A stretch of 64,000 nucleotides of DNA from a candidate division WOR-3 bacterium (GTDB taxonomy: Bacteria; Hydrothermota; UBA3072), in NCBI GenBank assembly GCA_016930175.1, contig JAFGHJ010000046.1, forward strand, positions 1,073-65,072, read 5' to 3'. Of this stretch, positions 1 to 64,000 are shown piece after piece (within the stretch, counting starts at the first letter, position 1; every line of letters starts with the position of its first letter). The position numbers were made by a program, and so were the translations under genes. The notes under the pieces are model-generated. The model saw nothing but the letters and a program-made list of their open reading frames with translations, made no database searches and was not told the origin of the DNA.

Positions 1-151
1 GGGCTACCAAAAATTGGCGAAAATTGAAAAAAACCAACTCTCATGTAAAAATCTCCTCAATAAATATATATTATATAAAAAAGCTGAAAAGTACTTTACG
101 CTAAATGTCAAGAAAAATCCAAATTTAAAGCTAAAAAAAACAAGAAAATAT

Positions 152-415
152 TTACGCTCTGGGATTTTCTTTGACTTTTTCTATCGCCTCCAAAACAATA
201 GAGGTAACTTTTGAACGAAATCCCGAACTATCCATTCTCGTTTTTACCACAGCGTGCCCGACATCACTGGTTGTATAGAAAGGTTCACATTTAGTTAGAG
301 CCAGAGCAATTATTTCTTCTCTATAAGGCTTGCAATTTGCATAATCAGGATAACTTTCAAAGATATCGCTCAAAATCTCCTCAACCATATTTTCCATGTA
401 ATTTCTTCTGTCCAT
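152..415 (-). CDS. ComFB-like small cysteine-containing protein (late competence development protein ComFB family), orphan
   Basis: 87 aa ORF. The motif NCKPYREEIIALALTKCEPFY resembles the ComFB Cys-x-x-Cys...ALN.LPP.Y core. No neighbouring competence genes. Confidence 0.4.
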   Translation of the reverse strand: MDRRNYMENMVEEILSDIFESYPDYANCKPYREEIIALALTKCEPFYTTSDVGHAVVKTRMDSSGFRSKVTSIVLEAIEKVKENPRA

Positions 416-639
416 GCCCCTTATTATAACAAAAAAAATAAAAAATTCAAGTGCCTATTTTTTAGCCACTAAGACACAAAAACAGTCAATAGTCACTGGT
501 CAAAAAAAATAATAAAATTCGTGCTATTTGTGTGATTTGTTGTTTCTTTCTGGTATTTGAGTGGCAACTCAAGACACATGACTTGTGACTCATGACTATT
601 TTAATGCCTTTGTGGCAATTAATTAATTTCAAATCGGTT

Positions 640-667
640 CTTGACAAAACTCCTTTTTCCTATATAT
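640..667 (+). promoter_or_regulatory. Candidate sigma-70-like promoter for the rplM-rpsI operon (TTGACA, 16 nt spacer, TATATT)
   Basis: TTGACA at 640-645 and TATATT at 662-667, about 55 nt upstream of the rplM start. Sequence only. Confidence 0.3.
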
Positions 668-724
668 TTAAGCCAAGAATTTATATTGAATAAGTTAAAA
701 AGTATAAAATTGAAAGGAGAAAAA

Positions 725-1159
725 ATGAAGACTTTTTCATTGAAGGAGAAAAACATCAAACAAGATTGGTGGATTATAGATGCCAAAGATAAAATTTTAG
801 GGAGATTAGCTTCTAAAGCCGCATCTATATTGAGGGGTAAGCATAAACCCGATTTCACACCTCATCTTGACAACGGCGATTTTGTCATCATAATTAATGC
901 TGATAAAGTAAGACTTACCGGTAAAAAAGAAGAGCAAAAATTGTACAGGAAACACAGCGGTTACCTTGGAGGACTAAAAGAAGTCCCTTTCAAAAAGAAA
1001 AAAGAGAAAGATCCCGAAGGAATAGTAATTGACGCGGTTTATGGTATGTTACCTAAGAACAGACTGGGAAGAAAAATGATAAAGAAATTAAAAGTTTATT
1101 GTGATGAGAAACATCCTCATGAAGCTCAAAAACCAAAGAAATTAGAGGTAGGAGTATAA
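725..1159 (+). CDS. rplM: 50S ribosomal protein L13
   Basis: Translation [30 protein letters not shown]... is the canonical L13 N-terminus. The start is moved from the ORF-track 641 to the ATG at 725, which follows the GAAAGGAGAAAAA RBS. Confidence 0.9.
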
Positions 1160-1163
1160 AAAT

Positions 1164-1553
1164 ATGGAAGAAATCACCATTGCAACCGGAAGGAGAAAAA
1201 ACGCAGTAGCAACTTCCCGTTTTTTACCCGGAAGCGGTAAAATTATTGTCAACAAAAAAACGGTAAAAGAATATCTTAAATCAGACCGCCTTGTTTACGA
1301 AGTACGAAAACCGCTTGAAAGAGTCGGTGTCCAAAACGATTTTGATATAAATATCGTAGCAAAAGGCGGAGGCCTTTCAGGACAAGCAGATGCAATAAGG
1401 TACTCAGTCGCTAAGGGCCTTGTTAAAATAAAAGAAGAATACAAAAAGCCATTAAAAGACGCTGGGTTCTTAACAAGAGATGCACGAGTTAAAGAAAGAA
1501 AAAAATATGGACTCCGAAAAGCAAGAAGAGCTTTCCAGCATTCGAAGAGATAG
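1164..1553 (+). CDS. rpsI: 30S ribosomal protein S9
   Basis: 129 aa with a typical S9 body and C-terminal ...AFQHSKR. Immediately follows rplM, the conserved rplM-rpsI pair. Confidence 0.92.
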   Translation: MEEITIATGRRKNAVATSRFLPGSGKIIVNKKTVKEYLKSDRLVYEVRKPLERVGVQNDFDINIVAKGGGLSGQADAIRYSVAKGLVKIKEEYKKPLKDAGFLTRDARVKERKKYGLRKARRAFQHSKR

Positions 1554-1562
1554 GAGGATATA

Positions 1563-2291
1563 GTGGCACTACAATTTAAAGATCTTTTAGACGCAAGAGC
1601 ACATTTCGGACATAAAAGAAGAAACTGGAACCCAAAAATGGAACCTTATATCTACACAGAAAAAGATGGTTTACATATAATCGATCTTCGGAAATCTGTA
1701 GAATTATTAAAAGACGCCTACCGTATTGTATCCAATATTGCAGCAAAAGGAGGAGAATTTCTATTCGTAGGTACAAAAAAGCAGGCGCAGAATATAATAG
1801 AAGAAGCAGCAAAAAGAGTCAACGCCGCTTACGTTAAAGAACGATGGTTGGGTGGAACTCTCACAAACTTTAGCGTAATACGGAATAGTATCAATAAGTA
1901 TAACGAACTTTGCGAGCAGATAGAAAAAGAAGATTTCAAGGAGTTACAGTCAAAAACGCAAAGTCGTCTTCTAAGACAAAGAAACAAGATGAAAAAACAT
2001 TTTGATGGAATCCAGAATATGGAGAAAACACCTGATTTATTGTATGTAATAGACGTAAAACAGGAAGAGATTGCAATAAAAGAAGCTAATCTATTAGAAA
2101 TACCGGTTGTTGCAATAATAGATACTAATTCCGATCCCGAAATGGTAGATTATCCAATACCGGCAAATGACGATGCTATTGAGTCAATAAAACTAATAAC
2201 AAATATAATTGAGACAGCTATCATTGAAGGTAGAAAAAGATTCGACGAAGAACAGCAAATCAAAGAAAAAGAAGAAGTAAAAGAAAAATAA
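1563..2291 (+). CDS. rpsB: 30S ribosomal protein S2 (GTG start)
   Basis: MALQFKDLLDARAHFGHKRRNWNPKM... is the S2 signature. GTG start preceded by GATAGGAGGATA. Confidence 0.95.
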   Translation: MALQFKDLLDARAHFGHKRRNWNPKMEPYIYTEKDGLHIIDLRKSVELLKDAYRIVSNIAAKGGEFLFVGTKKQAQNIIEEAAKRVNAAYVKERWLGGTLTNFSVIRNSINKYNELCEQIEKEDFKELQSKTQSRLLRQRNKMKKHFDGIQNMEKTPDLLYVIDVKQEEIAIKEANLLEIPVVAIIDTNSDPEMVDYPIPANDDAIESIKLITNIIETAIIEGRKRFDEEQQIKEKEEVKEK

Positions 2292-2338
2292 AAATCCCTT
2301 GTCAAAAAATCTATAATAATTATTAAGAGGAGGTTCTT

Positions 2339-2938
2339 GTGGCTTCTGAAGTTGATATTACACTCATCAAGGAATTAAGAGCAAAAACAAACGCAGGTGT
2401 ACTGGATTGCAAAAATGCGTTGGCCGAATCAAAAGGCGATATTAAAGAAGCAATTAAAATCTTAAGAGAAAGAGGAATTGCAGAAGCAGCAAAAAAGATG
2501 GGGAGGTCTGCTAAAGAAGGCGTTATATATGCTTATATTCATCCCGGAGATCAAAAAGCCGGAGTGGTTGAATTAAATTGTGAAACTGATTTTGTTGCCA
2601 GAACCGATGAATTTAAAAATCTTGCGAAGGAAATCGCAATGCAAGTAGTTGCCTTCAATCCTATCTCGGTAGATAGAGAATCAGTGCCTGAAGAAGTACT
2701 AAAAGAAGAAAGAGCCATCTATGAAGAACAAGTAAAAAGAATGAACAAACCCGAAAAAATCCAAGAGAATATTATTGCCAACAAGCTTGAAAAATTTTAT
2801 AGTGAAGTAGTTCTATTGGAACAGAAATACTACAAGGACCCGTCAATGACTATAGGTGACCTGATAAAGGAAAAAATATCCGTTATTGGGGAAAATATAG
2901 TCGTAAAAAGATTCCAAAGGTTCCAGGTTGGAGAGTAA
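2339..2938 (+). CDS. tsf: Translation elongation factor Ts (short form, GTG start)
   Basis: 199 aa with the EF-Ts UBA-like N-terminus (ITLIKELRAKTNAGVLDCKNALAES) and the ETDFVA motif. Strong AAGAGGAGG RBS. Confidence 0.93.
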   Translation: MASEVDITLIKELRAKTNAGVLDCKNALAESKGDIKEAIKILRERGIAEAAKKMGRSAKEGVIYAYIHPGDQKAGVVELNCETDFVARTDEFKNLAKEIAMQVVAFNPISVDRESVPEEVLKEERAIYEEQVKRMNKPEKIQENIIANKLEKFYSEVVLLEQKYYKDPSMTIGDLIKEKISVIGENIVVKRFQRFQVGE

Positions 2939-3662
2939 GCCTAAATACCAAAGGATATTAATAAAATTAAGCGGAGAATTTCTTAAAAGTAAAGAAGAAG
3001 TTATTTCCTTTGAGAAATTGAGCCTCTTCGCTGAGGATATAAAACACCTCCACAAAAAAGGAGTCGAAATAGGGATAGTTGTGGGCGGCGGTAATATCTT
3101 AAGAGGATTAGAAGGTTCAAAAAAGCACCAAATATCATCTGCGGAACTGGACGAATTAGGAATGATAGCAACTATGATAAACGGTGGCGCTCTTTCTTTA
3201 GCCCTCAAAAAAATTAAAATACCTAACTCTATTCTCTCCGCAATACCAATTTCGCCCTCTGTAGGAGATCAATTTAACATACATAAAGCATTAAAATTAC
3301 TTGCGGAACGCAATGTTTTAATTTTTGTCGGAGGAACAAGCAATCCCTTTTTCACAACTGATACAGCTGCTGTTCTCCGTGCTCTACAGATTAAAGCTGA
3401 CGTACTGATTAAATCTACAAATGTGAAAGGAATTTATGATAAGGATCCAAACAAATTTCCTGACGCAAGATTTTACAAAGAGATTACTTACATAAAGGCA
3501 TTAAACCAAGATTTAAAAATAATGGACTTAACCGCATTTTCTCTGGCAATGAATCACAACTTACCTATAATTGTATTCAACGGGGAAGTCAAAAGTAATT
3601 TAAGAAAGGTATTTCTTGGGAAAAACGTTGGAACTATCATTAAAGGAGGAAACAATGGATAA
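2928..3662 (+). CDS. pyrH: UMP kinase (TTG start, overlaps tsf 3' end)
   Basis: ILIKLSGEFL...VVGGGNILRG... are the amino-acid kinase family motifs of PyrH. Confidence 0.92.
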   Translation: MESKPKYQRILIKLSGEFLKSKEEVISFEKLSLFAEDIKHLHKKGVEIGIVVGGGNILRGLEGSKKHQISSAELDELGMIATMINGGALSLALKKIKIPNSILSAIPISPSVGDQFNIHKALKLLAERNVLIFVGGTSNPFFTTDTAAVLRALQIKADVLIKSTNVKGIYDKDPNKFPDARFYKEITYIKALNQDLKIMDLTAFSLAMNHNLPIIVFNGEVKSNLRKVFLGKNVGTIIKGGNNG

Positions 3663-4212
3663 GGTACTCAAGAAACAAATGGTTGAAAAAATGGAAAAAA
3701 CATTCTCAATAGTTTCAGAAGAATTCGCCAACATAAAAACGGGAAGAGCTTCTCCGGCTCTTATAGAAGGCATCAAAGTTGAATATTATGGTACAAAAAC
3801 ACCCTTAAATCAACTTGCTTCGATTACAATTCCAGAAGCACATCTCATCGTAATTCATCCATTTGATGAAAAAGCTATAGAAAATATAGAAAAAGCTATA
3901 ATATCCTCAGATTTAGGAATGAATCCTTCCAATGACGGGTCGGTGCTCCGTATTCCCATCCCCCCGCTTACAGACGAGAGAAGAGAGGAATTAAAAAAGC
4001 TGGTCAACCGCCTCGCAGAAGAAGGAAAAGTGTCTCTCCGGAACATAAGAAGAGATGCAATAAAAGATATTCAGGATATAGCAAAAGAAGGTAAAATATC
4101 AAAAGACGACGAATTAAGATTCAAGGACGAAGTTCAAAAAATCACTGATCACTTTACCGACAAAATTAAAGATATTCTTATAAAGAAAGAAAAAGAAATT
4201 CTTAATGGCTAA
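3655..4212 (+). CDS. frr: Ribosome recycling factor
   Basis: MDKVLKKQMVEKMEKTF...IKTGRASPALIEGIKVEYYG is the RRF signature. Start moved to the ATG at 3655 behind an AGGAGG RBS; the ORF-track start at 3616 adds a non-conserved extension. Confidence 0.9.
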   Translation: MDKVLKKQMVEKMEKTFSIVSEEFANIKTGRASPALIEGIKVEYYGTKTPLNQLASITIPEAHLIVIHPFDEKAIENIEKAIISSDLGMNPSNDGSVLRIPIPPLTDERREELKKLVNRLAEEGKVSLRNIRRDAIKDIQDIAKEGKISKDDELRFKDEVQKITDHFTDKIKDILIKKEKEILNG

Positions 4213-4894
4213 AGAAAATATCCCTACCCATATTGCAATAATAATGGATGGGAACGGCAGATGGGCACAAGAAAAAAATCTGCCACGATTACAGGGCCAT
4301 CTAGCCGGAGTCAACGCCGTAAGAAGAGTGACTGAATATTGTCAGGAATTTAAAATTAAGTATCTGACTCTGTACGCTTTCTCTCGTGAGAACTGGGACA
4401 GACCAAAAGAAGAAGTAGAAGGATTAATGTCCCTTTTTTCCAAAGTAATAAGAGAAGAAATAAACGAATTAAAGAAAAATAGAATTAGAGTAAGATTTTT
4501 GGGGAAAATCAACGAGTTGCCTCCTGATGTTAAAAAATCAGCATTATGGATTCAGGAACAGACTAAAAACTTAGAGAAATTGAACCTCATACTGGCCTTT
4601 AACTACAGCGGAAGGTCGGAAATAATAGAAGCAGCAAATAAAGCTATCGAAATGGGTAAAAAGATAACGGAAGAAACTTTTAGGAATTTTTTATTTTTAC
4701 CTGATGTTCCCGACCCAGACCTGTTCATAAGAACCAGCGGAGAGCTGCGTATCTCGAACTTTCTACTTTACCAAATTGCTTATACAGAGTTATTTTTTAC
4801 CGAAGAACTCTGGCCGGATTTTAACAAAGATCAATTTATGAAAGCTATAAGATCTTATCAAAAGAGGGAAAGAAGATTCGGGACCATTCAATAG
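4205..4894 (+). CDS. uppS: Undecaprenyl-diphosphate synthase (cis-prenyltransferase)
   Basis: HIAIIMDGNGRWA... and the FSRENWDRP motif are UPP synthase hallmarks. Confidence 0.92.
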   Translation: MAKENIPTHIAIIMDGNGRWAQEKNLPRLQGHLAGVNAVRRVTEYCQEFKIKYLTLYAFSRENWDRPKEEVEGLMSLFSKVIREEINELKKNRIRVRFLGKINELPPDVKKSALWIQEQTKNLEKLNLILAFNYSGRSEIIEAANKAIEMGKKITEETFRNFLFLPDVPDPDLFIRTSGELRISNFLLYQIAYTELFFTEELWPDFNKDQFMKAIRSYQKRERRFGTIQ

Positions 4895-5742
4895 ATTTAA
4901 TACGTCGCTGGATAACGGCAATACTTTTTATACCTGCACTTGTCATTATTGCAAGGTCCGGTGGATTATATTTTTTAATTCTTGTAGAATTAGGTATTTT
5001 TCTCGGTGTATATGAATTCTGCGACATACTCAGAGAAAGAGGTTTAACACCTTATAAATCACTTGCTATAGTTTCCTCAATGATATTAGGTCTGAATGCT
5101 TACTTCCAAAGCCACCTCTTTACCGTTATTACAATTACAGCACTGGTTATTGTTGTGGCTTTCGCAGAACTTTTCAGACGAAAAAAAGAAGAAGCGATAT
5201 TTCATTTGTCCGGTACAGTATTTGGAGTAATTTATGTTGGCTGGTTATTCAGCCACCTCATACTTTTAAGTCAAATGCCTGAAGTCCTGGAGCCTTTCAC
5301 TTATAAAAATATTTTTGGTATACCGATACGTTTGGGTACGAGCCTTGCGTTGTTGCCATTTGTTCTCACCTGGTCTAACGATTCGGCGGCTTTTTTCGTT
5401 GGAAGAAAATTTGGTAAGACAAAATTCTTCCCGGTAATCTCACCTAAAAAAACCTGGGAAGGTGTAATGGGAGGAGCATTCGCCGCAATTCTCTCAGCTT
5501 TCATTTACCACTACTTATACGCATCCTATCTATCATGGTTCGACTGCGTAACTCTTGGTATCACGGTAGGAATTGTTGCTCCTATAGGCGATTTAGTAGA
5601 GTCAATGATAAAAAGAGACGTCAAAATAAAGGACGCTTCCGCTATAATTCCCGGACATGGAGGATTTCTTGATAGATTCGACTCATTACTTTTTACTGCT
5701 CCTCTTATATACTACTATATTAGATTTTTCGCGGTAAAATGA
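4876..5742 (+). CDS. cdsA: Phosphatidate cytidylyltransferase (CDP-diglyceride synthase); start codon uncertain, probably non-AUG (ATT at 4876 or ATA at 4900)
   Basis: The conserved CdsA N-terminal transmembrane region (..IRRWITAILFIPALVIIARSGG..) is encoded in frame from about 4894, upstream of the first ATG at 5080. There is no ATG, GTG or TTG between the in-frame stop at 4822 and 5080. ATT at 4876 lies 7 nt after an AGAGGG Shine-Dalgarno. C-terminal CTP_transf_1 motifs are present (WSNDSAAFFVGRKFGKTK, KTWEG). Confidence 0.8.
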   Translation: MRDHSIDLIRRWITAILFIPALVIIARSGGLYFLILVELGIFLGVYEFCDILRERGLTPYKSLAIVSSMILGLNAYFQSHLFTVITITALVIVVAFAELFRRKKEEAIFHLSGTVFGVIYVGWLFSHLILLSQMPEVLEPFTYKNIFGIPIRLGTSLALLPFVLTWSNDSAAFFVGRKFGKTKFFPVISPKKTWEGVMGGAFAAILSAFIYHYLYASYLSWFDCVTLGITVGIVAPIGDLVESMIKRDVKIKDASAIIPGHGGFLDRFDSLLFTAPLIYYYIRFFAVK

Positions 5743-6872
5743 AGAACGTTGCTATACTGGGGTCAACAGGTTCTATAGGCAGGAATACTCTAAAGGTAAT
5801 AAAAAACCTTAAAGATTTTAACGTATCTGCTCTATTCGGAGGAAATAATATCTCCCTCCTTACCGAGCAGGCTGAAGAATTCAAAGTTGAATACGTCGGC
5901 AGTTTTTTCGAAAAAAATAAAGAAGAACTGAAAAAAAAGTTAAAAAATAATTTTAAGATATTAATAGGTCATGAAGAAGCAGATTTTATATATGAAAATT
6001 CGGAAATAGACGTAATAGTGATAGCAACAGCCGGAATATCCTCTTACAAAGCTTTAATCAAAGGTCTGGAAAACGGAAAAAGAATATGTACAGCAAATAA
6101 AGAAACTCTTGTCGCATTTTCTCCTATTCTTAAAAAAAAGTTAAAAAGTCTTCCGGGAGAATTGGTTCCTATTGACAGCGAACATTCAGCAATATACCAG
6201 ATTCTATCTAAAGCAAAAAGAAACAACATAGAAAAGATAATAATAACGGCTTCAGGAGGACCATTTTATAACAGAAATGATTTAAGTAGTATAACTCCGA
6301 AAGAGGCCCTAAATCATCCTACATGGGAAATGGGAAAAAAGGTAACCATCGATTCCGCAACCTTAATGAATAAAGGACTTGAAATCATCGAAGCTTCCGT
6401 CTTCTTCGACCTTGGGTGCGAAGATATTGAAGTTATAATACATCCGGAATCTATAATCCACGGAATGGTAGAATTCAAGGACGGCTCAATTATTTCACAA
6501 ATGTCCATCCCCGACATGAAAATACCAATTCAATTCGCTCTTACTAATCCTGATAGAGAAAATTTCCCGGCAAAAAGATTAAATCTAAAAGACATAAGTT
6601 CCCTAAATTTCAAAGAAATAGACCAGAAGAGATTTCCACTTATACCTCTTTGCTACAAAGCTTTACGCGAAGGGGGAACTCTTCCCGCTGTTTTAGTAGG
6701 TGCGGATGAAGTCGCTGTCGATAGATTTCTAAAAGGAGAAATATCTTTTAAAAATATTACAGATACAATTGTCAAAGTAACAAAATCGCATAAAATAAAT
6801 AAAAATCCAGGAGAAAAAGAAATTATGGAAGCAATTAATTGGGCAAGAGAAGAAGCCCGGAGGTTAATGTAA
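5739..6872 (+). CDS. dxr: 1-deoxy-D-xylulose 5-phosphate reductoisomerase
   Basis: 377 aa, MKNVAILGSTGSIGRNTLKVI... NADPH-binding N-terminus. Conserved position after cdsA. Confidence 0.93.
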   Translation: MKNVAILGSTGSIGRNTLKVIKNLKDFNVSALFGGNNISLLTEQAEEFKVEYVGSFFEKNKEELKKKLKNNFKILIGHEEADFIYENSEIDVIVIATAGISSYKALIKGLENGKRICTANKETLVAFSPILKKKLKSLPGELVPIDSEHSAIYQILSKAKRNNIEKIIITASGGPFYNRNDLSSITPKEALNHPTWEMGKKVTIDSATLMNKGLEIIEASVFFDLGCEDIEVIIHPESIIHGMVEFKDGSIISQMSIPDMKIPIQFALTNPDRENFPAKRLNLKDISSLNFKEIDQKRFPLIPLCYKALREGGTLPAVLVGADEVAVDRFLKGEISFKNITDTIVKVTKSHKINKNPGEKEIMEAINWAREEARRLM

Positions 6873-8138
6873 ATGTTTTTAGGTATAATCGCGGCACTTA
6901 TAGCTTTAAGCGTTATGGTTTTTGTTCATGAATTTTTCCATTTAATTGTAGCCAAATTGTCAAAAATGGGCGCCCCTATCTTCTCCATAGGTCTTGGTCC
7001 AAAATTATTTTCTTTTTATAAATGGGGTGAAACCGAATTCAGGGTTTCTGCAATACCTTTTGGTGGCTATGTAGAAATAAAAGGAATGGATCCGGAACAA
7101 ATTAAAGGTGAAGAGGACGAATTTTATTCAAGGAACGTCTTACAAAAAACGGGAGTCGTTTTTGCGGGACCTTTTTCAAATTTTGCGCTAGGATTTCTAA
7201 TATTTCTGTTTATTTTATTATTTAACGGTTTTGAAGTGCCGTCAACTACAACAATAAGTGATGCAAATAAAGCCAGCAATCTTTTGCCGAACGATGAAAT
7301 TTTTGAAATTGACGGGAAGGAAGTTACCAACTGGTTCGAAATAACATCAAGAATACAACAGGATTCCAAGATCCTGGTAAACCGGGATGGAAAAGAAACA
7401 GAAATAGTAGTTGACACTCTAATTACAGATTCGTTAATTCCTTTCATATCACCGGTAGTGGGCAACGTAATTAAAGGTTTACCCGCCGACAAAGCGAGTA
7501 TAAAAAAGGGCGACCGGATAACCAAAATTCAAGATAAATCTATAAACAGCTGGGAAGACATAACTAATCTAATCCATCCTGCGGCAGAGGAAACACTGAA
7601 CGTCGTTTACCTATCTGGTACAGATACAATAAAAACAAAAATAGTGCCTGAAAAACAAAAAACCATAGAAGGCGATTCAATAACGTATATAGGGCTTATT
7701 GGAATAGAAGCGCCCACAAAAAAAATGAGAATTAGTACATTAGAGGCATTTCCATTAGCATGGCAACAAAGTTATAGAACTGCTTCATTAATTTTCAACT
7801 CATTTACATGGTTATTTCAGAGAAAAGTTTCACCGAAAGAACTAGCAGGACCTGTTGGTATTATAATGATTACGAAAAAATCAATGGATCGTGGATTTAT
7901 TGCACTTTTAATGTTTGTCGGACTTATAACAATCAATCTTGCTATAGTCAATCTAATTCCGATACCACCTTTGGACGGATTTCATATTATAATGTCCCTG
8001 GCTACTTTCAACTCTAGAAAACCTCCCTCCAAAACACTGCTTAAAATAGTTCAAACGGTCGGTACCATTGTACTTTTTTCTCTTATGGCTTTGCTAATAT
8101 TTAACGATGTAATAAAAGGAATCCAGGGAAAATTCTAA
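6873..8138 (+). CDS. rseP: RIP zinc metalloprotease RseP (site-2 protease, PDZ-containing)
   Basis: 421 aa, HEFFH zinc motif in TM1, a central PDZ-like region and a C-terminal LDGF motif. Conserved position after dxr. Confidence 0.9.
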   Translation: MFLGIIAALIALSVMVFVHEFFHLIVAKLSKMGAPIFSIGLGPKLFSFYKWGETEFRVSAIPFGGYVEIKGMDPEQIKGEEDEFYSRNVLQKTGVVFAGPFSNFALGFLIFLFILLFNGFEVPSTTTISDANKASNLLPNDEIFEIDGKEVTNWFEITSRIQQDSKILVNRDGKETEIVVDTLITDSLIPFISPVVGNVIKGLPADKASIKKGDRITKIQDKSINSWEDITNLIHPAAEETLNVVYLSGTDTIKTKIVPEKQKTIEGDSITYIGLIGIEAPTKKMRISTLEAFPLAWQQSYRTASLIFNSFTWLFQRKVSPKELAGPVGIIMITKKSMDRGFIALLMFVGLITINLAIVNLIPIPPLDGFHIIMSLATFNSRKPPSKTLLKIVQTVGTIVLFSLMALLIFNDVIKGIQGKF

Positions 8139-8142
8139 TAAT

Positions 8143-8215
8143 ATGGCTGTTAGCTATTGGCTTTTCGCCTTTAGCTTCAATATAATTTTATAAAAGGCTA
8201 ATAGCCAACATTCAA
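8143..8215 (+). repeat. Intergenic repeat/hairpin element downstream of rseP; related copies lie at 40722-40755 and, inverted, at 40826-40836
   Basis: GCTATTGGCTTTTCGCCTTTAGCTT here versus GCTATTGGCTTTTTGACGTTTGCCTTTAGCTT at 40722. GCTGTTAGCTA recurs inverted at 40826. Segments 8149-8161 and 8199-8212 can pair in 12 of 13 positions. Confidence 0.4.
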
Positions 8216-8279
8216 AAGCGAAGAGTTAAGTTCTTGATATTTTAATTTCACATTTTTGCGGCTTTGCCGAAATATGATC

Positions 8280-8307
8280 TTGACTTTTACTATTAAAAAA
8301 CTATTAT
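8280..8307 (+). promoter_or_regulatory. Candidate promoter (TTGACT, 16 nt spacer, TATTAT) driving the cobalamin riboswitch
   Basis: Near-consensus -35/-10 hexamers at 8280-8285 and 8302-8307, immediately upstream of the riboswitch. Confidence 0.45.
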
Positions 8308-8314
8308 AATAATG

Positions 8315-8470
8315 AATAGCTAAGGGAAAGCGGTTAGAATCCGCTACAGCCCCGCTACTGTATTTGGCAACGAAAACTGCCAAGTTACCACTGGATTTAT
8401 TCCGGGAAGGTGCAGTGAGTAGGCCGGCCATAAGTCAGGAGACCTTCTATTTACAAGTACTCCGAGGGGA
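8315..8470 (+). promoter_or_regulatory. Cobalamin (adenosylcobalamin/B12) riboswitch
   Basis: Conserved AGGGAAAGCGGUUAGAAUCC...CAGCCCCGCUACUGU, then GCCACUGG...CGGGAAGG, then the B12 box AAGUCAGGAGACC. These are recalled hallmarks of the cobalamin riboswitch family (Rfam RF00174). A GAGGGGAG Shine-Dalgarno lies directly downstream. Confidence 0.8.
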
Positions 8471-8477
8471 GAAAACA

Positions 8478-8996
8478 ATAGATAAACTAAAAGAAATATC
8501 GTATGTAACAATATTTACAGCATTGGCTTTAGGCTTAGGGTACGCATTTGCACTTATCCCTAATTTTGAGCTTGTTTCTCCTACTGTTTTCCTATCAGGA
8601 GCACTATTTGGTATACGAACAGGTACAATGGTGGGAATTCTCACATATTTTATTTTCGGTTTACTAAATCCTTTTGGTATGTCTCCACTACCTCTGCTCT
8701 TGACACAGGTAATTGTGGGCGCCCTGTTGGGATTATCCGGAGGATTTTGCTATAAAAAAAGATGGAATAAAGCACACGTCATTCTACCTCTAGGCATCTT
8801 AATCACGCTTTTTTCTGATATACTAACTACATCGGCAGGGTTCATTTTATTCCCGACCAAAAAGAGCTTTCTGGCTTACTTTATTCTGGGACTGCCTTTT
8901 GTTATATGGCACGTCTTCACTCAGGGGATAATTTACGGTTTTGTTTTACCCCCAACAATTCAAAAAATCCAAAAAAGAAAAATAAACCACGGATGA
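8478..8996 (+). CDS. B12-riboswitch-controlled small polytopic membrane protein (about 6 TM; possible vitamin-uptake S-component/BtuM-like); start uncertain (ATA 8478 or TTG 8523)
   Basis: The ORF-track ATG at 8364 lies inside the riboswitch aptamer and cannot be the real start. After the aptamer there is no in-frame ATG before TM1. ATA at 8478 lies 6 nt after the GAGGGGAG SD and TTG is at 8523. The product is hydrophobic with glycine-rich TM helices. Confidence 0.55.
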   Translation: MDKLKEISYVTIFTALALGLGYAFALIPNFELVSPTVFLSGALFGIRTGTMVGILTYFIFGLLNPFGMSPLPLLLTQVIVGALLGLSGGFCYKKRWNKAHVILPLGILITLFSDILTTSAGFILFPTKKSFLAYFILGLPFVIWHVFTQGIIYGFVLPPTIQKIQKRKINHG

Positions 8997-9007
8997 ACAC
9001 GGATAAA

Positions 9008-9060
9008 CCCCACCCAACACACAGGAATAGGACGCAGATGAACGCAGATAAGCAGGATTT
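9008..9060 (+). repeat. Repeat copy 1: C-rich tract then GGACGCAGATGAACGCAGAT-AAGCAGGATTT
   Basis: Near-identical to 11301-11360, with one mismatch in the 20-mer core. An additional inverted 8-mer ATCTGCGT sits at 9144-9151. Confidence 0.5.
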
Positions 9061-9180
9061 AATTTTAAGTTGCTTTAATAAAATAAAAGAAACAGTGGAT
9101 CTGGGTGTTAATCTTAATATATCTGAGACAATCTGCGTGCTAATAAAATTTAATCAATGGCTAATTAAAAAGGAGGTTTT

Positions 9181-10920
9181 ATGCTATTAATTATACTAAG
9201 CGTAATGTATTTTGAATCAAAAGGAATAACCGTAACAGCAGACAGATTTGAACATCTCCCCTATCAAGTTGAAGTAATTGAAATTGAAGACATGCTTACA
9301 ATAGATGAATTAGGCGAAATACTGGAAAAAGAAGCAGGAGTTAAAATATACGGAAATGGCGATCCGAGTTCACTAACACAGGCAGCAGTGCACGGATATA
9401 CCGCCAAACATACACTTGTAATGTTAAACGGACATAGAATAAGTGACCCAAAAACAGGCGGATTAGACCTTTCTACATTCCCTTTAAGCGCAGTAAAGAA
9501 AATTGAAATAGTCAAAGGTTCATCTTCGGTATTTCAGGGTTCTAATGCAATTGGTGGGATTATAAACCTTGTTACCGGAAAAGAGACTAATGACATTAAA
9601 TTTCAGGGAAATACGAATTCCGCTTTAGGAGCAAATCTTCAGCTATACAAATTCGGCGTAAACGGAAATTTAAACCTTAAAAAAGGCGAAGGACAGAGGA
9701 GCAATACTGATTTTAAACATTATTCACTAGCTTTTAATTGGAATGATTTAAATTTTACCGGCAGTTATAAAGATCTCGGCGTACCCGGTGCTCTACCAGA
9801 CAGCGGTTTAATTCCAATATTTGGAGATTCAAGCGCAACCTCTCTTTTCGATAACCAGCAAACGCAATTTGCAGACCTCTCGTACAGCAAAATCTTTACG
9901 AACGGGGATATCGGTATACTAATAGAACCCGCAATAACCGGAGAATTGATTAAATATAACTATAAATACTCAGATTTTTTGACGGGAGACGAAATTACGC
10001 AAAACGACGAGTATAAATCCGCTGCAGGTCAATTCAATACAAAATTGTTATACAAAATGTTTACTATATCCATGAATCTTGAGAAAGATAAAGTATGGAT
10101 AGAACAATATAACCCTGGCTACAACAATTCTTTTTCATTTGAAGAGGAAAAAGCAGGAATAGTACTTTCGCTTTTCCATAAAAAGGAAAAGATAAATGTA
10201 TTTGCTTCAGCAAGAGAAGACTGGTACGGAAGCTTTGGATTACATCCATCCTTCACAATAGGAAGCAGAATCACCAGTCCTATCGAGATTTTCGCATCGG
10301 TAGGCTCCGGATTTCAGGCTCCAACACTCTACGATCTTTATTATCCAGACTTTTCTAACGCAGAACTTAAACCCGAACACTCTATCTCGTTAAACGGCGG
10401 ATTTAAAATAAAATACATTACAATCTCCGGATATATAGAGGAAATACATGACAGAATAGCGCTCGACGAAAACTGGCTACCGCAAAATATAGCCAAAAGC
10501 AGAATATTCGGAATCGACATAGAAGCCGACGGAGAATATAAAGACTTATCATATTCATTAATATATTCTTACCTCGACGGATATGACGAAGAAAACCGAA
10601 CAAAAAGAGAACTTCAGCATCAACCAAAACACTCTATCGCGGGTATTCTTTCTTACGAAGGTCCGATATCCGTCGAAGTATCGGGAAAGTGGACAGGAGA
10701 GAGAAAAAGATGGTTCTCGTTCGGAGGATGGAAAATAGAGAACCCTGCTTTCATCATCGATTTAGGAATAAGTAAAACTTTTAATGATTTTTCTGTGGGT
10801 TTTACAGTCGAAAATCTATTAAACACCGAATACATCGCGAGTTTCGGAAGCTCATACACAGACAGGGATTATCCTGGAATGGGAAGATACATAAGTTTTT
10901 GGGGCAAATACTCTTTATAA
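9181..10920 (+). CDS. btuB: TonB-dependent outer-membrane vitamin B12 receptor (BtuB-like)
   Basis: ITVTADRFEH (compare E. coli BtuB TonB box/plug VTANRFEQ), plug motifs LVMLNGHRI and NAIGGIINLVT, a beta-barrel body and a C-terminal aromatic residue. Sits downstream of the B12 riboswitch. AAAGGAGG RBS. Only 15 aa precede the TonB box. Confidence 0.85.
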   Translation: MLLIILSVMYFESKGITVTADRFEHLPYQVEVIEIEDMLTIDELGEILEKEAGVKIYGNGDPSSLTQAAVHGYTAKHTLVMLNGHRISDPKTGGLDLSTFPLSAVKKIEIVKGSSSVFQGSNAIGGIINLVTGKETNDIKFQGNTNSALGANLQLYKFGVNGNLNLKKGEGQRSNTDFKHYSLAFNWNDLNFTGSYKDLGVPGALPDSGLIPIFGDSSATSLFDNQQTQFADLSYSKIFTNGDIGILIEPAITGELIKYNYKYSDFLTGDEITQNDEYKSAAGQFNTKLLYKMFTISMNLEKDKVWIEQYNPGYNNSFSFEEEKAGIVLSLFHKKEKINVFASAREDWYGSFGLHPSFTIGSRITSPIEIFASVGSGFQAPTLYDLYYPDFSNAELKPEHSISLNGGFKIKYITISGYIEEIHDRIALDENWLPQNIAKSRIFGIDIEADGEYKDLSYSLIYSYLDGYDEENRTKRELQHQPKHSIAGILSYEGPISVEVSGKWTGERKRWFSFGGWKIENPAFIIDLGISKTFNDFSVGFTVENLLNTEYIASFGSSYTDRDYPGMGRYISFWGKYSL

Positions 10921-11137
10921 ATCCACATCGCGATTTTAAACGACAAACAACAATGAGTAAATCCGATGAAATGCAAAAATTAAATATTAAAATGTAAAAT
11001 TACAAATTAAAGTTTAAAAATTAAAAAAAAGAGGAAAACTTTGTCGGAGTACTCAACTATAGTTTTCTCTTCTTATCTTTGCATTTTCAAATGTCATTTT
11101 GCTTTTTGATTTTTGATATTTAATTTAATAATGGGGG

Positions 11138-11165
11138 TTGACAAATAATAAAAACCGATTATTAT
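11138..11165 (+). promoter_or_regulatory. Dedicated promoter for the 5S rRNA gene (TTGACA, 16 nt spacer, TATTAT)
   Basis: Consensus hexamers ending about 6 nt before the 5S 5' end. Confidence 0.45.
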
Positions 11166-11170
11166 CTCAT

Positions 11171-11288
11171 TGCTCGGTGGCCATAACGGAGAGGACATAC
11201 CCGTTCCCATTCCGAACACGGAAGTCAAGCTCTCCTGTGCTTATGGTATTGCCCTTTCGGGGGTGAGAGAGTAGGTCGCTGCCGGGCT
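11171..11288 (+). rRNA. rrf: 5S ribosomal RNA (stand-alone; no 16S or 23S in this window)
   Basis: UGCUCGGUGGCCAUAACGGAGAGG...CCGAACACGGAAGUCAAGC...GAGAGUAGGUCGCUGCCGGGCU matches universal 5S motifs. Followed by a T-run (11289-11300). Confidence 0.9.
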
Positions 11289-11300
11289 TTTTTATTTTTA

Positions 11301-11360
11301 CCCCCACCCCACCCCAGTAACTGGACGCAGATTAACGCAGATCAGAAAGGATTTTTATTC
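11301..11360 (+). repeat. Repeat copy 2: CCCCCACCCCACCCC tract then GGACGCAGATTAACGCAGAT-CAGAAAGGATTTTT
   Basis: Direct repeat of 9008-9060. Forms a perfect 20 bp inverted repeat with 11836-11855. Confidence 0.5.
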
Positions 11361-11487
11361 TATATTTTTAAGAACTTTCACTAAATGAAATTCTCGACAA
11401 TAAATATAAATTACTTAAACTTAACAAAAAAAATAACATAATTATTTTACGGATATTCAAGAAGCCATTCAAAAAGCCGAAAAATTA

Positions 11488-11826
11488 ATGCCGGGTATTA
11501 CTGCAATAAAAGGAGATATTGATCCCCGATGGCAAGCTATTATCGATATCAGTGTATATATAGAATCAAATCCAAAAGAAATATGGGATTTTGTTGTTCG
11601 TTGGGGCCAACATGAAGACGAAAATATACGTAATGCTATTTCAACTTGCCTTTTAGAACACCTTCTTGAATATCATTTCAAACAAATTTTTCCGAAAGTT
11701 GAGGAATTAGTCCGTAAAAGTAGACTGTTTGCTAATACATTCTGTAAATGTTGGAAATTCGGACAATCCGAGGAACCGGAAAACTCAATTAAAATTGATC
11801 AACTTAAAAAAGAATTTTGTTCTTAA
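11488..11826 (+). CDS. Hypothetical small protein (112 aa) enclosed by 20 bp perfect inverted repeats
   Basis: ORF MPGITAIKGDIDPRWQAI...CLLEHLLEYHF... with no recognisable family. Flanked by GGACGCAGATTAACGCAGAT at 11323-11342 and its reverse complement at 11836-11855. Confidence 0.45.
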   Translation: MPGITAIKGDIDPRWQAIIDISVYIESNPKEIWDFVVRWGQHEDENIRNAISTCLLEHLLEYHFKQIFPKVEELVRKSRLFANTFCKCWKFGQSEEPENSIKIDQLKKEFCS

Positions 11827-11831
11827 ATTCT

Positions 11832-11858
11832 GAAAATCTGCGTTAATCTGCGTCCCAA
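11832..11858 (-). repeat. Repeat copy 3 (inverted): reverse complement of GGACGCAGATTAACGCAGAT
   Basis: ATCTGCGTTAATCTGCGTCC at 11836-11855 is the reverse complement of 11323-11342. Lies between the small ORF and the asnA 3' end. Confidence 0.5.
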
Positions 11859-12908
11859 TTAAAGCAAAAAGATATTATTTTTCTCGCAGGCCCGGACCAT
11901 CTCATCCGGCCACACACCGCATTGAACTTCCCCGATATGCGCTTTCTGAAGAAACAGCATACAAAGACGGGATTGCCCAATCCCGCCACCTATTGAAAGA
12001 GGTAATCTACCTTCTAAAAGCATTTTATGCCACATCAATTCTTTCCTATCAAGAGTATCTGTAATTTCAAGCTGTCTAAGCAAAGATTCTTTATCGACTC
12101 TTATACCCATAGAAGAGATTTCAAAACCTATCTCCAAAACAGGATTCCAAACAAAAATATCACCATTTAACCCTTTGGTATTTTCACCTGTAGGCGTGGT
12201 CCAATCATCATAATCCGGAGCTCTTCCATCGTGCGGTTTGCCATCTGCCAATTCACCACCTATACCAATGACAAAAACAGCTCCTTTCTCTTTTGTTATA
12301 GCATCTTCCCTATCTCTCGGGTTAAGTTCAGGATACCTTTCCTGTAATTCTTCGCTGTGTATAAAAGATATTTCATCACGGAGGAATGGCTGTAACTGGG
12401 GAAATTTTTTATAAACAACCAGTTCCGTTTCTTTCAAAACTTCATATATTTTTCTTACTATATTTTTTAGAAAATCTAAATTTCTTTCTTCTTTAGATAT
12501 TACCCTCTCCCAATCCCATTGATCTACATAAACAGAGTGCAAATTATCTAAAACCTCGTCTCTTCTAATGGCGTTCATATCAGTATATAAACCACTGCCT
12601 TCCGTAAAGCCATATCTGGCTAAAGCTAATCTCTTCCATTTCGCAAGAGATTGAACAATCTCGGCTTCCACATTGGATATATTTTTCAAATCAAAAGAAA
12701 CCGGTCTCTCGATTCCGTTAAGATCATCGTTAATTCCGGTACCGGCAGCTACAAATAAAGGAGCGCTGACTCTTTGCAAATTCAATTGATTCGCAAGCTC
12801 TACTTCGAAGCAGTCTTTAACTAATTTAATTGCTTCTTCAGTCTCTTTCAAATCTAAATGATTAACATAGTTCTTCGGAATTTTCAAATCCATTCCATCC
12901 TCCTCCAC
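11859..12908 (-). CDS. asnA: Aspartate--ammonia ligase (asparagine synthetase A)
   Basis: Strong matches to recalled AsnA sequence: SLAKWKRLALARYGF, LHSVYVDQWDWERVI, SSMGIRVD, GGGIGQSRLCMLFLQ. The start may instead be the internal Met 5 codons downstream. Confidence 0.9.
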   Translation of the reverse strand: MEEDGMDLKIPKNYVNHLDLKETEEAIKLVKDCFEVELANQLNLQRVSAPLFVAAGTGINDDLNGIERPVSFDLKNISNVEAEIVQSLAKWKRLALARYGFTEGSGLYTDMNAIRRDEVLDNLHSVYVDQWDWERVISKEERNLDFLKNIVRKIYEVLKETELVVYKKFPQLQPFLRDEISFIHSEELQERYPELNPRDREDAITKEKGAVFVIGIGGELADGKPHDGRAPDYDDWTTPTGENTKGLNGDIFVWNPVLEIGFEISSMGIRVDKESLLRQLEITDTLDRKELMWHKMLLEGRLPLSIGGGIGQSRLCMLFLQKAHIGEVQCGVWPDEMVRACEKNNIFLL

Positions 12909-13006
12909 TTATGATCAAATTACTTTAATTCGTTTTTTTACTAAAACAAAATTGGGTGTGGTCGGGTAATCTGGTGTCAATCTGTGTAATCTCGTGGTAA
13001 AATAGT

Positions 13007-16000
13007 CTATTCATACTCATCCCAGCTCTTGATCTTCAAATCCCTCAATGAAGTTTTTTGCATCGCTTCTACCAATCTTTTTGCCACTTGTAAATCCGTA
13101 ATAAGAGGAACGTTAAAATCTATAGCCTGACGTCTTATAAGATAGTCGTTATCAAGCTCTTCTTTCTCTATATTTTTTGGTATGTTTATAACCATATCGA
13201 TTTTTCCGTCAGAAATGTAACTTAGAATATTCGGCTCTTTACTTTCGGACGGCCAATGAAGAACTTTTGAATCGATTCCATTATCTTTCATAAATTCTGC
13301 AGTCCCTTTAGTTGCATAAAGCTTGAATCCCATATTCTTTAGAATCTTTGTACTTTCCAATAATTCAGCTTTACTGTCGATTGGTCCCGTAGAGAGCAAT
13401 ATTGTCTTTTTCGGTCTCCTAAAGCCAACAGAAATAAAACTCTTCAAGAACGCTTCGTTAAAATCATCACCCAGACATCCCACTTCACCGGTAGAAGCCA
13501 TTTCTACGCCAAGAATAGGATCCGATCCTTTAAGACGTGAAAATGAAAACTGAGGAGCTTTAACACCTACATAATCAAGGTCAAAAGCTGAATTCGTGAG
13601 AGCAGGTACATCCTTTCCCATAATTATACGTGTTGCCGCGTCGATAAAGTTTATCTTAAGGAACTTGGAAACAAAGGGAAAACTTCTCGATACTCTCAAA
13701 TTACACTCTATAACTCTTACCTCATTATCTTTAGCTATAAATTGGATATTGAAAGGACCCGTTATTTTTAGAGCCTTCGCTATCTTCCTGGCAATCACCT
13801 TGATTCTTCTCATTGTCTCGAGGTAAGTCCTCTGAGGGGGAAGAACCATTGTCGCATCACCCGAATGAACACCTGCGTTTTCAACATGTTCAGATATCGC
13901 ATAACAATAAAGTTCTCCTTTATTGGCAACAGCGTCTATTTCGATTTCTTTAGCACCGGTAATAAATTTACTAATTACCACAGGGTGTTCTTTATTTACT
14001 TCTGAAGCTCTTTTTAGATATCCACCTAATTCATCCTCGCTTAAAACTATACTCATAGCTGCACCGCTTAAGACATAACTCGGTCGAACCAGAACCGGGT
14101 ATCCGACTTTCTTTGCGAATTTTTCCGCTTCTTTAATTGTTGTAACTTCCTTCCATTCCGGCTGGTCAATACCAAGCTTATCCAGTAACTTCGAAAACTT
14201 GTGCCTGTCTTCAGCATTATCAATAGAAATCGGTGATGTTCCAAGTACTTTTACGCCATTCTTATGTAAAGGCAGAGCAAGGTTATTCGCAATCTGTCCG
14301 CCTACCGAAACTATAACTCCAAGAGGACTTTCTTTATCATATATATCCATAACTCTTTCAAATGTTATTTCATCGAAATAAAGTTTATCGCAAATATCAT
14401 AATCCGTACTTACCGTCTCCGGATTATAATTTATCATTATAGCTTTATACCCCAACTCTCTAAGCGTCGTAACAGAATTAACACAACACCAATCAAATTC
14501 TACAGAAGAACCGATCCGGTAAGCTCCACCCCCCAAAACAACAACCTGATTTTTCTCCTTAAACTCAAGATCATCTTCAGAAGCATTATAAGTCAAATAC
14601 AAATAATTGGTTTTAGCAGGATATTCCGCAGCCAGAGTATCTATCTGATTAACATAAGGGATAATTTTTTTCTTCTTTCTAATTTCTCTTACTTTAAGTT
14701 CATTAGAATTAGTCAAGATAGCAATCTGTTTATCTGAAAAACCTTTCTGCTTGGCTTCTCTAAACAACTCTTTTGAAATCTTATCTATTTTTTTGCCTTT
14801 CAACTGCTTCTCTATATCGATTATATTTTTTATCTTATAGAGGAACCACGGATCAACACAAGAAATCTTGTATATCTTATCGATAGAATATCCTTTCTTT
14901 ATCGCTTCGGCAATAGCAAAAATTCTCTTGTCGGTAGGCTTCGCGAGCTCAGTATCCAAGTCATCGAATCCTATATCGTTACAAACAACCCCGTTCATAC
15001 CAACTTCCAACATCCGAATTGCCTTCTGTAAAACTTCTTCAAAACTCCTGGCAATAGCCATGACCTCGCCCACGGACTTCATTTCCGAACCGATATTGAG
15101 ACTTACTTTTCTAAACTTTTGGAGATCCCATCTGGGGTATTTTAGTACCACATAATCTATAGCAGGCTCGAAGCACGCGGAAGTCTCCTTTGTTATGGTA
15201 TTCTTCAACTCGGTTAAACCATATCCTAAAGCAAGTTTCGCCGCCACAAATGCAAGAGGATAACCTGTAGCTTTAGAAGCAAGAGCCGAACTTCTACTCA
15301 ATCTTGCATTAACTTCGATTATTCTGTAATCTCCGGACTGCGGGTCAAGAGCGTACTGGATATTACATTCTCCGACAATACCAAGATGCCTTATGACTTT
15401 AATAGTGAAAGCTCTCAATCTAAAATTTTCGGAGGCTGTAAGAGTCTGCACAGGAGCAGCTACAATACTTTCACCTGTATGAATCCCCATCGGGTCGACA
15501 TTTTCCATGGAACACACAACGATACAGTTATTGTAACAATCTCTAACTACCTCATATTCTATTTCTTTCCACCCGCCAAGATATTCTTCGACCAATATTT
15601 GTTTCGTAAAGGAAAAAGCTTTTTTCGCAATATCCCTTAAATCTTTTTCATTATAAGCAACACCGGAACCTAACCCTCCTAAAGCGTATGCTATTCTCAC
15701 TATAACCGGATATCCTATTTTATTTCCAACTTTAACAGCTTCCTCAACCGTATTAACAGCCTTACTTTTAGGAACTTTAAGATTTATCTCCGAAATCTTT
15801 TTTATAAATCGGGCCCTATCCTCGGTATCTAAAATAACTTCAACGGGTGTTCCAAGTACCTGGACGCCGTGTTTATCAAGTATTCCTTTCTCAGCTAATT
15901 CTGCTCCGACATTCAAGCCGGTCTGTCCGCCAAAGGCAAGTAATATTCCGTCCGGCTTTTCCTTTTCGATTACCTGCTCAACAAAATAAACATCCAACGG

Positions 16001-16198
16001 CAAAAAGTAAATTTTATCGGTAAGATAGGAAGAAGTCTGAATCGTTGCTATATTTGGGTTAATCAGAACGGTTCTTATTCCTTCTTCTTTTAAAGCTTTA
16101 ATTGCCTGACTTCCGGAATAATCAAACTCACCAGCCTGACCTATTCTTATGGCACCGGACCCTAAAATTAGTGCTTTTTTTATCTTCTTTTTCAACAT
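13007..16198 (-). CDS. carB: Carbamoyl-phosphate synthase large subunit
   Basis: 1063 aa with duplicated ATP-grasp halves, an oligomerisation domain and a C-terminal MGS-like domain. Characteristic motifs throughout. Confidence 0.95.
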   Translation of the reverse strand: MLKKKIKKALILGSGAIRIGQAGEFDYSGSQAIKALKEEGIRTVLINPNIATIQTSSYLTDKIYFLPLDVYFVEQVIEKEKPDGILLAFGGQTGLNVGAELAEKGILDKHGVQVLGTPVEVILDTEDRARFIKKISEINLKVPKSKAVNTVEEAVKVGNKIGYPVIVRIAYALGGLGSGVAYNEKDLRDIAKKAFSFTKQILVEEYLGGWKEIEYEVVRDCYNNCIVVCSMENVDPMGIHTGESIVAAPVQTLTASENFRLRAFTIKVIRHLGIVGECNIQYALDPQSGDYRIIEVNARLSRSSALASKATGYPLAFVAAKLALGYGLTELKNTITKETSACFEPAIDYVVLKYPRWDLQKFRKVSLNIGSEMKSVGEVMAIARSFEEVLQKAIRMLEVGMNGVVCNDIGFDDLDTELAKPTDKRIFAIAEAIKKGYSIDKIYKISCVDPWFLYKIKNIIDIEKQLKGKKIDKISKELFREAKQKGFSDKQIAILTNSNELKVREIRKKKKIIPYVNQIDTLAAEYPAKTNYLYLTYNASEDDLEFKEKNQVVVLGGGAYRIGSSVEFDWCCVNSVTTLRELGYKAIMINYNPETVSTDYDICDKLYFDEITFERVMDIYDKESPLGVIVSVGGQIANNLALPLHKNGVKVLGTSPISIDNAEDRHKFSKLLDKLGIDQPEWKEVTTIKEAEKFAKKVGYPVLVRPSYVLSGAAMSIVLSEDELGGYLKRASEVNKEHPVVISKFITGAKEIEIDAVANKGELYCYAISEHVENAGVHSGDATMVLPPQRTYLETMRRIKVIARKIAKALKITGPFNIQFIAKDNEVRVIECNLRVSRSFPFVSKFLKINFIDAATRIIMGKDVPALTNSAFDLDYVGVKAPQFSFSRLKGSDPILGVEMASTGEVGCLGDDFNEAFLKSFISVGFRRPKKTILLSTGPIDSKAELLESTKILKNMGFKLYATKGTAEFMKDNGIDSKVLHWPSESKEPNILSYISDGKIDMVINIPKNIEKEELDNDYLIRRQAIDFNVPLITDLQVAKRLVEAMQKTSLRDLKIKSWDEYE

Positions 16199-17265
16199 AT
16201 TGACCTCACAAACATATCAAAAATAAATTCGGTATCGTCGGGACCGGGCGAAGCTTCCGGATGAAATTGAGAGCCAAAAAATGGTTTAGAAATATGAACT
16301 ATTCCCTCATTTGTTTCATCGTTGTTATTAAAGAACCACTCCCTCCAGTCCTCCTTTAAAGTTGCAGAATCAACTACATATCCATGATTCTGAGATGTAA
16401 TATAACACCTTTTAGTACCGACTTCCACACATGGTTGGTTTTGACCTCTATGTCCGTATTTCAACTTATAAGTATCCGCTCCTGCAGCAAGACCAAGAAT
16501 CTGAGACCCCAAACATATACCCAGGATAGGGATATTCATCGAAATAGCTTTCTTTACGTTTCCTATCGTAGCTTCGCATTTCTTAGGATCACCCGGTCCA
16601 TTCGAAATTAGCACACCATTAATTTTATCCTTGGTAAAGTCATAATTCCAGGGAAACCTTATTACAGTTATATCTCTGTTCAAAAAAGCTCTTATCACGT
16701 TATTCTTGACACCGCAATCTACCACAGCTACTTTTTTCTTACCTTTTTTATACTCCACAACCTCATTTATACTAACTTCAGCAACTAAGTTTCTTTCGTT
16801 TGGGTCCTCGAATTTGATCTTTTCATTACTAAAAATTATTTTTCCAAGCTGAGTTCCCTTTTCTCTCAGTTTCTTAGTCAACATTCTAGTATCTATATCA
16901 TATAAAGCGGGAATCTTATTTCCAACCAACCAATTTGCAAGAGATTTTTCGGCACTCCAGTGAGAATAATCCTTCGAAAGATCGGATATAATTAAACCTT
17001 GAATTTGAATCTTTTCAGACTCAAAGTTCTTTAATAATCCATCCTCTCTTTTATCTCCGGGAACACCATAATTACCTATTAAAGGATAAGTTAAAACAAG
17101 TATCTGTCCCTTATAAGAAGGGTCAGTCAAAGTCTCAGGATAACCCACCATACCTGTATTAAAAACGACCTCTCCGCTAACATCTTTCTCCCAACCGAAA
17201 GAAAAACCTTCGAAAACAGAACCGTCTTCCAAGACAAGTTTTGCTAATTTTCTTTTATTTGACAT
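16192..17265 (-). CDS. carA: Carbamoyl-phosphate synthase small (glutamine amidotransferase) subunit
   Basis: 357 aa with an N-terminal CPSase small-chain domain and a class I GATase catalytic Cys (ILGICLGSQ). Overlaps the carB start. Confidence 0.93.
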   Translation of the reverse strand: MSNKRKLAKLVLEDGSVFEGFSFGWEKDVSGEVVFNTGMVGYPETLTDPSYKGQILVLTYPLIGNYGVPGDKREDGLLKNFESEKIQIQGLIISDLSKDYSHWSAEKSLANWLVGNKIPALYDIDTRMLTKKLREKGTQLGKIIFSNEKIKFEDPNERNLVAEVSINEVVEYKKGKKKVAVVDCGVKNNVIRAFLNRDITVIRFPWNYDFTKDKINGVLISNGPGDPKKCEATIGNVKKAISMNIPILGICLGSQILGLAAGADTYKLKYGHRGQNQPCVEVGTKRCYITSQNHGYVVDSATLKEDWREWFFNNNDETNEGIVHISKPFFGSQFHPEASPGPDDTEFIFDMFVRSIC

Positions 17266-17319
17266 ATATTAACCTCTCCAGTAGATTGGTTTCTTTAAGA
17301 AAAAAAACTCCGGTAGAAT

Positions 17320-17347
17320 TCCAAAAAATATGCCTGGAACCAGGCAT
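17320..17347 (-). terminator. Hairpin plus U-tract on the minus strand, about 65 nt upstream of carA: intrinsic terminator of the upstream gene or attenuator of carAB
   Basis: Perfect palindrome ATGCCTGG-AA-CCAGGCAT (17330-17347). On the minus strand it is followed by AUUUUUUGG (17320-17329). Confidence 0.4.
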
Positions 17348-17518
17348 CGCATAATTTCTTTTACTTATTTTTAATATTTTCTTTTTGAACACTAATTAAC
17401 CCGTCTCGAATATATAAAATTTCCCCCCGATGTCAAGGGGTAAACTTTTAAAAAAAGTGAATAAATATTCATCAACAAGATTCTCCAAATATAGATGAGT
17501 GTACGCGATATTCTTTAA

Positions 17519-18046
17519 TTACTTTTGACCAATGGAATATTCGCTGCCAAATTGTTCATTAGCAAAATTAGATTTTTGCATTTTATTTACTTTAAAAGAA
17601 GTTGATACTAACATCGCTCCAAAGACTATAAGAAAGGTACCAATAACCAGGCGTACAATATGCAAATTCTTCCATTCCGAAAATACAATAAGGGCAAGCA
17701 GAACCGTAACAAAACATGCAGTACAATTCAAAGGAGAAATTATTGAAATCGGAGTATTATATTTAGTTAACGCCATTGCAACTAAAAGAACTCCGCACAC
17801 CCATGTTGCTCCAACAAGAAACGCATATATACCAGATTTAACGTTTATCGATTTATCTTCAAATAACACAAACGCTAAAATACTTACAATCAATGCGCCT
17901 ATCCCGGAAAAAAGTATAAGATAATTAAGACTTATTCCCTCTTGATTACTTGCTTTGACAAAAATCCCTCCTAGGCCAAATATAATAGCAGGCACTATAC
18001 CACCCACAATCATTCCTGTATAATTCGAATTCATCCTTTCCTCCAT
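17519..18046 (-). CDS. Small polytopic membrane protein (5 TM; EamA/DMT-like half-transporter fold suspected)
   Basis: 175 aa, highly hydrophobic with regularly spaced TM helices. No further family signal. Confidence 0.5.
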   Translation of the reverse strand: MEERMNSNYTGMIVGGIVPAIIFGLGGIFVKASNQEGISLNYLILFSGIGALIVSILAFVLFEDKSINVKSGIYAFLVGATWVCGVLLVAMALTKYNTPISIISPLNCTACFVTVLLALIVFSEWKNLHIVRLVIGTFLIVFGAMLVSTSFKVNKMQKSNFANEQFGSEYSIGQK

Positions 18047-18105
18047 TGTATGTTATTTTAATAAGAAAGCAAGCTTTTCAGCTTTCCGAAGAATATCAGA
18101 TTCTG

Positions 18106-18633
18106 TCATTCATAGTGATCATTAAACTTTATAGATTTGTATATATTACTCGATGCTTTACCCGCAGGACAGGTATCTCTAATAGCACAAACGGGACATA
18201 TTAATACTAAAAATAATACACTATAAGCTATGACAATAATCGAATAAAATATCAAAAGGTTTACACCAAGCTTATAAATAAAATATATTGGCAATATAAT
18301 AATTCCCAATAAACAGAGAAAACCAAGCGATGCAAACAAATCAAACAGACTCTTCACTTTTTTAACTTTCTTTAATAATAATGCAACAATACTTGCGGGT
18401 ATTATAAAACCACCTAAGCCCGGACAGAACTTACCGATATAAGGACATCTCTGATATGCACAGCAGTAACTTTGAAATAGTATCCCTAAAACGAAAAGAG
18501 AACAATAGATAGTAAAAATAAGTTTATTAAGCTCCCATAAATGTACTATAACAAAAAGGTATAGAATAATAATTGGGATTGTTAATAACAAATACACTCC
18601 TTTTCTTTTATAGGGAATACAGCCTTTATACAT
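18106..18633 (-). CDS. Cysteine-rich 4-TM membrane protein of unknown function
   Basis: 175 aa with two clustered Cys motifs, CCAYQRCPYIGKFCPG and CPVCAIRDTCPAG, set between hydrophobic helices. Confidence 0.5.
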   Translation of the reverse strand: MYKGCIPYKRKGVYLLLTIPIIILYLFVIVHLWELNKLIFTIYCSLFVLGILFQSYCCAYQRCPYIGKFCPGLGGFIIPASIVALLLKKVKKVKSLFDLFASLGFLCLLGIIILPIYFIYKLGVNLLIFYSIIVIAYSVLFLVLICPVCAIRDTCPAGKASSNIYKSIKFNDHYE

Positions 18634-18704
18634 TTAATACTCTTTTATAATAAATTTACTCTCTTTATGTTTCAATTTCCATGATTTTCTAACCATCGAA
18701 TTAT

Positions 18705-20132
18705 CTATCTTAACAACGTCATTTTTCTCGTATAACGTAACCGTGAACTCTCAATACAATAAAAGTAAATACCTGAAGGAGCTTCATTTCCTTTTTCATC
18801 CTTCCCATTCCACTTAACCGAATAAGAACCTGCACATTGCTGCTCTGAAACTAAAGTTCGTATTTTCTGACCCGCCAAATTAAATACCGATAAATCGACA
18901 TAACGCAGTCCTGGTAATTCATAAGCAATCATTGTCACCGAAGTAAAAGGATTCGGCGAATTTTGCATAAGTTCAAAAGAAAAATCGACTGGATTTTTTA
19001 CATGCTCGATAAACGACGAAGATAACGGAGCTTTTGCGCAACCGATAAAAGGCTCAAAAATCGCATCAATAGGTTTGTATACTAAAGAGCTAAAATACAA
19101 ATACAATGAATCATTTTTAACAAGAGGAGAAGGAGCAAATAACCCTGATTCGTAATAGCTCCCGGAAGGGCCGTGAGTTAAAATTGGATTCGAGGAAACT
19201 CGTGTAAAATCAAACCCGTCCAATGATTTAGCCAGTCCAATAGTGCCTCTTTCTACGTTCGCAAATGAATCATACGGCAATTCAACCATACTGTAAAATA
19301 ATAAATATTCATTATTTTGTTTAATTACAGCCGGGCACGCAATTCCGGTCGCTTCTTTACCTTTAAAGTTAGGCGAAAAGACAATAGAATCTCTTTGCCA
19401 CTGGTACCCATTCGTAGACGTTGCAAGTGCAACCCAATGAGCAAAAACATCATCAACCAAACCTAAACCTAGATAATAAAGTTTAAAGACCCCATCTTCG
19501 AAAACGACCGATGGCTCTGCTGTTGACCACGAGTCATAACTTATCGTTTCCGGAATTGTATCTTCCCCTGCTGCTATAAATTCGGGAATCGGTAATACGG
19601 GATCACTTTCGGCAAAACGTGGATCACTATTATTTGCAGGGTTATCATATTTTATCCAGTTGATACCGTCAGAAGAATACGCATATCCTATTTGATAAGC
19701 GAAATCAGGTCTATTGTTTCCCGCGTTTCCTTTTCCCGCATACCACATTTTGTATCGCTGGGAAGCCGGTGCAGACTCATCAATCAAGACAAAAGGAGTT
19801 TCGACTTCTGCATCATCCCACGCACCGGCAGGTCCGAGTGACACCATTATTTGCATTGTGTCCGGAATCCAATTCTTACCATCGGAAGATACCGCCCTTC
19901 CTATTTGAGTACTAACACCGCTATCATTGGCGCCAAAAAACATAAACCACTCACTTTCATCAATTACAACGCACGGGTCTGTTTTCCATCTTATCCACGG
20001 AGATGAATCTTGAGGAGTTATAACGGGTATCGAATTAATTGTCCAATCAGTCAGCGAATCAATTCTCTGAGCGAAGACATGTACATAACAAATAATTTGG
20101 AAACAGATTATAATTCTATTAAATTGAGTCAT
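18705..20132 (-). CDS. Secreted beta-propeller glycoside-hydrolase-like protein (GH43/GH32/GH130 fold) with a type IX secretion C-terminal sorting domain
   Basis: Signal peptide. Repeated W..DP..V....W.M.Y and SSDG.NW blade motifs. The C-terminus NSPNPFTSVT...SGIYFYCIESS...RKMTLLR matches the Por_Secre_tail (T9SS CTD) pattern. Confidence 0.75.
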   Translation of the reverse strand: MTQFNRIIICFQIICYVHVFAQRIDSLTDWTINSIPVITPQDSSPWIRWKTDPCVVIDESEWFMFFGANDSGVSTQIGRAVSSDGKNWIPDTMQIMVSLGPAGAWDDAEVETPFVLIDESAPASQRYKMWYAGKGNAGNNRPDFAYQIGYAYSSDGINWIKYDNPANNSDPRFAESDPVLPIPEFIAAGEDTIPETISYDSWSTAEPSVVFEDGVFKLYYLGLGLVDDVFAHWVALATSTNGYQWQRDSIVFSPNFKGKEATGIACPAVIKQNNEYLLFYSMVELPYDSFANVERGTIGLAKSLDGFDFTRVSSNPILTHGPSGSYYESGLFAPSPLVKNDSLYLYFSSLVYKPIDAIFEPFIGCAKAPLSSSFIEHVKNPVDFSFELMQNSPNPFTSVTMIAYELPGLRYVDLSVFNLAGQKIRTLVSEQQCAGSYSVKWNGKDEKGNEAPSGIYFYCIESSRLRYTRKMTLLR

Positions 20133-20255
20133 TTAATTTTATCTTAATATCTTTTATTCCTATATTTCCACACAATTGCCATATCTTTATTATATTTAGT
20201 ATTTCCATAATAGTCAAGTATTTCTTCAAAAGTTAAGTGTTATTTTATGTGGTTC

Positions 20256-21314
20256 CTAATAACTGCAACTAAGTTTATCTATTATCAGATATAAAGACTG
20301 AGCTGCTATCTGATTGGCATCTTCATTCCAATGACTATCATTTCTTATGAAAAAACTTTTGCCCATAGCAATCTCTTTTTCCATTTGTGGTAATATATCT
20401 GCAAAATAAATTTTATTCTCGTTGCAAAGATGTTTAAGTTCTTTGTATAGAATTAAATCGTTATCGCGAAATTTTCTATTTTCATCATGCTGCAGTATCG
20501 GTAAAATAATAAGTTTTATATTCTTTCGATCATAGTTTGATTTCAACTCAGGAAGTATCTCATCAACTCCGTAAAAAGCAATATTATATTCCGGACCAAA
20601 ATTTGCATTAAAAAAACATTTTAATTTTTGCATTTTATTAATAATAAAATTATAAAAAACAGAATGCACAATGGCAAAAGACTCTATATTTTTCATAAGT
20701 TCACTTTCAAAATGCGTAAACATTAATCTATTATTCTTTATCTTCGCGTATTTAACATGCGAACTCCGAATAGCAAATCCATTATAAAAAACATAAGGAT
20801 CATGCAACCGGCTCAATCCGTCTAAATATAATCCCATAATTATAATCTGCGGTTTAACAAAAGAAGACAAGTAACTACCCGCTTCAATCATCTGTTTCAT
20901 ATTATAAGCGGAAACAGAAATATTATATATTGAATATTTTTCGGTCTCAATATTTAATAGATAATTGAGCCTGTTTGACCATCTTTCGGCAACAGGCAAT
21001 CCGTACCCTGCAGAAAACGAATTGCCAAGAACGAAGATACTCTTATATTTTCCATCAAAATTCCACTCATCGTCTCTGAAGCCGAAAGAATTAGTCTTTA
21101 CTTGAACACAATAATTTTCATTTTTTATCTCTATATCAAGATTTGGTAAATATCTATATCCTAAAGTATCGTCATACTGAATATAGTCACTGTCATCTTT
21201 TTTTAAAAGCAACACTTTAGGATAATTTATAAGACGCAAAATCAAATCTGCAATCAAAAAACAGAATAAAAACGAAAAAAAAATAAGCAAAATACTAAAT
21301 ACTATTTTTTTCAT
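20256..21314 (-). CDS. Membrane-anchored SGNH/GDSL-family hydrolase (AlgX/AlgJ-like esterase/acyltransferase candidate)
   Basis: N-terminal TM helix and the FVLGNSFSAGYG block (GDS(L)-like Ser motif). Confidence 0.55.
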   Translation of the reverse strand: MKKIVFSILLIFFSFLFCFLIADLILRLINYPKVLLLKKDDSDYIQYDDTLGYRYLPNLDIEIKNENYCVQVKTNSFGFRDDEWNFDGKYKSIFVLGNSFSAGYGLPVAERWSNRLNYLLNIETEKYSIYNISVSAYNMKQMIEAGSYLSSFVKPQIIIMGLYLDGLSRLHDPYVFYNGFAIRSSHVKYAKIKNNRLMFTHFESELMKNIESFAIVHSVFYNFIINKMQKLKCFFNANFGPEYNIAFYGVDEILPELKSNYDRKNIKLIILPILQHDENRKFRDNDLILYKELKHLCNENKIYFADILPQMEKEIAMGKSFFIRNDSHWNEDANQIAAQSLYLIIDKLSCSY

Positions 21315-21468
21315 AGTTTTTCCCTCTCCTGTCCAGGTTTCTCTGCGATAGATATTTTTAATTAATTCGCGTTATTTGTTGTTTCTCTTTTTTGCAAGCA
21401 GGATTTCTAAATAAAAAAACAAATGGCATGATGGGACTTTGTCTTCTTTACGGCTCAATTTTCTGTTT

Positions 21469-23124
21469 TTAATTAGCTCCACTCAAAAGCTCAGCAGCAT
21501 GCTTTCTTGCAGTTTCGATAGAAGTCTCCCCTGAAATCATCCGGGCTATTTCCTCTACCCTATCTTTCCCGGTAACTTCTTTAACCGACGTAATGGTACG
21601 GCCTTCTTTTTCCTTTTTCTCGACCGTCAAGTGAAAATCCGCTTCTGCTGCAATAGAAGGAAGATGCGTAACACATAAGACCTGTCTTCTTTTACCTATT
21701 TCTTTCATCTTCTCTCCGACCTTTTTTGCAAGGCTACCGCCTATACCTACATCGATTTCATCAAAAACAAGCCCTTCGACTCTGTCTACTTCCGAAAGAA
21801 TAGACTTTAAACCAAGCATTACCCTCGATAACTCTCCTCCGGAAGCAATACTGGAAAGTTGATTCCAACCTTCTCCTACATTCGGCTCAAACAAAAATCT
21901 TACCTCATCTTTACCCAACCCATCGATTTCTTTCTTATCTTTTATCTCTACTTTAAAATGCGCCTTCTCAAAACCTAAATCTTTTATCTCTTCTTCTACT
22001 TTTTTTTCAAAGTCTTTAGAAATATTTTTTCTCTTATCAGAAATCTCTTGAGCCTTTTTTTCAAATTCACTTTCAACTTCAGCTATTTTATCTTTTAACT
22101 CTTTTTCTTTTTCTTTTAAAGACTCCATATCAAAAATCTTAGTGGATAAATCTTCCTTCATATTCAAAAGTTCTTCATAATTCTTATTGTACTTCCGCTT
22201 AAGAGTTTCAACTTTATCTACTATACTTTCAAGCTCGGATAGTCGCATCCGATCATAATTAAGACTATCTTTGTATCTATCCAACTCTAATGATGCGTCC
22301 TGAAGAATCAAATCGGATTCTCCTAGTCTTTCTCCAATTTTTTCTAAAGCTTTATCGAATTTGCCTGCTTTTTTAATATTTGAAGTAATCTCAGAAAGCT
22401 TACGCTGTATTGATTCCTCGCTATCACTTATAAATGAAGTAGCATATTCAACTAATTCATTAATCTCTTCAAAATTATCGAGTTTTTTCTTTTCTTCTTT
22501 CAATTCCTGATACTCTGCCGCACTAAATTTTACACATTCAAGTTCCTTTCTCTGAAATTCATATAAATCTCTGCGATTAGCTAATTCATTTTCCTGTAAT
22601 TCAATCTTTGAAAGGTCATCCTTTAAATTTCCCAACAACTTAAATTTTTCTTCCATTGCTTTTCTTTCTTTCATTAGCTTGCCATAATAGTCCAGAAAAT
22701 CTATATGAGTTTCTTCGTTGATAAGCAACTGGTGTTCGTGCTGCCCGTGTATATCAAAAAGAATATTTCCAAGACTTTTCAGAATATCAATATTTGCAAT
22801 TGAACCGTTAATGTAAACCCTACCTCCGCCTTTCCTGTTAATTATTCTCCTTATAATTAGTTCATTTTCCTCGGGAATCTCGTAATTATTCAGAATTTGA
22901 TTGATTGCCGCCGAATTAGAAAACACCCCTTCAACAATTGCCTTATCTGCTTCTTTCCTTATCGAAGCTATATCTCCTTTATCTCCAAGAAGAAGAGAAA
23001 GGGCGTTTATTATTATGGATTTACCCGTACCGGTCGAACCTGTAAGAACATTGAATCCTGGACTTAAAGTGACCTCTATTCGCTCAAGAAGAGCATAATT
23101 ACTGACTCTTATCTCTTTTATCAT
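21469..23124 (-). CDS. recN: DNA repair protein RecN
   Basis: MIKEIRVSNYALLERIEV...LTGSTGTGKSII Walker A, a long coiled-coil and a C-terminal LSGGE signature. Start taken at the second Met, which matches the RecN N-terminus and gives a 2-4 nt overlap with the nadK stop. Confidence 0.9.
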   Translation of the reverse strand: MIKEIRVSNYALLERIEVTLSPGFNVLTGSTGTGKSIIINALSLLLGDKGDIASIRKEADKAIVEGVFSNSAAINQILNNYEIPEENELIIRRIINRKGGGRVYINGSIANIDILKSLGNILFDIHGQHEHQLLINEETHIDFLDYYGKLMKERKAMEEKFKLLGNLKDDLSKIELQENELANRRDLYEFQRKELECVKFSAAEYQELKEEKKKLDNFEEINELVEYATSFISDSEESIQRKLSEITSNIKKAGKFDKALEKIGERLGESDLILQDASLELDRYKDSLNYDRMRLSELESIVDKVETLKRKYNKNYEELLNMKEDLSTKIFDMESLKEKEKELKDKIAEVESEFEKKAQEISDKRKNISKDFEKKVEEEIKDLGFEKAHFKVEIKDKKEIDGLGKDEVRFLFEPNVGEGWNQLSSIASGGELSRVMLGLKSILSEVDRVEGLVFDEIDVGIGGSLAKKVGEKMKEIGKRRQVLCVTHLPSIAAEADFHLTVEKKEKEGRTITSVKEVTGKDRVEEIARMISGETSIETARKHAAELLSGAN

Positions 23125-23909
23125 CCATTGCCCCAATTTAACTTTTTCCTAAGAATATCAAAGTAATTCCAATCATCAAATTTCACCACTTTTAGCGAGC
23201 TTACATTTTTTTCAACAGTGACTTCTTCACCTGAATTAAGAGTAACTAATTTCTGTCCATCAAAGATAAGACGACATTTTTCTTTGTTTCTTATAAGTAT
23301 TCGCGAATTGAAACTAACGACTAATGGTCTAAAATTCAACGTATGCGGAGATATAGGAGTTATAACAAAAGCTTCAGTATCTGGCTTCAAAATTGGTCCC
23401 CCTGAAGATAGTGAATATGCAGTTGAACCGGTAGGAGTAGCAATGATTAAACCGTCTCCGGAAAGCTGCGTTACAAAACTATCATTTATATATATTTCCA
23501 AATCAATGACTCGTATGTCAGTTGAGGAGAAAACGACATCATTCAAAGCTATATTTCCCTCACCTTTACAATTAGCTTTCAGAAAAAATCTCTCTTTAAG
23601 ATTATAATTCTCACTTTTGAGATCAGCAAAGATTTTGTTGATTTCCTCTTTCCTGATATCAGTTAGAAAACCAAGTCCTCCGAGATTTATACCCAAAATC
23701 GGTATATCAAAATTGTATATAATTGAACTCACCCATAGAAAAGTCCCATCCCCTCCCGCAGCAATCGCAAAATCACATTCTTTTATCTTCTCCTTTTCGC
23801 CATTGTAGAAGACAAGTGATATATCGTTATCAGCTGCAGCTTTTTCCAGATCTTTTAAAACAACCTCTATATTTTTTTTGCCACGTGTGTAAAAGACACC
23901 TACTCTCAT
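23121..23909 (-). CDS. nadK: NAD(+) kinase
   Basis: The GGDGT motif (IAAGGDGTFL) and an NAD kinase C-terminal domain. Conserved nadK-recN adjacency. Confidence 0.9.
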   Translation of the reverse strand: MRVGVFYTRGKKNIEVVLKDLEKAAADNDISLVFYNGEKEKIKECDFAIAAGGDGTFLWVSSIIYNFDIPILGINLGGLGFLTDIRKEEINKIFADLKSENYNLKERFFLKANCKGEGNIALNDVVFSSTDIRVIDLEIYINDSFVTQLSGDGLIIATPTGSTAYSLSSGGPILKPDTEAFVITPISPHTLNFRPLVVSFNSRILIRNKEKCRLIFDGQKLVTLNSGEEVTVEKNVSSLKVVKFDDWNYFDILRKKLNWGNG

Positions 23910-24736
23910 AATTTAACACCATATAATATTCTATTCCTTCCAAACTGGTCATTATATACCGAGTAACTGACTGATTCCGGAACTTCCAGATAAGGCATAT
24001 TAGAACTATCCAGTTCAATAAATATACAACCACCTTTCTTTATTTTATGTGAGGAAGAGTCCAAAATCTTATTTATAATAGAAACCCCTCGATATCCTCC
24101 ATTAAGAGCCGAAATTGGCTCCCGCTTTACAACAATATCAAGCTTTTTTAAATCCCTTTCTGATATATAAGGTGGATTAGAAATAATCATATCAAAAGTT
24201 CCCGAATCATTAAAACAATTTAACAAATCGGCACATATTATATCAATTCGTTTGCCCAGATTATGATATTTTACATTTTTTCTACATATGGAAACTGCCT
24301 CCTTTGAAACATCCGTCGCAACTATTTTTGCTGTCTTAATATTAGAAGCAATTGCAATCGAAATTGCACCTGTACCGCAACCTATCTCGAGAACACGGGG
24401 ATTATTAAATCCCTTTAATCTTTCAATAGCAGAAACAGTCATAAATTCGGTCTCAACCCTGGGAATAAATATTCCTTTATCAATAAAAATATCAAGGCCG
24501 AGAAAATTTATTCTACCGATTATGTACTGCCAGGGCTCTCCCTTTATTCTACGGGCCAAATAACTCTTAAAGATGAGAAAATCTTCCTTTTTAATATCTT
24601 CCTCATCAATAAGTATTTCACCCTTACTTTTACCCGTTGCCTCCTCTAACAAAATAAAACTCTCAAACTCAGGAAAGGAGCTATGTTCGGTTAACTCTCT
24701 ACTTCCAAGATCAAGAACTTCAAGCAATTTCATCAT
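23906..24736 (-). CDS. prmC: Release factor glutamine N5-methyltransferase (PrmC/HemK)
   Basis: The NPPY motif (IISNPPYIS) and the SAM-binding block [13 protein letters not shown]. Lies directly downstream of prfA. Confidence 0.88.
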
Positions 24737-25808
24737 GAGATTCTTCTTTTTGACTTGCCCTAAGATTCTCTACTAAATCACCAATTTTACCGTCCAGAAA
24801 TGAATCCAGGTTATATTTTGTATAATTTATTCTATGATCCGTAATCCTATTCTGCGGAAAATTATAAGTCCTTATCTTCTCACTTCTGTCTCCGGATCCT
24901 ACCATTTTTTTTCTCTTAGATCTTATTTCTCTATCCGCTTTTTCCTGTTCATACTCAAAAAGTTTTGCCCTAAGAAGTCTCATCGCCTTTTCCCTATTCT
25001 GATGTTGAGATCTTTCATCCTGACATGCAACTATAATTCCGGAAGGTTTATGCTCAATTCTGACCGCTGTACTGGCTTTATTAACATGTTGACCTCCGGG
25101 CCCTGAGGCCGAATAAAAATCAATATCTAAATCCTCAGGATTTATATTAATTTCCACTTCCTCTCTTTCAGGAAGAACCGCAACAGAAACAGCCGAAGTA
25201 TGTATCCTACCACCCGATTCGGTAACAGGTATTCTCTGGACTCTATGAACGCCACTTTCAAACTTTAAATTTCCATAAACCTTACCACCTGAAATTAAGA
25301 CTATAATTTCCTTATAACCGTTCATACCCGACTTGCTGAAATCTACCACTTCGAATTTCCATCCCTGACTTTCCGAATATCTTGTGTACATACGCAAAAG
25401 ATCAACCGCAAATAAAGCAGCTTCTTCCCCGCCAGTTCCGGCGCGTATCTCAAGTACCGCGTTTTTCTTATCTTCTGAATCTTCCGGCAACAAAGCATCT
25501 TTTATTTTGTTTACAAGTTCTTGCTTCCGATTTTTTAAATCACGAAGTTCTTCCTCTGCAAGGATAATCATTTCTTCATCCTCTGTTTCCGATAAAATTT
25601 TCTCGTCTTCCTTTATCTTAGCCGTAACATTAGCATATTCATTAAAAGGCAATATTACATTCTCCAAAGATTTCTTTTCTTGAGAAAGCTCTATTATTCT
25701 TTTTCTATCTTTAATAATCTCAGTATCTTGTAGTGATTTAATAACTTTTTCGTATTTAGCTCTACACTCTTCAGCTTTTTGAAGAAATAAAGAAAGATTT
25801 TCGGTCAT
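24720..25808 (-). CDS. prfA: Peptide chain release factor 1
   Basis: The GGQ motif ([10 protein letters not shown]) and the RF1-type domain arrangement. Confidence 0.93.
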
Positions 25809-26522
25809 TTACAACAGCCTCTCGTAGAGCTCCGGTAAGATAACTGCCGCATCACCAAAAATAGAATAATCGACGTACTCACTGAGAACAGTTTTTTCCC
25901 TGTTTATCTCTATTACAAACGCTCCTTTTTCTTTAGAAATTAATGGTATTGAGGCAGCAGGCTGAACCACTCCGGAAGTGCCAACAACAAAGCATAATTC
26001 GCTACTCTCCGCATACGCTCTTGCTTTAATAAGAGCATCATATGGAAGAGGTTCTCCAAACCACACAACATCGGGTCGAATAAGTCCACCACATTTATCA
26101 CATTCAGGTATTTTTTTCGAATTAATTTCACCGAAAATTTTTCCACAATCATTACATTTGTTCCTGTAAATATTACCATGAAGCTCTATAACCCTATTTG
26201 AACCTGCCTTTTGATGTAAATTATCTATATTCTGCGTCACAACTACAAAATTTCTAAAAACAGTTTGCATATTAGCCAAAGCAAAATGGGAAGGATTAGG
26301 TGCTTTCTTTTTTATCATCTCTCTAATTTCACAATGCCATTCCCAGACTTTCTGAGGATTTTTATTAAATTCTTCGACATCAAAAGGGGTTTTATCCGTC
26401 CAGAAACCATTACTCCCTCTAAAAGTGGGTATTCCCGAAGGCGCTGAGCTACCGGCACCAGTTAATGCAAAAGCGGTTTTTGCACTTTTTATCTTCTTTA
26501 AAACTTCATCATCTATTTTCAT
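25809..26522 (-). CDS. cobB: NAD-dependent protein deacylase (Sir2/CobB sirtuin)
   Basis: GAGSSAPSGIPTFRG, a zinc ribbon (CNDCGK...CDKCGG) and VVWFGE are sirtuin catalytic-core motifs. Confidence 0.88.
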   Translation of the reverse strand: MKIDDEVLKKIKSAKTAFALTGAGSSAPSGIPTFRGSNGFWTDKTPFDVEEFNKNPQKVWEWHCEIREMIKKKAPNPSHFALANMQTVFRNFVVVTQNIDNLHQKAGSNRVIELHGNIYRNKCNDCGKIFGEINSKKIPECDKCGGLIRPDVVWFGEPLPYDALIKARAYAESSELCFVVGTSGVVQPAASIPLISKEKGAFVIEINREKTVLSEYVDYSIFGDAAVILPELYERLL

Positions 26523-26873
26523 AACCGTAAAGTAATTACTATCTTCTCTTTGTCAATATTTCTCTTTTAATTGGAATCCAGCATAATAGAATCGTTAGAG
26601 TGTAGAAATTAATAAGCAACACTGAAACCGGAACTCAACGAAAATGTAAAAATCATATATCAAAATGGAAAATTACAAGTAAAAAATCGTTGGTGTGTTA
26701 GTGCGTGGGTGTGTTAGTGTGTTTTTTACGGACTAACGGACTAACCGACCCACAGACCAACTATTTTCCTAATTTTGATTTTTAATTATTAATATTTGAT
26801 TTCTAATGGAAGCGAAAATCAAATCGAGATATTTTTTCCGGAAGAATAAGAAAGAAACTGTAAATACTACGAA

Positions 26874-28007
26874 CTACCATACCTCAGGAGGGGGATTTTG
26901 CAATTCATAATCCCCGGTCATATATCGCTGAACGAAAATTAAATCGTAACCCTTATCATAGTAATACCATATCTGATAAGCAGCTCCACTAGGATTAAAA
27001 GGTTCATCCACGACATAATCAGGAGGTCCTAAAATAATATAAACCTTTCCTCTATCTGTTCTCCATCCTTCAAAAAGAGAACCCCGTGCAAAATTCTTAT
27101 TAGCATAATCTACTCTCTGAAAATACTCGATTAAGAATTCATTTACTCCATCTTCAGGCGTGGGATCTTTACTTTCCCAGAATTCATTCCAGACTTTTTC
27201 TCGTTCTTCAACTTTAGCATTAAGCAATTTCTTCTCCTCCTCCATAGATGAAATATAAGCAACTTGCTTAACTCTCTCGAAATATCTTTTTGACTTAAAG
27301 AACGGTCTCCACACCGTAAAAGAAATAGATTTTCTAACAACTTCCTCTTTATTAACGTTCTTCACTTCCGCTATAAAATTGTACAAACCTTCCTCAAATC
27401 TATCTGCAGGAATAGTAACTTCAACATTTTGATTCTTCTTATCGGGAAGGACAGTATCTCTTTTGAAAAAAGTTTCTTTATCCTCGTCAGTAAAATAAAA
27501 ATTAAGATGGGTTTTTCCCTTTTCAAAACTAAAAATATTCAGCCCAATCCTGACTGTATCTTTATCGGTAATAACCTCTCTTGAAGGATTTGAAAACCAT
27601 CTAATTGATCCTATATCTGTTGATTTTAATCTGGATACCTCTAATTTTGCGGATCTACTCCATACTCTATTTGAATTACGATCCGATACTCTTAGAATAA
27701 CCTCAATTTTCCCTTCAGGTACTTTCACTTTCATAATACCTCTAAAATAAATATCATCGGATGTCGTCTCTTTATACTTATAAACTGAGAATTTATTTCT
27801 TTTACTTTCTCCTCCCAATTGATAGTTATCTTTTTTTACAACCAAAGAGGCTAAAAACTCTCCTGTATAAACAGAGTCTTTTTTCTGGAAGATTAAATCA
27901 GAATAAGATAATCCATAGTTTACGATAACATAGGGAATAGAGCTTGTATCTCTATCAATCTGAAAATCTACGTTAATACCTACAAATAACAAATAAAAAA
28001 AGATCAT
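26874..28007 (-). CDS. GWxTD domain-containing protein (secreted; conserved hypothetical)
   Basis: Signal-like N-terminus and a C-terminal GWRTDRGKVYIILGPPDYV block matching the GWxTD signature. Sits immediately downstream of the sigma-54 regulator on the same strand. Confidence 0.7.
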   Translation of the reverse strand: MIFFYLLFVGINVDFQIDRDTSSIPYVIVNYGLSYSDLIFQKKDSVYTGEFLASLVVKKDNYQLGGESKRNKFSVYKYKETTSDDIYFRGIMKVKVPEGKIEVILRVSDRNSNRVWSRSAKLEVSRLKSTDIGSIRWFSNPSREVITDKDTVRIGLNIFSFEKGKTHLNFYFTDEDKETFFKRDTVLPDKKNQNVEVTIPADRFEEGLYNFIAEVKNVNKEEVVRKSISFTVWRPFFKSKRYFERVKQVAYISSMEEEKKLLNAKVEEREKVWNEFWESKDPTPEDGVNEFLIEYFQRVDYANKNFARGSLFEGWRTDRGKVYIILGPPDYVVDEPFNPSGAAYQIWYYYDKGYDLIFVQRYMTGDYELQNPPPEVW

Positions 28008-28026
28008 TTTAAACTACCCTCATGCA

Positions 28027-29352
28027 TTACGAAGAAAACCGTATATTCAATTTTTTTATTTTCCTATAAAGAGTAGAAGGATGAATGCCCAAAATATCTG
28101 CAGCTCTACTCTTATCATTTTTTGATATTTCCAAAGCTTTTTTTATCGTTTTCCTCTCTATTTCTTCTAAATTCAACCTATCAACCTTACTCTTACTAGT
28201 AAACTCTTCAGGAATCGCCGAGGCACCAATGACATCTGAATCTTCTAATACTATTAACCGTTCAAGGAGATTTTCCAACTCTCTAACATTACCAGTCCAC
28301 TTATAATTCATAAGCTTCTCGTAAGCTTCATCAGTAAACGTTTTCTCTTTTACATTTAATCTTTCTGAAATTTTCTTATTAAAATGCTTAATTAAAGGAA
28401 GTATATCTTCTTTTCTTTCCCTAAGCGGAGGAATTTCTACAGGAATAACATTTAAACGATAGTATAAATCTTCCCTGAATTTACCTTCAGCAACTAAATT
28501 TTCAATATTCTCATTTGTAGCGCTTATTATTCTAACATCGACCTCAACTTCTTTTGTACTTCCAAGAGGTGTAAAACTCATCTCCTGAATAGCTCTGAGT
28601 AACTTCGGTTGTAATTCCATCGGCAACGTACTTATTTCATCAAGAAATAAAGTACCTTTATCTGCAGCAACAAACAATCCCTTCTTGTCTCTATCTGCAC
28701 CGGTAAAGGCGCCTTTCATATATCCAAAAAGCTCCGATTCCAATAATTCGGAAGGAAAAGCGGAACAATTAATCGGGACAAATTTCCCGGGTCTGTCCGA
28801 ATTATAATGAATCAAATTTGCTACCAATTCTTTGCCTGTGCCACTTTCGCCAAAGATGAGAATCGGAGAAGTCGTCGCGGCAACTTTCTTTATTTTTTCC
28901 CTCATTTGATTCATCTTCTCATTAATCCCAATAATTCGGAACTCTTCCAGTTTTTGCTCGCGAAGATTCTTCAGGCTCTTTTTAATCTTTATTTTATCCA
29001 AAGCCTCATTTAACCTCAAAATCAATTCTTCCATCCTGAAAGGCTTTCTTATATAATCTGAAGCTCCGCCCCTTATCGCTTCTATTGCCGAGTCAATTGA
29101 AGAATACGCTGTTATTAATATAATTACTGCCTCGGAATTTATTTTTTTGCAGCGACGAAGGACTTCCAGACCCGACATTTCCGGCATATTTATATCACTC
29201 AAAACAGCATCGTAATTACTTTCGGAAAATCTATTCAAAGCTTCTATCGGATCAGAAAAAACATCTACCTTAAATCCGTATTCTTCTAAGCCAAGTTTAA
29301 CCACTTCCAGAATACTGACCTCATCGTCAATAACCAAAATTTTTCCGTTCAT
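28027..29352 (-). CDS. Sigma-54-dependent response regulator (NtrC/PilR family)
   Basis: REC domain (ILVIDDE...D54), AAA+ sigma-54 activator domain (GESGTGKELVA, the GAFTGA loop seen as KGAFTGA) and a C-terminal Fis-type HTH. Start overlaps the kinase gene by 4 nt. Confidence 0.88.
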   Translation of the reverse strand: MNGKILVIDDEVSILEVVKLGLEEYGFKVDVFSDPIEALNRFSESNYDAVLSDINMPEMSGLEVLRRCKKINSEAVIILITAYSSIDSAIEAIRGGASDYIRKPFRMEELILRLNEALDKIKIKKSLKNLREQKLEEFRIIGINEKMNQMREKIKKVAATTSPILIFGESGTGKELVANLIHYNSDRPGKFVPINCSAFPSELLESELFGYMKGAFTGADRDKKGLFVAADKGTLFLDEISTLPMELQPKLLRAIQEMSFTPLGSTKEVEVDVRIISATNENIENLVAEGKFREDLYYRLNVIPVEIPPLRERKEDILPLIKHFNKKISERLNVKEKTFTDEAYEKLMNYKWTGNVRELENLLERLIVLEDSDVIGASAIPEEFTSKSKVDRLNLEEIERKTIKKALEISKNDKSRAADILGIHPSTLYRKIKKLNIRFSS

Positions 29353-30854
29353 AAAATAATACGCACCTCCGTACCTTCACCTAAAGCACTTTCAACGTCT
29401 ATGTCCCAGTTATGCAGTTCTATTATTTTCTTCACTATAGGAAGCCCAAAACCAAAACCTTCCTTAAAATGTGTATAAAAAGGAGAGAATATTTTATTTA
29501 AATCCCGCTTCTGTATACCGCATCCATCATCCTTAATAAAGAGTATTGTTGACCCCTTATCTTTTTTCGCTCCAAAAGCAAGATTTCCTCCATTCGACAT
29601 TGCTTTTAAAGAATTTGAACCAAGATTTAAAAAAACACTTTTGAGAAGATTATAATCCCCTTTTATCGAAATATCACCGGACACCTCGTTACTTAACTTA
29701 ATATTTTTATTAAAAAACTTACTTTGTTTTAACTCGACTATAACATCTTCAATAAGTTTACTAACACCAATCTCTTTATTCTTTAAATCAAAACTCTTAG
29801 TAAAATCCAAAAAGCTTTCAACTAAATAATCCAGTCTGTCAGATTCCTTTATTATAACTTCTTTAAGCTTTTCATTTTTATCCTTCTTGCCCTCGGGACA
29901 AGGCCCTATCAATTCGGCCGATGCCCTAATAGAAGAAACAGGATTCCTTACCTCGTGTGCAAGATTAGCCGCAAAATTACCAAGAGTCACAAGCTTATCT
30001 CTCATTTGCATTTTTCTTTCTATCTCTTTTTCCTCAGTTTTATCGTTAATCATTAAAATGGTTCCTTTACCATCTAATAAGCTACTACTTCTTCTTACCA
30101 TAAATACTTTATCTCCACTCTCAAGTTCCAGTTGTTTTTCTTCTCCCATTAAAATCCTTTCAATAGGCTCTTTAAAAGGGACCCTTGTAACATCCAAAAG
30201 GACATTTCCCGGAAAAAGTGGCACTCCAAGAAAGTTTGAAGACTTAGAGTTACTCCAGACTATACGACCACCTTCGTCTACTGTAACGATACCGTAATCA
30301 ATTGCTTCTACAATATCAGAGATATCAACTTTGACTCTGGTAAGTTGTTCCCTTAAAACTTGAACAATCAGGGACGAAACCGCAGCGGTAAAAATAAAAA
30401 CGAAAGAATATACAACAAATTCAATCAAAACGATATCAAGAGGTGGAAATTCTGGCAGACTTATAAGAATCAAACCTGTAGGAATTTTCTCTGTAAAAAA
30501 GAGTGACACCAGCCCAAAAGATAATATAGAATAACCACTCACAATAAAAGAATCCACAGGAAACAACAGATAAGCGCTCAAGACAATCAACGGAAGATAA
30601 AAAGAAACAAATGGACTTAAAGCAGATCCCGTAAAAACAATAAGAAAAGAAATATAAGTTATATCTAATAAAAGATTATACAACTTCACTTTTCGTTGAA
30701 TAAACAAAACAAATACTTCATCTATTATAAAAACAAAGAATAGAACAAGCAAAGGTAAAACGCTTTTACCTCTTTCTCTGAATACGCAAATCAGAGAAAA
30801 TAAAAGGATAAATAGAATAGCTCTATATAGGCAATATCTCTTAGTTTGACTCAC
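29349..30854 (-). CDS. Sensor histidine kinase (PilS-like; multi-TM N-terminus, PAS, HisKA, HATPase)
   Basis: Six-plus TM helices, then a PAS-like region, an H-box LAHEVRNPVSSI and G1/G2 ATPase motifs. Operonic with the sigma-54 regulator. Confidence 0.85.
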   Translation of the reverse strand: MSQTKRYCLYRAILFILLFSLICVFRERGKSVLPLLVLFFVFIIDEVFVLFIQRKVKLYNLLLDITYISFLIVFTGSALSPFVSFYLPLIVLSAYLLFPVDSFIVSGYSILSFGLVSLFFTEKIPTGLILISLPEFPPLDIVLIEFVVYSFVFIFTAAVSSLIVQVLREQLTRVKVDISDIVEAIDYGIVTVDEGGRIVWSNSKSSNFLGVPLFPGNVLLDVTRVPFKEPIERILMGEEKQLELESGDKVFMVRRSSSLLDGKGTILMINDKTEEKEIERKMQMRDKLVTLGNFAANLAHEVRNPVSSIRASAELIGPCPEGKKDKNEKLKEVIIKESDRLDYLVESFLDFTKSFDLKNKEIGVSKLIEDVIVELKQSKFFNKNIKLSNEVSGDISIKGDYNLLKSVFLNLGSNSLKAMSNGGNLAFGAKKDKGSTILFIKDDGCGIQKRDLNKIFSPFYTHFKEGFGFGLPIVKKIIELHNWDIDVESALGEGTEVRIIL

Positions 30855-30867
30855 GAAATCCTTTCTA

Positions 30868-32073
30868 TTACATAAACTGCTGAGCCATTTTGAAAATCGG
30901 AAGATACATTGCCATAACCATACCGCCTATAACACCTCCAAGAAGAAGTATCACAAGAGGCTCAAGAGCATTCATAAGGTTCGCTACAGCCTGATCAACC
31001 TCATCGTCATAAAAATCTGCCACTTTTGAAAGCATCTCATCCAATCCTCCTGTTTGTTCTCCTATCGTAATCATTTGAACAACCATTGGAGGGAACAGGG
31101 CTTTTTCTTTACTTAAGGGATCAGCAATAGATTCTCCCTGCGCTATTGAAGTTCGAGACCTTAGAACAGCATTCTCGACCAATTTATTACCAGTGGTTCC
31201 TGCTGTGATTTCAAGAGCATCAAGTATATTAACACCCGACGAAAGGAGTGTAGAAAGAGTTCTCGAAAATCTGGCAATTGCTTGTTTCTTTATCAAAGTA
31301 CCAAAAATCGGCAGCTTTATTAAAAAAGAATCGATCTGAAGATGTCCGACTTCAGTCTTGTAATAATATCTAATAAAAATAATTAAACCTACTGCCGCAG
31401 CCGCGATAATAAAGAAATACTTCCTTAAAAAATCACTTAAAGCGATAACCACCCTTGTGGGTAGCGGCAATTGACCACCGAGATCTTTGAACAACTGTGC
31501 AAATACCGGAATTACAAAAGTCAGCAAAACAGCAACAGCCATAACAGCAACTATAACAATAGCTGCCGGATAAACCATAGCTCCTTTCACTTTTCTCTTT
31601 ATGGAATCTGCTTTTTCGAGATAATCGGCAAGCCTGGCAAGAATAGTCGCAAGGGAACCTCCTTTCTCTCCGGCCTCCACCATATTAACATACAAATCTC
31701 CAAAAATTTCCTTATGTTCCCTCAAGGCATCGGCTAAAGTAGAACCTCCTTCTACTGCCGAGATTAAATCTTTCAATATGTCTTTAAACCTTTCCGATTC
31801 GACCTGAGCCACCTGAATATCAAGACATTTTATTAAAGGTAAACCCGCATTAATCATAACCGAAAATTGCCTTGTAAAAACAGAAATAGCTCTGCTGGAA
31901 ATCCTCCCTTTTAAGAAGGGAATAGTTATTTCCTTCGGTTTAGAGCGTATCGAGGTCGGAACAATTTTTCTCTCTCTCAATATTCTCTGGACTTCAGCAG
32001 GGTTCGCCGCAGTAATTTCTCCATTTTCTATTGTGCCACTTGGAGTTCTACCTTTCCACAGATAATCAGGCAT
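30868..32073 (-). CDS. pilC: Type IV pilus inner-membrane platform protein PilC (GspF family)
   Basis: 401 aa with two T2SSF repeats (the ...QFSVMINAGLPLIKCL... and ...LLSSGVNILDAL... blocks) and three TM segments. Confidence 0.9.
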   Translation of the reverse strand: MPDYLWKGRTPSGTIENGEITAANPAEVQRILRERKIVPTSIRSKPKEITIPFLKGRISSRAISVFTRQFSVMINAGLPLIKCLDIQVAQVESERFKDILKDLISAVEGGSTLADALREHKEIFGDLYVNMVEAGEKGGSLATILARLADYLEKADSIKRKVKGAMVYPAAIVIVAVMAVAVLLTFVIPVFAQLFKDLGGQLPLPTRVVIALSDFLRKYFFIIAAAAVGLIIFIRYYYKTEVGHLQIDSFLIKLPIFGTLIKKQAIARFSRTLSTLLSSGVNILDALEITAGTTGNKLVENAVLRSRTSIAQGESIADPLSKEKALFPPMVVQMITIGEQTGGLDEMLSKVADFYDDEVDQAVANLMNALEPLVILLLGGVIGGMVMAMYLPIFKMAQQFM

Positions 32074-32084
32074 CTTTTACCCCC

Positions 32085-33161
32085 TTAATGTAGAATTGTT
32101 TGTTTTTTAGCAATCATTTCCTCTAGTTCACCCGGTTCCCTGGAATAAGATATCGCATCCTCTATACTTATTTCTCGATCCATATACAATTTATAAAGTG
32201 ATTGATTCATTGTAATCATACCGAATTTTTGCCCGGCTTGCATGTTGGAGTACAACTGATGTGTTTTGTTATCTCTTATCAATGCTTTTACAGCCGGAGT
32301 ACCATAAAGAACCTCAACCGCAAGAGCTCTTCCGCCGGTTCTTTTCGGTATCAAACTCTGAGTAACAATACCTATAATAACAAAAGCTATTTGAGCTCTA
32401 ACCTGGTTATGCCTTTCAGGAGGGAAAGTATCAACTATTCTCGAAATAGATTCAACCGCTGAATTTGTATGCAAAGTGGCAATTGTAAGGTGACCGGTTT
32501 CCGCAACATTTAAAGCGGCTTCCATAGTCTCTCTATCCCTCATTTCGCCTATCATAACCACATCAGGATCCTGTCTGAGAATGTACTTTAACGCAATTGC
32601 GAATCCATCCGTATCCGAACCAACTTGTCTCTGGTTTACAATAGCTCTCTGATGTCTAAATAGATATTCTATTGGGTCTTCGATGGTAACAATATGAACT
32701 TTCCTCTCTCTATCTATCTTATCAACAACAGCCGCTAGAGTTGTAGATTTACCGCAACCTGTTGGTCCTGTTACAAGAATAAGACCCTTTTGCTTGTTCG
32801 CCATAGCAGCTATCACATCAGGCAAACCTAGCTGTTTAAAAGTCCTTATCTTAAAAGGAATAGTTCTTACCGCACAGGCCACCTGACCTCTCTGATAAAA
32901 AACATTAGCTCTAAATCGAGAAAGACCAGGTACCCCAAAGCTCAAATCGAGCTCTTTTTTCATTTCAAATTTCTTCTTTTGTTCGTCATTCAATATTGAA
33001 TAAACCAATTTCTCCAAATCATTCGGAGAAAGTGGGGCATAATTTGACTTTTCCAGTTGTCCGTCTTTTCGGTACATAGGTGGTGCAGCGGTAGTAAGAT
33101 GAAGGTCGGTTGCGCCTCGGCTTACCATTTCTTCCAGTAATGCTTTCATATCATAATCCAT
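32085..33161 (-). CDS. pilT: Twitching-motility retraction ATPase PilT
   Basis: 358 aa, Walker A LVTGPTGCGKSTT, Asp box and His box (GHLTIATLHTN) of the PilT/PilU family. No N-terminal GSPII_E_N domain. Confidence 0.9.
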   Translation of the reverse strand: MDYDMKALLEEMVSRGATDLHLTTAAPPMYRKDGQLEKSNYAPLSPNDLEKLVYSILNDEQKKKFEMKKELDLSFGVPGLSRFRANVFYQRGQVACAVRTIPFKIRTFKQLGLPDVIAAMANKQKGLILVTGPTGCGKSTTLAAVVDKIDRERKVHIVTIEDPIEYLFRHQRAIVNQRQVGSDTDGFAIALKYILRQDPDVVMIGEMRDRETMEAALNVAETGHLTIATLHTNSAVESISRIVDTFPPERHNQVRAQIAFVIIGIVTQSLIPKRTGGRALAVEVLYGTPAVKALIRDNKTHQLYSNMQAGQKFGMITMNQSLYKLYMDREISIEDAISYSREPGELEEMIAKKQTILH

Positions 33162-33183
33162 ATAATAACTCCTCTATAAAAAT

Positions 33184-34926
33184 TTAAGATTCAACGGTAA
33201 CTCTTAGAATCTCATCCGTAGTGGTAAGACCCCTTTTTAGCTTAATAATACCATCATCTCTAAGAGTTCGCATTCCTTCCTTTTGAGCGGCTTTTTGTAA
33301 ATCATCGGTTGAAGCTCCCTTTAGAATCATTTGTCTTATATTCATAGAGATAGGCATAACCTCCGTTACCGCGATTCTACCCCTGTAACCGCTGGAATTA
33401 CACTCGGGACATCCTGCTCCAGTTTCATAAATTTCACTATTCCTTATATCTTCTTCTGATATACCCATTGTTTTCAACAACTCAACTTTATCGCTCTGAG
33501 TAATATCTATTTTTTTTCTACAATTCTTACATACTTTCCTTAAGAGACGCTGTGCCTGTATTAAATTTAAAGAACTCGCTATCAAAAAAGGTTCTATACC
33601 AATATCCACCAAACGGTTCACCGCGCTGGGAGCATCATTGGTATGAAGAGTCGATAAAACGAGGTGACCAGTAAGAGCTGCTCTAATGGCAATCGATGCC
33701 GTATCTATTTCTCGAATCTCTCCAATAAGTATTATATTAGGGGATTGCCTTAAGAAAGCGCGTAGAGCATCAGGAAAATCAAATCCTATATCTTGATTTA
33801 CCTGAACCTGGTTTATTCCCTTAAGATTATATTCAACTGGATTTTCAACGGTCATAATATTTACTTCCGGTTTATTCAATGCAGAAAGAGCAGAATATAG
33901 AGATGTTGATTTTCCACTTCCTGTAGGGCCGGTAACAAGAATTAAACCATAAGGTCTAGCAATAGCTTTCTGAAACTCCCTGAGCGCATCCGGTTCGAAA
34001 CCAAGATCTTCCATATTTAACATAAGAGAAGATGGATCTAATATTCTCATCACAACTTTTTCGCCAAATACTGTAGGAATCACACTAACACGAAGGTCGA
34101 TAGCCTTCCCTTCAACTCTTATTTTTATTCTTCCGTCCTGATTAAGCCTTCTTTCCGAAGCATCCATAGTACCAGTCATTATTTTTATCCTCGTAGAAAT
34201 AGCATTTCTTAATCTATACGGCGGTTCCGCCACCTGCTGCAAAACACCATCGATTCTAAATCTTACACGAAGAGTCTTCTCATAAGGCTCAATATGGATA
34301 TCGGATGCTCCCTTCTTTACAGCAGAAGTAATCAAATAATTGACAAGTTTAATTACGGGTTTCTCCTGAGCCTCTGCCCTCCAATCCTCCTCTTCCTCCT
34401 CAAGATCAGACTTTCTGATAAAGATATTCTCGTCGCTTTCCTTAGCAAATATAAATTCTTCCTCTACCTCTTCTTCTTTCTTTCTTATTCTGTCTACTTG
34501 TTTAGTTACCGGATAAAATTGATCAAGAAGTTTCTTCATTTTCCAGAAAGTTACAACCACTGTCTCAACCTTCAAACCGGTCTTAAACTCAACCGCATCA
34601 ATTGCTTCTAAATCGCCGGGATTAACCACTCCCAAAATTAATTTTTTCCCTTTCCTTCTTATTGGAAAAACCTGGTACCGTTGTGCCATATCGGGCGGAA
34701 TCAGGGAAATCAGACTTTTATCTACGTCTTCAGGCTTGATATCAATAGAAGAAACCCGAAACTGCAAAGAAAGCGTTTTTGCCAGTTCGCTATCCGTAAT
34801 AAATCCTTCCTCAATAAGCACTGCTCCAAGCCTTTTTGCTACTTGTTTTTGCTTTCGCAGCGCCACGTTTAACTGCTCGGGTGTTATTTTCCCGGCTTGA
34901 ACCAGAATTTCACCAAGTCTCTCCAT
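33184..34926 (-). CDS. Type IV pilus/T2SS assembly ATPase, PilB/MshE-like, with an MshEN-type c-di-GMP-binding N-domain motif
   Basis: N-terminal RLGAVLIEEGFITDSELAKTLSLQ fits the MshEN motif RLGxxL(V/I)xxG(I/F)(L/V)xxxxLxxxLxxQ. Walker A LVTGPTGSGKSTS, a tetracysteine CxxC...CxxC, and a GspE C-terminus. Confidence 0.88.
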   Translation of the reverse strand: MERLGEILVQAGKITPEQLNVALRKQKQVAKRLGAVLIEEGFITDSELAKTLSLQFRVSSIDIKPEDVDKSLISLIPPDMAQRYQVFPIRRKGKKLILGVVNPGDLEAIDAVEFKTGLKVETVVVTFWKMKKLLDQFYPVTKQVDRIRKKEEEVEEEFIFAKESDENIFIRKSDLEEEEEDWRAEAQEKPVIKLVNYLITSAVKKGASDIHIEPYEKTLRVRFRIDGVLQQVAEPPYRLRNAISTRIKIMTGTMDASERRLNQDGRIKIRVEGKAIDLRVSVIPTVFGEKVVMRILDPSSLMLNMEDLGFEPDALREFQKAIARPYGLILVTGPTGSGKSTSLYSALSALNKPEVNIMTVENPVEYNLKGINQVQVNQDIGFDFPDALRAFLRQSPNIILIGEIREIDTASIAIRAALTGHLVLSTLHTNDAPSAVNRLVDIGIEPFLIASSLNLIQAQRLLRKVCKNCRKKIDITQSDKVELLKTMGISEEDIRNSEIYETGAGCPECNSSGYRGRIAVTEVMPISMNIRQMILKGASTDDLQKAAQKEGMRTLRDDGIIKLKRGLTTTDEILRVTVES

Positions 34927-34929
34927 ATC

Positions 34930-36630
34930 TTACCTAACCTGTGTCTCGCGAGCTACTTCCTCAAGAGTTGTAAGTCCATCTATTATCTTCTTAATTCCTT
35001 CATCACGCAAAGAACTCATTCCTTCTTTTCTGGCTTGCTCTTCCACCTCATCGGACGTTCTTCCATCAATAATCATTTTCCTGATATTTGAACTCATTGG
35101 CAAAACCTCGAATAATCCTAACCTTCCTTTATACCCTGTTTTCCTACAACTCTCACAACCTCTTCCATGAAAAATTTTCCGTCCGTTCAGCCTTGCCGGA
35201 TCAAAACCCAGTTTTAATATTTCTTCATTTGAAATCTCTAGAGGAGCTTTACATTTCGTACAAATTGTTTTTATTAGTCGTTGTGAAATAATAAGTTCAA
35301 GTGTTGAAGCCAAGAGAAACGGAGCAACGCCCATGTTAATAAGACGGGTAACTGTTGCTGCCGCAGAATTCGTATGCACTGTAGAAAGAACAAGGTGTCC
35401 TGTAAGCGAAGAACGTATGGCGATATCCGTTGTAGGCTTGTCTCTTATTTCTCCAACCATGATAACATCAGGATCCTGGCGCAAAAAAGACTTCAAGGCT
35501 TCCACAAAAGTAAGACCAATTTCCTCTCTTACCTGCAATTGATTAACCCCAAAAAGAGTATACTCCACAGGGTCCTCAGCTGTAGAAACATTTATATCTA
35601 TATTATTGATTTCCTTTAAAATCGAATATAACGTAGTAGTTTTTCCTGATCCTGTTGGTCCGGTAAGCAAAATAATCCCGTGTGGCTTTTTTATAGCTTT
35701 AAGTGTATCATCCAGAGCCTTTTGCTCAAAGCCCAATTTGGTTAGATCAAATTCCATACTCTCTTTATCAAGAACTCTTATACCTACTTTCTCGCCAAAA
35801 ACCGTAGGCACAGTTGCAATTCTAAAATCTATTTTTCTCCCCATAAGCTCCGCCTGAAATCTACCATCCTGGGGCCTTCTTTTTTCCTGTATCTTAAGAT
35901 TAGACATGACTTTAAGTCTTGATACAACAGCCTTATGGAGACGCCACGGAGGAGGTTGAAAATTGTGAAGAACTCCGTCGACTCTCATTCTAACTCGAAT
36001 ATCTTTTTCAAAAGGCTCAATATGAAGATCGCTCGCTCTTTCAATTACAACTTTCTTTAAAAGAAAATTAACATATTGAACAACCGGACCAGAATCTATT
36101 TGCGCAGCAAGAGCAGAGACTCCCTCCCCTTCCTCCTCCTCATCCTTCGCCAATAATTCAACCGAATCCTCTGCAAGACCCATTTCTTCCGCTACTTCGT
36201 CTTCTATAGCTTTAGTCTCGTAATGTTCTTTTAAAATTTTTCTAATAGATTTTTCAGAAGCTACTAATGGCTTAATTTCATAACCTGTTCTGAAGCGAAT
36301 ATCTTCTTGAGCCTGTAAATCATTTGGATTTATCATAGCTAAATATAAGGTTTTCCCCTTCTTTTCTACCGGCACACACTCATAAGCTCCTGCAATATCC
36401 GGAGAAATTAAATTTAAAACTTCATCATCTAAGGGATAATCGGAAAGTACTACGCCTTTTACATTTAAATTCTTTTCGAGAGCCTTAATCAACTGTTCTT
36501 CAGTGACATAACCTAATTCTATAAGGTTTGCGCCTAAACGTCCTCCTTCTTCTCTCTGCCTTTTAAGCGCTTCTTTCAACTGATCTTCTGTTATGGCACC
36601 ATCTAATAATAGAATCCTTCCTACTCTCAC
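34930..36630 (-). CDS. pilB: Type IV pilus assembly ATPase PilB (GspE family), paralog 1
   Basis: GSPII_E_N domain, Walker A LLTGPTGSGKTTT, tetracysteine motif CTKCK...CESCRKTGYKGR. Its N-motif RLGANLIELGYVTEEQL only partly matches the MshEN consensus. Confidence 0.88.
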   Translation of the reverse strand: MRVGRILLLDGAITEDQLKEALKRQREEGGRLGANLIELGYVTEEQLIKALEKNLNVKGVVLSDYPLDDEVLNLISPDIAGAYECVPVEKKGKTLYLAMINPNDLQAQEDIRFRTGYEIKPLVASEKSIRKILKEHYETKAIEDEVAEEMGLAEDSVELLAKDEEEEGEGVSALAAQIDSGPVVQYVNFLLKKVVIERASDLHIEPFEKDIRVRMRVDGVLHNFQPPPWRLHKAVVSRLKVMSNLKIQEKRRPQDGRFQAELMGRKIDFRIATVPTVFGEKVGIRVLDKESMEFDLTKLGFEQKALDDTLKAIKKPHGIILLTGPTGSGKTTTLYSILKEINNIDINVSTAEDPVEYTLFGVNQLQVREEIGLTFVEALKSFLRQDPDVIMVGEIRDKPTTDIAIRSSLTGHLVLSTVHTNSAAATVTRLINMGVAPFLLASTLELIISQRLIKTICTKCKAPLEISNEEILKLGFDPARLNGRKIFHGRGCESCRKTGYKGRLGLFEVLPMSSNIRKMIIDGRTSDEVEEQARKEGMSSLRDEGIKKIIDGLTTLEEVARETQVR

Positions 36631-36770
36631 ACTAATAATATAAATACTTTCAGCTTAAAAGTCAAGGTTATAAATAATTAGTGAAAACCTATTAAAGTAA
36701 TACTTTTTATTTATTTTTCTGCTAAAAGATACATAAATAAGAAATTATATAAGTATTTTGCTATAGGGGC

Positions 36771-36798
36771 TTGACTTATCTATTTAGAAAGTTAAAAT
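36771..36798 (+). promoter_or_regulatory. Promoter for ssrA (TTGACT, 16 nt spacer, TAAAAT)
   Basis: Hexamers at 36771-36776 and 36793-36798, about 10 nt before the tmRNA 5' GGGGG. Confidence 0.45.
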
Positions 36799-36808
36799 AG
36801 ATATATAC

Positions 36809-37156
36809 GGGGGCGAATTGGCTCTCGACGGGATACAACTGGATTGTAAGCTGCATGCCGAGCTGCCATAGCTCGAAAAACTATGGTATTTGTAATAAAT
36901 GGCAACTATAATTATGCCATGGCAGCTTAATTAAGCTGCTCGTCCTTTCCGGACGTTTTCTTCTTACTCCGGATGTGGGCGTCATAGAAAGAAGATAGGT
37001 TGCAATTTTGCCAGGGTTTTGCAGCCGAATAAAGACTGGCTTGGTTATTCTGATTCCTGTGATTGGGTAAAGAATAGCGACACTTAAACAATCACTAAGC
37101 ATGTAGAAGTTTTCAAACAGGTATTTCGGACGCGGGTTCGATTCCCGCCGCCTCCA
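36809..37156 (+). ncRNA. ssrA: tmRNA (SsrA); tag reading frame 36901-36930 encodes (A)GNYNYAMAA then stop
   Basis: 5' GGGGGCGAAUUGGCUCUCGACGGG and 3' GGACGCGGGUUCGAUUCCCGCCGCCUCCA form a 7 bp acceptor stem plus T-arm, with CCA not encoded. The internal ORF GGC AAC TAT AAT TAT GCC ATG GCA GCT TAA is followed by UUAAGCUGC, paralleling E. coli GCAGCUUAAUAACCUGC. Confidence 0.9.
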
Positions 37157-37180
37157 GTAAAACAAAACAGAGGAGGAATT

Positions 37181-37729
37181 ATGAAAATAACTCCTTTAGA
37201 TATTAGAAAACAGGAATTTAGAAAATCATTTAAAGGATATGATAAAAATGAGGTAGATATATTCCTGGAAATGTTAGCTAAAGAAATAGAAAATATTGTA
37301 CGAGATAATAAAAGGATGACCGATCAATTAAAGGAACTGGATTCCAAAATTGAAGATTATAAGAGAATGGAACAAACCCTTCAGGATACCCTTACCTCTA
37401 CCCAAAAAACCACAGACGAAATAAGAAGAAATGCCAGAAAAGAAGCCGAAATGATACTACAAAAAGCAAAATTGCAAGCCAGCGAAATAATAGAAAATGC
37501 TGCAGCTAAAGTTAAAGATCTACAAAGTCAAATAAGTGCTTTAAGAAATCAAAAAGACGGATTTGTTATACAATTACGCAGTTTTCTCTCATCTCAATTA
37601 AAAATGCTCGAAGAGGTCGAAATTATAAGTGTAAAAGAAAGAAATAAAAAATACTCTTCCGCGGAAAATGAAAAATCGGAAGAATTAGAGAAAACAAAAA
37701 AGAAAGTTCAGGAATTGTTCCAGGAGTAA
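37181..37729 (+). CDS. DivIVA-domain cell-division/polarity protein
   Basis: N-terminus ITPLDIRKQEFRKSFKGYDKNEVDIFLE is the DivIVA/GpsB lipid-binding domain, followed by coiled coils. GAGGAGG RBS. Confidence 0.85.
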   Translation: MKITPLDIRKQEFRKSFKGYDKNEVDIFLEMLAKEIENIVRDNKRMTDQLKELDSKIEDYKRMEQTLQDTLTSTQKTTDEIRRNARKEAEMILQKAKLQASEIIENAAAKVKDLQSQISALRNQKDGFVIQLRSFLSSQLKMLEEVEIISVKERNKKYSSAENEKSEELEKTKKKVQELFQE

Positions 37730-37763
37730 ATTCTAAATTAGGAAATCCTAACAAAAAATAGAC

Positions 37764-38591
37764 ATGAAGGAAGAAGTGTTCAGTATTTTATCGGAAAGCA
37801 AAAAATATATTTTAGATAAGGTTGATTTCGACAGTTTCGATTTTGGGATTATACTGGGATCCGGTCTCGGTGATGTCTCCGGAGAAATCAAAAATGCTGT
37901 AAAAATATCATATAAAGATATTCCAAATTTTCCGGTCTCTACAGTAAAAGGACATTCCGGAAACTTAATTTGCGGAAAAATTGAAAAGAAAAAAGTTTGT
38001 GTAATGAATGGTAGATTCCATTACTATGAAGGGTACGGAATGGATAAAGTAACCTATGGAGTAAAATTACTTTGTTCTTTAGGAATAAAAACTCTTATAG
38101 TATCTAATGCGGCTGGCGGCGTAAACCCCTTGTTTTCCAGAGGGGATATAATGATAATAACCGATCATATAAATTTATTTCCGGAACATCCTTTAAGGGG
38201 TCCAAACGACGAACGACTGGGGCCCAGGTTCGTAGACATGTACAATACTTACGATAAAGATTTAATAGATAAAACCGAAGATATCGCACTTAAAACAGGA
38301 ATAAAGGTCAGAAAAGGCATTTACCTCGGACTTCAGGGACCCACTTTTGAAACCGGAGCCGAATACAGGATGATTAAAATATTAGGTGCGGATGCGGTTG
38401 GCATGTCAACAGTACCTGAGGTTATAGTAGCAAAGTGGATGAAAACAAAAGTTCTCGGACTTTCAATAATCACTGATACCTGTTTACCTGATGCAATGGA
38501 ACCTGTCAGCCATGAAATTGTATTAAACGCGGCGAATAAAGCCGCCCCAAAACTTTCTAAGTTGATTGTTGAAGTTGTTAAAAAAATATAG
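37764..38591 (+). CDS. Purine nucleoside phosphorylase (PNP/MTAP family I)
   Basis: 275 aa with the motifs GIILGSGLG, GHSGNL, ITDHINL and GMSTVPEV typical of trimeric PNP/MTA phosphorylases. Confidence 0.88.
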   Translation: MKEEVFSILSESKKYILDKVDFDSFDFGIILGSGLGDVSGEIKNAVKISYKDIPNFPVSTVKGHSGNLICGKIEKKKVCVMNGRFHYYEGYGMDKVTYGVKLLCSLGIKTLIVSNAAGGVNPLFSRGDIMIITDHINLFPEHPLRGPNDERLGPRFVDMYNTYDKDLIDKTEDIALKTGIKVRKGIYLGLQGPTFETGAEYRMIKILGADAVGMSTVPEVIVAKWMKTKVLGLSIITDTCLPDAMEPVSHEIVLNAANKAAPKLSKLIVEVVKKI

Positions 38592-39450
38592 ACTTCATTT
38601 ATTCTTCGTATTATTCGCACTTATTGCAAGTTGCGAACGGCAAAGCAATTATAATAAGGCTTTCGAGTATTATCATTCGTTAAGACCAACGCGGGCATTG
38701 ATTCTACTGGAAAATTCGACTATTCCTAAAGAAATATACCTTCAAGGTGAAATTTATCTCAATTTGAACGATCCCAGAAGAGCATTAAAATCTTTTGAAA
38801 GACTAATTGATACAGATCCCAGGTGGAAAACGAAAGTACTAAAAAAATTATTACAAGCCGGAAATGAGTCATCGAAAAAAGGTAAAGATTTCATGGCTGT
38901 AATGATTTACTCAAAGATATTGGAATTTGAAGGGGAATTCGATTTACAAGAAAAAAACATATTAATGGGAAACTGGTTTTTCGATTCAGGAGATTATGAG
39001 CAAAGCATTGATTATTATATAAAAGGAATAAATTACGAACCCAGGAATGAAGATTTACGATTAAAATTAGCACGATGTTACATAAATACAAACGATTTGG
39101 TTTCTGCTTATGACGTTCTAAAAGAAGCAATTAAAGACCTCCCAGGCTGGCGATTAAGATATTGGTTAGGAAAAACAGCTTTTGATTTAGCAGAGAAAAG
39201 AATAAAAGAAGGAAACTACGATTCAGCTGAATTATACCTTAAAGAGTTGATCTCCCTTGGTATGCCCAAAGTATTGATTGATGACGCATACTTTTTAATG
39301 GGTGATATTAAACTAAGTCGAGAAGAATACACCGACGCAGCGAATTATTATAACAAAGTGTTAGATTTGAATAAATTTGCGAAACCAAAAATCAGAAGAG
39401 AAGCGGAAGAAGCTCTCGAAATTATTAAAAATATGGAGGATAACCCTTAA
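38566..39450 (+). CDS. TPR-repeat lipoprotein
   Basis: Lipoprotein signal (LFALIASC) and several TPR-like repeats. Confidence 0.65.
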   Translation: MLKLLKKYRLHLFFVLFALIASCERQSNYNKAFEYYHSLRPTRALILLENSTIPKEIYLQGEIYLNLNDPRRALKSFERLIDTDPRWKTKVLKKLLQAGNESSKKGKDFMAVMIYSKILEFEGEFDLQEKNILMGNWFFDSGDYEQSIDYYIKGINYEPRNEDLRLKLARCYINTNDLVSAYDVLKEAIKDLPGWRLRYWLGKTAFDLAEKRIKEGNYDSAELYLKELISLGMPKVLIDDAYFLMGDIKLSREEYTDAANYYNKVLDLNKFAKPKIRREAEEALEIIKNMEDNP

Positions 39451-40163
39451 TGAAAAAAATATATTTTATGATGATTTTCCTATTATTCTATTCCTGTTCA
39501 AAGAATAATAAACCCGAGATAACATCACCTGATGAAGAATACCAACAAATTGTTAAACTCTTTGAAGGAGGAAATTACGAAAAAACCATTAACTATCTTA
39601 CATATTTTTTTAATAGATATCCCGGAAGTCATTGGATCGATGACGCTCAGTTTTACTATGCTGAATCATATTACCAATTACAGAATTATATGGAAGCCAT
39701 TAACGAATTTCAATTTCTTCTCAATAATTTCCCCAATTCAACCTGGAGCGAACTCGGTCTCCTAAGGAAAGCTCAATGTTTGGAAGAAATGTCTCCATTA
39801 CCTCAAAGAGATCAAACTCTCACAAAAGAAGCTTTAGAAACTTACGAGGAATTTATCAGAAAATACCCATATTCAAAACACTTAGATGAAGCTAAAGAAA
39901 GTAAAAAAAGTGCGGAAGAAAAAATCAATCAAAAGCTAATTGAAATCGGAGAAACTTACATAAGAATGGGTATCGATAAGGCCGCAATCGTATACCTAAC
40001 AAAAGTCGCAGCGCAGAGTGAGAAATGGAAAGATAAGGCAAATTTATTACTCGGTGATATAGCATTTTCAAATGACAATGACTCCCTTGCAACTTTCTAT
40101 TATTTAAATGTAGAAGGTGATTTAAAAGAAAAAGCACAGGAAAAGTTAAAGAAAATAAATTGA
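39450..40163 (+). CDS. bamD: Outer-membrane protein assembly factor BamD-like TPR lipoprotein
   Basis: Lipobox LFYSC. A 237 aa TPR protein with FFNRYPGSHWIDDAQFYYAESYYQ and FIRKYPYSKHLDEA blocks typical of BamD/YfiO. Confidence 0.75.
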   Translation: MKKIYFMMIFLLFYSCSKNNKPEITSPDEEYQQIVKLFEGGNYEKTINYLTYFFNRYPGSHWIDDAQFYYAESYYQLQNYMEAINEFQFLLNNFPNSTWSELGLLRKAQCLEEMSPLPQRDQTLTKEALETYEEFIRKYPYSKHLDEAKESKKSAEEKINQKLIEIGETYIRMGIDKAAIVYLTKVAAQSEKWKDKANLLLGDIAFSNDNDSLATFYYLNVEGDLKEKAQEKLKKIN

Positions 40164-40717
40164 AAGGGATTTTTGGAGGAAATTTTAATCCTGTTCATAC
40201 AGGGCACTTAATACTAGCAGACGATGCCCTGAATTTATTGGCTCTCGATAAAATATTATTCGTTCCGGCATGGAAATCCCCATTTAAGAATGACATTGTT
40301 TCCATCCCATTTAAAGATAGATATAATATGTTGAGAGCAGCCACATCTAATAAAAACCGTTTCGAAGTACTGGATATAGAAGCAAAAAGAAAAGGGATCT
40401 CATACACTTATCATACTCTAAAAGAACTCTTAAGAAAAGAAAAAAAACTTTGCCTCCTTATAGGCGAAGACCAGGCAACAGATTTTAGAGAATGGTACAG
40501 ATGGAAAGAGATTCTAAAAATGGTGGATGTTTTTGTTTTCAAAAGAAGCAAAAAGAAACAGAAATACCCAAAGGAGTTGAAGGTCCTTAATTCAAGAATA
40601 ATAGAGATTTCCTCAACTGAAATACGGAATAAAATAACAAAAGGAGAACCTGTAGATTTTCTCGTAACTGAAGAAGTACTGAATTACATCAAGGAGCACA
40701 ACCTGTATATAAACTAA
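40160..40717 (+). CDS. nadD: Nicotinate-nucleotide adenylyltransferase (TTG start)
   Basis: GIFGGNFNPVHTGHL is the (H/T)xGH nucleotidyltransferase motif. 185 aa. Confidence 0.9.
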   Translation: MKGIFGGNFNPVHTGHLILADDALNLLALDKILFVPAWKSPFKNDIVSIPFKDRYNMLRAATSNKNRFEVLDIEAKRKGISYTYHTLKELLRKEKKLCLLIGEDQATDFREWYRWKEILKMVDVFVFKRSKKKQKYPKELKVLNSRIIEISSTEIRNKITKGEPVDFLVTEEVLNYIKEHNLYIN

Positions 40718-40721
40718 CGCT

Positions 40722-40836
40722 ATTGGCTTTTTGACGTTTGCCTTTAGCTTACGCTCCCCACCACCTAAATATTTTAGAATTCAGAACTAAATATACTAAG
40801 TATTCGAATTTTTTTTATGTTTCTAGCTAACAGCTA
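40722..40836 (+). repeat. Intergenic repeat related to the 8143-8215 element
   Basis: Contains GCTATTGGCTTTTTGACGTTTGCCTTTAGCTT and, at 40826-40836, the inverted GCTGTTAGCTA motif. Confidence 0.4.
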
Positions 40837-40850
40837 AAAGCTATTTTAAT

Positions 40851-42854
40851 TTATTTTCTTTTCTCTATCTTACCCGCGTATTCGAGTATAAGTTCTCCGG
40901 TGCCCGGTGAAACGGTATAAATATTACAGATAAGAAGATCACCTATGAAAAATTTATTGTACCTTCCTGAGAGAGAACGGTCTCTTATTTTATAATCGTC
41001 ATTAGGCAGAATTCTTATTGGAACAAACCCTGTTACCAGAAAATCATCAAGCTCCACCCAGATTCCATCAGTACCAATATTTGTTACCATTCCCCTGAAT
41101 TCCTTGTTCGTATTTTCTTCCAGATAACGCATTATAAAAAACTTTGTTATTTCTTTCTCAGCTGAGTCAGATTTCCATTCCTGTTCAGTTGAATGATCGG
41201 CAATCGATTTCAATTCTTCCCGTGCATAGTTTTCACCGAAGAGTAACCTATGAACGATGATATCGGGGTACCTTCTTATCGGAGATGTAAAATGCGTATA
41301 TATTTTCGAACCCAAACCATAATGCGGTTCAGGTTTAGCTATATATCTAGCTTTTTTCATACATCTTAATAATTCATAGTTGAGAATCCTTCTGTAAGTG
41401 GAATTTTTGACTTCATCGAGAAAAAAAGATAAATCCTTTCTCTTAATTGAAGGCAATTTGAACCCAAGGCCTTCTACGAGTATTTTAAACTGTTCTAACT
41501 CATTTCTCTCCGGTTCTTCATGAATTCTATAAATTCCAGGAATTTTTTTGCTTTCTAATTCCCTGGCCACCGATTCATTTGCAGCTAACATGAATTGTTC
41601 TATAATTCTGTGCGCCCAGAGTTCTCTAACAGGATAAATTGCCGTTGGCCGAAAATCCTTAATTTCGACTTTGACCTCTTCTCTAAAAAAATCAAGATAA
41701 CCTTCATTTCTTCTTTTCTCAGAAAGAATTTTTGCTAGTTCGGAAGCGACTAAAAGTTGGGATTTAAAGGGCGAACTAACTTTACCGTCAAGAATCTCCT
41801 GAACCTCGGTATAAGAAAATTTTTTGTCTGACTTGATTTTTGACTTACAAAACTCCTTTCCAAGTATATTGCCCCTTCTATCAAATTTAATATAAACAGT
41901 AACTGCCGGCGACTCTTTTTTTTCTTCAAGGCTTAATGACTTGGTAATTTCCTTAGGCAACATGAAGTAAGTTTCATTAGGGAGGTAGGTTGTACAGCCA
42001 CGTCTTTTCGCTTCTTCATCAATTGCCGAATTCCGCCCGACCGCCCCGGAAACATCTGCAATATGAACCCACAGATGAAAAAATTTTACATCTTTCCCCA
42101 CCGAAATTGCATCATCAATATCCTTCGCATCAGAAGGATCTATAGTAAAAGTCATTAAGGAGGTAAGATTCTTTCTTCCTTTAAGCGAAGGTGGAGAAAA
42201 GTTTTTAACCTCAGCTAATGCTTTATTTGAAAATCTATGTTTCAAATTATACTCCTGCTTTACAAGAATATTATATAAATTATCCTCACTAATCTTTTTG
42301 GAAAATTTTGCAAGAGGAGGAAGAACAGGTGTAGACCATTTGACAAATTCTGCAAGTATAAAATCTCCTTCTTTTACTTTATGAGAATCTTCAAGTTCAA
42401 AGTAATGAGGAATATTCTTATCTTGAGGTTGAAACATTAGTCTGCCTTCGAAGAGAATAACCTTTCCAACGAAGTATTCTCGTGAACGTTCGATTACCTC
42501 TTCAATCCTCGCCTTTAATCTACCTTTCGATCTTCTTGTTATTTTCGCTAATACCAGATCTCCGTTTAAAGCCGTAAAAGTGTCATTAGGAGGAATAAAA
42601 AGATCTTTCATGCCTGAAGACGGCATTAAAAAACCATACCCCTCCCTCTTTCCGTCAAAGATTCCTCTTATGTATCCTACATTAGCCGGGAGAGCAAATT
42701 TTTTACCTTTTGAAATTATTTTTCCTTCTTTTTCAAGTTTTTTTAATAAAGGCTTAATATGCTTACCGCATTTTTTTTTGAGAATTTTTATGTTCAAATA
42801 AGCAGTGGGACTGTTTTTTAGTGCATCAAAAATGCATTGAATTTCTTTATTCAT
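40851..42854 (-). CDS. rnr: Ribonuclease R (RNB family 3'-5' exoribonuclease with C-terminal S1 domain)
   Basis: 667 aa with cold-shock-like N-domains, an RNB catalytic core (FTSPIRRYPDIIVHRLL) and a C-terminal S1 domain. Confidence 0.9.
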   Translation of the reverse strand: MNKEIQCIFDALKNSPTAYLNIKILKKKCGKHIKPLLKKLEKEGKIISKGKKFALPANVGYIRGIFDGKREGYGFLMPSSGMKDLFIPPNDTFTALNGDLVLAKITRRSKGRLKARIEEVIERSREYFVGKVILFEGRLMFQPQDKNIPHYFELEDSHKVKEGDFILAEFVKWSTPVLPPLAKFSKKISEDNLYNILVKQEYNLKHRFSNKALAEVKNFSPPSLKGRKNLTSLMTFTIDPSDAKDIDDAISVGKDVKFFHLWVHIADVSGAVGRNSAIDEEAKRRGCTTYLPNETYFMLPKEITKSLSLEEKKESPAVTVYIKFDRRGNILGKEFCKSKIKSDKKFSYTEVQEILDGKVSSPFKSQLLVASELAKILSEKRRNEGYLDFFREEVKVEIKDFRPTAIYPVRELWAHRIIEQFMLAANESVARELESKKIPGIYRIHEEPERNELEQFKILVEGLGFKLPSIKRKDLSFFLDEVKNSTYRRILNYELLRCMKKARYIAKPEPHYGLGSKIYTHFTSPIRRYPDIIVHRLLFGENYAREELKSIADHSTEQEWKSDSAEKEITKFFIMRYLEENTNKEFRGMVTNIGTDGIWVELDDFLVTGFVPIRILPNDDYKIRDRSLSGRYNKFFIGDLLICNIYTVSPGTGELILEYAGKIEKRK

Positions 42855-42869
42855 ATAAATTTTCAGAAT

Positions 42870-44291
42870 TCAAAAAAATTTTTCTTTTTTTCTTTTTGCC
42901 TTGGGCAGAATTCCCATCTGATTTCTATATTTGGCAACAGTGCGTCTAGTAATATTAATACCTTCCTTCTCCAATTCTTTTTTTATCTCTATATCCGACA
43001 ATTTTTCACTCCCCTCTGCTTCTATCATCCTCCTGATCTTCTCCCTAATAGTATTTGTAGAAATATTTTGTTCCCTTCCTTTAACTCCTCCGCTCAAGAG
43101 ATGTTTTATATGAAAAACCCCTTTTGGACTTTGAACATATGTGTCTTTTATGTATCTGGAAATCGTTGATTCTGATAAATTAGTCGTTCTAGCAATTTTT
43201 TTAAGTGTAAGTGGGTTCATGTGCATTACACCTTTATTGAAAAAATCTTTCTGGAAATTTATTATATACTCCATTACTTTTCTAAAGTTCTTTCTTCGCA
43301 TTTCCAATGATTGGAGAATAAATTTTGCTCTTTCCATCCATTTTTCAACAAATTTAACTGTCTTTTTGTCATAATTTTTTGGAGCCTGTAAAACTCTTAG
43401 ATAATTTGTGTTTATACGAAAGAAAGGGAGTTCCGGCTCATTTATAGAAATTTTAAGCTCTTCTCCGTTCTTCTCAACTATAACGGAAGGGGTAATATAT
43501 TCAACTTTTCCAAAGTCTTTTCCCGTAGGACGCGGATTGATTTTTTGAATATTTTCTATTGCTTTATTAATCTTCTCCGGATCCATATTCAACTCATAAG
43601 AAATCTTCCCTATTTCTCTTCTCTTGTATTCTTCCCAAAAATCATTAACAATTTTGAGTTCCAACTCCGACTTTTCAGGCGATCTTTCCAGATGTATTTT
43701 TATTGATTCTCGGACATTTCTAGCAGCAATTCCGGGCGGAGCACATTCTTGAATAATTTTAAGTGTTGCTTCTATTTTATCTACCGGAATACCGAAAAAC
43801 TCAGCAATTGTAGGTAAGGGTGTATCCAAGAATCCTTCATCGGTAAGTGAATCTATCATGTACTCTCCAACTTCAATCAATTTCTCATCGGATAATTCCA
43901 TCCTTAGTTCTGTCTTCAGTTGCTCGGGAAGAGTCAAAGTATAAGGTATTTGCTTTCTTTCAACTTCGTCTAAATCTGAAGGGACAAAGTAGGTCGGGAA
44001 ATCCTCTGTAAAAAAATCCTTGAGTTCTTTATTTAAAAGATCTTCTTCTTTTTCTTTTTCCTCTTCTTCAAAAGAAGCAGATTCCGGCGATTCAGAAGGC
44101 TCGGACGATTCATCATCTTCAGCTAAACTTAACATAGGATTGGCTTCGATCTCCTGATAAATTATGTTCTTTAGCTCAAGACGCGGACATTGAGTAACTC
44201 TTATCATGAGAACCTGAAGGGGACTCATCTTTTGTTCGAGCTTGAGACTTTGCTGTAGTTTTTGTATTGATGAAATTCTTCTGCTCTCCAT
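42870..44291 (-). CDS. rpoN: RNA polymerase sigma-54 factor
   Basis: Region I (LQQSLKLEQKMSPLQ), core-binding region, the HTH (ARTTNLSESTISRYIKD) and the RpoN box ARRTVAKYR. Confidence 0.92.
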   Translation of the reverse strand: MESRRISSIQKLQQSLKLEQKMSPLQVLMIRVTQCPRLELKNIIYQEIEANPMLSLAEDDESSEPSESPESASFEEEEKEKEEDLLNKELKDFFTEDFPTYFVPSDLDEVERKQIPYTLTLPEQLKTELRMELSDEKLIEVGEYMIDSLTDEGFLDTPLPTIAEFFGIPVDKIEATLKIIQECAPPGIAARNVRESIKIHLERSPEKSELELKIVNDFWEEYKRREIGKISYELNMDPEKINKAIENIQKINPRPTGKDFGKVEYITPSVIVEKNGEELKISINEPELPFFRINTNYLRVLQAPKNYDKKTVKFVEKWMERAKFILQSLEMRRKNFRKVMEYIINFQKDFFNKGVMHMNPLTLKKIARTTNLSESTISRYIKDTYVQSPKGVFHIKHLLSGGVKGREQNISTNTIREKIRRMIEAEGSEKLSDIEIKKELEKEGINITRRTVAKYRNQMGILPKAKRKKEKFF

Positions 44292-44295
44292 AATT

Positions 44296-45015
44296 TTAGA
44301 GTTTAAATTTCTGTCCCAGATACAGTTTTTTTGCTGTTTTGTTAGAAATCAAATCGCCTGCTTTACCTTTTAATATTATTCTACCATCAAACATCAAGTA
44401 TGCTCTATCGGTAATTTGCAATGTTTCTCGTACATTGTGGTCAGTTATCAATATTCCTATATTCTTCTTCTTAAGAACCAAAACCATCTCCTGGAGTTCT
44501 TCTCTGGTTATTGGATCAATGCCCGTAAAAGGTTCATCTAATAATAAAAATTTAGGATTCGATGTGAGGGCTCTGGCTATCTCAACCCTTCTTCTCTCTC
44601 CTCCGGAGAGTTTATTTGCATTCCTCTGAAGTAAAGAAGACAGCTTAAATTCCTTCACCAACTCTTTAAATCTTTTTTCTCTTTCTTTGGTATCCGTGAT
44701 TAATATTTCAAGCATAGCCATGAGATTATTTTCCACTGAAAGCCCTCTAAAAATAGAAGCCTCTTGTGGTAAATAGCCTATTCCCAATTTAGCTCTTTTA
44801 TGCATTGGTTTCTTAGTAATCTCTTCGCTATCCAAATAAATATCACCCGATTCAGGTTTAATAAATCCGGTTATCATATAGAAAGTAGTCGTTTTCCCCG
44901 CTCCGTTCGGACCTAACAACCCAACAATTTCGCCCTCTTCTATTTCTATTTTAACCTGATCGACTACTGTTTTTCTATTGTATTTTTTAATTAGATTTTC
45001 CGCCCTGAGTTTCAT
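44296..45015 (-). CDS. lptB: LPS export ABC transporter ATP-binding protein LptB
   Basis: Walker A GPNGAGKTT, ABC signature LSGGERRRV and Walker B LLLDEP. Conserved position next to rpoN. Start taken at MKLRAENLIKKY, which matches the LptB N-terminus. Confidence 0.9.
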   Translation of the reverse strand: MKLRAENLIKKYNRKTVVDQVKIEIEEGEIVGLLGPNGAGKTTTFYMITGFIKPESGDIYLDSEEITKKPMHKRAKLGIGYLPQEASIFRGLSVENNLMAMLEILITDTKEREKRFKELVKEFKLSSLLQRNANKLSGGERRRVEIARALTSNPKFLLLDEPFTGIDPITREELQEMVLVLKKKNIGILITDHNVRETLQITDRAYLMFDGRIILKGKAGDLISNKTAKKLYLGQKFKL

Positions 45016-45826
45016 TTTTTGCAAAGCTACCTCTCGATTTACCTTTAACTAAAACACTATCTATGGTATCTTCATCATAGTAAATATTAATGGTATCTCC
45101 CCAGACTATATTTCTCCCATCTTCAGTGTATGTTATAACTCTTCCGTTTAAAGACTTCATAATATTCGCTTTATGGTCTACAAAAATCATATCACCAGTT
45201 ATAGAGTCCCGTTCTTCTAATATGAACGGTTCATCAAGTAGAGTAGAAATTTCATTTTTACAATTGTGGATTAACCGCCCTGAATTCCCTAATATATTTG
45301 AAGTTTCGAATTTCACGTCTGATAAAAATTTATAGATAGAATCCCTTACTATATATACAGTATAATCTGATTTGACTCTGATTTCAGGAGATTTGAATTC
45401 CGGAGAACCTCTTATTACAACGGAATCCTCAAAAAAATCTGCCGATTCCCCTTTTATCAAAACAGAATCGGAAATAAATATCAAATTTCCAATTAATTTC
45501 CCTTCCTCTTTTTCTCTGAAAAAAATCAGAGAATCGCCTATCAAAGTATCTTCTTTCCATATTTTCACATTTCCACTTCCAAAGACAATTTTATATGGCA
45601 CCTTATAATTCAAATAATCCGCGCTTAAGGAAAATTTTTTACCCTTAAGGAAGACACTGTCTTTTAACATTATGGAAGCATCTGTTTGAACTGCTTGCTT
45701 TGCAGTTATATAAAGGTTTTCAGAATAAATCTCTATTCCGTTTTTAAAAATATTTTTATTTCTATCAACAATCTCCATCGATCCCGAGCGGATTTCATAA
45801 GGCACCATTAACAATAAAAGAATCAT
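44987..45826 (-). CDS. lptA: OstA/LptA-like periplasmic LPS-transport protein
   Basis: Repeated beta-jellyroll OstA-N-type segments. Lies between the lptC-like gene and lptB. Confidence 0.65.
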   Translation of the reverse strand: MILLLLMVPYEIRSGSMEIVDRNKNIFKNGIEIYSENLYITAKQAVQTDASIMLKDSVFLKGKKFSLSADYLNYKVPYKIVFGSGNVKIWKEDTLIGDSLIFFREKEEGKLIGNLIFISDSVLIKGESADFFEDSVVIRGSPEFKSPEIRVKSDYTVYIVRDSIYKFLSDVKFETSNILGNSGRLIHNCKNEISTLLDEPFILEERDSITGDMIFVDHKANIMKSLNGRVITYTEDGRNIVWGDTINIYYDEDTIDSVLVKGKSRGSFAKNETQGGKSN

Positions 45827-46320
45827 TCAAATTCACCTTTCCCTGAAAACTTTTCTTTTATAACTATATGCTTTAAACTCGGATCGGATTCAAGTCCTTT
45901 ACCGCGATATACCTGTTTATCTTTAGAATATTTTACTTCGCCATCCGTAAATATCTTTTGCTTTTCTTCAGACCAGTTCAACTCATCCGTCCATAAAGTC
46001 ACTGAATCGCTTGACTTAATTACGATGTTGCCAACTGCCTTTAAATCATTAGTTTTGCGAATAACATATCCGCTGTCGGCTTTTAATTTAGAAGAATGCT
46101 CTGAATTTTCGTCAAAAAAATCCAACTCCAACTGATGTATAACAGTTGTATCAGATATTTTTGCATCCTTGGCAGTCAATTTCCACATAAGCCGGCTTCC
46201 CTTATAATTTTTGAGAATAAAAGAAGTAAGACTTTCCTCCTTTATCTCAAACTCTGCTGCACTCTGCTTTTCACAGGATACAAAAACAATTGCTAACATT
46301 AATATCAACATCTTTATCAT
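45823..46320 (-). CDS. lptC: LptC-like membrane-anchored protein
   Basis: N-terminal anchor (MLAIVFVSC), size 165 aa and position upstream of lptA-lptB. Confidence 0.55.
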   Translation of the reverse strand: MIKMLILMLAIVFVSCEKQSAAEFEIKEESLTSFILKNYKGSRLMWKLTAKDAKISDTTVIHQLELDFFDENSEHSSKLKADSGYVIRKTNDLKAVGNIVIKSSDSVTLWTDELNWSEEKQKIFTDGEVKYSKDKQVYRGKGLESDPSLKHIVIKEKFSGKGEFE

Positions 46321-46458
46321 AATATAATTATAAGATTCTTAAGATAAAAGTCAACATAAGTTGTTGCAATAATTCAATTTTTCGAGGAGAATAAAACAGA
46401 TAGAACCCAGCGAAAAATCAAAGAGAAAAAATTTTAAACTTTAGACAAATAAATTAAC

Positions 46459-47580
46459 TTGACATTTAACACATATCCACATATAATCATTTTATATATG
46501 GAGGTTTATGTGAGATCATTAAAATTATATATTATTATTTCACTTTTTGTTATTTTCTTTAATCTATCAGCTCAAATCGTAATCGAATCGGATGAGATAC
46601 CGCATGAGGTCGGTATTCATTGGATAAAAAACAGTTCAATAGAAGTTAACGTTAATCTCGGAACAACAGGTGGACCTCAAACCTGGGATTTTACATCTCA
46701 ACCTATGGGCGCTGAAAACAGTTATCTCACAATTGTTGATCCTGCTTCCAGTCCTTATATAGACTCACTTCCAAGCGCAAATCTTGTTTACCGGTCACCT
46801 TCAGATTCTGATACTGTTTACCAGTATTATAATCGCAATTCTGATTTTTTAATAATGTTGGGTATGGGAGGAATATCCACCACTACACCTTTCTTCTGGA
46901 GATACGAACCAACAGATTCAATCCCATCCCCTCAAAGCTATGGAAATTCACATAGATTCAGATATGGATTTACTGAAACGATAAGTCCAGGCAATTATAT
47001 GGAATATTTCCATTATGGTATTCAGAAATATGATGCCTTCGGAACCGTTAATATACCTTATGGCATTTATGAATGCCTGCGTATTCGCACTTACGATACC
47101 TGTGCTATGATAATGTATTTTAGCGATATTCCAATTCTTTACGATACGACAACTTATATAAATTACCAATTCGTGGCAGAAAATTATGCAGCCGTAGTCT
47201 GTGTTAAGAGTCATCCAGACGAAATAGACACAAATTATTCTGAAGCCTATATACTTGAGAGACTAACATCATTTACGAGTGGCATTAAAGAACACGGCAA
47301 ACCAACAGATATAGAATGCACGCACTATCCACAGATATTTTCAGACTATACTACAATACAATATTCTTTACCGGAAACGTATAATATAGAGTTAACAGTA
47401 CATGACCTAACAGGAAGAACTGTAAGAAAACTGGTTAAAAATACCCAAGAGAAAGGGAATTATTTATGTAAATGGTACGGAAATAATGACGCCGGCAAAA
47501 AACTCTCCAGTGGAATATATTTTTACCGATTAAAAGTTGGAAACAATAAATTTACTAATAAGGTCTTATTAATACGGTAA
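46459..47580 (+). CDS. Secreted protein of unknown function with a type IX secretion C-terminal sorting domain
   Basis: Signal peptide and C-terminal YSLPETYNIELTVHDLTGRTVRKLV...SGIYFYRLKVGNNKFTNKVLLIR (Por_Secre_tail pattern). Confidence 0.7.
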   Translation: MTFNTYPHIIILYMEVYVRSLKLYIIISLFVIFFNLSAQIVIESDEIPHEVGIHWIKNSSIEVNVNLGTTGGPQTWDFTSQPMGAENSYLTIVDPASSPYIDSLPSANLVYRSPSDSDTVYQYYNRNSDFLIMLGMGGISTTTPFFWRYEPTDSIPSPQSYGNSHRFRYGFTETISPGNYMEYFHYGIQKYDAFGTVNIPYGIYECLRIRTYDTCAMIMYFSDIPILYDTTTYINYQFVAENYAAVVCVKSHPDEIDTNYSEAYILERLTSFTSGIKEHGKPTDIECTHYPQIFSDYTTIQYSLPETYNIELTVHDLTGRTVRKLVKNTQEKGNYLCKWYGNNDAGKKLSSGIYFYRLKVGNNKFTNKVLLIR

Positions 47581-47712
47581 TTTGTAAATACACTGAGATT
47601 TTTTATTGTTTGAAATCAAACTCGCAACACACAATAGATCTCACAAAAAGAGTACAACGTTTTCTTTAGTACAGCCTCAAGACTAGTAACTTGTAGCTTT
47701 TAATGCTAACTT

Positions 47713-48387
47713 TTAAAATAACGTGATATCTAAAGAGTAAACGGAATCCAAATTTAAAGTTCTTTTATTAATTATTATCTTTTTGACATTTAATTTCTTA
47801 AGAGAGTTATACATTACATTCTTATTAAAAAATATTGAATAAAGATAACCCTGATAATTTTGCTGTAATGCCATCTCATGCGCCCAATATAATTCTGATT
47901 GTTGCAGGAACCACGTAACCTCCTTTTGATATTCAGAATCAGGTTCAATATATGAAATAGGTATGAAAGCAATATACAGTTCACATTCATCTATATCTCT
48001 CTTTTTTAATTTCAATTTTTCCCGTATCAGATTTTCAAAATTCACGTAGAAACTATCATCTAATGGTATCTCCGCTTCAGCAAATAAATCCCATTCATCA
48101 TTTTTTTCTCTACTAAAAGTCATTATAACATTATTTGCGTTTTCATCTAAAAAGTAATCTATCCATATAAGATCATTTCTCTTAGATAGGATTTCATAAT
48201 TACATCTGATCAATAATACTATATCAACGCCTTCAGCACCATACAATGAAGGTATTTTATCCTGCCATGTCCAGTTCATTTGAAGCTTAAAATTATTAAT
48301 AAGGAAAGTCATCCCATCGCCCGAACTGCCGAGAACCGGAAGAACATAAATAACAATCGTTATTAAAATTACAATTATTTTTTTCAT
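47713..48387 (-). CDS. Hypothetical secreted protein
   Basis: 224 aa ORF with an N-terminal signal peptide. No family recognised. Confidence 0.45.
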   Translation of the reverse strand: MKKIIVILITIVIYVLPVLGSSGDGMTFLINNFKLQMNWTWQDKIPSLYGAEGVDIVLLIRCNYEILSKRNDLIWIDYFLDENANNVIMTFSREKNDEWDLFAEAEIPLDDSFYVNFENLIREKLKLKKRDIDECELYIAFIPISYIEPDSEYQKEVTWFLQQSELYWAHEMALQQNYQGYLYSIFFNKNVMYNSLKKLNVKKIIINKRTLNLDSVYSLDITLF

Positions 48388-48528
48388 ATTTTATTCACAC
48401 TGAATTGTAAATTTTCCCGTGAATTTGTCAAGAATATATCCATAGGAGGTTAGCACATAGAAAAAACAATAATTCCCGTGTTCTCTGTGTATTTTACATA
48501 TCTCTGTGTCATCTGTGGTATTTTTTGA

Positions 48529-49974
48529 CTAACACGTAGGGTCAACATACACAACCTTTTCCCTTTCCATGATTACAGTACCTTTTGCGATACCTTTCGC
48601 GCCCCGCACGTATCTTTTCTGAGCGTAGGAAACGGGAACAGAAGTTGAGTGTTTTAATTTACTGAATTTCGCAGCGTAATACGCTGCCTGGTGAATATCT
48701 TCAATGGGCGGAAATTTATTTTTATCTTTTACTCTAAGGACTGTGTGTGAACCGGGAGCATTTTTTACGTGAAGGAAAATATCATAAGGACGCGCAAAAG
48801 AGAAGGTAAGCTCGTGGTTTGCTTCTGCGCTTTTACCGACCAAAACTTTCGAGCCGTTTGAGGTGGTAAATACGCGAAATTTCGAGGGAAAAGTTTCTTC
48901 TTCTTTTTCTTCTTTTTTCCCTTTATAAAACTCCTTAAATTCGCTTAAATCTTCCGCCATGTTCAGTTTCCCTCTTTTTTTCTTTAGAACTTTCAACTCT
49001 TTTAATATCCTGTTCCTTCTTAACTCATCGCTTTCGGCTTTTTTCTTTTCTTTTTTAAAAAGTCCGAAATAGCTCTGAGCGTTTTCCATCACGGTTAGAG
49101 AAGGATTCAGTCTTATTTCCAGTTTATTACCCATATAGTCAAGAACTACTCTATCTTTGGAGAAATCGATAACACCTCTATAAGTTAGTATGGCATCGCC
49201 CATTTGTTTATATATAGAAATATCTTTCGGTTCACTTAAACGTCTCAAAATCTCTTCGTTTTTAAGTATCTTCTTCTCTAACTGCGTTTCAATTATTTCA
49301 AGCAATCTTTTGCGCTCTTCTTCCTTATTTTTTTCCTCAAAATAATATACCACAGCTTCGTTCATACTCGGGAATTTCTTACCTTCGGGTAAAAGATACG
49401 GAGAAAGGATATCTTCAAAAACGGTTGGGCCGAATTTCCGCATCGAAAAAGAATTTACAAATTTAACACCTTTTAATTTTAAACTCTTTATAAATCCAAC
49501 AGTTAAACCGCCTATTTTTTCTCCAGCTATTATTGCATCGAAAAGCTCGCCACGAGGGGCGCTTAAAATATCCAATACTTTAGGAGTTGAAGGAAGTTTA
49601 TACTTATCTTTCTTAACACCTTTGAATGAATTCATTATTTTATCACCCCGGAGAAACAGACAATCGCTTCTTCTTCCGAAAATCTCAAATACAATTTTCA
49701 AATCTTCTTCAATTGTTATTATCAAGATTCTATCAAAACCAAGCTGTTCAACTTTCAACACTTTTTTCCCTTTAAATAAGGATGAATAATACCCCTGCCC
49801 TTTTATTTTTTTTAGAGAAACATAGGGAGACTGACGACTCAGATTAGCGGTTAAAAAATCTTTCCCTAATACAACCGATACCAGATTGTCCTTACGAACA
49901 ACATCATTTATCTTAATTTGGCCCTTAAAATTAAATTCTTTTAATAAATAATGTAGTACTATTCCCGTAAACAT
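48529..49974 (-). CDS. rqcH: NFACT-family ribosome-quality-control protein (RqcH/FbpA-like)
   Basis: NFACT-N features (LGFDRILIITIEE...), a central coiled-coil and a C-terminal NFACT-R/DUF814 block DIFLHVKNAPGSHTVLR. Confidence 0.75.
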   Translation of the reverse strand: MFTGIVLHYLLKEFNFKGQIKINDVVRKDNLVSVVLGKDFLTANLSRQSPYVSLKKIKGQGYYSSLFKGKKVLKVEQLGFDRILIITIEEDLKIVFEIFGRRSDCLFLRGDKIMNSFKGVKKDKYKLPSTPKVLDILSAPRGELFDAIIAGEKIGGLTVGFIKSLKLKGVKFVNSFSMRKFGPTVFEDILSPYLLPEGKKFPSMNEAVVYYFEEKNKEEERKRLLEIIETQLEKKILKNEEILRRLSEPKDISIYKQMGDAILTYRGVIDFSKDRVVLDYMGNKLEIRLNPSLTVMENAQSYFGLFKKEKKKAESDELRRNRILKELKVLKKKRGKLNMAEDLSEFKEFYKGKKEEKEEETFPSKFRVFTTSNGSKVLVGKSAEANHELTFSFARPYDIFLHVKNAPGSHTVLRVKDKNKFPPIEDIHQAAYYAAKFSKLKHSTSVPVSYAQKRYVRGAKGIAKGTVIMEREKVVYVDPTC

Positions 49975-50191
49975 CTTTTAATTCGTGTCATTTTGCAAGA
50001 TTTTAGGTCTTGGGGTATTAGGTTTTAGTAAAAAATCAAAAAAATATTGTTTTTTCACTGCGTCTTTGTGCCTTTGTGTGGGAATATTTTTGGTCGGGGG
50101 TAGGGTTTTAAACAAACGAAATAAATGGGTAGCGTGGTGTGGCTCTGTGCTCTCTGTGAGTTCTTTTTTTCTCTGTGTTCTCTGTGGTTAA

Positions 50192-50890
50192 TCAGTTTCT
50201 CTTCCCCCTAACAGCGAAAAAACAAACTCCTATCGAAATAAAGTAAAGAAAAAATAAAGGAACAGTTGTTACAAACATCGTAACAATATCGATGGTAGGA
50301 GTAATTACAGCCGCAAAAATCAATATGAAAATTATTGCGAATTTCCAGTTTCTGGCGAGTAAACCAGGTGAAATCAGGCCTATCTTACTTAGAAGAAAGA
50401 AAACCACCGGCATTTCAAAAGATAAACCAAAACCTGCTAAAATCCAGATAATGAAGCTAAAATATCTTGAAGTTGAAAGAAGCGGCAACATAAAATCGGT
50501 TTGAAAAGATAAAAGCATTTTAAGAATATATGGTAAGAATATATAATAACCTAATAATACACCCCCATAGAAAAAAACAACAAGAGAGACAAGAAGAGGA
50601 GTAGTAAACTTTTTCTCTTCATTTGTTAAAGCAGGTGCTACGAAAAGATATAACTGATGAAGCAGAAGTGGTAAAGAGACAACCAAACCGGCCATAAAAC
50701 TAATCTTGATTCTTATAAATAAAGCTTCTTGGGGCGCAAAAAAATAAGTTTTACCTACAAAATCGGTAAATAGCTTTATTATTTGTCCGGAAAACGGATA
50801 AACAATGCCGGTAAATATTACGAAAAAAAACAAAGAAATAAGAACTCTTTTTCTTAAATCCTCGAGATGACCCCAGAAATCCTCTTCCAT
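50192..50890 (-). CDS. tatC: Twin-arginine translocase subunit TatC
   Basis: N-terminus HLEDLRKRVLISL and six TM helices typical of TatC. Confidence 0.88.
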   Translation of the reverse strand: MEEDFWGHLEDLRKRVLISLFFFVIFTGIVYPFSGQIIKLFTDFVGKTYFFAPQEALFIRIKISFMAGLVVSLPLLLHQLYLFVAPALTNEEKKFTTPLLVSLVVFFYGGVLLGYYIFLPYILKMLLSFQTDFMLPLLSTSRYFSFIIWILAGFGLSFEMPVVFFLLSKIGLISPGLLARNWKFAIIFILIFAAVITPTIDIVTMFVTTVPLFFLYFISIGVCFFAVRGKRN

Positions 50891-51778
50891 TTATTGCCGA
50901 TGTTTTACATTCGCCCAGTGGGCTGCACCGATAGCTCCTCCCTTATCCGGCAATTCACCAATAGCTATCTTAACATCCTCAAAAGGGCGTGAAGAAGAAA
51001 ATGAGTGGTTTGATTCAATCAATTTTATTATTATATCTCCGGCTTTTGTTATACCACCTCCCAAAATCACAATATCGGGATCGAGAGCTTCAACTATATT
51101 TTTAATACCTATGCTGAGATAAAAACCAAATTCATTCACCACTTTTAAAGCATTTTCCTCTCCCTGTTTAGCTTTATCGAAAATTTCTTTAACTGTTAAA
51201 TTTTCACGTGAGAGAACTTCGTAACGTTCTGTTATACCATAGCTACCTACAAATGCCTCAAGACATCCTTTCTTTCCGCAATGGCATAAAGGGCCATCAG
51301 GGTCTATTGTCATATGCCCATACTCTGAAGCAAAACCACGACTACCGGTATAGACTTTTCCGTCTACAATAAATCCGCCACCAATTCCCGTACCAAGAGT
51401 AAAACCTACCACAATTCTATTCCCTTTACCGGCACCATATAAAGCTTCTCCAAGTATATAAGCATCAGCGTCATTAAATAGATATACGGGATGATGCGTT
51501 TTCTCACGCAATTCTTCCTGAAGATCTAACTCACGAATCGAAGGAAGATTTGGGGGGCTATGCACTTTTCCATCATTAATAAAACCAGGGAAACCCACAC
51601 CAATAATAGAATCGGTCTCCATTTCATAGGTTCTAATAACATCTACCAGCTCAGAAACAACCCCCTCAGGGTTAATAGGAACGTTTTTAAACTCGGTTAT
51701 TTCACCTTCTGCAACCCATCCTGATTTTATATTTGTAGAACCAACATCTATTCCCAAAACCCTTTTTTCGGATTTCAT
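50891..51778 (-). CDS. ROK-family glucokinase
   Basis: N-terminal LGIDVGSTNIK, the ROK signature and a Zn-binding CHCGKKGCLE motif. Confidence 0.85.
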   Translation of the reverse strand: MKSEKRVLGIDVGSTNIKSGWVAEGEITEFKNVPINPEGVVSELVDVIRTYEMETDSIIGVGFPGFINDGKVHSPPNLPSIRELDLQEELREKTHHPVYLFNDADAYILGEALYGAGKGNRIVVGFTLGTGIGGGFIVDGKVYTGSRGFASEYGHMTIDPDGPLCHCGKKGCLEAFVGSYGITERYEVLSRENLTVKEIFDKAKQGEENALKVVNEFGFYLSIGIKNIVEALDPDIVILGGGITKAGDIIIKLIESNHSFSSSRPFEDVKIAIGELPDKGGAIGAAHWANVKHRQ

Positions 51779-51817
51779 AAATCATACTCTCCTTATCTTT
51801 ACTTACCTACTCAAAAA

Positions 51818-53932
51818 CTATACTTGCTTATCGTCGTTATTTTCTTTTGAATTATTCTGATTCTTTGATATAAGTGCTTTTCTGGAAAGATCTATCTTAC
51901 CATCATCTCCGATTCTTTTTACTTTAACTCTAAGCTTATCTCCAACCGAAAGAACATCTTCGACTTTATTAACATGGTAGTGCGCTATTTCACTTATATG
52001 GACCAATCCGTCTTTCCCTCCTCCAATAGATACTATAGCGCCAAAAGGAAGAAGTTTTTTTACTTCCCCTTCATAAACCTCACCTACTTCAACATCCTTA
52101 ACCGCTCCTCGAACCATCGCTTCGGCTTGTCCGACCGCTAATTTGTTATCTCCGAATATAGTAACCACTCCGGTCTCATCATCAATTTCTACTTCAGCGC
52201 CGCTGTCACGCACTATCTTCTTAATAGTTTTACCTGAAGGGCCTATAATTCGACCTATCTTTTCAATAGGAACTTCCAAAGTTAAAACTCTCGGCGCAAA
52301 CTCGGAGAGAGAATCCCGTGGTGCAGGTATAGTCTTTTCCATGATATCAAGGATTTTTAACCTGCCTTCCTTTGCCCTATCCAAACCTTCTTTTACAATA
52401 TCCAGAGTTAAATCCTGAATTTTTGTATCGAGTTGGATGCCCGTTATTCCTTCGCGAGTTCCGGCAACTTTAAAATCCATATCTCCCATATGGTCTTCAT
52501 CACCTAAAATGTCCGTCAAAAGTCGATATTCCGAACCTTCTTTGACAAGACCAATCGAAAGACCAGCCACATGTTTTTTTACTGGAATACCCGCATCCAT
52601 TAAAGCAAGCGAAGAAGCACAAACGGTTGCCATCGAAGAGGAACCATTAGATTCAAGAATATCCGAAACTAGCCTTATGGTATATGGAAATTCCTCTTCC
52701 CCTGGAATAACAGGCAATAAAGAATTCTCCGCAAGAATCCCATGTCCGATTTCTCTCCTTCCGGGACCTCTCATAAACCGAACTTCTCCGACAGAAAACG
52801 GAGGAAAATTATAATGGAGCATAAACCTCTTGAAATCTTCGCCAATCAAATGATCTATCTTTTGCTCATCTCTTTTTGAACCGAGAGTAACAGCTGATAG
52901 ACTGACCGTCTCTCCTCTTCTGAAAATAGCAGAGCCATGAGGACAGGGGAGTGTTTTAACTTTACACTCAATAGCCCTGATTTCATCAAGCCTCCTCCCG
53001 TCAATCCTTTTTTCCTGATCTAAAATCATTTTCCGCATAAGTTCTTTCTGTTTATCTTCAATAACTTTCTCGACCTGCCACCACTGATCTTCCTCATATT
53101 TATCTTTAAGGTTATCAAGAATTTCCTTCTTCAAGTTTTTCCTTTCTTCCTTAGAGGGTGTGGTGTTCAAATTGCCGATAAAGCTTCCAAACCTTGAACT
53201 AACCTCATCAATTAATTCTTTAGGAATAACGGACAATTCAAAGAATCTCTTCTGCTTACCAACTTTCTCCGCAAATTTTTTCTGAAATTGAACTATCTTC
53301 TGTATCTCTCTATGAGCTACTTCTATAGCCGAATAAACAGTACTTTCTTCTACATCATCCAATCTACCCTCAATCATAGTAACAGCAGAAGAAGTCCCAG
53401 CAACTACCACATCCATCTTGCTGCCTGCAAGTTGTGTCACTGAAGGATTTATTATAAACTGTCCATCTACCAATCCTACTTTGACGGCACCAACCGGTCC
53501 ATTGAAAGGAATATCGGATATTGCCAGAGCAGCAGAAGCTCCAGTTACAGCTAAAGTATGGGTGTCATTTTCCTGATCATGCGAAAGAACCATAACAACA
53601 ATCTGAGTTTCGTTAGCATAACCCTCAGGTATCAGTGGGCGAATCGGTCTATCCACCAATCTTGAAATCAAAATTTCTTTTTCTGAAGGTTTTCCTTCCC
53701 TTTTAAAAAATCCTCCGGGAATTTTACCCGCCGAATATGTTCGTTCCAGATAATCCACCACAAGCGGAACAAAAGAAAGCCCTTCTTCGGCTTCATCGTT
53801 TGAACAGACCGTAGCAAGCACCACAGTACCACCAAGAGAAACCATCACTGAACCCGCAGCTTGCTTGGCTATTGTCCCCGTCTGAAAACGAATTTCATTA
53901 TCTCCAACAATTAAAGAATCAACAATGCTCAT
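51818..53932 (-). CDS. pnp: Polynucleotide phosphorylase
   Basis: 704 aa with two RNase PH domains, a KH domain and a C-terminal S1 domain. Conserved rpsO-pnp order. Confidence 0.95.
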   Translation of the reverse strand: MSIVDSLIVGDNEIRFQTGTIAKQAAGSVMVSLGGTVVLATVCSNDEAEEGLSFVPLVVDYLERTYSAGKIPGGFFKREGKPSEKEILISRLVDRPIRPLIPEGYANETQIVVMVLSHDQENDTHTLAVTGASAALAISDIPFNGPVGAVKVGLVDGQFIINPSVTQLAGSKMDVVVAGTSSAVTMIEGRLDDVEESTVYSAIEVAHREIQKIVQFQKKFAEKVGKQKRFFELSVIPKELIDEVSSRFGSFIGNLNTTPSKEERKNLKKEILDNLKDKYEEDQWWQVEKVIEDKQKELMRKMILDQEKRIDGRRLDEIRAIECKVKTLPCPHGSAIFRRGETVSLSAVTLGSKRDEQKIDHLIGEDFKRFMLHYNFPPFSVGEVRFMRGPGRREIGHGILAENSLLPVIPGEEEFPYTIRLVSDILESNGSSSMATVCASSLALMDAGIPVKKHVAGLSIGLVKEGSEYRLLTDILGDEDHMGDMDFKVAGTREGITGIQLDTKIQDLTLDIVKEGLDRAKEGRLKILDIMEKTIPAPRDSLSEFAPRVLTLEVPIEKIGRIIGPSGKTIKKIVRDSGAEVEIDDETGVVTIFGDNKLAVGQAEAMVRGAVKDVEVGEVYEGEVKKLLPFGAIVSIGGGKDGLVHISEIAHYHVNKVEDVLSVGDKLRVKVKRIGDDGKIDLSRKALISKNQNNSKENNDDKQV

Positions 53933-53949
53933 GATATAATTTTATCCTC

Positions 53950-54219
53950 CTATACTCTAATATCCAAATCTTTTACAACTTTAACAAATCTATCATAATC
54001 CTTTCTTCTGAGATAATTAAGCAATCTTTTTCTCTTAGAAGCCAGATTTAACAGACCTCTTTGAGAATGAAAATCCTTCCTATGTTCTTTCAGATGCTCG
54101 GTAAGTTCTTTGATCTTCTCCGAAATTAAAGCTATCTGTACTTCAGGAGAACCTGTATCTTTTTCGTGCCGTCCAAACTTTTTAATTAATTGCTTCTTTT
54201 CTTTAGTGTTTATTTCCAT
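53950..54219 (-). CDS. rpsO: 30S ribosomal protein S15
   Basis: 89 aa: GSPEVQIALISEKIKELTEHLKEHRKDFHSQRGLL. Confidence 0.93.
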   Translation of the reverse strand: MEINTKEKKQLIKKFGRHEKDTGSPEVQIALISEKIKELTEHLKEHRKDFHSQRGLLNLASKRKRLLNYLRRKDYDRFVKVVKDLDIRV

Positions 54220-55163
54220 TTAGAAACCTCCTTAAGACTCCTTAATGTTTCTTCTTCACTCTTTTTTATATCTTCTCTTAGAGATTGTTTTGATGAAAAA
54301 AACTTTTTCTTTCTTATCAAAGAGTAAACAAAACATTTTATTTTTTCACCATATATATCCTCTGAGAATCCCATGATGTGAATTTCTATTTTAACATAAT
54401 CTATTCCTAACGTAGGAGATGAACCTATATAAAGCATCGCCGGAAATTCTTCACCTTTAATCTCAACAATTGAAGAATATAATCCCTCGCATGGCAACAA
54501 TTTATAATTTGAATCCAATTGAATATTCGCGGTAGGATATCCCAGCGACCCCCCAACACCATCCCCTTTAACTACTTTACCTTCAATTAAATAAGGATGT
54601 CTAAGCAATTTATAAACTCCATCCATATCTCCTATCTTCAACAATTTCCTCACTGTAGAACTTTTAACCGGTTCATTATCTATTTTCACTTCCGGAAAGA
54701 TGGTAACTTCGAAGCCCAATTTTTCTCCCATACTCTTCAAGAAATCCGAATTTCCCTCTCTATCTTTTCCGAAACGATGGTCGAATCCAATTATTACTCT
54801 ACTGGGATTCATTTTTTTCTTTATAATTATATCTACAAAATTCTCTGCGGACATTTGAGCGACCGCTGAATCGAAATTAAGAAAAACTATTTTTTTGACT
54901 GAATATCTCTCTAAGAGAAAAATTTTCTCGCTAATAGTAGTCAACAAAAATGGCTCACTTATTTTATCAAGAGAAATCAAGGGATGGGGTTCGTAGGTTA
55001 ACACAGAAACATCTCCTTTATTATTTCCTTCCTCGATTAACAGCTGGTGACCAAGATGAACACCATCGAAATTTCCCATGGCAAGGAAACCTGAAACGGA
55101 AGGGAGTTCATTCAAATTATGAATCAGAGAAAACTTTGATTGGTTGGACTGCATAAGTTTCAC
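54210..55163 (-). CDS. ribF: Bifunctional riboflavin kinase/FMN adenylyltransferase
   Basis: GNFDGVHLGHQ nucleotidyltransferase motif and a C-terminal riboflavin kinase domain. Confidence 0.9.
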   Translation of the reverse strand: MKLMQSNQSKFSLIHNLNELPSVSGFLAMGNFDGVHLGHQLLIEEGNNKGDVSVLTYEPHPLISLDKISEPFLLTTISEKIFLLERYSVKKIVFLNFDSAVAQMSAENFVDIIIKKKMNPSRVIIGFDHRFGKDREGNSDFLKSMGEKLGFEVTIFPEVKIDNEPVKSSTVRKLLKIGDMDGVYKLLRHPYLIEGKVVKGDGVGGSLGYPTANIQLDSNYKLLPCEGLYSSIVEIKGEEFPAMLYIGSSPTLGIDYVKIEIHIMGFSEDIYGEKIKCFVYSLIRKKKFFSSKQSLREDIKKSEEETLRSLKEVSKWK

Positions 55164-56016
55164 CTTTAGCTATTCCCAAAAGATTTCCGCGGTTATCCTT
55201 AACCTGATATAAACCTCTGGGATAGAATCCTCTTACCTTACCTCCATGAACAAAATCCCATACTGCATCTTCTCTAAGAGTTATTGTCTTTAAATGAGGT
55301 AGGGCTTCCCTAAACTCTATTATTTCAAAATTTCCTTTCTCAATATCAGAAAGTTTCCAGGAATCATCAATTTCATAAGGACCAACTCTAATTCTAATAA
55401 GTTTACTCAAATGCGCTCCGCAACCAAGAGCTTCCCCTACATCTCTTGCTAAGGAACGCATATAAGTACCCCTATGTGCTAAACACCTGAATTCCAAAAA
55501 AGGCGGAGAAAAATCCACTAAATCGAATTCCTTTACCAACACTTCTCTATAAGGTAAACTCTTAATCTTTTCTCCCTTTCTGGCCTTATTATATAACCTC
55601 TCGCCATTCTTTTTTACCGCACTGTATAATGGAACCACCTGATTGAAAGAACCCTTAAAGCGCGAAAAAACTTTTTCAACTTCCTTTTTAGTTAAACTCG
55701 GAACCTCGCCTTCACGTATAATCTTTCCATCAGGGTCATCAGTATCAGTAACCTCACCTAATTTTATAGTACCGAGATACTCTTTTTCATCACCTATATA
55801 ATCCATTAATTTCGTTGCCTTACCATAAAGAATTAATATTAATCCCTCGGCGAATGGATCTAGCGTACCACCGTGACCAGCTCTTTTAAGATATAACAAA
55901 CTTTTAACTTTATTTAAAAGTTCCGTCGTTCTCATACCCGGAGGTTTGTTGACTAAGATTAGCCCATCAGAAGGAAAGTTGAGCTGAGATTCTGTAGTTT
56001 GCCGTTTCAAAGTCAT
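55117..56016 (-). CDS. truB: tRNA pseudouridine(55) synthase
   Basis: LVNKPPGMRTTELLNKVK...GHGGTLDPFAEG, the catalytic Asp motif of TruB. The start may be downstream of the listed Met. Confidence 0.9.
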   Translation of the reverse strand: MTLKRQTTESQLNFPSDGLILVNKPPGMRTTELLNKVKSLLYLKRAGHGGTLDPFAEGLILILYGKATKLMDYIGDEKEYLGTIKLGEVTDTDDPDGKIIREGEVPSLTKKEVEKVFSRFKGSFNQVVPLYSAVKKNGERLYNKARKGEKIKSLPYREVLVKEFDLVDFSPPFLEFRCLAHRGTYMRSLARDVGEALGCGAHLSKLIRIRVGPYEIDDSWKLSDIEKGNFEIIEFREALPHLKTITLREDAVWDFVHGGKVRGFYPRGLYQVKDNRGNLLGIAKGETYAVQPIKVFSDS

Positions 56017-57010
56017 AGATTTCTTGATCTACGGAAAGATCAAAGTGAAATTTCTGGTATTGAAAACCTGCTCCGAAAGTAGGTCCTTCTCTCTGACCAA
56101 CTCTATCAAGAAAATAACCAAGTCTTAATGAAAAAAGATTATTAAGAGTATACTCAATACCCATAGCTTTCCATGAATCCCTCCATATCTCTTGAAAGTC
56201 AGTATATTCAACACCTATAAGGATTTTTATTAAATCCATGTTTAAATTTAACTTATGTGTTTCTTCTTCCAGAAGCCCGAACGAAAGTCCTAATCTTAAA
56301 GTTCGAGGGAGTGGATCGGATTCTCCATTTTCAACATAGCTGATATCCGGACCGAAATTCTGCAAGGAAGCCCCTATCCTAACAGTCTTGAGCCACTCCA
56401 TACCAAACAATTTAGCATTAATAAAATCATTCCATATATACAACAAAGAAACATCTAAAGCCCATGCCTGACCGGTTCCACCAGCGCCTGAAAGCCCAAG
56501 ATAATCTCTAAGCACAATTTCAGGTGCCAGGAACGAACGAATATATTTCATTCCGATACCGACACCCAGATTTTCCGATAATTTCAAACAACCACCAGCC
56601 TTAAAAGCTATATCGTATGTAACCCACTCCTCATAAAAATCCCTAAGGCTATCGGAAACTTCAGTCTCACCAGTAGTAAGATAGGTCACAGCAAAATCTA
56701 AATTTAAGCCCTCACCTAAGGGAATTAAAAAAGTCAGATACTCATAATACATACCCGGATATAAACCCGGCAACCAATTTGCGTGTTGCCATCCTATTTG
56801 TTTATTTTCTACAAAAGCTAAGGTAGCATCATTATAATAAGTAGAAAAGATATCTCCATCCGAGGCAGTAAATGCCCCTCCCATCGAAGTCGCTCGAGAG
56901 CCCGGAAAAATCATCATAAAAATTGCTCCGGCTTCAAGGGAACTAGCAAAAACACTTAAAGGTAAAATTATTAATAAAATCATGAACGAAAAAACCGTTC
57001 TTCTAAACAT
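55967..57010 (-). CDS. Outer-membrane beta-barrel protein (C-terminal Phe; PorV/PorP-like T9SS-associated barrel is a possibility)
   Basis: Signal peptide, alternating amphipathic beta-strands and the terminal ...RISAQLSF aromatic signature of OMP barrels. No specific family can be confirmed. Confidence 0.5.
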   Translation of the reverse strand: MFRRTVFSFMILLIILPLSVFASSLEAGAIFMMIFPGSRATSMGGAFTASDGDIFSTYYNDATLAFVENKQIGWQHANWLPGLYPGMYYEYLTFLIPLGEGLNLDFAVTYLTTGETEVSDSLRDFYEEWVTYDIAFKAGGCLKLSENLGVGIGMKYIRSFLAPEIVLRDYLGLSGAGGTGQAWALDVSLLYIWNDFINAKLFGMEWLKTVRIGASLQNFGPDISYVENGESDPLPRTLRLGLSFGLLEEETHKLNLNMDLIKILIGVEYTDFQEIWRDSWKAMGIEYTLNNLFSLRLGYFLDRVGQREGPTFGAGFQYQKFHFDLSVDQEIYDFETANYRISAQLSF

Positions 57011-57198
57011 TAATCCTCCTTTAAAATTTAACTCGCCCTAACTTTGTTCATTTTCAAAATAACAAAAAAACCTCATATGTCAACCCCACGCTGATATATC
57101 ACTATACCTTATACTCATCTCTTACTTACTACTTACTCCTCCCCATTCTCCAACTACCACAAGTAAAGACATAAAAAAGCGTATTTAAGTTCCATTAT

Positions 57199-59256
57199 TT
57201 ATGCAATATCCAGAAACTGCGATTTTCCCCTTATTCTTTCTATTTCTTCTAAAAATTTATCCTCTGAATTTTTCTTAATTACGTTCTTTACGGCGTTTCG
57301 AACAACCCCAATCATGTTTCGCATCGCAAACGGGTCAAAAAACTTAAAATCCGGAAAACCGTGCTGTTTTGTCCCGAAAAATTCCCCGGGACCCCGCAAG
57401 ACCAAATCAACTTCGGATAACTTAAAACCAGATGAAATGTTTTCGAGAGTATCAAGCCTTAATGTAGCCCTATCTGTAATACTATCCTTATCAGCAATCA
57501 TAATAAAATATGATTTTTTATTCGACGACCTGCCGATTCTACCTCTAAGTTGATGTAGCTGTGCCAGTCCAAACCTATCCGCATCCTCTACCACCATAAT
57601 GTTAGCCTGCGGAACATCTATACCAACCTCAATAACGGTAGTCGATATGAGGACATCTACTTCATCTCCTTTAAAGGCTTTCATTATTTTATCTTTCTCT
57701 CTACTTTTCATTCTACCATGTAAAATGGCAACTTTTGAATCCGAAAAAAAAGTTTTTTTGATGTACTCGGCCTCTTCCTCTATCGAACGCAAATCTAAAC
57801 TCTCCGATTCTTCAATAAGAGGGAACACTATATAAGCCTTACAATTTTCTTTACTTATTTTTTCTTTAATCCAATTATACACACGAGCTCGATTTTGGGG
57901 ATTTCTGACCCACTTTGTTTTAGAAAAAATTCTCCCCGGAGGCATTTCATCAATTGTTGAAACATCCAATTCTCCATAAACCGAAAGAGCTAAAGTCCTG
58001 GGGATAGGAGTAGCAGACATAACAAGGATATCAGGATGACCCTCACCTCTTACCTTTGCCCTCTGATTAACTCCGAAACGATGCTGTTCATCGATTACCA
58101 CCAAACCCAAAACCGGAATTTTAACATCTTCTTCAAGCAGCGCATGGGTACCCAAAATAATACCCCTTTTTTTATTTATTTCTTTTAAGATTTTTTCTCT
58201 CTCAGATTGATTCATATTACCTACCAAAAGCCATAGCGGAACCGATAAAAAGGATAAAAACTTTTTCATCAAGTAATAATGCTGATAAGCAAGAACTTCC
58301 GTAGGTACCATAAAAGCAACATTAAATTTGTTGCTTACCGAGATAAGCATCGCAGCTATGGCAACCACTGTTTTACCCGACCCAACATCACCCTGAAGGA
58401 GTCTGTTCATTGGATAAGATTCGCTCATATCTTGCTCAATTTCAGAAAGCACTTTTTTCTGTGATGGAGTCAAGTTAAAAGGTAAAGCCGATAGAAATTT
58501 TTTTTCTAAATTAGATTTAATCTCAAATGAAATTCCTTTCCTTTCTCTTGCTTTTTGCCTATTAAGAGTAAGAAATAATTGAAGATAAAAAAGTTCGTCG
58601 AAAGCGAGTCTTTCCCTTGCTTTTGATAAAAGACTTTTATTTTCCGGAAAATGCAGATTATACAACGCTTTATCCAGTGAAATTAAATCATATTTTTTTA
58701 ACATATCGGAAGGCATCGGTTCTTCTATTTTCTCCAAGAAATCTTGAAGGACATAATTTACGGTTCTTCTCATAAATCTCTGCCCAAGATCCTTAGTGAG
58801 AGGATAAACAGGAATAATTCTTCCCGTATGAATTAACTCCGTCTCTTCTTCGGTTAAAAATTCATAATCGGGATTTAAAATATACAAGCCTCTATAAAAC
58901 TCAACCTTACCACTAAAAAAGAGACGGTCTCCAGTATTGAATCTATCCTTAACCCAGGATTGATTAAACCACCTTCCAACAATAATTCCACTCCCGTCGT
59001 AAACCGAAACATCACAAAGCAGTTTTCCCTTTCGACTTCTCCTGGAATTAACAGAGACAACCTTACCTTCAACGGTTACTTCATCATTAACTCTAATATC
59101 TTTTATTAACTTTATCTCACTTCTATCTAAATATTTTCTGGGAGGAAGATAAAGGATGTCTCGAATCGTAGAAACATTCAAAACTGAAAGCAGCTCTGCT
59201 TTTTTTGGGCCAACTCCTTTTATCCACTGGATGGAATCAGAAAGTTCTAAAGACAA
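57199..59256 (-). CDS. recG: ATP-dependent DNA helicase RecG
   Basis: Wedge domain plus superfamily-2 helicase motifs (GDVGSGKT, DEQHRFG, TATPIPRTL). Confidence 0.92.
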   Translation of the reverse strand: MSLELSDSIQWIKGVGPKKAELLSVLNVSTIRDILYLPPRKYLDRSEIKLIKDIRVNDEVTVEGKVVSVNSRRSRKGKLLCDVSVYDGSGIIVGRWFNQSWVKDRFNTGDRLFFSGKVEFYRGLYILNPDYEFLTEEETELIHTGRIIPVYPLTKDLGQRFMRRTVNYVLQDFLEKIEEPMPSDMLKKYDLISLDKALYNLHFPENKSLLSKARERLAFDELFYLQLFLTLNRQKARERKGISFEIKSNLEKKFLSALPFNLTPSQKKVLSEIEQDMSESYPMNRLLQGDVGSGKTVVAIAAMLISVSNKFNVAFMVPTEVLAYQHYYLMKKFLSFLSVPLWLLVGNMNQSEREKILKEINKKRGIILGTHALLEEDVKIPVLGLVVIDEQHRFGVNQRAKVRGEGHPDILVMSATPIPRTLALSVYGELDVSTIDEMPPGRIFSKTKWVRNPQNRARVYNWIKEKISKENCKAYIVFPLIEESESLDLRSIEEEAEYIKKTFFSDSKVAILHGRMKSREKDKIMKAFKGDEVDVLISTTVIEVGIDVPQANIMVVEDADRFGLAQLHQLRGRIGRSSNKKSYFIMIADKDSITDRATLRLDTLENISSGFKLSEVDLVLRGPGEFFGTKQHGFPDFKFFDPFAMRNMIGVVRNAVKNVIKKNSEDKFLEEIERIRGKSQFLDIA

Positions 59257-59257
59257 T

Positions 59258-59294
59258 ATTAAAAACTCAAAGGGGCTCTAAGCAGAGCCCCTTT
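59258..59294 (-). terminator. Rho-independent terminator downstream of tonB (minus strand)
   Basis: Perfect 11 bp stem AAAGGGGCTCT / AGAGCCCCTTT with loop AAGC (59269-59294). On the minus strand it is followed by UUGAGUUUUU. Confidence 0.6.
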
Positions 59295-59309
59295 ATAAAG
59301 ATTTTTCCT

Positions 59310-59936
59310 TTAATTTTCCAATTTAAAAATGACCGGATAGGCGAGACGAACTGCCACAGGCTTATCGTTTTGCATAGCAGGGCTAAATTTTAACTGATAA
59401 GCTCTCTCCTTTGCGATTTTATCAATAGCGGGATATAAAGGCTTTGTAATAATAACATTTCTAACTGTACCCTTAGTGTCTATCCACAATTCAAGATAAA
59501 GTTTGCCTTCTATTCCTAACCTTCTGGCCACTTCCGGATAAGTGCCTTGTCGCATAATGCCTTCATTCAGAGGTTTTGGAGCAACTTCATAAGCGACAAA
59601 CCTGGGCGGCGCAAAGTCCACATCTGCTTCTTTCTTTTCCAGTCCACTAAAATCAGTCTTCTCTATGGTCTCCGCTTCCACATCTTCGTCACTCTTGGCA
59701 GCCACAGGCATTTTAGGCTTAGGTGGAGGTGGAGGCTTAACAATATTCTGAAGCTGCGGCGGTAGCTTATCAACCTGTATGGGCTTTGAAAATTTAGGTA
59801 GGTAGGGCTGCCTTTTTGTTTCAGGAATAAACTTAAAGCCCAGAATTAATAATACGAGAGTAATCAAAAAACCAATCCTTATATTTAGGGGATACTGCTT
59901 CTTCAAGTCGACAATCTTCTCTTTCATATTGTTCAA
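59310..59936 (-). CDS. tonB: Energy transducer TonB (Pro-rich linker plus TonB C-terminal domain)
   Basis: N-terminal TM anchor, a PPPPPKPK linker and the C-terminal TonB fold (YPEVARRLGIEGKLYLELWIDTKGTV). Confidence 0.85.
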   Translation of the reverse strand: MNNMKEKIVDLKKQYPLNIRIGFLITLVLLILGFKFIPETKRQPYLPKFSKPIQVDKLPPQLQNIVKPPPPPKPKMPVAAKSDEDVEAETIEKTDFSGLEKKEADVDFAPPRFVAYEVAPKPLNEGIMRQGTYPEVARRLGIEGKLYLELWIDTKGTVRNVIITKPLYPAIDKIAKERAYQLKFSPAMQNDKPVAVRLAYPVIFKLEN

Positions 59937-60337
59937 CCCCTTTTCTTTCTTGCAGCAAGATGAATCCTTAAGACTGAAGCATCGACGAATTCGTTCAGCA
60001 CATCCTCTACAAGCTTGTAGCCAGTAGCTTTGTCACATTTAACCGAAACAATTATATCCGGATTTATTTGTCTTTTTCTTGCCATTATATCAGATATTCG
60101 TTCTGTAGAAACAAGCGCATCATCAATCGAAACAAGTCCGTTCTTAGATATCCAAATATGAGTCAAATTCCTGGCTGGCATTTTTTCTGCTGCTTCCACC
60201 TGCGGTATAATTACCTGAAGACCAGTCTCGGCTCTGAAAGTAGTAGTAACCATAAAAAATATCAAAAGCAGAAAAGCAATATCCGCCATTGAAGCTGTTG
60301 GTATTGTAGCCTGCACTTTTTCTCTAGTCAGTTTCAT
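59933..60337 (-). CDS. exbD: Biopolymer transport protein ExbD/TolR (copy 2)
   Basis: 134 aa; ASMADIAFLLLIFFMVTT is the ExbD TM signature. Confidence 0.88.
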   Translation of the reverse strand: MKLTREKVQATIPTASMADIAFLLLIFFMVTTTFRAETGLQVIIPQVEAAEKMPARNLTHIWISKNGLVSIDDALVSTERISDIMARKRQINPDIIVSVKCDKATGYKLVEDVLNEFVDASVLRIHLAARKKRG

Positions 60338-60345
60338 AAACTACC

Positions 60346-60750
60346 TCATTCCTCGGATGAAGGCGCCAAAGAGTATCTTTCAGCATTCGCCAGTCTTAAT
60401 TTGTCTAAGGCATTGATCATGTATTCATACTGTGCTCTCGGATGAGTTTTTATAGAAAAAATCGCATCTTTATTCTCAGCAAGAATTTTCTTTACCTCAT
60501 CTACCAACTGATCTTGACTAACAGGTTCACCGTTAAGTCTGAGTTCACCCTTCTCTTCCACATATATTCTCTGAATATTTTCGGACTTAACCTTGACTTC
60601 CTCTCCTTTTTCCGGAAGCATAATTTGAAGTCCCACTTCATTGGCAAACACAGTGGTAACCATAAAGAAAATTAAAAGCAGAAAAGCTATATCCGCCATT
60701 GAAGCTGTAGGTATTTCCGCACTTTTTATCTTTTTTTCGTGTAGTTTCAA
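60346..60750 (-). CDS. exbD: Biopolymer transport protein ExbD/TolR (copy 1)
   Basis: 134 aa paralog with the same TM signature. Confidence 0.88.
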   Translation of the reverse strand: MKLHEKKIKSAEIPTASMADIAFLLLIFFMVTTVFANEVGLQIMLPEKGEEVKVKSENIQRIYVEEKGELRLNGEPVSQDQLVDEVKKILAENKDAIFSIKTHPRAQYEYMINALDKLRLANAERYSLAPSSEE

Positions 60751-61380
60751 CTATGCCTCCAATAAGGCATCCATCAAAGCAGCAGCCGCTTCCTCCATCG
60801 ATCTAGTATAACCATTTACTTTTTGAGAGAAAAACGCATGAGCTCCTGAAATTGGAATTGCCAAACACAAACCTGTAGCAGTCGTAATAAGAGCTTCTGA
60901 AATACCGGCCGCAACAAGAGTAGCTTCAACCGTACCTGCGAGAGCTATGGCATCGAAAGCATTTATCATTCCGGATACCGTTCCAAGGAACCCAAGCATG
61001 GGAGCAATATTAGCCAACGAAGCCAGAATTAACATTCCTCTATCAAGGAAAGCCAATTCTCTTGTAGCGTATCTTGTCATAACTTCCTCAAAAACTTGTT
61101 TATCTTTAGTTCTTTTATCCTGTTCTTTATATTTTTCTATTGCCGGTCCAAAAACACGTGCGGCAGGAGACGGAAATTGTCGGCAGTACTCAAGAGCAGT
61201 AGAAGCTCCGTCTTTCTTAAATATTTCTATAAGTTCTTCGGCAAAGTCTTCAGGATCTAATCTCAAACGAGAAAATGTTATCAACCTTTCAATTATGTAA
61301 GCAAAACCAATAATCGCACAAAAAAGCAGTGGCCACATTGCCCATTTACCTCTTAAAAAGAACTCAATAGCAGCTTGCAT
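60751..61380 (-). CDS. exbB: MotA/TolQ/ExbB proton-channel protein
   Basis: 209 aa with three TM helices and the conserved LGFLGTVSGMINAF block. Confidence 0.9.
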   Translation of the reverse strand: MQAAIEFFLRGKWAMWPLLFCAIIGFAYIIERLITFSRLRLDPEDFAEELIEIFKKDGASTALEYCRQFPSPAARVFGPAIEKYKEQDKRTKDKQVFEEVMTRYATRELAFLDRGMLILASLANIAPMLGFLGTVSGMINAFDAIALAGTVEATLVAAGISEALITTATGLCLAIPISGAHAFFSQKVNGYTRSMEEAAAALMDALLEA

Positions 61381-61452
61381 ATAACCTCCTTTTCTTCATT
61401 TGTAGACAATATTTAACTTTTACATAATACATAACTATACTCCTATTCAGAT

Positions 61453-61803
61453 CTACCTCGAAATCCAACGATAATATATTGTAATTCCTATGAGTGTCAA
61501 GAGGGCTGCTCCAAGAATAGAAATTGCTTCTAATGAGTTAGCGCTTAACATCCCTTTAATCAATGGAAAAAGATCTGCCGGATCTGCAATAGAAAGATTT
61601 CTGCCGAAATATAAAACGCGATAAAAATGGATGATTGCTGATAAAACTAAAAAAATAGAACCAACAACTGGTAAAATCCATATCCCCTTTCTCTCAATAA
61701 GAGGAAGAAGTCTTTTTATAATTAAACCATAAATATAAAGCGATAACGTAAAAATAAGTATACCAATAGCAAAAAGAATCTCAAAAGGGATATCAACTCT
61801 CAT
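61453..61803 (-). CDS. Small membrane protein (3 TM), unknown function
   Basis: 116 aa hydrophobic ORF between the Roadblock genes and exbB on the same strand. Overlaps the next ORF by 4 nt. Confidence 0.45.
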   Translation of the reverse strand: MRVDIPFEILFAIGILIFTLSLYIYGLIIKRLLPLIERKGIWILPVVGSIFLVLSAIIHFYRVLYFGRNLSIADPADLFPLIKGMLSANSLEAISILGAALLTLIGITIYYRWISR

Positions 61804-62171
61804 CTGGAACCTCCTCTCCTAGGGCTTACAACTCTTCTAAAACGCAACGCACCAAGTAAAGATAAAATTCCCGAAAGAAAGAATAGTGAATATGCAATTC
61901 TTCCGGTATTAACCGGCATTTTTAGATTACCCTGAAATACTGAAAGCAATTGTAAAATAGCATAAACAAGAACCCCGGACGGCGCAATAATAATAAATTG
62001 CCATTCTGTTTTCTTTCTCAAAACCATTTCATATCTTCTAGCAATTATTCCGAAACGAACAAAAGTAATCCATAAAAAAACTGCTGCGGTAATCATTATC
62101 CAACTATTCAAAGATCCCATTCTGGTAATCTCTTCTGGCAGAGAAACCAGAAAAAATGAAAATAAATTCAT
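61800..62171 (-). CDS. Small membrane protein (3-4 TM), unknown function
   Basis: 123 aa hydrophobic ORF overlapping the neighbouring genes on both sides by 4 nt. Confidence 0.45.
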   Translation of the reverse strand: MNLFSFFLVSLPEEITRMGSLNSWIMITAAVFLWITFVRFGIIARRYEMVLRKKTEWQFIIIAPSGVLVYAILQLLSVFQGNLKMPVNTGRIAYSLFFLSGILSLLGALRFRRVVSPRRGGSR

Positions 62172-62932
62172 CTTTCCTCCTCTATCTTCTTCATTATTTC
62201 TTCTTTTAATTTTTTAGCTTTTGAAGGTCCAACTATTAGAGCGGCAGCATCTTTAAGTGATTGAGCAACTTCTAAAACCTGGTCTTTTGTTGGCTTTTCT
62301 CTATTTACCCCGCTATCCTCAATCACATTAGATACTATATCCAAAGAAAAATCACCAAGATAATTACCTGCTATTTCTTCAATATCATCTATAACTCTCG
62401 CATCTAAAATAACCTTAGGTACACTTACTTCTTTTATTTCTTCAACTTCTTCTTTCTTTTCCGCTTTTAAAGCCCTGGTTTCTGCTTCCTTCGCTTTTAT
62501 TTCTTCTTTCTCCGCCTCTTTTTCTTCAGCGAATATTTCTTCTTTTTTAACTTTTTCCGCTTCTATCTTTTCTTTTTTCTCAACTACAACTCTTTCCGGT
62601 TTTTTCTCCTTTACTCTCGCCTTTGCTCTTACTGCACTTTCTTTTTCATAAATATATTTCAAAATGCTCTCAACATTCTCATCCTTATTTGCAACCACAC
62701 CGACAAAATTGTTTCTATAATAAAATATAATTACTTTTTTATCACCACCCTTAACAACCAACTGCCGGAAAGGAAGGGAACCGATAGCATCAAAAGTCTG
62801 GGTTAGAACAAGGTCTATTCTATCTAAAACCTCCATTCCGCTATCAAGTTTACCCACGTACTCTTTTGGTGGACCTAAATTAAAAACGGCCTCTAAATTA
62901 AAATTATCTTTTAAATCCTGTAAATCTATCAT
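62168..62932 (-). CDS. Roadblock/LC7 (MglB-like) domain protein with a Lys/Glu-rich linker and an uncharacterised C-terminal domain
   Basis: The N-terminal 110 aa fit the Roadblock/LC7 fold (LVLTQTFDAIGSLPFRQLVVKGGDKKVIIFYY.NNFVGVVANKDE). The central region is a KE-rich low-complexity stretch. Confidence 0.6.
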   Translation of the reverse strand: MIDLQDLKDNFNLEAVFNLGPPKEYVGKLDSGMEVLDRIDLVLTQTFDAIGSLPFRQLVVKGGDKKVIIFYYRNNFVGVVANKDENVESILKYIYEKESAVRAKARVKEKKPERVVVEKKEKIEAEKVKKEEIFAEEKEAEKEEIKAKEAETRALKAEKKEEVEEIKEVSVPKVILDARVIDDIEEIAGNYLGDFSLDIVSNVIEDSGVNREKPTKDQVLEVAQSLKDAAALIVGPSKAKKLKEEIMKKIEEER

Positions 62933-63600
62933 TATTTATTCTTTTCGCTGATTTCTCTAATTACTTTTTGAACAATTATTTTCGTTTGCTGTTTACCAAA
63001 CTCACTCAAAGCCTTTTTAACAATAAAGTCGAGCAATAATTTCATAAATTTATTTATTTCATCCCTATTTAATCCTTCCGAATTTCCAACCTTCAATTCC
63101 ATACCCTCTAACTTGATTAAACCTTTAACCTTATCATCTTTAGAAAGAGCCGAAAGACCACTAGCTATATAACCTCTCCACATCTCAGAATCAGAATCAC
63201 TCACGAATTCTCTGATCAACATATTCAATTGCTCCGACCTATCCCTTAAGAGGTTTCCTATCTCCGAAGAAACGTCCTTCTTCAATCCTTCAAGGCTCTC
63301 TTTCACCTTTTCTTCAATATCTTCAATATTTTGTTCTAATACAAGACCGAGATAATTTCCGTCGAAAGGTACAATAACAATAGTATCTCTACCAATTCCT
63401 TTTATCGAACTTATCCCACCAATCTTACATGAATCTGCTATAATCTCAGCAGCGGAACCCGTAAAAGCAACCAGGTCGTCGATATTACCCGGAGTTATTC
63501 CTCCACTATTTAAAATCGACCCATCTTCAGAAGATACAAGAGCAAATCCCTTAATATCTTTAACTTTCATTAATCCATCTAACGGTATATCAGAACTCAT
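62932..63600 (-). CDS. Roadblock/LC7 (MglB-like) domain protein with a C-terminal extension
   Basis: The N-terminal about 110 aa are Roadblock-like (GFALVSSEDGSILNSGGITPGN...DTIVIVPFDGNYLGLVLE). Confidence 0.6.
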   Translation of the reverse strand: MSSDIPLDGLMKVKDIKGFALVSSEDGSILNSGGITPGNIDDLVAFTGSAAEIIADSCKIGGISSIKGIGRDTIVIVPFDGNYLGLVLEQNIEDIEEKVKESLEGLKKDVSSEIGNLLRDRSEQLNMLIREFVSDSDSEMWRGYIASGLSALSKDDKVKGLIKLEGMELKVGNSEGLNRDEINKFMKLLLDFIVKKALSEFGKQQTKIIVQKVIREISEKNK

Positions 63601-64000
63601 TCTTTATTTCCTTCAGTTTTTTCTTTACCAATAGCTTCCCGAGAACTTCCGTAGCTTTTCCCTGCAGACAATTAAGTACTTCAGAAAAAAATTCTTTGGT
63701 TCTTTCAAGATCTAAAGAAAATTTTTCGGTATTGATATTCAAACTCTTCCCATTAAAAGAAACAGCTTTCTTCACCTCATACTTATCAATAAGCTCATTA
63801 AGACCTTCAAGCCATGGACCATCACCAAAAGCTTTTAAAAAAACATTGGTGTCTTTAAGTCCTTTTTCAATAATTCTCTTTCTTTCTTCCGGATCATAAA
63901 GCAAAGACTCTTTAAATAACCAGGATAATGCTTTCAAAGTATCCAGTTCCGGAAGAGGACTCAAACTAATGATTTCGGATAATTTTTTCTTTCCGTCAGC
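63590..64000 (-). CDS. Hypothetical protein, 5'-truncated by the window edge
   Basis: The reading frame stays open to the end of the window and the listed TTG start is arbitrary. No motif is recognised in the visible C-terminal 136 aa. Confidence 0.4.
   Translation of the reverse strand, partial: ADGKKKLSEIISLSPLPELDTLKALSWLFKESLLYDPEERKRIIEKGLKDTNVFLKAFGDGPWLEGLNELIDKYEVKKAVSFNGKSLNINTEKFSLDLERTKEFFSEVLNCLQGKATEVLGKLLVKKKLKEIKNEF

Follow-up and report, generated by a model that had tools for sequence, protein, structure and literature searches.

A probable type IVa pilus motor operon encoding two tandem PilB-type ATPases, each with a predicted MshE-type c-di-GMP sensor, in a candidate division WOR-3 bacterium

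The 64-kb stretch of DNA analysed here (the window, 64,000 nucleotides from a candidate division WOR-3 bacterium) contains a locus that, by its gene content, is a type IVa pilus motor operon comprising pilB-a, pilB-b, pilT, pilC, a pilS-like and a pilR-like gene. The two tandem pilB genes encode extension ATPases that both carry a predicted c-di-GMP sensor at the N-terminus, and the most likely reading of the arrangement is that of two motors on one platform; that both PilBs drive a single PilC in a type IVa motor operon, with c-di-GMP tuning both of them, has in our estimate about an even chance of being right. The operon and its surroundings comprise the following features:

36637..36665, minus strand: candidate sigma-70-like promoter, TTGACT-17-TATATT, ending 7 nt 5' of the pilB-a GTG
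34930..36630, minus strand: pilB-a, upstream PilB paralog, 566 aa, GTG start (translation and Pfam)
33184..34926, minus strand: pilB-b, downstream PilB paralog, 580 aa (translation and Pfam)
32085..33161, minus strand: pilT, retraction ATPase, 358 aa (TIGR01420 pilT_fam, 472.6 bits; cutoff 319.1)
30868..32073, minus strand: pilC, inner-membrane platform protein, 401 aa (Pfam T2SSF, two matches)
29349..30854, minus strand: PilS-like sensor histidine kinase, multi-TM N-terminus followed by HisKA and HATPase_c (Pfam)
28027..29352, minus strand: PilR-like sigma-54-dependent response regulator (REC, AAA+ and Fis HTH)
26874..28007, minus strand: GWxTD-domain protein (Pfam and TIGR04514)
42870..44291, minus strand: rpoN, encoding sigma-54 (Pfam Sigma54_AID, CBD and DBD)

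The pilB-b ATG lies 3 nt past the pilB-a stop, and the kinase and PilR-like genes share 4 nt. The pilC gene is the sole one in the window, and its top NCBIfam matches are PilC models, at 476.6 bits and under their cutoff of 700, while orthologues of the PilS-like kinase in the equivalent operon slot match 6TM_PilS. The GWxTD gene, separated from pilR by 19 nt, is possibly the terminal gene of the operon; two GWxTD genes lie 3' of pilR in a related locus (L081). The promoter is a weak candidate, sigma-70-like sites being no more numerous in the region than in shuffled sequence. The PilR-like activator has its partner sigma factor in the rpoN product.

A first, sequence-only reading of this DNA reported no pilin, pilMNOPQ or prepilin peptidase in the window, and the systematic search agrees: a six-frame scan for the prepilin signature G/(F,M)TL(I,L)E returned a single, false match inside PilB-a, and Pfam analysis of essentially all ORFs of at least 100 aa in the window disclosed no PilM/N/O/P/Q or PilD, nor any GGDEF, EAL, HD-GYP or PilZ domain. 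Genes for diguanylate cyclases or phosphodiesterases were seen neither in the 64 kb nor in related loci totalling ~190 kb, so that c-di-GMP signalling in this bacterium is assumed. A ComFB-family gene at 152-415 is the sole hint of such signalling in the window.

The same reading described two full-length GspE-family ATPases in tandem ahead of pilT and pilC, each with Walker boxes and a tetracysteine motif; the ORFs prove exact, the motif strings are found in each protein, and both match Pfam T2SSE (E = 2e-134 and 4e-135) and MshEN/PF05157 (E ~1e-18 for both). PilB-b passes the cutoff of the PilB equivalog model TIGR02538 (695.2 bits over model positions 2-563 of 564; cutoff 675.65). PilB-a scores 667.1 bits, 8.5 below that cutoff, and TIGR02538 is still its best model, so that it is treated as PilB-like and not as a certified equivalog. 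The GspE, TfpB, ComGA and TadA models give lower scores than TIGR02538, and under their own cutoffs, for both paralogs. A GspE identity was rejected (TIGR02533, 570.3 bits for PilB-a and 586.8 for PilB-b against a cutoff of 630.25, with no gsp genes in the window), as was TfpB (NF053534, 460.7 and 483.2 bits, respectively, against 850). The NCBI record for PilB-a (MBN1695664.1, the exact protein) is annotated 'TadA'; with membership of the TadA/CpaF family defined by a TadA-type model match together with the lack of an MshEN domain and of a Zn finger, this label is contradicted by the MshEN domain, the tetracysteine motif and the PilB-like fold, and the only TadA-family match, to TIGR03819, reaches 46.2 bits against a cutoff of 373. 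The record for PilB-b (MBN1695663.1) is annotated 'type IV-A pilus assembly ATPase PilB'. The N-domains of both paralogs match PilF, Geobacter PilB, Myxococcus PilB and MshE in the PDB, and the AF2 model of PilB-a finds its best match in the Geobacter PilB core (50% identity, TM 0.90). Both paralogs look like functional PilB-type extension ATPases.

The c-di-GMP-binding unit of MshEN domains, as defined by Wang et al. 2016, comprises two 24-residue motifs joined by a 5-residue spacer, 53 residues in total, with the motif consensus RLGxx(L)(V/I)xxG(I/F)(L/V)xxxxLxxxLxxQ (PMC5013675). Six key residues were scored per motif (R, L, G, L, L and Q), twelve per protein, K or L being tolerated at the first motif position (PMC11731258). 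Both paralogs display such a unit at the extreme N-terminus:

36469..36627, minus strand: predicted c-di-GMP site of PilB-a, residues 2-54, RVGRILLLDGAITEDQLKEALKRQ + REEGG + RLGANLIELGYVTEEQLIKALEKN
34762..34920, minus strand: predicted c-di-GMP site of PilB-b, residues 3-55, RLGEILVQAGKITPEQLNVALRKQ + KQVAK + RLGAVLIEEGFITDSELAKTLSLQ

The sequence-only reading covered just the second motif copy, whereas each protein has both copies, motifs I and II, with five residues between them. Its exact consensus fit for PilB-b stands, the quoted string being exact and all 12 key residues being present over the two copies. Its partial match for PilB-a stands as far as the string and the missing Gln go (N54 takes its place), and yet the complete two-motif site was overlooked: PilB-a preserves 10 of the 12 key residues strictly, and 11 when published tolerated variants are allowed, with V3 (Leu to Val, MshE L10) and N54 (Gln to Asn, MshE Q61) as the only deviations. 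Against the 53-position model NF053729 'c-di-GMP_motif', PilB-b scores 67.4 bits (E = 7e-19) and PilB-a 64.9 bits (E = 4e-18), so far above the cutoff of 38 that the motifs are no chance matches. The PilB-a N-terminus aligns without gaps to MshE residues 9-64 (5HTL), the sequence matches of the two N-domains to this structure having E values of 1.4e-14 and 1.6e-14. The proposal that only one motor is gated by c-di-GMP is thus not upheld.

The AF2 models agree, with four helices within residues 2-56 of both proteins (pLDDT ~72-88) followed by an alpha/beta subdomain; the helices span residues 3-9, 15-28, 32-38 and 44-55 in PilB-a (pLDDT 83-88) and 2-10, 16-29, 33-39 and 45-56 in PilB-b. Both paralogs are thus predicted to have an MshE-type N-terminal four-helix c-di-GMP sensor. 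The Pfam MshEN match spans residues ~57-141, the alpha/beta subdomain, and is therefore no test of the c-di-GMP site.

A survey of 234 homologues shows no variation, or almost none, in the Gly, the two Leu and the motif-I Gln, whether in the PilB-a clade (A) or in the PilB-b clade (B). Motif I position 2 is V49/L9/I8 in clade A and Leu or Ile in clade B, and the last position is N41/Q24/H10/L5 in clade A and Gln in 103 of 118 clade-B sequences. With permissive residue sets, 27 of 90 PilBs from other phyla display all 12 key residues; MshEN motifs of textbook form are common on the PilBs of many phyla. Judging from published mutants, in which different proteins carry different substitutions, the Leu-to-Val and Gln-to-Asn changes would weaken binding without abolishing it: Q218E in PilF GSPII-B reduces affinity 77-fold with a KD still of 0.46 uM, and L10A in MshE reduces it 36-fold. 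Wang et al. place MshE L10 and Q61 in or beside the second-guanine half-site, and since the relaxed positions of PilB-a sit there, PilB-a probably binds c-di-GMP more weakly; the difference between the paralogs would be one of affinity at most. In vitro, c-di-GMP leaves the ATPase rate of MshE and of C. perfringens PilB2 unchanged.

The ATPase motifs of PilB-a are canonical (GPTGSGKT, TAEDPVE, DPDVIMVGEIRD, TGHLVLSTVHT, RRPQDGR and two CxxC), and both paralogs preserve the Walker A Lys, the Mg-binding Glu of the Asp box, an atypical Walker B with the catalytic Glu, the His box, two Arg fingers and four Cys in two CxxC pairs, the tetracysteine Zn site. PilB-b departs from the canon at the Asp box and at pore loop 1, and at a third stretch reads QSPN where QDPD is usual:

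33832..33852, minus strand: PilB-b Asp box, TVENPVE, Asp of 'EDP' replaced by Asn (N362)
33703..33723, minus strand: PilB-b catalytic Glu and pore loop 1, GEIREID, D406E and E408D compared to the ancestral GEIRDxE

The Mg-coordinating Glu of PilB-b, E365, is retained; its counterpart E357 in Geobacter PilB coordinates Mg, and the pore loop 1 residues of that enzyme are D398/E400 (PMC5424180). PilB-a of the same lineage reads GEIRDKP, the second acidic residue of pore loop 1 being lost. Of 90 outgroup PilBs, 99% have Asp at the EDP position, and so do all clade-A sequences sampled. In clade B, 52 sequences reach at least 73% identity to the PilB-b of the window, and 51 of them have Asn there (the 52nd has Asp); no clade-B sequence at 55-65% identity has Asn. 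The Asp-box and pore-loop-1 changes are, on this sampling, fixed in this sub-lineage, the clade-B orthologues of other lineages keeping canonical ATPase motifs.

A recent duplication, contemplated in the sequence-only reading, is not what the comparison discloses: pilB-a and pilB-b are old, diverged paralogs, since their proteins are 42% identical, each forms its own clade with 100% bootstrap in neighbour-joining (NJ) analysis, and an A+B sister grouping is recovered in just 20% of replicates. PilB-b groups with PilBs of the Acidobacteriota, Myxococcota and Desulfobacterota type at 76%, the deep nodes being supported by NJ bootstraps only; it would represent the canonical PilB lineage, and PilB-a a separate old clade in WOR-3, TA06 and relatives.

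The tandem pilB-pilB arrangement is present in all 11 loci examined from WOR-3, TA06 and related bacteria (the window, L001, L081-L086 and L089-L091), with intergenic distances of -4 to +8 nt, while the flanking genes vary; in L091 the pair is intact though pilT and pilC are not adjacent, and a single pilC lies 3' of the pair in 10 of the 11. On this gene arrangement the two genes are co-transcribed and, because the short gap recurs in every lineage seen, almost certainly translationally coupled. Divergence among orthologues is alike for PilB-a and PilB-b. In all 11 pairs at least one paralog has 11 or more of the 12 key residues, the partner with the degenerate motif being B in L084/L001 and L086 and A in L085, so that c-di-GMP sensing looks shared by the pair. 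The pair reads as a conserved unit, and is itself a less ordinary feature than the MshEN motif. Analogues of paired PilBs appear to have arisen independently in Planctomycetota, Verrucomicrobiota and Omnitrophota.

This tight, conserved pairing beside a single pilC lends support to two motors on one platform. PilB-a and PilB-b would both act on the sole adjacent PilC, with PilT working against them, and would divide the labour much as PilB and TfpB do in Acinetobacter baylyi, and c-di-GMP would tune extension through both motors, possibly at two concentration thresholds, rather than gate one of them. Against a single platform stand the lack of pilin, secretin, PilMNO and prepilin peptidase genes in the window and the usual machine specificity of extension ATPases, exemplified by V. 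cholerae MshE and PilB, which fits one motor per machine (PMC11656802); a second pilC may also lie outside the window.

This machine specificity and the window without pilins favour instead a reading that we regard as possible though doubtful, in which each paralog powers a separate type IV filament (e.g., a pilus for motility and a pseudopilus for competence, adhesion or secretion), with the second platform and pilins encoded elsewhere and the tandem reflecting co-regulation only. In agreement with it, the paralogs diverge most in the MshEN_C subdomain (31% identity) and the linker (29%), where docking to components of the machine is presumed to occur. On the other hand, in 10 of 11 loci the pair comes with just one pilC and one pilT, the -4 to +8 nt gap is kept over ~50% diverged lineages, as is more typical of stoichiometric partners, both paralogs score as PilB rather than as GspE, ComGA or TfpB, and independent machines would hardly explain why the c-di-GMP motif is lost from one paralog or from the other but never from both.

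An obligate partnership of PilB-a and PilB-b, either as a mixed hexamer or as two rings in sequence on one PilC, with either subunit sensing c-di-GMP, would account for genes never found apart, the constant translational coupling and at least one intact motif per pair; it is unlikely and, if true, would make this the first extension motor of a type IV pilus to be heteromeric or obligately dual. Quite unlikely, too, is a hetero-oligomeric motor proper, a mixed hexamer or a stacked or alternating complex in which c-di-GMP sensing and ATP turnover are partly split between subunit types. The tight and universal coupling of paralogs apparently never apart in the 11 loci, motif loss in either subunit but never both, a pore loop 1 altered in both paralogs of one lineage, the fixed second-shell active-site changes of PilB-b and bacterial two-hybrid contacts among extension ATPases in other species (PMC11656802) would all be consistent with it. 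However, every strictly essential catalytic residue is kept in both, so neither paralog would be a dead subunit, and the derived residues of PilB-b occur in the N2D Arg-finger loop and in the CTD Asp box, on both sides of the active site formed between its own subunits, a placement that fits B-B contacts at least equally. To our knowledge, no heteromeric PilB/GspE hexamer has been described. Finally, it is very unlikely that one paralog, PilB-b being the candidate in this lineage, is mainly signalling or regulatory, or a spare with little motor role, since, although the Asn of PilB-b replaces an Asp 99% conserved elsewhere, its pore loop 1 is rearranged and M. xanthus PilB, involved in exopolysaccharide control, is reported to be a c-di-GMP-linked signalling protein (PMC5544727), its derived residues are fixed over sequences 73-100% identical, which indicates purifying selection, its catalytic essentials are all kept, it evolves no faster than PilB-a (N2D 81% and CTD 80% identical to orthologues), and B orthologues elsewhere keep canonical motifs.

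Compared to known systems, both paralogs resemble the N-domain of Vibrio cholerae MshE (5HTL) in the paired 24-residue motifs, five residues apart, that lie at the very N-terminus; other c-di-GMP-binding relatives comprise M. xanthus PilB, Chloracidobacterium thermophilum PilB, C. perfringens PilB2 and T. thermophilus PilF GSPII-B/C. MshE differs in serving the MSHA pilus system, whereas both WOR-3 proteins classify as type IVa PilB, lie side by side and, in PilB-a, have Val for L10 and Asn for Q61. The pil cluster of Geobacter and Myxococcus, whose order we take to be pilB-pilT-pilC-pilS-pilR-pilA, has in common with the WOR-3 operon the gene order, a sigma-54-dependent PilR and a 6TM PilS-type kinase; the WOR-3 operon has an extra pilB upstream and no pilA after pilR in the window, pilins being encoded 3' of pilR in the related locus L086. 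PilT and PilU, PilT-like ATPase paralogs that are usually adjacent, cooperate on one machine (PMC11656802), but these are retraction motors without MshEN domains or Zn fingers, whereas in WOR-3 it is the extension ATPase that is duplicated.

The closest precedent is A. baylyi, in which two phylogenetically distinct extension ATPases, PilB and TfpB, serve one T4aP and just one PilC and one PilT are present (Ellison et al. 2021, PMC8213720; PMC11656802). As proposed for that pair, the WOR-3 paralogs would share one pilus in different roles, although the motor pair is experimentally documented in A. baylyi and known from genes in WOR-3. Neither WOR-3 paralog is TfpB, for which PMC8213720 makes no mention of a c-di-GMP link, and tfpB does not lie beside a platform gene (PMC8213720), whereas the WOR-3 pilB genes are adjacent and coupled. 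The paired PilBs are in this sense a little-studied variant of a familiar machine, and nothing new in kind.

The two PilB-type ATPases, both encoded by intact genes, lie in a single operon together with one pilT and one pilC. This operon is compact, runs on the minus strand from 36630 to 26874, and comprises seven genes:

34930-36630, minus strand, pilB-a, the upstream paralog (PilB-a; 566 aa, GTG start)
33184-34926, minus strand, pilB-b, the downstream paralog (PilB-b; 580 aa)
32085-33161, minus strand, pilT
30868-32073, minus strand, pilC
29349-30854, minus strand, multi-TM HisKA/HATPase kinase
28027-29352, minus strand, sigma-54-dependent response regulator (pilR)
26874-28007, minus strand, GWxTD protein, directly 3' of pilR

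The intergenic distances, from pilB-a to the GWxTD gene, are 3, 22, 11, 13, -4, and 19 nt. The upstream boundary is set by a divergent tmRNA gene (ssrA, 36809-37156, plus strand; tag peptide GNYNYAMAA) directly upstream of pilB-a; a 94-aa ORF at 36881-37165 (minus strand) overlaps the tmRNA gene and is spurious. Searches for sigma-54 promoters, together with sigma-70 and terminator scans, returned nothing above chance, so no promoter is claimed. The GWxTD protein, to which no function is assigned, may be a lineage-specific operon member; at 18596-20988 of the WOR-3 comparison locus L081, whose PilB-a and PilB-b are 75% and about 73% identical to those of the window, two GWxTD genes follow pilR. 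The bacterium belongs to candidate division WOR-3, and proteins identical to the paralogs are adjacent NCBI entries (MBN1695664.1 for PilB-a, MBN1695663.1 for PilB-b) from a 106-kb MAG contig.

PilB-a and PilB-b share 42% identity over their full length, and the top NCBIfam model for both is TIGR02538 (type IV-A PilB; cutoff 675.65), which PilB-b passes at 695.2 bits and PilB-a misses by 8.5 bits at 667.1. Membership of the TfpB, GspE, ComGA, or TadA types was rejected, the corresponding NCBIfam scores, like those of PilT models, falling below both TIGR02538 and the models' own cutoffs for each paralog. In the PDB, the N-terminal 150 residues of each match PilF, MshE, and the PilBs of Geobacter and Myxococcus. 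Superposed on the Geobacter PilB core, the AF2 model of PilB-a (mean pLDDT 79.6) gives a TM score of 0.90 at 50% identity; in the full-length model of PilB-b the ATPase core is of low confidence (mean pLDDT 66), and use of that model was limited to the secondary structure of the N-domain. The NCBI name of MBN1695664.1, 'Flp pilus assembly complex ATPase component TadA', is a misleading generic fallback, since PilB-a displays an MshEN domain, the tetracysteine motif, a PilB fold, and a near-cutoff PilB score.

By curated sequence criteria, both paralogs carry an N-domain of the c-di-GMP type. The motif unit of PilB-b, RLGEILVQAGKITPEQLNVALRKQ-KQVAK-RLGAVLIEEGFITDSELAKTLSLQ (residues 3-55), retains 12/12 key residues. 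That of PilB-a, RVGRILLLDGAITEDQLKEALKRQ-REEGG-RLGANLIELGYVTEEQLIKALEKN (residues 2-54), aligns without gaps to MshE 9-64 and shows two key deviations, V3 (MshE L10) and N54 (MshE Q61). The dedicated 53-position NCBIfam model NF053729 (cutoff 38) is passed about equally by both (67.4 bits for PilB-b, 64.9 for PilB-a), and AF2 predicts four helices within the first 56 residues of each. The Pfam 'MshEN' match was rejected as evidence of c-di-GMP binding because it is limited to residues about 57-141 and is uninformative on the site. The sequence-only reading had drawn a contrast between a PilB-b suggested to be gated by c-di-GMP and a partially matching PilB-a; the copy that it reported in PilB-b is indeed present and is the second of the unit, the first copy had been overlooked in both paralogs, and the contrast is overstated.

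Each MshEN motif binds half of the ligand; L10 of MshE forms with L54 and L58 a hydrophobic triangle that stacks on the second guanine, and Q61 hydrogen-bonds to the ribose-phosphate (Wang et al., PMC5013675). Given these roles, V3 and N54 of PilB-a would both weaken one and the same half-site. Since MshE L10A lowers affinity 36-fold, PilF Q218E in GSPII-B binds with a KD of 0.46 uM even after a 77-fold affinity drop, and 6 nM binding is still possible when the motif begins with K or L (PMC11731258), the changes suggest that c-di-GMP binding by PilB-a is reduced, not abolished. In vitro, c-di-GMP leaves the ATPase rate of MshE and of C. perfringens PilB2 unchanged.

Comparison of 234 near-full-length homologues indicates how far the motif is kept. 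In clade B (orthologues of PilB-b), the Gly, both Leu, and the motif-I Gln are invariant, the last Gln is kept in 103/118, and the first residue is, by frequency, K > R > Q. Clade A (orthologues of PilB-a) has the same core, with V49/L9/I8 at position 2 of motif I and N41/Q24/H10/L5 at the last position. The motif is thus kept among the orthologues of PilB-a and of PilB-b alike, and in clade A its second half-site is consistently relaxed. Eleven pairs were then scored with permissive residue sets, after correction of two late-start gene calls.

Motif scores of PilB-a and PilB-b in eleven pairs (12 positions: the six key residues R, L, G, L, L, and Q in each of two 24-residue motifs)
Window (WOR-3): A 11, B 12
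L081 (WOR-3): A 11, B 11
L082 (WOR-3): A 12, B 12
L083 (WOR-3): A 12, B 12
L084 (WOR-3, complete genome CP070834): A 11, B 9
L085 (TA06): A 9, B 12
L086 (unclassified): A 12, B 5
L089 (WOR-3): A 12, B 12
L090 (WOR-3): A 12, B 11
L091 (unclassified): A 12, B 11
L001 (unclassified): A 11, B 8

In 11/11 pairs at least one partner has an intact motif, and the degenerate partner may be either A or B; this pattern is that expected from a functionally shared c-di-GMP input and, with n = 11, is only suggestive of it. Automatic scoring had reported motif losses in PilB-a of L082 and L090, which were rejected because both gene calls begin at an internal Met, five codons late; the true N-terminus, MRIGQ/MRIGR (L082 about 9986-10000, L090 about 6302-6316), supplies the first R-I-G of the motif, without which automated scans read the motif as absent.

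This is an ancient pair with conserved coupling. Ten loci beyond the window, obtained by exact-protein look-ups and one fetched locus, all display pilB-a directly followed by pilB-b (gaps -4 to +8 nt) amid unrelated flanking genes. Except in L091, which keeps the pair without adjoining pilT or pilC, pilT and pilC come next after pilB-b, with a pilS-like kinase gene behind them; the kinase is succeeded by a pilR-like gene in 7 of the 9 further loci with pilT-pilC, such a gene being missing in L084 and not detected by a strict threshold search in L001, and in L086 pilR is followed by pilin genes. One WOR-3 sub-lineage carries a 53-77 aa ORF without Pfam match between pilB-b and pilT (L083 6082-6243, L089 9679-9912), a distance that is 9-29 nt elsewhere.

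In NJ trees with 100 bootstraps, clades A and B are each monophyletic at 100%, B groups with PilBs of the Acidobacteriota, Myxococcota, and Deltaproteobacteria type at 76%, and A and B are sisters in 20% only; by these groupings, PilB-b is of the canonical lineage, whereas PilB-a forms an old clade of its own; the deep nodes, coming from NJ, are provisional. The outgroups comprised at least 80 PilBs of other phyla from a genome-collection scan with generic Walker-motif patterns drawn from the clade A alignment, in which no WOR-3 locus appeared among the matches listed. Two PilBs also accompany one PilC in (i) Planctomycetota (L030, L048), as pilB-pilT-pilB-pilC; (ii) Omnitrophota (L059); and (iii) Verrucomicrobiota (L068), the latter two as tightly spaced pilB-pilB-pilC. 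These PilBs fall in other PilB clades, which suggests that the pairs arose independently; in L048 and a further comparison locus, L050, a good c-di-GMP motif in one partner is paired with a degenerate one in the other.

The two sequence-level doubts raised for the sequence-only reading, loss of the motif among orthologues and recent duplication within one PilB clade, are thus not borne out, and the tight pair that it described proves deeply conserved. Its headline adds little alone, because PilBs carrying the MshEN c-di-GMP motif are well known and widespread: with permissive residue sets, 27/90 PilBs from other phyla score 12/12 and 31/90 score 10-11, including relatives of the experimentally confirmed binders of Chloracidobacterium and Myxococcus, and the motif is not particular to this locus.

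The ATPase motifs of PilB-a are textbook. PilB-b lacks none of the residues known as essential: it has the Lys of Walker A, the Asp-box Glu that binds Mg (E357 in Geobacter), the catalytic Glu, Arg fingers, His box, and four Cys. It nevertheless displays four changes:

Derived changes in the ATPase core of PilB-b
Arg-finger loop: RRPQDGR to RLNQDGR
Asp box: EDP to ENP (Asp in 99% of outgroups)
Pore loop 1: GEIRDxE to GEIREID (D398/E400 in Geobacter PilB)
QDPD to QSPN (scored in the window protein alone)

Three were traced through clade B, as Pro to Thr/Asn in the Arg-finger loop, Asp to Asn in the Asp box, and the pore-loop swap. Among members with 73% or higher identity to the window PilB-b, the pore-loop and Arg-finger-loop changes occur in 52/52 and the Asp-box Asn in 51/52; orthologues at 55-65% identity have none of the three. 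In the same lineage, the second acidic residue is gone from pore loop 1 of PilB-a (GEIRDK[P/A]). Read from the sequences, the changes in PilB-b and the pore loops point to altered nucleotide-site chemistry and an altered platform contact. Evolutionary rates are alike for the two paralogs, so neither is decaying.

Our reading is that both motors would drive one shared PilC platform, and that c-di-GMP would tune both, PilB-b being the one that probably binds it more tightly. The rival explanations are (i) two separate machines, (ii) a mixed hexamer of PilB-a and PilB-b, and (iii) one paralog acting chiefly as a regulator. The sequence-only description of ORFs, motif, and missing genes is accurate, since a six-frame scan of the window found no prepilin signature and Pfam found no PilMNOPQ or PilD, nor any GGDEF, EAL, HD-GYP, or PilZ domain. 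Beyond the window ends, look-ups reached only short Logan contigs and located no pilin, secretin, or cyclase gene.

The remainder of the window holds housekeeping genes and type IX secretion markers (55967-57010 and 18705-20132, minus strand; 46459-47580, plus strand), a homologue of PorV and two proteins whose C-terminal sorting domains are of the FlgD_ig type, which fits an FCB-group-like cell envelope. An lptC-lptA-lptB-rpoN block (42870-46320, minus strand) places the gene for sigma-54, the factor required by a PilR-like activator, 6 kb from the pil operon. Apart from the two PilBs, the sole hint of cyclic-dinucleotide signalling in the window is an 87-aa ComFB-domain protein (152-415, minus strand; PF10719, E = 3e-18), of a family that recent work established as a widespread receptor for c-di-GMP/c-di-AMP, tied to pilus-dependent functions (PMC12448109). 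A PATAN (PatA_N) domain protein at 63590-64000 (minus strand) is cut by the window end and complete in comparison locus L088 (1386-2216), and the complete WOR-3 genome has a further PatA_N gene (L084, 4026-4994), located 5 kb to the upstream side of its pilB pair; in Synechocystis, PATAN response regulators are reported in a bioRxiv paper to bind the PilB motor.

The coupled PilB pair with one neighbouring PilC is both old and stable throughout a group of uncultured phyla comprising WOR-3, TA06, and relatives. Literature searches on WOR-3 pili, WOR-3 c-di-GMP, and tandem pilB gave nothing relevant, and this conserved pair, a form of two-motor type IVa pilus system, is apparently undescribed there. 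The pair is a natural system for studying how one platform is shared by two extension ATPases and how these divide a c-di-GMP input, and both are small soluble proteins, directly testable in recombinant form. Type IV pilus extension is usually ascribed to one PilB hexamer. The one studied exception, in which physical cooperation of the two extension motors was left undecided, is A. baylyi, where PilB and TfpB both act on the same platform (PMC8213720, PMC11656802), and it is this arrangement that we propose the WOR-3 pair resembles.

Follow-up and report, generated by a model that had tools for sequence, protein, structure and literature searches.

A sequence-only reading of a 64,000-nt stretch of DNA from a candidate division WOR-3 bacterium (the whole of which is here called the window) placed two Roadblock/LC7 genes and two small membrane-protein genes directly upstream of exbB-exbD-exbD-tonB. 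Do these genes belong with the Ton motor or are they unrelated neighbours? An ORF check recovered all nine minus-strand genes of that reading, running from 64000 to 59310 and closed by a terminator with a 12-bp stem. The features are as follows.

63590..64000, minus strand: PATAN/DUF4388 gene, 3' part (C-terminal 136 aa of a 276-aa protein; runs off the window end)
62932..63600, minus strand: X1 (222 aa; cytoplasmic; Roadblock-fold N-terminal domain)
62168..62932, minus strand: X2 (254 aa; cytoplasmic; Roadblock-fold N-terminal domain)
61800..62171, minus strand: TM1 (123-aa inner-membrane protein; 3 predicted TM helices, basic cytoplasmic loops)
61453..61803, minus strand: TM2 (116-aa inner-membrane protein; 3 predicted TM helices)
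61473..61500, minus strand: TTGACA-16-TATATT (11/12), a sigma-70-type promoter-like site within the 3' end of TM2, reading into exbB
60751..61380, minus strand: exbB, MotA/TolQ/ExbB proton-channel subunit (Pfam MotA_ExbB 2.6e-29)
60346..60750, minus strand: exbD paralogue 1 (Pfam ExbD 1.2e-25)
59933..60337, minus strand: exbD paralogue 2 (Pfam ExbD 1.9e-22)
59310..59936, minus strand: tonB (Pfam TonB_C 1.5e-14)
59268..59295, minus strand: intrinsic-terminator-like hairpin 3' of tonB (12-bp stem, 6 G-C pairs, T-rich tail)
55967..57010, minus strand: PorV/PorQ-family outer-membrane protein, two genes downstream, after recG; possible peripheral member

All nine genes had conserved homologues across many metagenome-assembled genomes and are therefore real genes rather than chance ORFs. 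The junctions from the PATAN gene to tonB were, in order, -11, -1, -4, -4, +72, 0, +8 and -4 nt, which agrees with the gaps of at most 72 nt and the 4-nt overlaps at the small membrane-protein genes noted before, as the hairpin at 59295..59268 agrees with the clean terminator. PATAN-X1-X2-TM1-TM2 were joined by overlaps of 1-11 nt and the exbB-to-tonB junctions were similarly tight. Co-transcription had been argued from this packing; the tight junctions stood, but an obligate single transcript does not follow from them alone, since the near-consensus sigma-70-type promoter-like site lies directly upstream of exbB. Its TTGACA was unchanged in each of the 15 sequences from the window's clade, whereas nearby third codon positions varied, and in L032, L034 and L036 a TTGACA-16/17-TATAAT or TATACT site was located in the TM2-exbB spacer instead of inside TM2. 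These promoter-like sequences suggest that the Ton block may also be transcribed alone.

The 5'-truncated gene at the window end proved to encode a PATAN-domain protein. We read the full 276-aa gene from a public contig (L001), identical to the window over the common part, and the full-length protein matched PATAN/DUF4388 (PF14332) at aa 7-95 (2.4e-10, 40.9 bits against a cut-off of 25). The domain itself lies beyond the window end, and the window holds the C-terminal part only. The C-terminal ~110 aa were homologous to the C-terminal domain of X1 (hhalign prob 97.7, E 2.5e-12). In X1 an N-terminal domain of Roadblock fold (aa ~7-88) is followed by a long helix and then by a helical C-terminal domain that is conserved; in X2 the N-terminal Roadblock-fold domain (aa 1-100) is followed by an E/K-rich linker, variable in length, and by a conserved C-terminal domain of three helices. 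No TM helix was predicted in X1, X2 or the PATAN protein, indicating that the trio is soluble. The predicted monomer structures of X1 and X2 both contained an alpha-beta-beta-alpha-beta-beta-beta(-alpha) sandwich that superposed on solved Roadblock proteins. MglB was the best structural match of X2, and LAMTOR subunits were among the top structural matches of the Roadblock-fold proteins. The two Roadblock proteins of the sequence-only reading were thus upheld at the level of the fold, while the HMM on which it had staked the claim, Pfam PF03259 (Robl_LC7), matched neither window ORF even at E<=1. In the wider families, Robl_LC7 was matched by 3 of 25 X1 members (best 5.5e-5, 23.3 bits against a cut-off of 23) and by none of 26 X2 members; public annotation labels some relatives roadblock/LC7. 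X1 and X2 connect to Robl_LC7 only through their fold and these three distant family members.

Hydropathy and charge analysis predicted three TM helices in each of TM1 and TM2, in line with the two 3-TM mini-proteins described earlier. TM1 matched no family in a Pfam search and TM2 showed no homology to it. TM2 accompanied TM1 in every related locus. Across phylum-level lineages TM1 was 45-50% identical, and it was conserved better than X1. The four Ton genes were all confirmed by Pfam with bits above the gathering scores (MotA_ExbB 102, ExbD 90.4 and 80.1, TonB_C 54.6). The two exbD paralogues were 39% identical; the TM segment of paralogue 1, SMADIAFLLLIFFMVTT, contains an Asp, and the TM motif of paralogue 2 is likewise Asp-bearing. 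In TonB, ~18 residues lie in the cytoplasm, ahead of a single TM helix, a Pro-rich spacer and the TonB_C domain. The NCBIfam equivalogs for exbB (TIGR02797) and ExbD (TIGR02803/4) scored far below their cut-offs, and the window ExbB scored higher with the tolQ equivalog (109.7 bits) than with that of exbB (78.7 bits), both below cut-off. We assigned the set to Ton rather than Tol because a TonB_C protein adjoins and TolA/TolB/Pal genes were absent near the exbB-tonB block. The order exbB-exbD-exbD-tonB, with one ExbB and two ExbD, is common in ordinary FCB Ton operons, so this feature does not single out an Agl-Glt-type machine.

The five-gene module PATAN-Roadblock-Roadblock-TM1-TM2 recurred in 69 related loci from WOR-3, Stahlbacteria, TA06, Edwardsbacteria, UBP2 and unnamed lineages. 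In most lineages it was followed by ExbB-ExbD-ExbD-TonB, directly or past two inserted genes, and in the remaining ones by a TonB-dependent receptor, T9SS cargo and PorV. Among the 41 species-level GTDB loci found through TM1, the full trio was present in 33, same-strand ExbB, ExbD and TonB in 22, and ExbBD or a TonB-dependent receptor in 31, most of the others being truncated contigs. In one further metagenomic lineage, exbB directly followed TM2 in 21 of the 22 loci with sequence beyond TM2. The set could be a general-purpose one for ordinary nutrient receptors, with the PATAN/Roadblock/TM genes as unrelated neighbours kept by inherited synteny. An ordinary, classical TonB-dependent receptor is encoded elsewhere in the window (9181-10920), given which the window Ton set may be no more than the housekeeping one; a near-consensus promoter of its own precedes exbB, the order exbB-exbD-exbD-tonB is common in FCB bacteria, the clearly unrelated recG is likewise kept adjacent within WOR-3, and the module occurs apart from ExbBD (L033, L035, L043, L045, L065) or from TM1/TM2 (L007, L008). 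Inherited synteny is part of the adjacency signal, since all lineages belong to one superphylum. However, adjacency was kept where X1 was only 23-31% identical, and in those lineages both flanks differed. Across the lineages in which the link was kept, ExbB remained 50-56% identical while X1 fell to 23-27%. The link between module and Ton genes was kept despite upstream change (DAO, LplA-like or DUF6754 set) and downstream change (RecG, lipoprotein-receptor or Big1063), and also where genes were inserted, an NHL protein and a receptor separating TM2 from exbB in L028-L030 and L040. In Edwardsbacteria/UBP2 a receptor, Big1063 and PorV followed the module, and ExbBD-TonB was not found within 10 kb. 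Since a TonB-dependent receptor replaces the missing ExbBD beside TM2, the link to the Ton pathway recurs in different forms. The joint locus proposed by the sequence-only reading is therefore borne out by co-location in several deep lineages with rearranged flanks and inserted genes, which makes a general-purpose set with unrelated neighbours unlikely.

In this bacterium and in several related candidate phyla, the trio and the two tiny membrane proteins are nearly always encoded beside a Ton motor, suggesting a cytoplasmic control or scaffold layer undescribed so far. We put at about even the chance that the window carries, in its WOR-3 form, a conserved cluster of envelope genes of the FCB superphylum, in which a Roadblock/PATAN platform is coupled to a dedicated Ton motor. 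From the observed gene content, folds, common C-terminal domain and conserved neighbourhood we infer that the module's proteins form a physical complex, that it is tethered to the membrane and coupled to ExbBD, and in which direction control runs. The PATAN protein and the two Roadblock-fold proteins, with helical C-terminal domains in common, would assemble into one platform held at the inner membrane by the small 3-TM proteins TM1 and TM2, and this would be functionally coupled to a motor built from an ExbB pentamer, a pair of distinct ExbD subunits and TonB. Most likely the platform sets when, where or whether the Ton motor assembles or engages. From the cytoplasm it would regulate or organise TonB-dependent transport through the outer membrane, without a cis-encoded GTPase. 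Probable clients, encoded beside the motor in relatives, are a TonB-dependent outer-membrane receptor, a lipoprotein, T9SS-type surface proteins and PorV. The window PorV/PorQ-family protein was well above threshold (NCBIfam PorV_fam NF033709, 197 bits against a cut-off of 90; Pfam PorV 2.8e-20). This T9SS-associated gene at 55967-57010 is linked to the module by neighbourhood only and is a possible peripheral member because PorV-like genes form the end of the equivalent cluster in Edwardsbacteria/UBP2.

Some observations speak against coupling. The strong promoter-like site ahead of exbB recurs across lineages and probably lets the Ton block be expressed by itself. No physical link is evident and TonB is nearly without a cytoplasmic part; some lineages carry the module without ExbBD-TonB nearby (Edwardsbacteria/UBP2) or the trio alone, beside ruvB and without TM1/TM2 (L007/L008). 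Conversely, L041 has TM1-TM2 without the trio.

A GAP/GEF-like role had been suggested for the Roadblock proteins, with no MglA-like GTPase visible. The window indeed encodes no small P-loop GTPase. Among ORFs of <420 aa (<350 aa in L050-L077) with a Walker A motif, only RuvB and ABC ATPases were matched, and none of the 77 fetched loci had an MglA-like small GTPase within 10 kb. The cognate MglA-type GTPase gene that usually adjoins MglB genes was thus found neither in the window nor within 10 kb in these loci, so the GAP/GEF role is unsupported. The trio might instead be a polarity or type IV pilus regulator like cyanobacterial PATAN response regulators or MglB/MglC, served by an unlinked MglA-like GTPase and only incidentally close to Ton genes. 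PilB1 and PilC are binding partners of PATAN domains in Synechocystis (10.1101/2021.06.11.447907), X2 structurally resembles MglB best, and genes for two PilB-like ATPases, PilT, PilC and a sigma-54 two-component pair are in the window as well. These pilus genes, however, lie about 25 kb from the module with about 22 kb of unrelated genes between, pilus genes were beside the module in 0 of the 77 fetched loci, and the module almost always adjoins TM1/TM2 and Ton components. We regard a pilus regulator as very unlikely. PATAN (DUF4388) genes are known neighbours of mglB/mglA genes (PMC4316618, citing Makarova 2006), and here too a PATAN gene directly adjoins Roadblock-fold genes. Unlike the neighbourhoods described there, which include MglA-type GTPases and are discussed for motility and type IV pili, the cluster has no GTPase in cis, its conserved partners are TM1/TM2 and Ton components, and the PATAN protein has its C-terminal domain in common with one Roadblock protein.

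Judged by analogy, the Agl-Glt/MglB machine of Myxococcus xanthus is the closest analogue, of which the WOR-3 cluster is not a member. Agl-Glt combines a TolQR-type motor having two different TolR-like subunits with TonB-CTD proteins and MglA/MglB, and MglB, a Roadblock protein, exerts its effect on it from the cytoplasmic side (PMC11135422, PMC11761067). The cluster likewise has a proton channel of Tol/Exb type (one channel subunit, two distinct plug subunits), a TonB-C-terminal-domain protein reaching the outer membrane, and Roadblock proteins. It differs in that the Roadblock genes lie inside the motor's own gene cluster. The Roadblock proteins are also two in number and extended by further C-terminal domains, and they come with a PATAN protein and two 3-TM proteins. 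A platform-steered Ton motor of Agl-Glt type could move or tension outer-membrane and surface proteins, such as the receptor-like barrel and T9SS-anchored beta-propeller proteins, for gliding or regulated adhesion rather than import. The subunit logic of AglR-AglQ-AglS and the recruitment of MglB by a machine with TonB-CTD proteins (PMC11761067, PMC11135422) favour this, as do the T9SS-tailed beta-propeller proteins, large T9SS-tailed protein, PorV and TPR proteins in relatives' clusters. Yet TonB lacks the cytoplasmic ZnR/GYF domains of GltJ and FHA domain of GltG, which bind MglA/MglB/AglZ, and no MglA, AglZ or Glt homologues were seen. The arrangement of receptor, lipoprotein and surface protein fits a nutrient-uptake locus equally, and oligopeptide-binding (Opp-like) proteins after TM1-TM2 in L038 and L041 point to uptake. 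A motility or adhesion engine is improbable. The motility-motor hint of the sequence-only reading found no support either: with ~18 cytoplasmic residues TonB is unlike GltJ/GltG, and the outer-membrane partners in relatives resemble a TonB-dependent receptor set. A further variant, in which a TM1/TM2-tethered Roadblock/PATAN switch, GTPase-free or with an unlinked GTPase, gates a dedicated ExbB-ExbD-ExbD'-TonB motor for TonB-powered export or T9SS-type surface-protein movement via an Oar-like receptor and PorV rather than for nutrient import, seems quite unlikely. If true, this would add a third proton-driven engine for secretion or gliding to the FCB superphylum, and the cluster would be the first Ton system under the control of a cytoplasmic platform.

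The cluster resembles canonical ExbB-ExbD-TonB systems in its Pfam domains above threshold, gene order, the Asp in both ExbD TM segments, the Pro-rich spacer and TonB_C of TonB, and the TonB-dependent receptors in the window and related clusters. It departs from them in encoding dedicated cytoplasmic partners and a conserved small membrane-protein pair upstream; no canonical Ton system with either was found in the literature searched, and we know of none. The platform of the preferred reading also resembles eukaryotic Ragulator (LAMTOR), by analogy only, in its heterotypic Roadblock-fold proteins with a separate membrane anchor beside transport machinery. Unlike Ragulator it has no Rag-type GTPase and would sit at another membrane, and the anchors are compared by arrangement. 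Control of Ton/Tol motors is thought to be mainly transcriptional and via periplasmic and outer-membrane partners. To our knowledge, the sole Ton/Tol-type motor with cytoplasmic Roadblock/GTPase input is the specialised Myxococcus gliding machine. Since the conserved cluster ties ExbBD-TonB to a pair of Roadblock proteins, one PATAN protein and two small membrane proteins in several uncultured phyla, our data suggest that Ton-type motors have been under cytoplasmic control for longer and more widely than thought. The five small proteins form a compact, GTPase-free set, and a context is now given to two protein families and two membrane-protein families currently without annotation.

All nine minus-strand genes that the sequence-only reading had traced from 64000 down to 59310 were present, with junctions in gene order of -11, -1, -4, -4, +72, 0, +8 and -4 nt, and the terminator it had called after tonB was identified as a hairpin (59295..59268) whose 12-bp stem is followed by a T-rich tail. 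Its ton gene identities also stood, with Pfam matches of 2.6e-29 for MotA_ExbB, 1.2e-25 and 1.9e-22 for the two exbD genes and 1.5e-14 for TonB_C. The ExbD paralogues were 39% identical to each other and both contained the motif SMADIAFLLLIFFMVTT, which puts an Asp into the membrane helix; TonB consisted of ~18 cytoplasmic residues, a single TM helix, a Pro-rich spacer and TonB_C. Every score against the NCBIfam equivalog models for exbB/tolQ and exbD/tolR was far under cut-off, and the exbB-exbD-exbD-tonB block was assigned to the Ton subfamily because a TonB_C protein adjoins. Since the tolQ and tolR models outscored those for exbB and exbD, a Tol-Pal identity was considered; it was ruled out, as the TonB_C protein comes next and TolA, TolB and Pal are all absent nearby. 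A classical TonB-dependent receptor of 579 aa (Plug and beta-barrel; 9181-10920, plus strand) lies ~50 kb from the Ton system, of which it is an ordinary client.

The five genes preceding exbB form the module, made up of a trio of soluble proteins (a PATAN protein, X1 and X2) and two small membrane proteins (TM1 and TM2). The proteins have identical counterparts, annotated as hypothetical, in a candidate division WOR-3 MAG (locus tags JW879_09925, JW879_09920). The sequence-only reading had called X1 (62932-63600) and X2 (62168-62932) Roadblock proteins and had named an HMM match on both ORFs as the check. The Robl_LC7 HMM matched neither even at E<=1, whereas the fold evidence, from predicted monomer structures, points the other way for both, so the claim stands on fold and falls on HMM match. 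Family profiles of X1 and X2 retrieved no Roadblock protein and nothing significant from PDB sequences, and NCBIfam and Pfam gave no meaningful match to X1, X2, TM1 or TM2. Searched exhaustively with HMMER, the X1 profile reached only 33 representative clusters. NCBI and JGI annotate relatives of X1 in Edwardsbacteria/TA06 as 'roadblock/LC7 domain-containing', and 3 out of 25 diverse X1-family members reached Pfam PF03259 (best 5.5e-5); the X2 family had no such sequence bridge to PF03259. The X1 and X2 profiles matched each other weakly, within the beta3-beta5 region alone. Beyond the Roadblock fold, X1 carries a conserved helical C-terminal domain, and X2 an E/K-rich linker and a conserved three-helix C-terminal domain. 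The X2 linker (residues ~100-170) is predicted to be disordered (pLDDT <50) and its length is highly variable even between close relatives, the size of X2-family proteins (199 to 292 aa) following linker length.

The truncated first gene was completed from L001, a public contig identical to the window that extends past its end. It encodes a 276-aa protein with PATAN/DUF4388 at residues 7-95, of which the window contains the C-terminal 136 residues alone, and is preceded in L001 by a DAO-family oxidoreductase gene. Its profile found nothing significant among PDB sequences. The C-terminal region of the PATAN protein was homologous to that of X1 (hhalign probability 97.7, E 2.5e-12; BLASTP 1e-16 within one related locus, L006), which on sequence grounds makes the PATAN protein, X1 and X2 look like parts of one assembly. 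The X2 C-terminal domain had no significant match to this shared domain (E 0.53). In the PATAN protein (L001 1386-2216) the middle region (residues ~140-196; window ~63730-63900) gave weak, non-significant winged-helix profile matches to AspA and SSO2273 (E 0.03-0.16) and may be a winged-helix-like domain. TM1 and TM2 have three predicted helices apiece, with basic loops and tails that fit a predicted N-out, C-in topology; they showed no homology to each other and belonged to no Pfam family. At phylum-level distances both are better conserved than X1, TM1 having 45-50% identity and X1 23-31%.

Related loci were gathered in three ways, by exact-protein look-ups, by scanning GTDB species genomes with TM1 (41 loci, L009-L049) and by a degenerate DNA pattern of the X1 motif IDFLVKKAVEE in metagenomes (28 loci, L050-L077), and their ORFs were labelled with HMMs built for this analysis.

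Gene order around the module in related loci.
WOR-3, Stahlbacteria and one TA06 MAG: DAO or another gene, PATAN-X1-X2-TM1-TM2-ExbB-ExbD-ExbD-TonB-RecG
L032, L034 and L036: two copies of a four-gene membrane set (DUF6754 and three polytopic proteins), LplA-like, PATAN through to TonB
L028-L030 and L040 (labelled Cloacimonadota): TPR, LplA-like, PATAN-X1-X2-TM1-TM2, NHL protein, TonB-dependent receptor, ExbB-ExbD-ExbD-TonB
Metagenomic lineage L050-L077: DUF6754 set, PATAN through to TM2, ExbB-ExbD-ExbD-TonB, lipoprotein, receptor, large T9SS-tailed protein
Edwardsbacteria and UBP2: module ending in TM1-TM2, T9SS cargo, receptor, large T9SS-tailed protein, PorV-like; no ExbBD within 10 kb

The full trio occurred in 33 of the 41 GTDB loci, ExbB, ExbD and TonB on the same strand in 22, and ExbBD or a receptor in 31, the remainder being mostly truncated contigs. 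In the metagenomic lineage exbB came next in 21 of the 22 loci having sequence after TM2. Two loci of one lineage, L007 (9135-11361) and L008 (9135-11364), had PATAN-X1-X2 alone followed by ruvB, with TM1/TM2 and Ton genes not found within 10 kb, and L041 had TM1-TM2 without the trio. The association of the module with the Ton genes is conserved despite changes of both flanks and insertions. The Roadblock genes had been tied to exbBD-tonB from the window alone, and the opposite outcome, that the two are never co-located in relatives, is clearly not what the loci show. A gene for an LplA/LipB-like lipoate ligase catalytic-domain protein (258-264 aa) lies immediately 5' of PATAN in many lineages (L006, L028-L048), a slot held in the window's clade by the DAO oxidoreductase. 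The DUF6754 set (DUF6754, ~360-420 aa, and polytopic proteins of ~210, ~280 and ~205 aa) lies directly 5' of PATAN in L032 (135-6865), L006 (1247-4560), L054 (256-3477) and most of L050-L077, and occurs twice in L032, L034 and L036; beyond DUF6754 it had no Pfam or NCBIfam match, and a literature search for it returned nothing.

A promoter-like TTGACA-16-TATATT (11/12 consensus matches; 61500..61473) was found inside the 3' end of TM2, 92 nt before the exbB start. Its TTGACA was invariant in 15/15 sequences of the window's clade while adjoining third codon positions vary; this invariance at synonymous positions suggests dual coding and regulatory constraint. In L032, L034 and L036 a TTGACA-16/17-TATAAT or TATACT is located in the TM2-exbB spacer instead, and in L001 the PATAN gene has a TTGACA-16-TAATAT site in front of it. 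The search for terminators turned up none between TM2 and exbB. The likely arrangement, predicted from consensus-scan matches, which are not evidence of function, is that the upstream promoter gives one long transcript and that exbB-tonB is also transcribed separately. A housekeeping Ton set with unrelated module genes alongside would fit the separate exbB site and the ordinary receptor at 9181-10920, but is at odds with the conservation across lineages, and we consider it unlikely.

The best-supported reading, which we credit about as readily as we doubt it, has a PATAN/Roadblock platform tethered at the membrane and coupled to a dedicated Ton system; such a platform would govern where the motor sits, or how it is assembled or engaged. 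Relatives show which outer-membrane partners this Ton system has: a CarboxypepD_reg-Plug receptor, a lipoprotein, T9SS-tailed surface proteins and PorV. An engine for motility or adhesion resembling Agl-Glt would share the subunit logic and has the MglB precedent (PMC11135422, PMC11761067), but TonB is without cytoplasmic domains and the outer-membrane set is equally compatible with uptake, making such an engine improbable. Protein export via TonB-dependent receptors has a precedent in Oar and PopC (PMC6434023), so a secretion reading is possible too.

Walker A motifs were sought in ORFs <420 aa (<350 aa in L050-L077) of the window and 77 loci. In the loci, RuvB and ABC ATPases were the only carriers, and in the window the motif occurred in larger ATPases only, with no small GTPase, in line with the earlier remark that no MglA-like GTPase is visible there. 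An MglA gene in cis was rejected on these scans, and a GAP/GEF role for X1/X2 is therefore unsupported in cis. A passage of PMC4316618 citing Makarova et al. (2006) notes PATAN genes beside MglB/MglA genes, and in cyanobacterial regulators PATAN domains bind PilB1 and PilC (10.1101/2021.06.11.447907). The window has a type IV pilus-type set (26874-36630, minus strand) with two PilB-like ATPases (T2SSE+MshEN), a PilT-like ATPase, PilC (T2SSF), a histidine kinase, a sigma-54 response regulator and a GWxTD-domain protein. The two pilB genes, pilT, pilC and the sigma-54 pair would suit a regulator of polarity or of type IV pili whose nearness to the Ton genes is incidental, but in the 77 loci the module never adjoins pilus genes and we regard this as very unlikely.

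Every component is of a known kind, and the PATAN-Roadblock neighbourhood is already known. No account of the cluster came up in literature searches on DUF4388+ExbD, DUF6754, PATAN/Roadblock/ExbB and MglB/Roadblock/TonB/ExbB; neither the conserved union of PATAN-Roadblock with TM1/TM2 and ExbBD-TonB, nor the common PATAN-X1 C-terminal domain, nor the missing cis GTPase was found there.

In the window a PorV/PorQ-family outer-membrane protein gene (55967-57010, minus strand) lies two genes after tonB and corresponds to the PorV-like gene closing the cluster in Edwardsbacteria/UBP2. The proteins encoded at 18705-20132 and at 46459-47580 end in FlgD_ig-type tails, which may serve as T9SS sorting domains. 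In L038 (4157-8242) and L041 (9959-18384) TM1-TM2 is followed by two SBP_bac_5 oligopeptide-binding proteins, which makes a link of TM1/TM2 to peptide uptake possible; in L041 genes for putative permeases and two Walker A-containing ABC ATPases come next.
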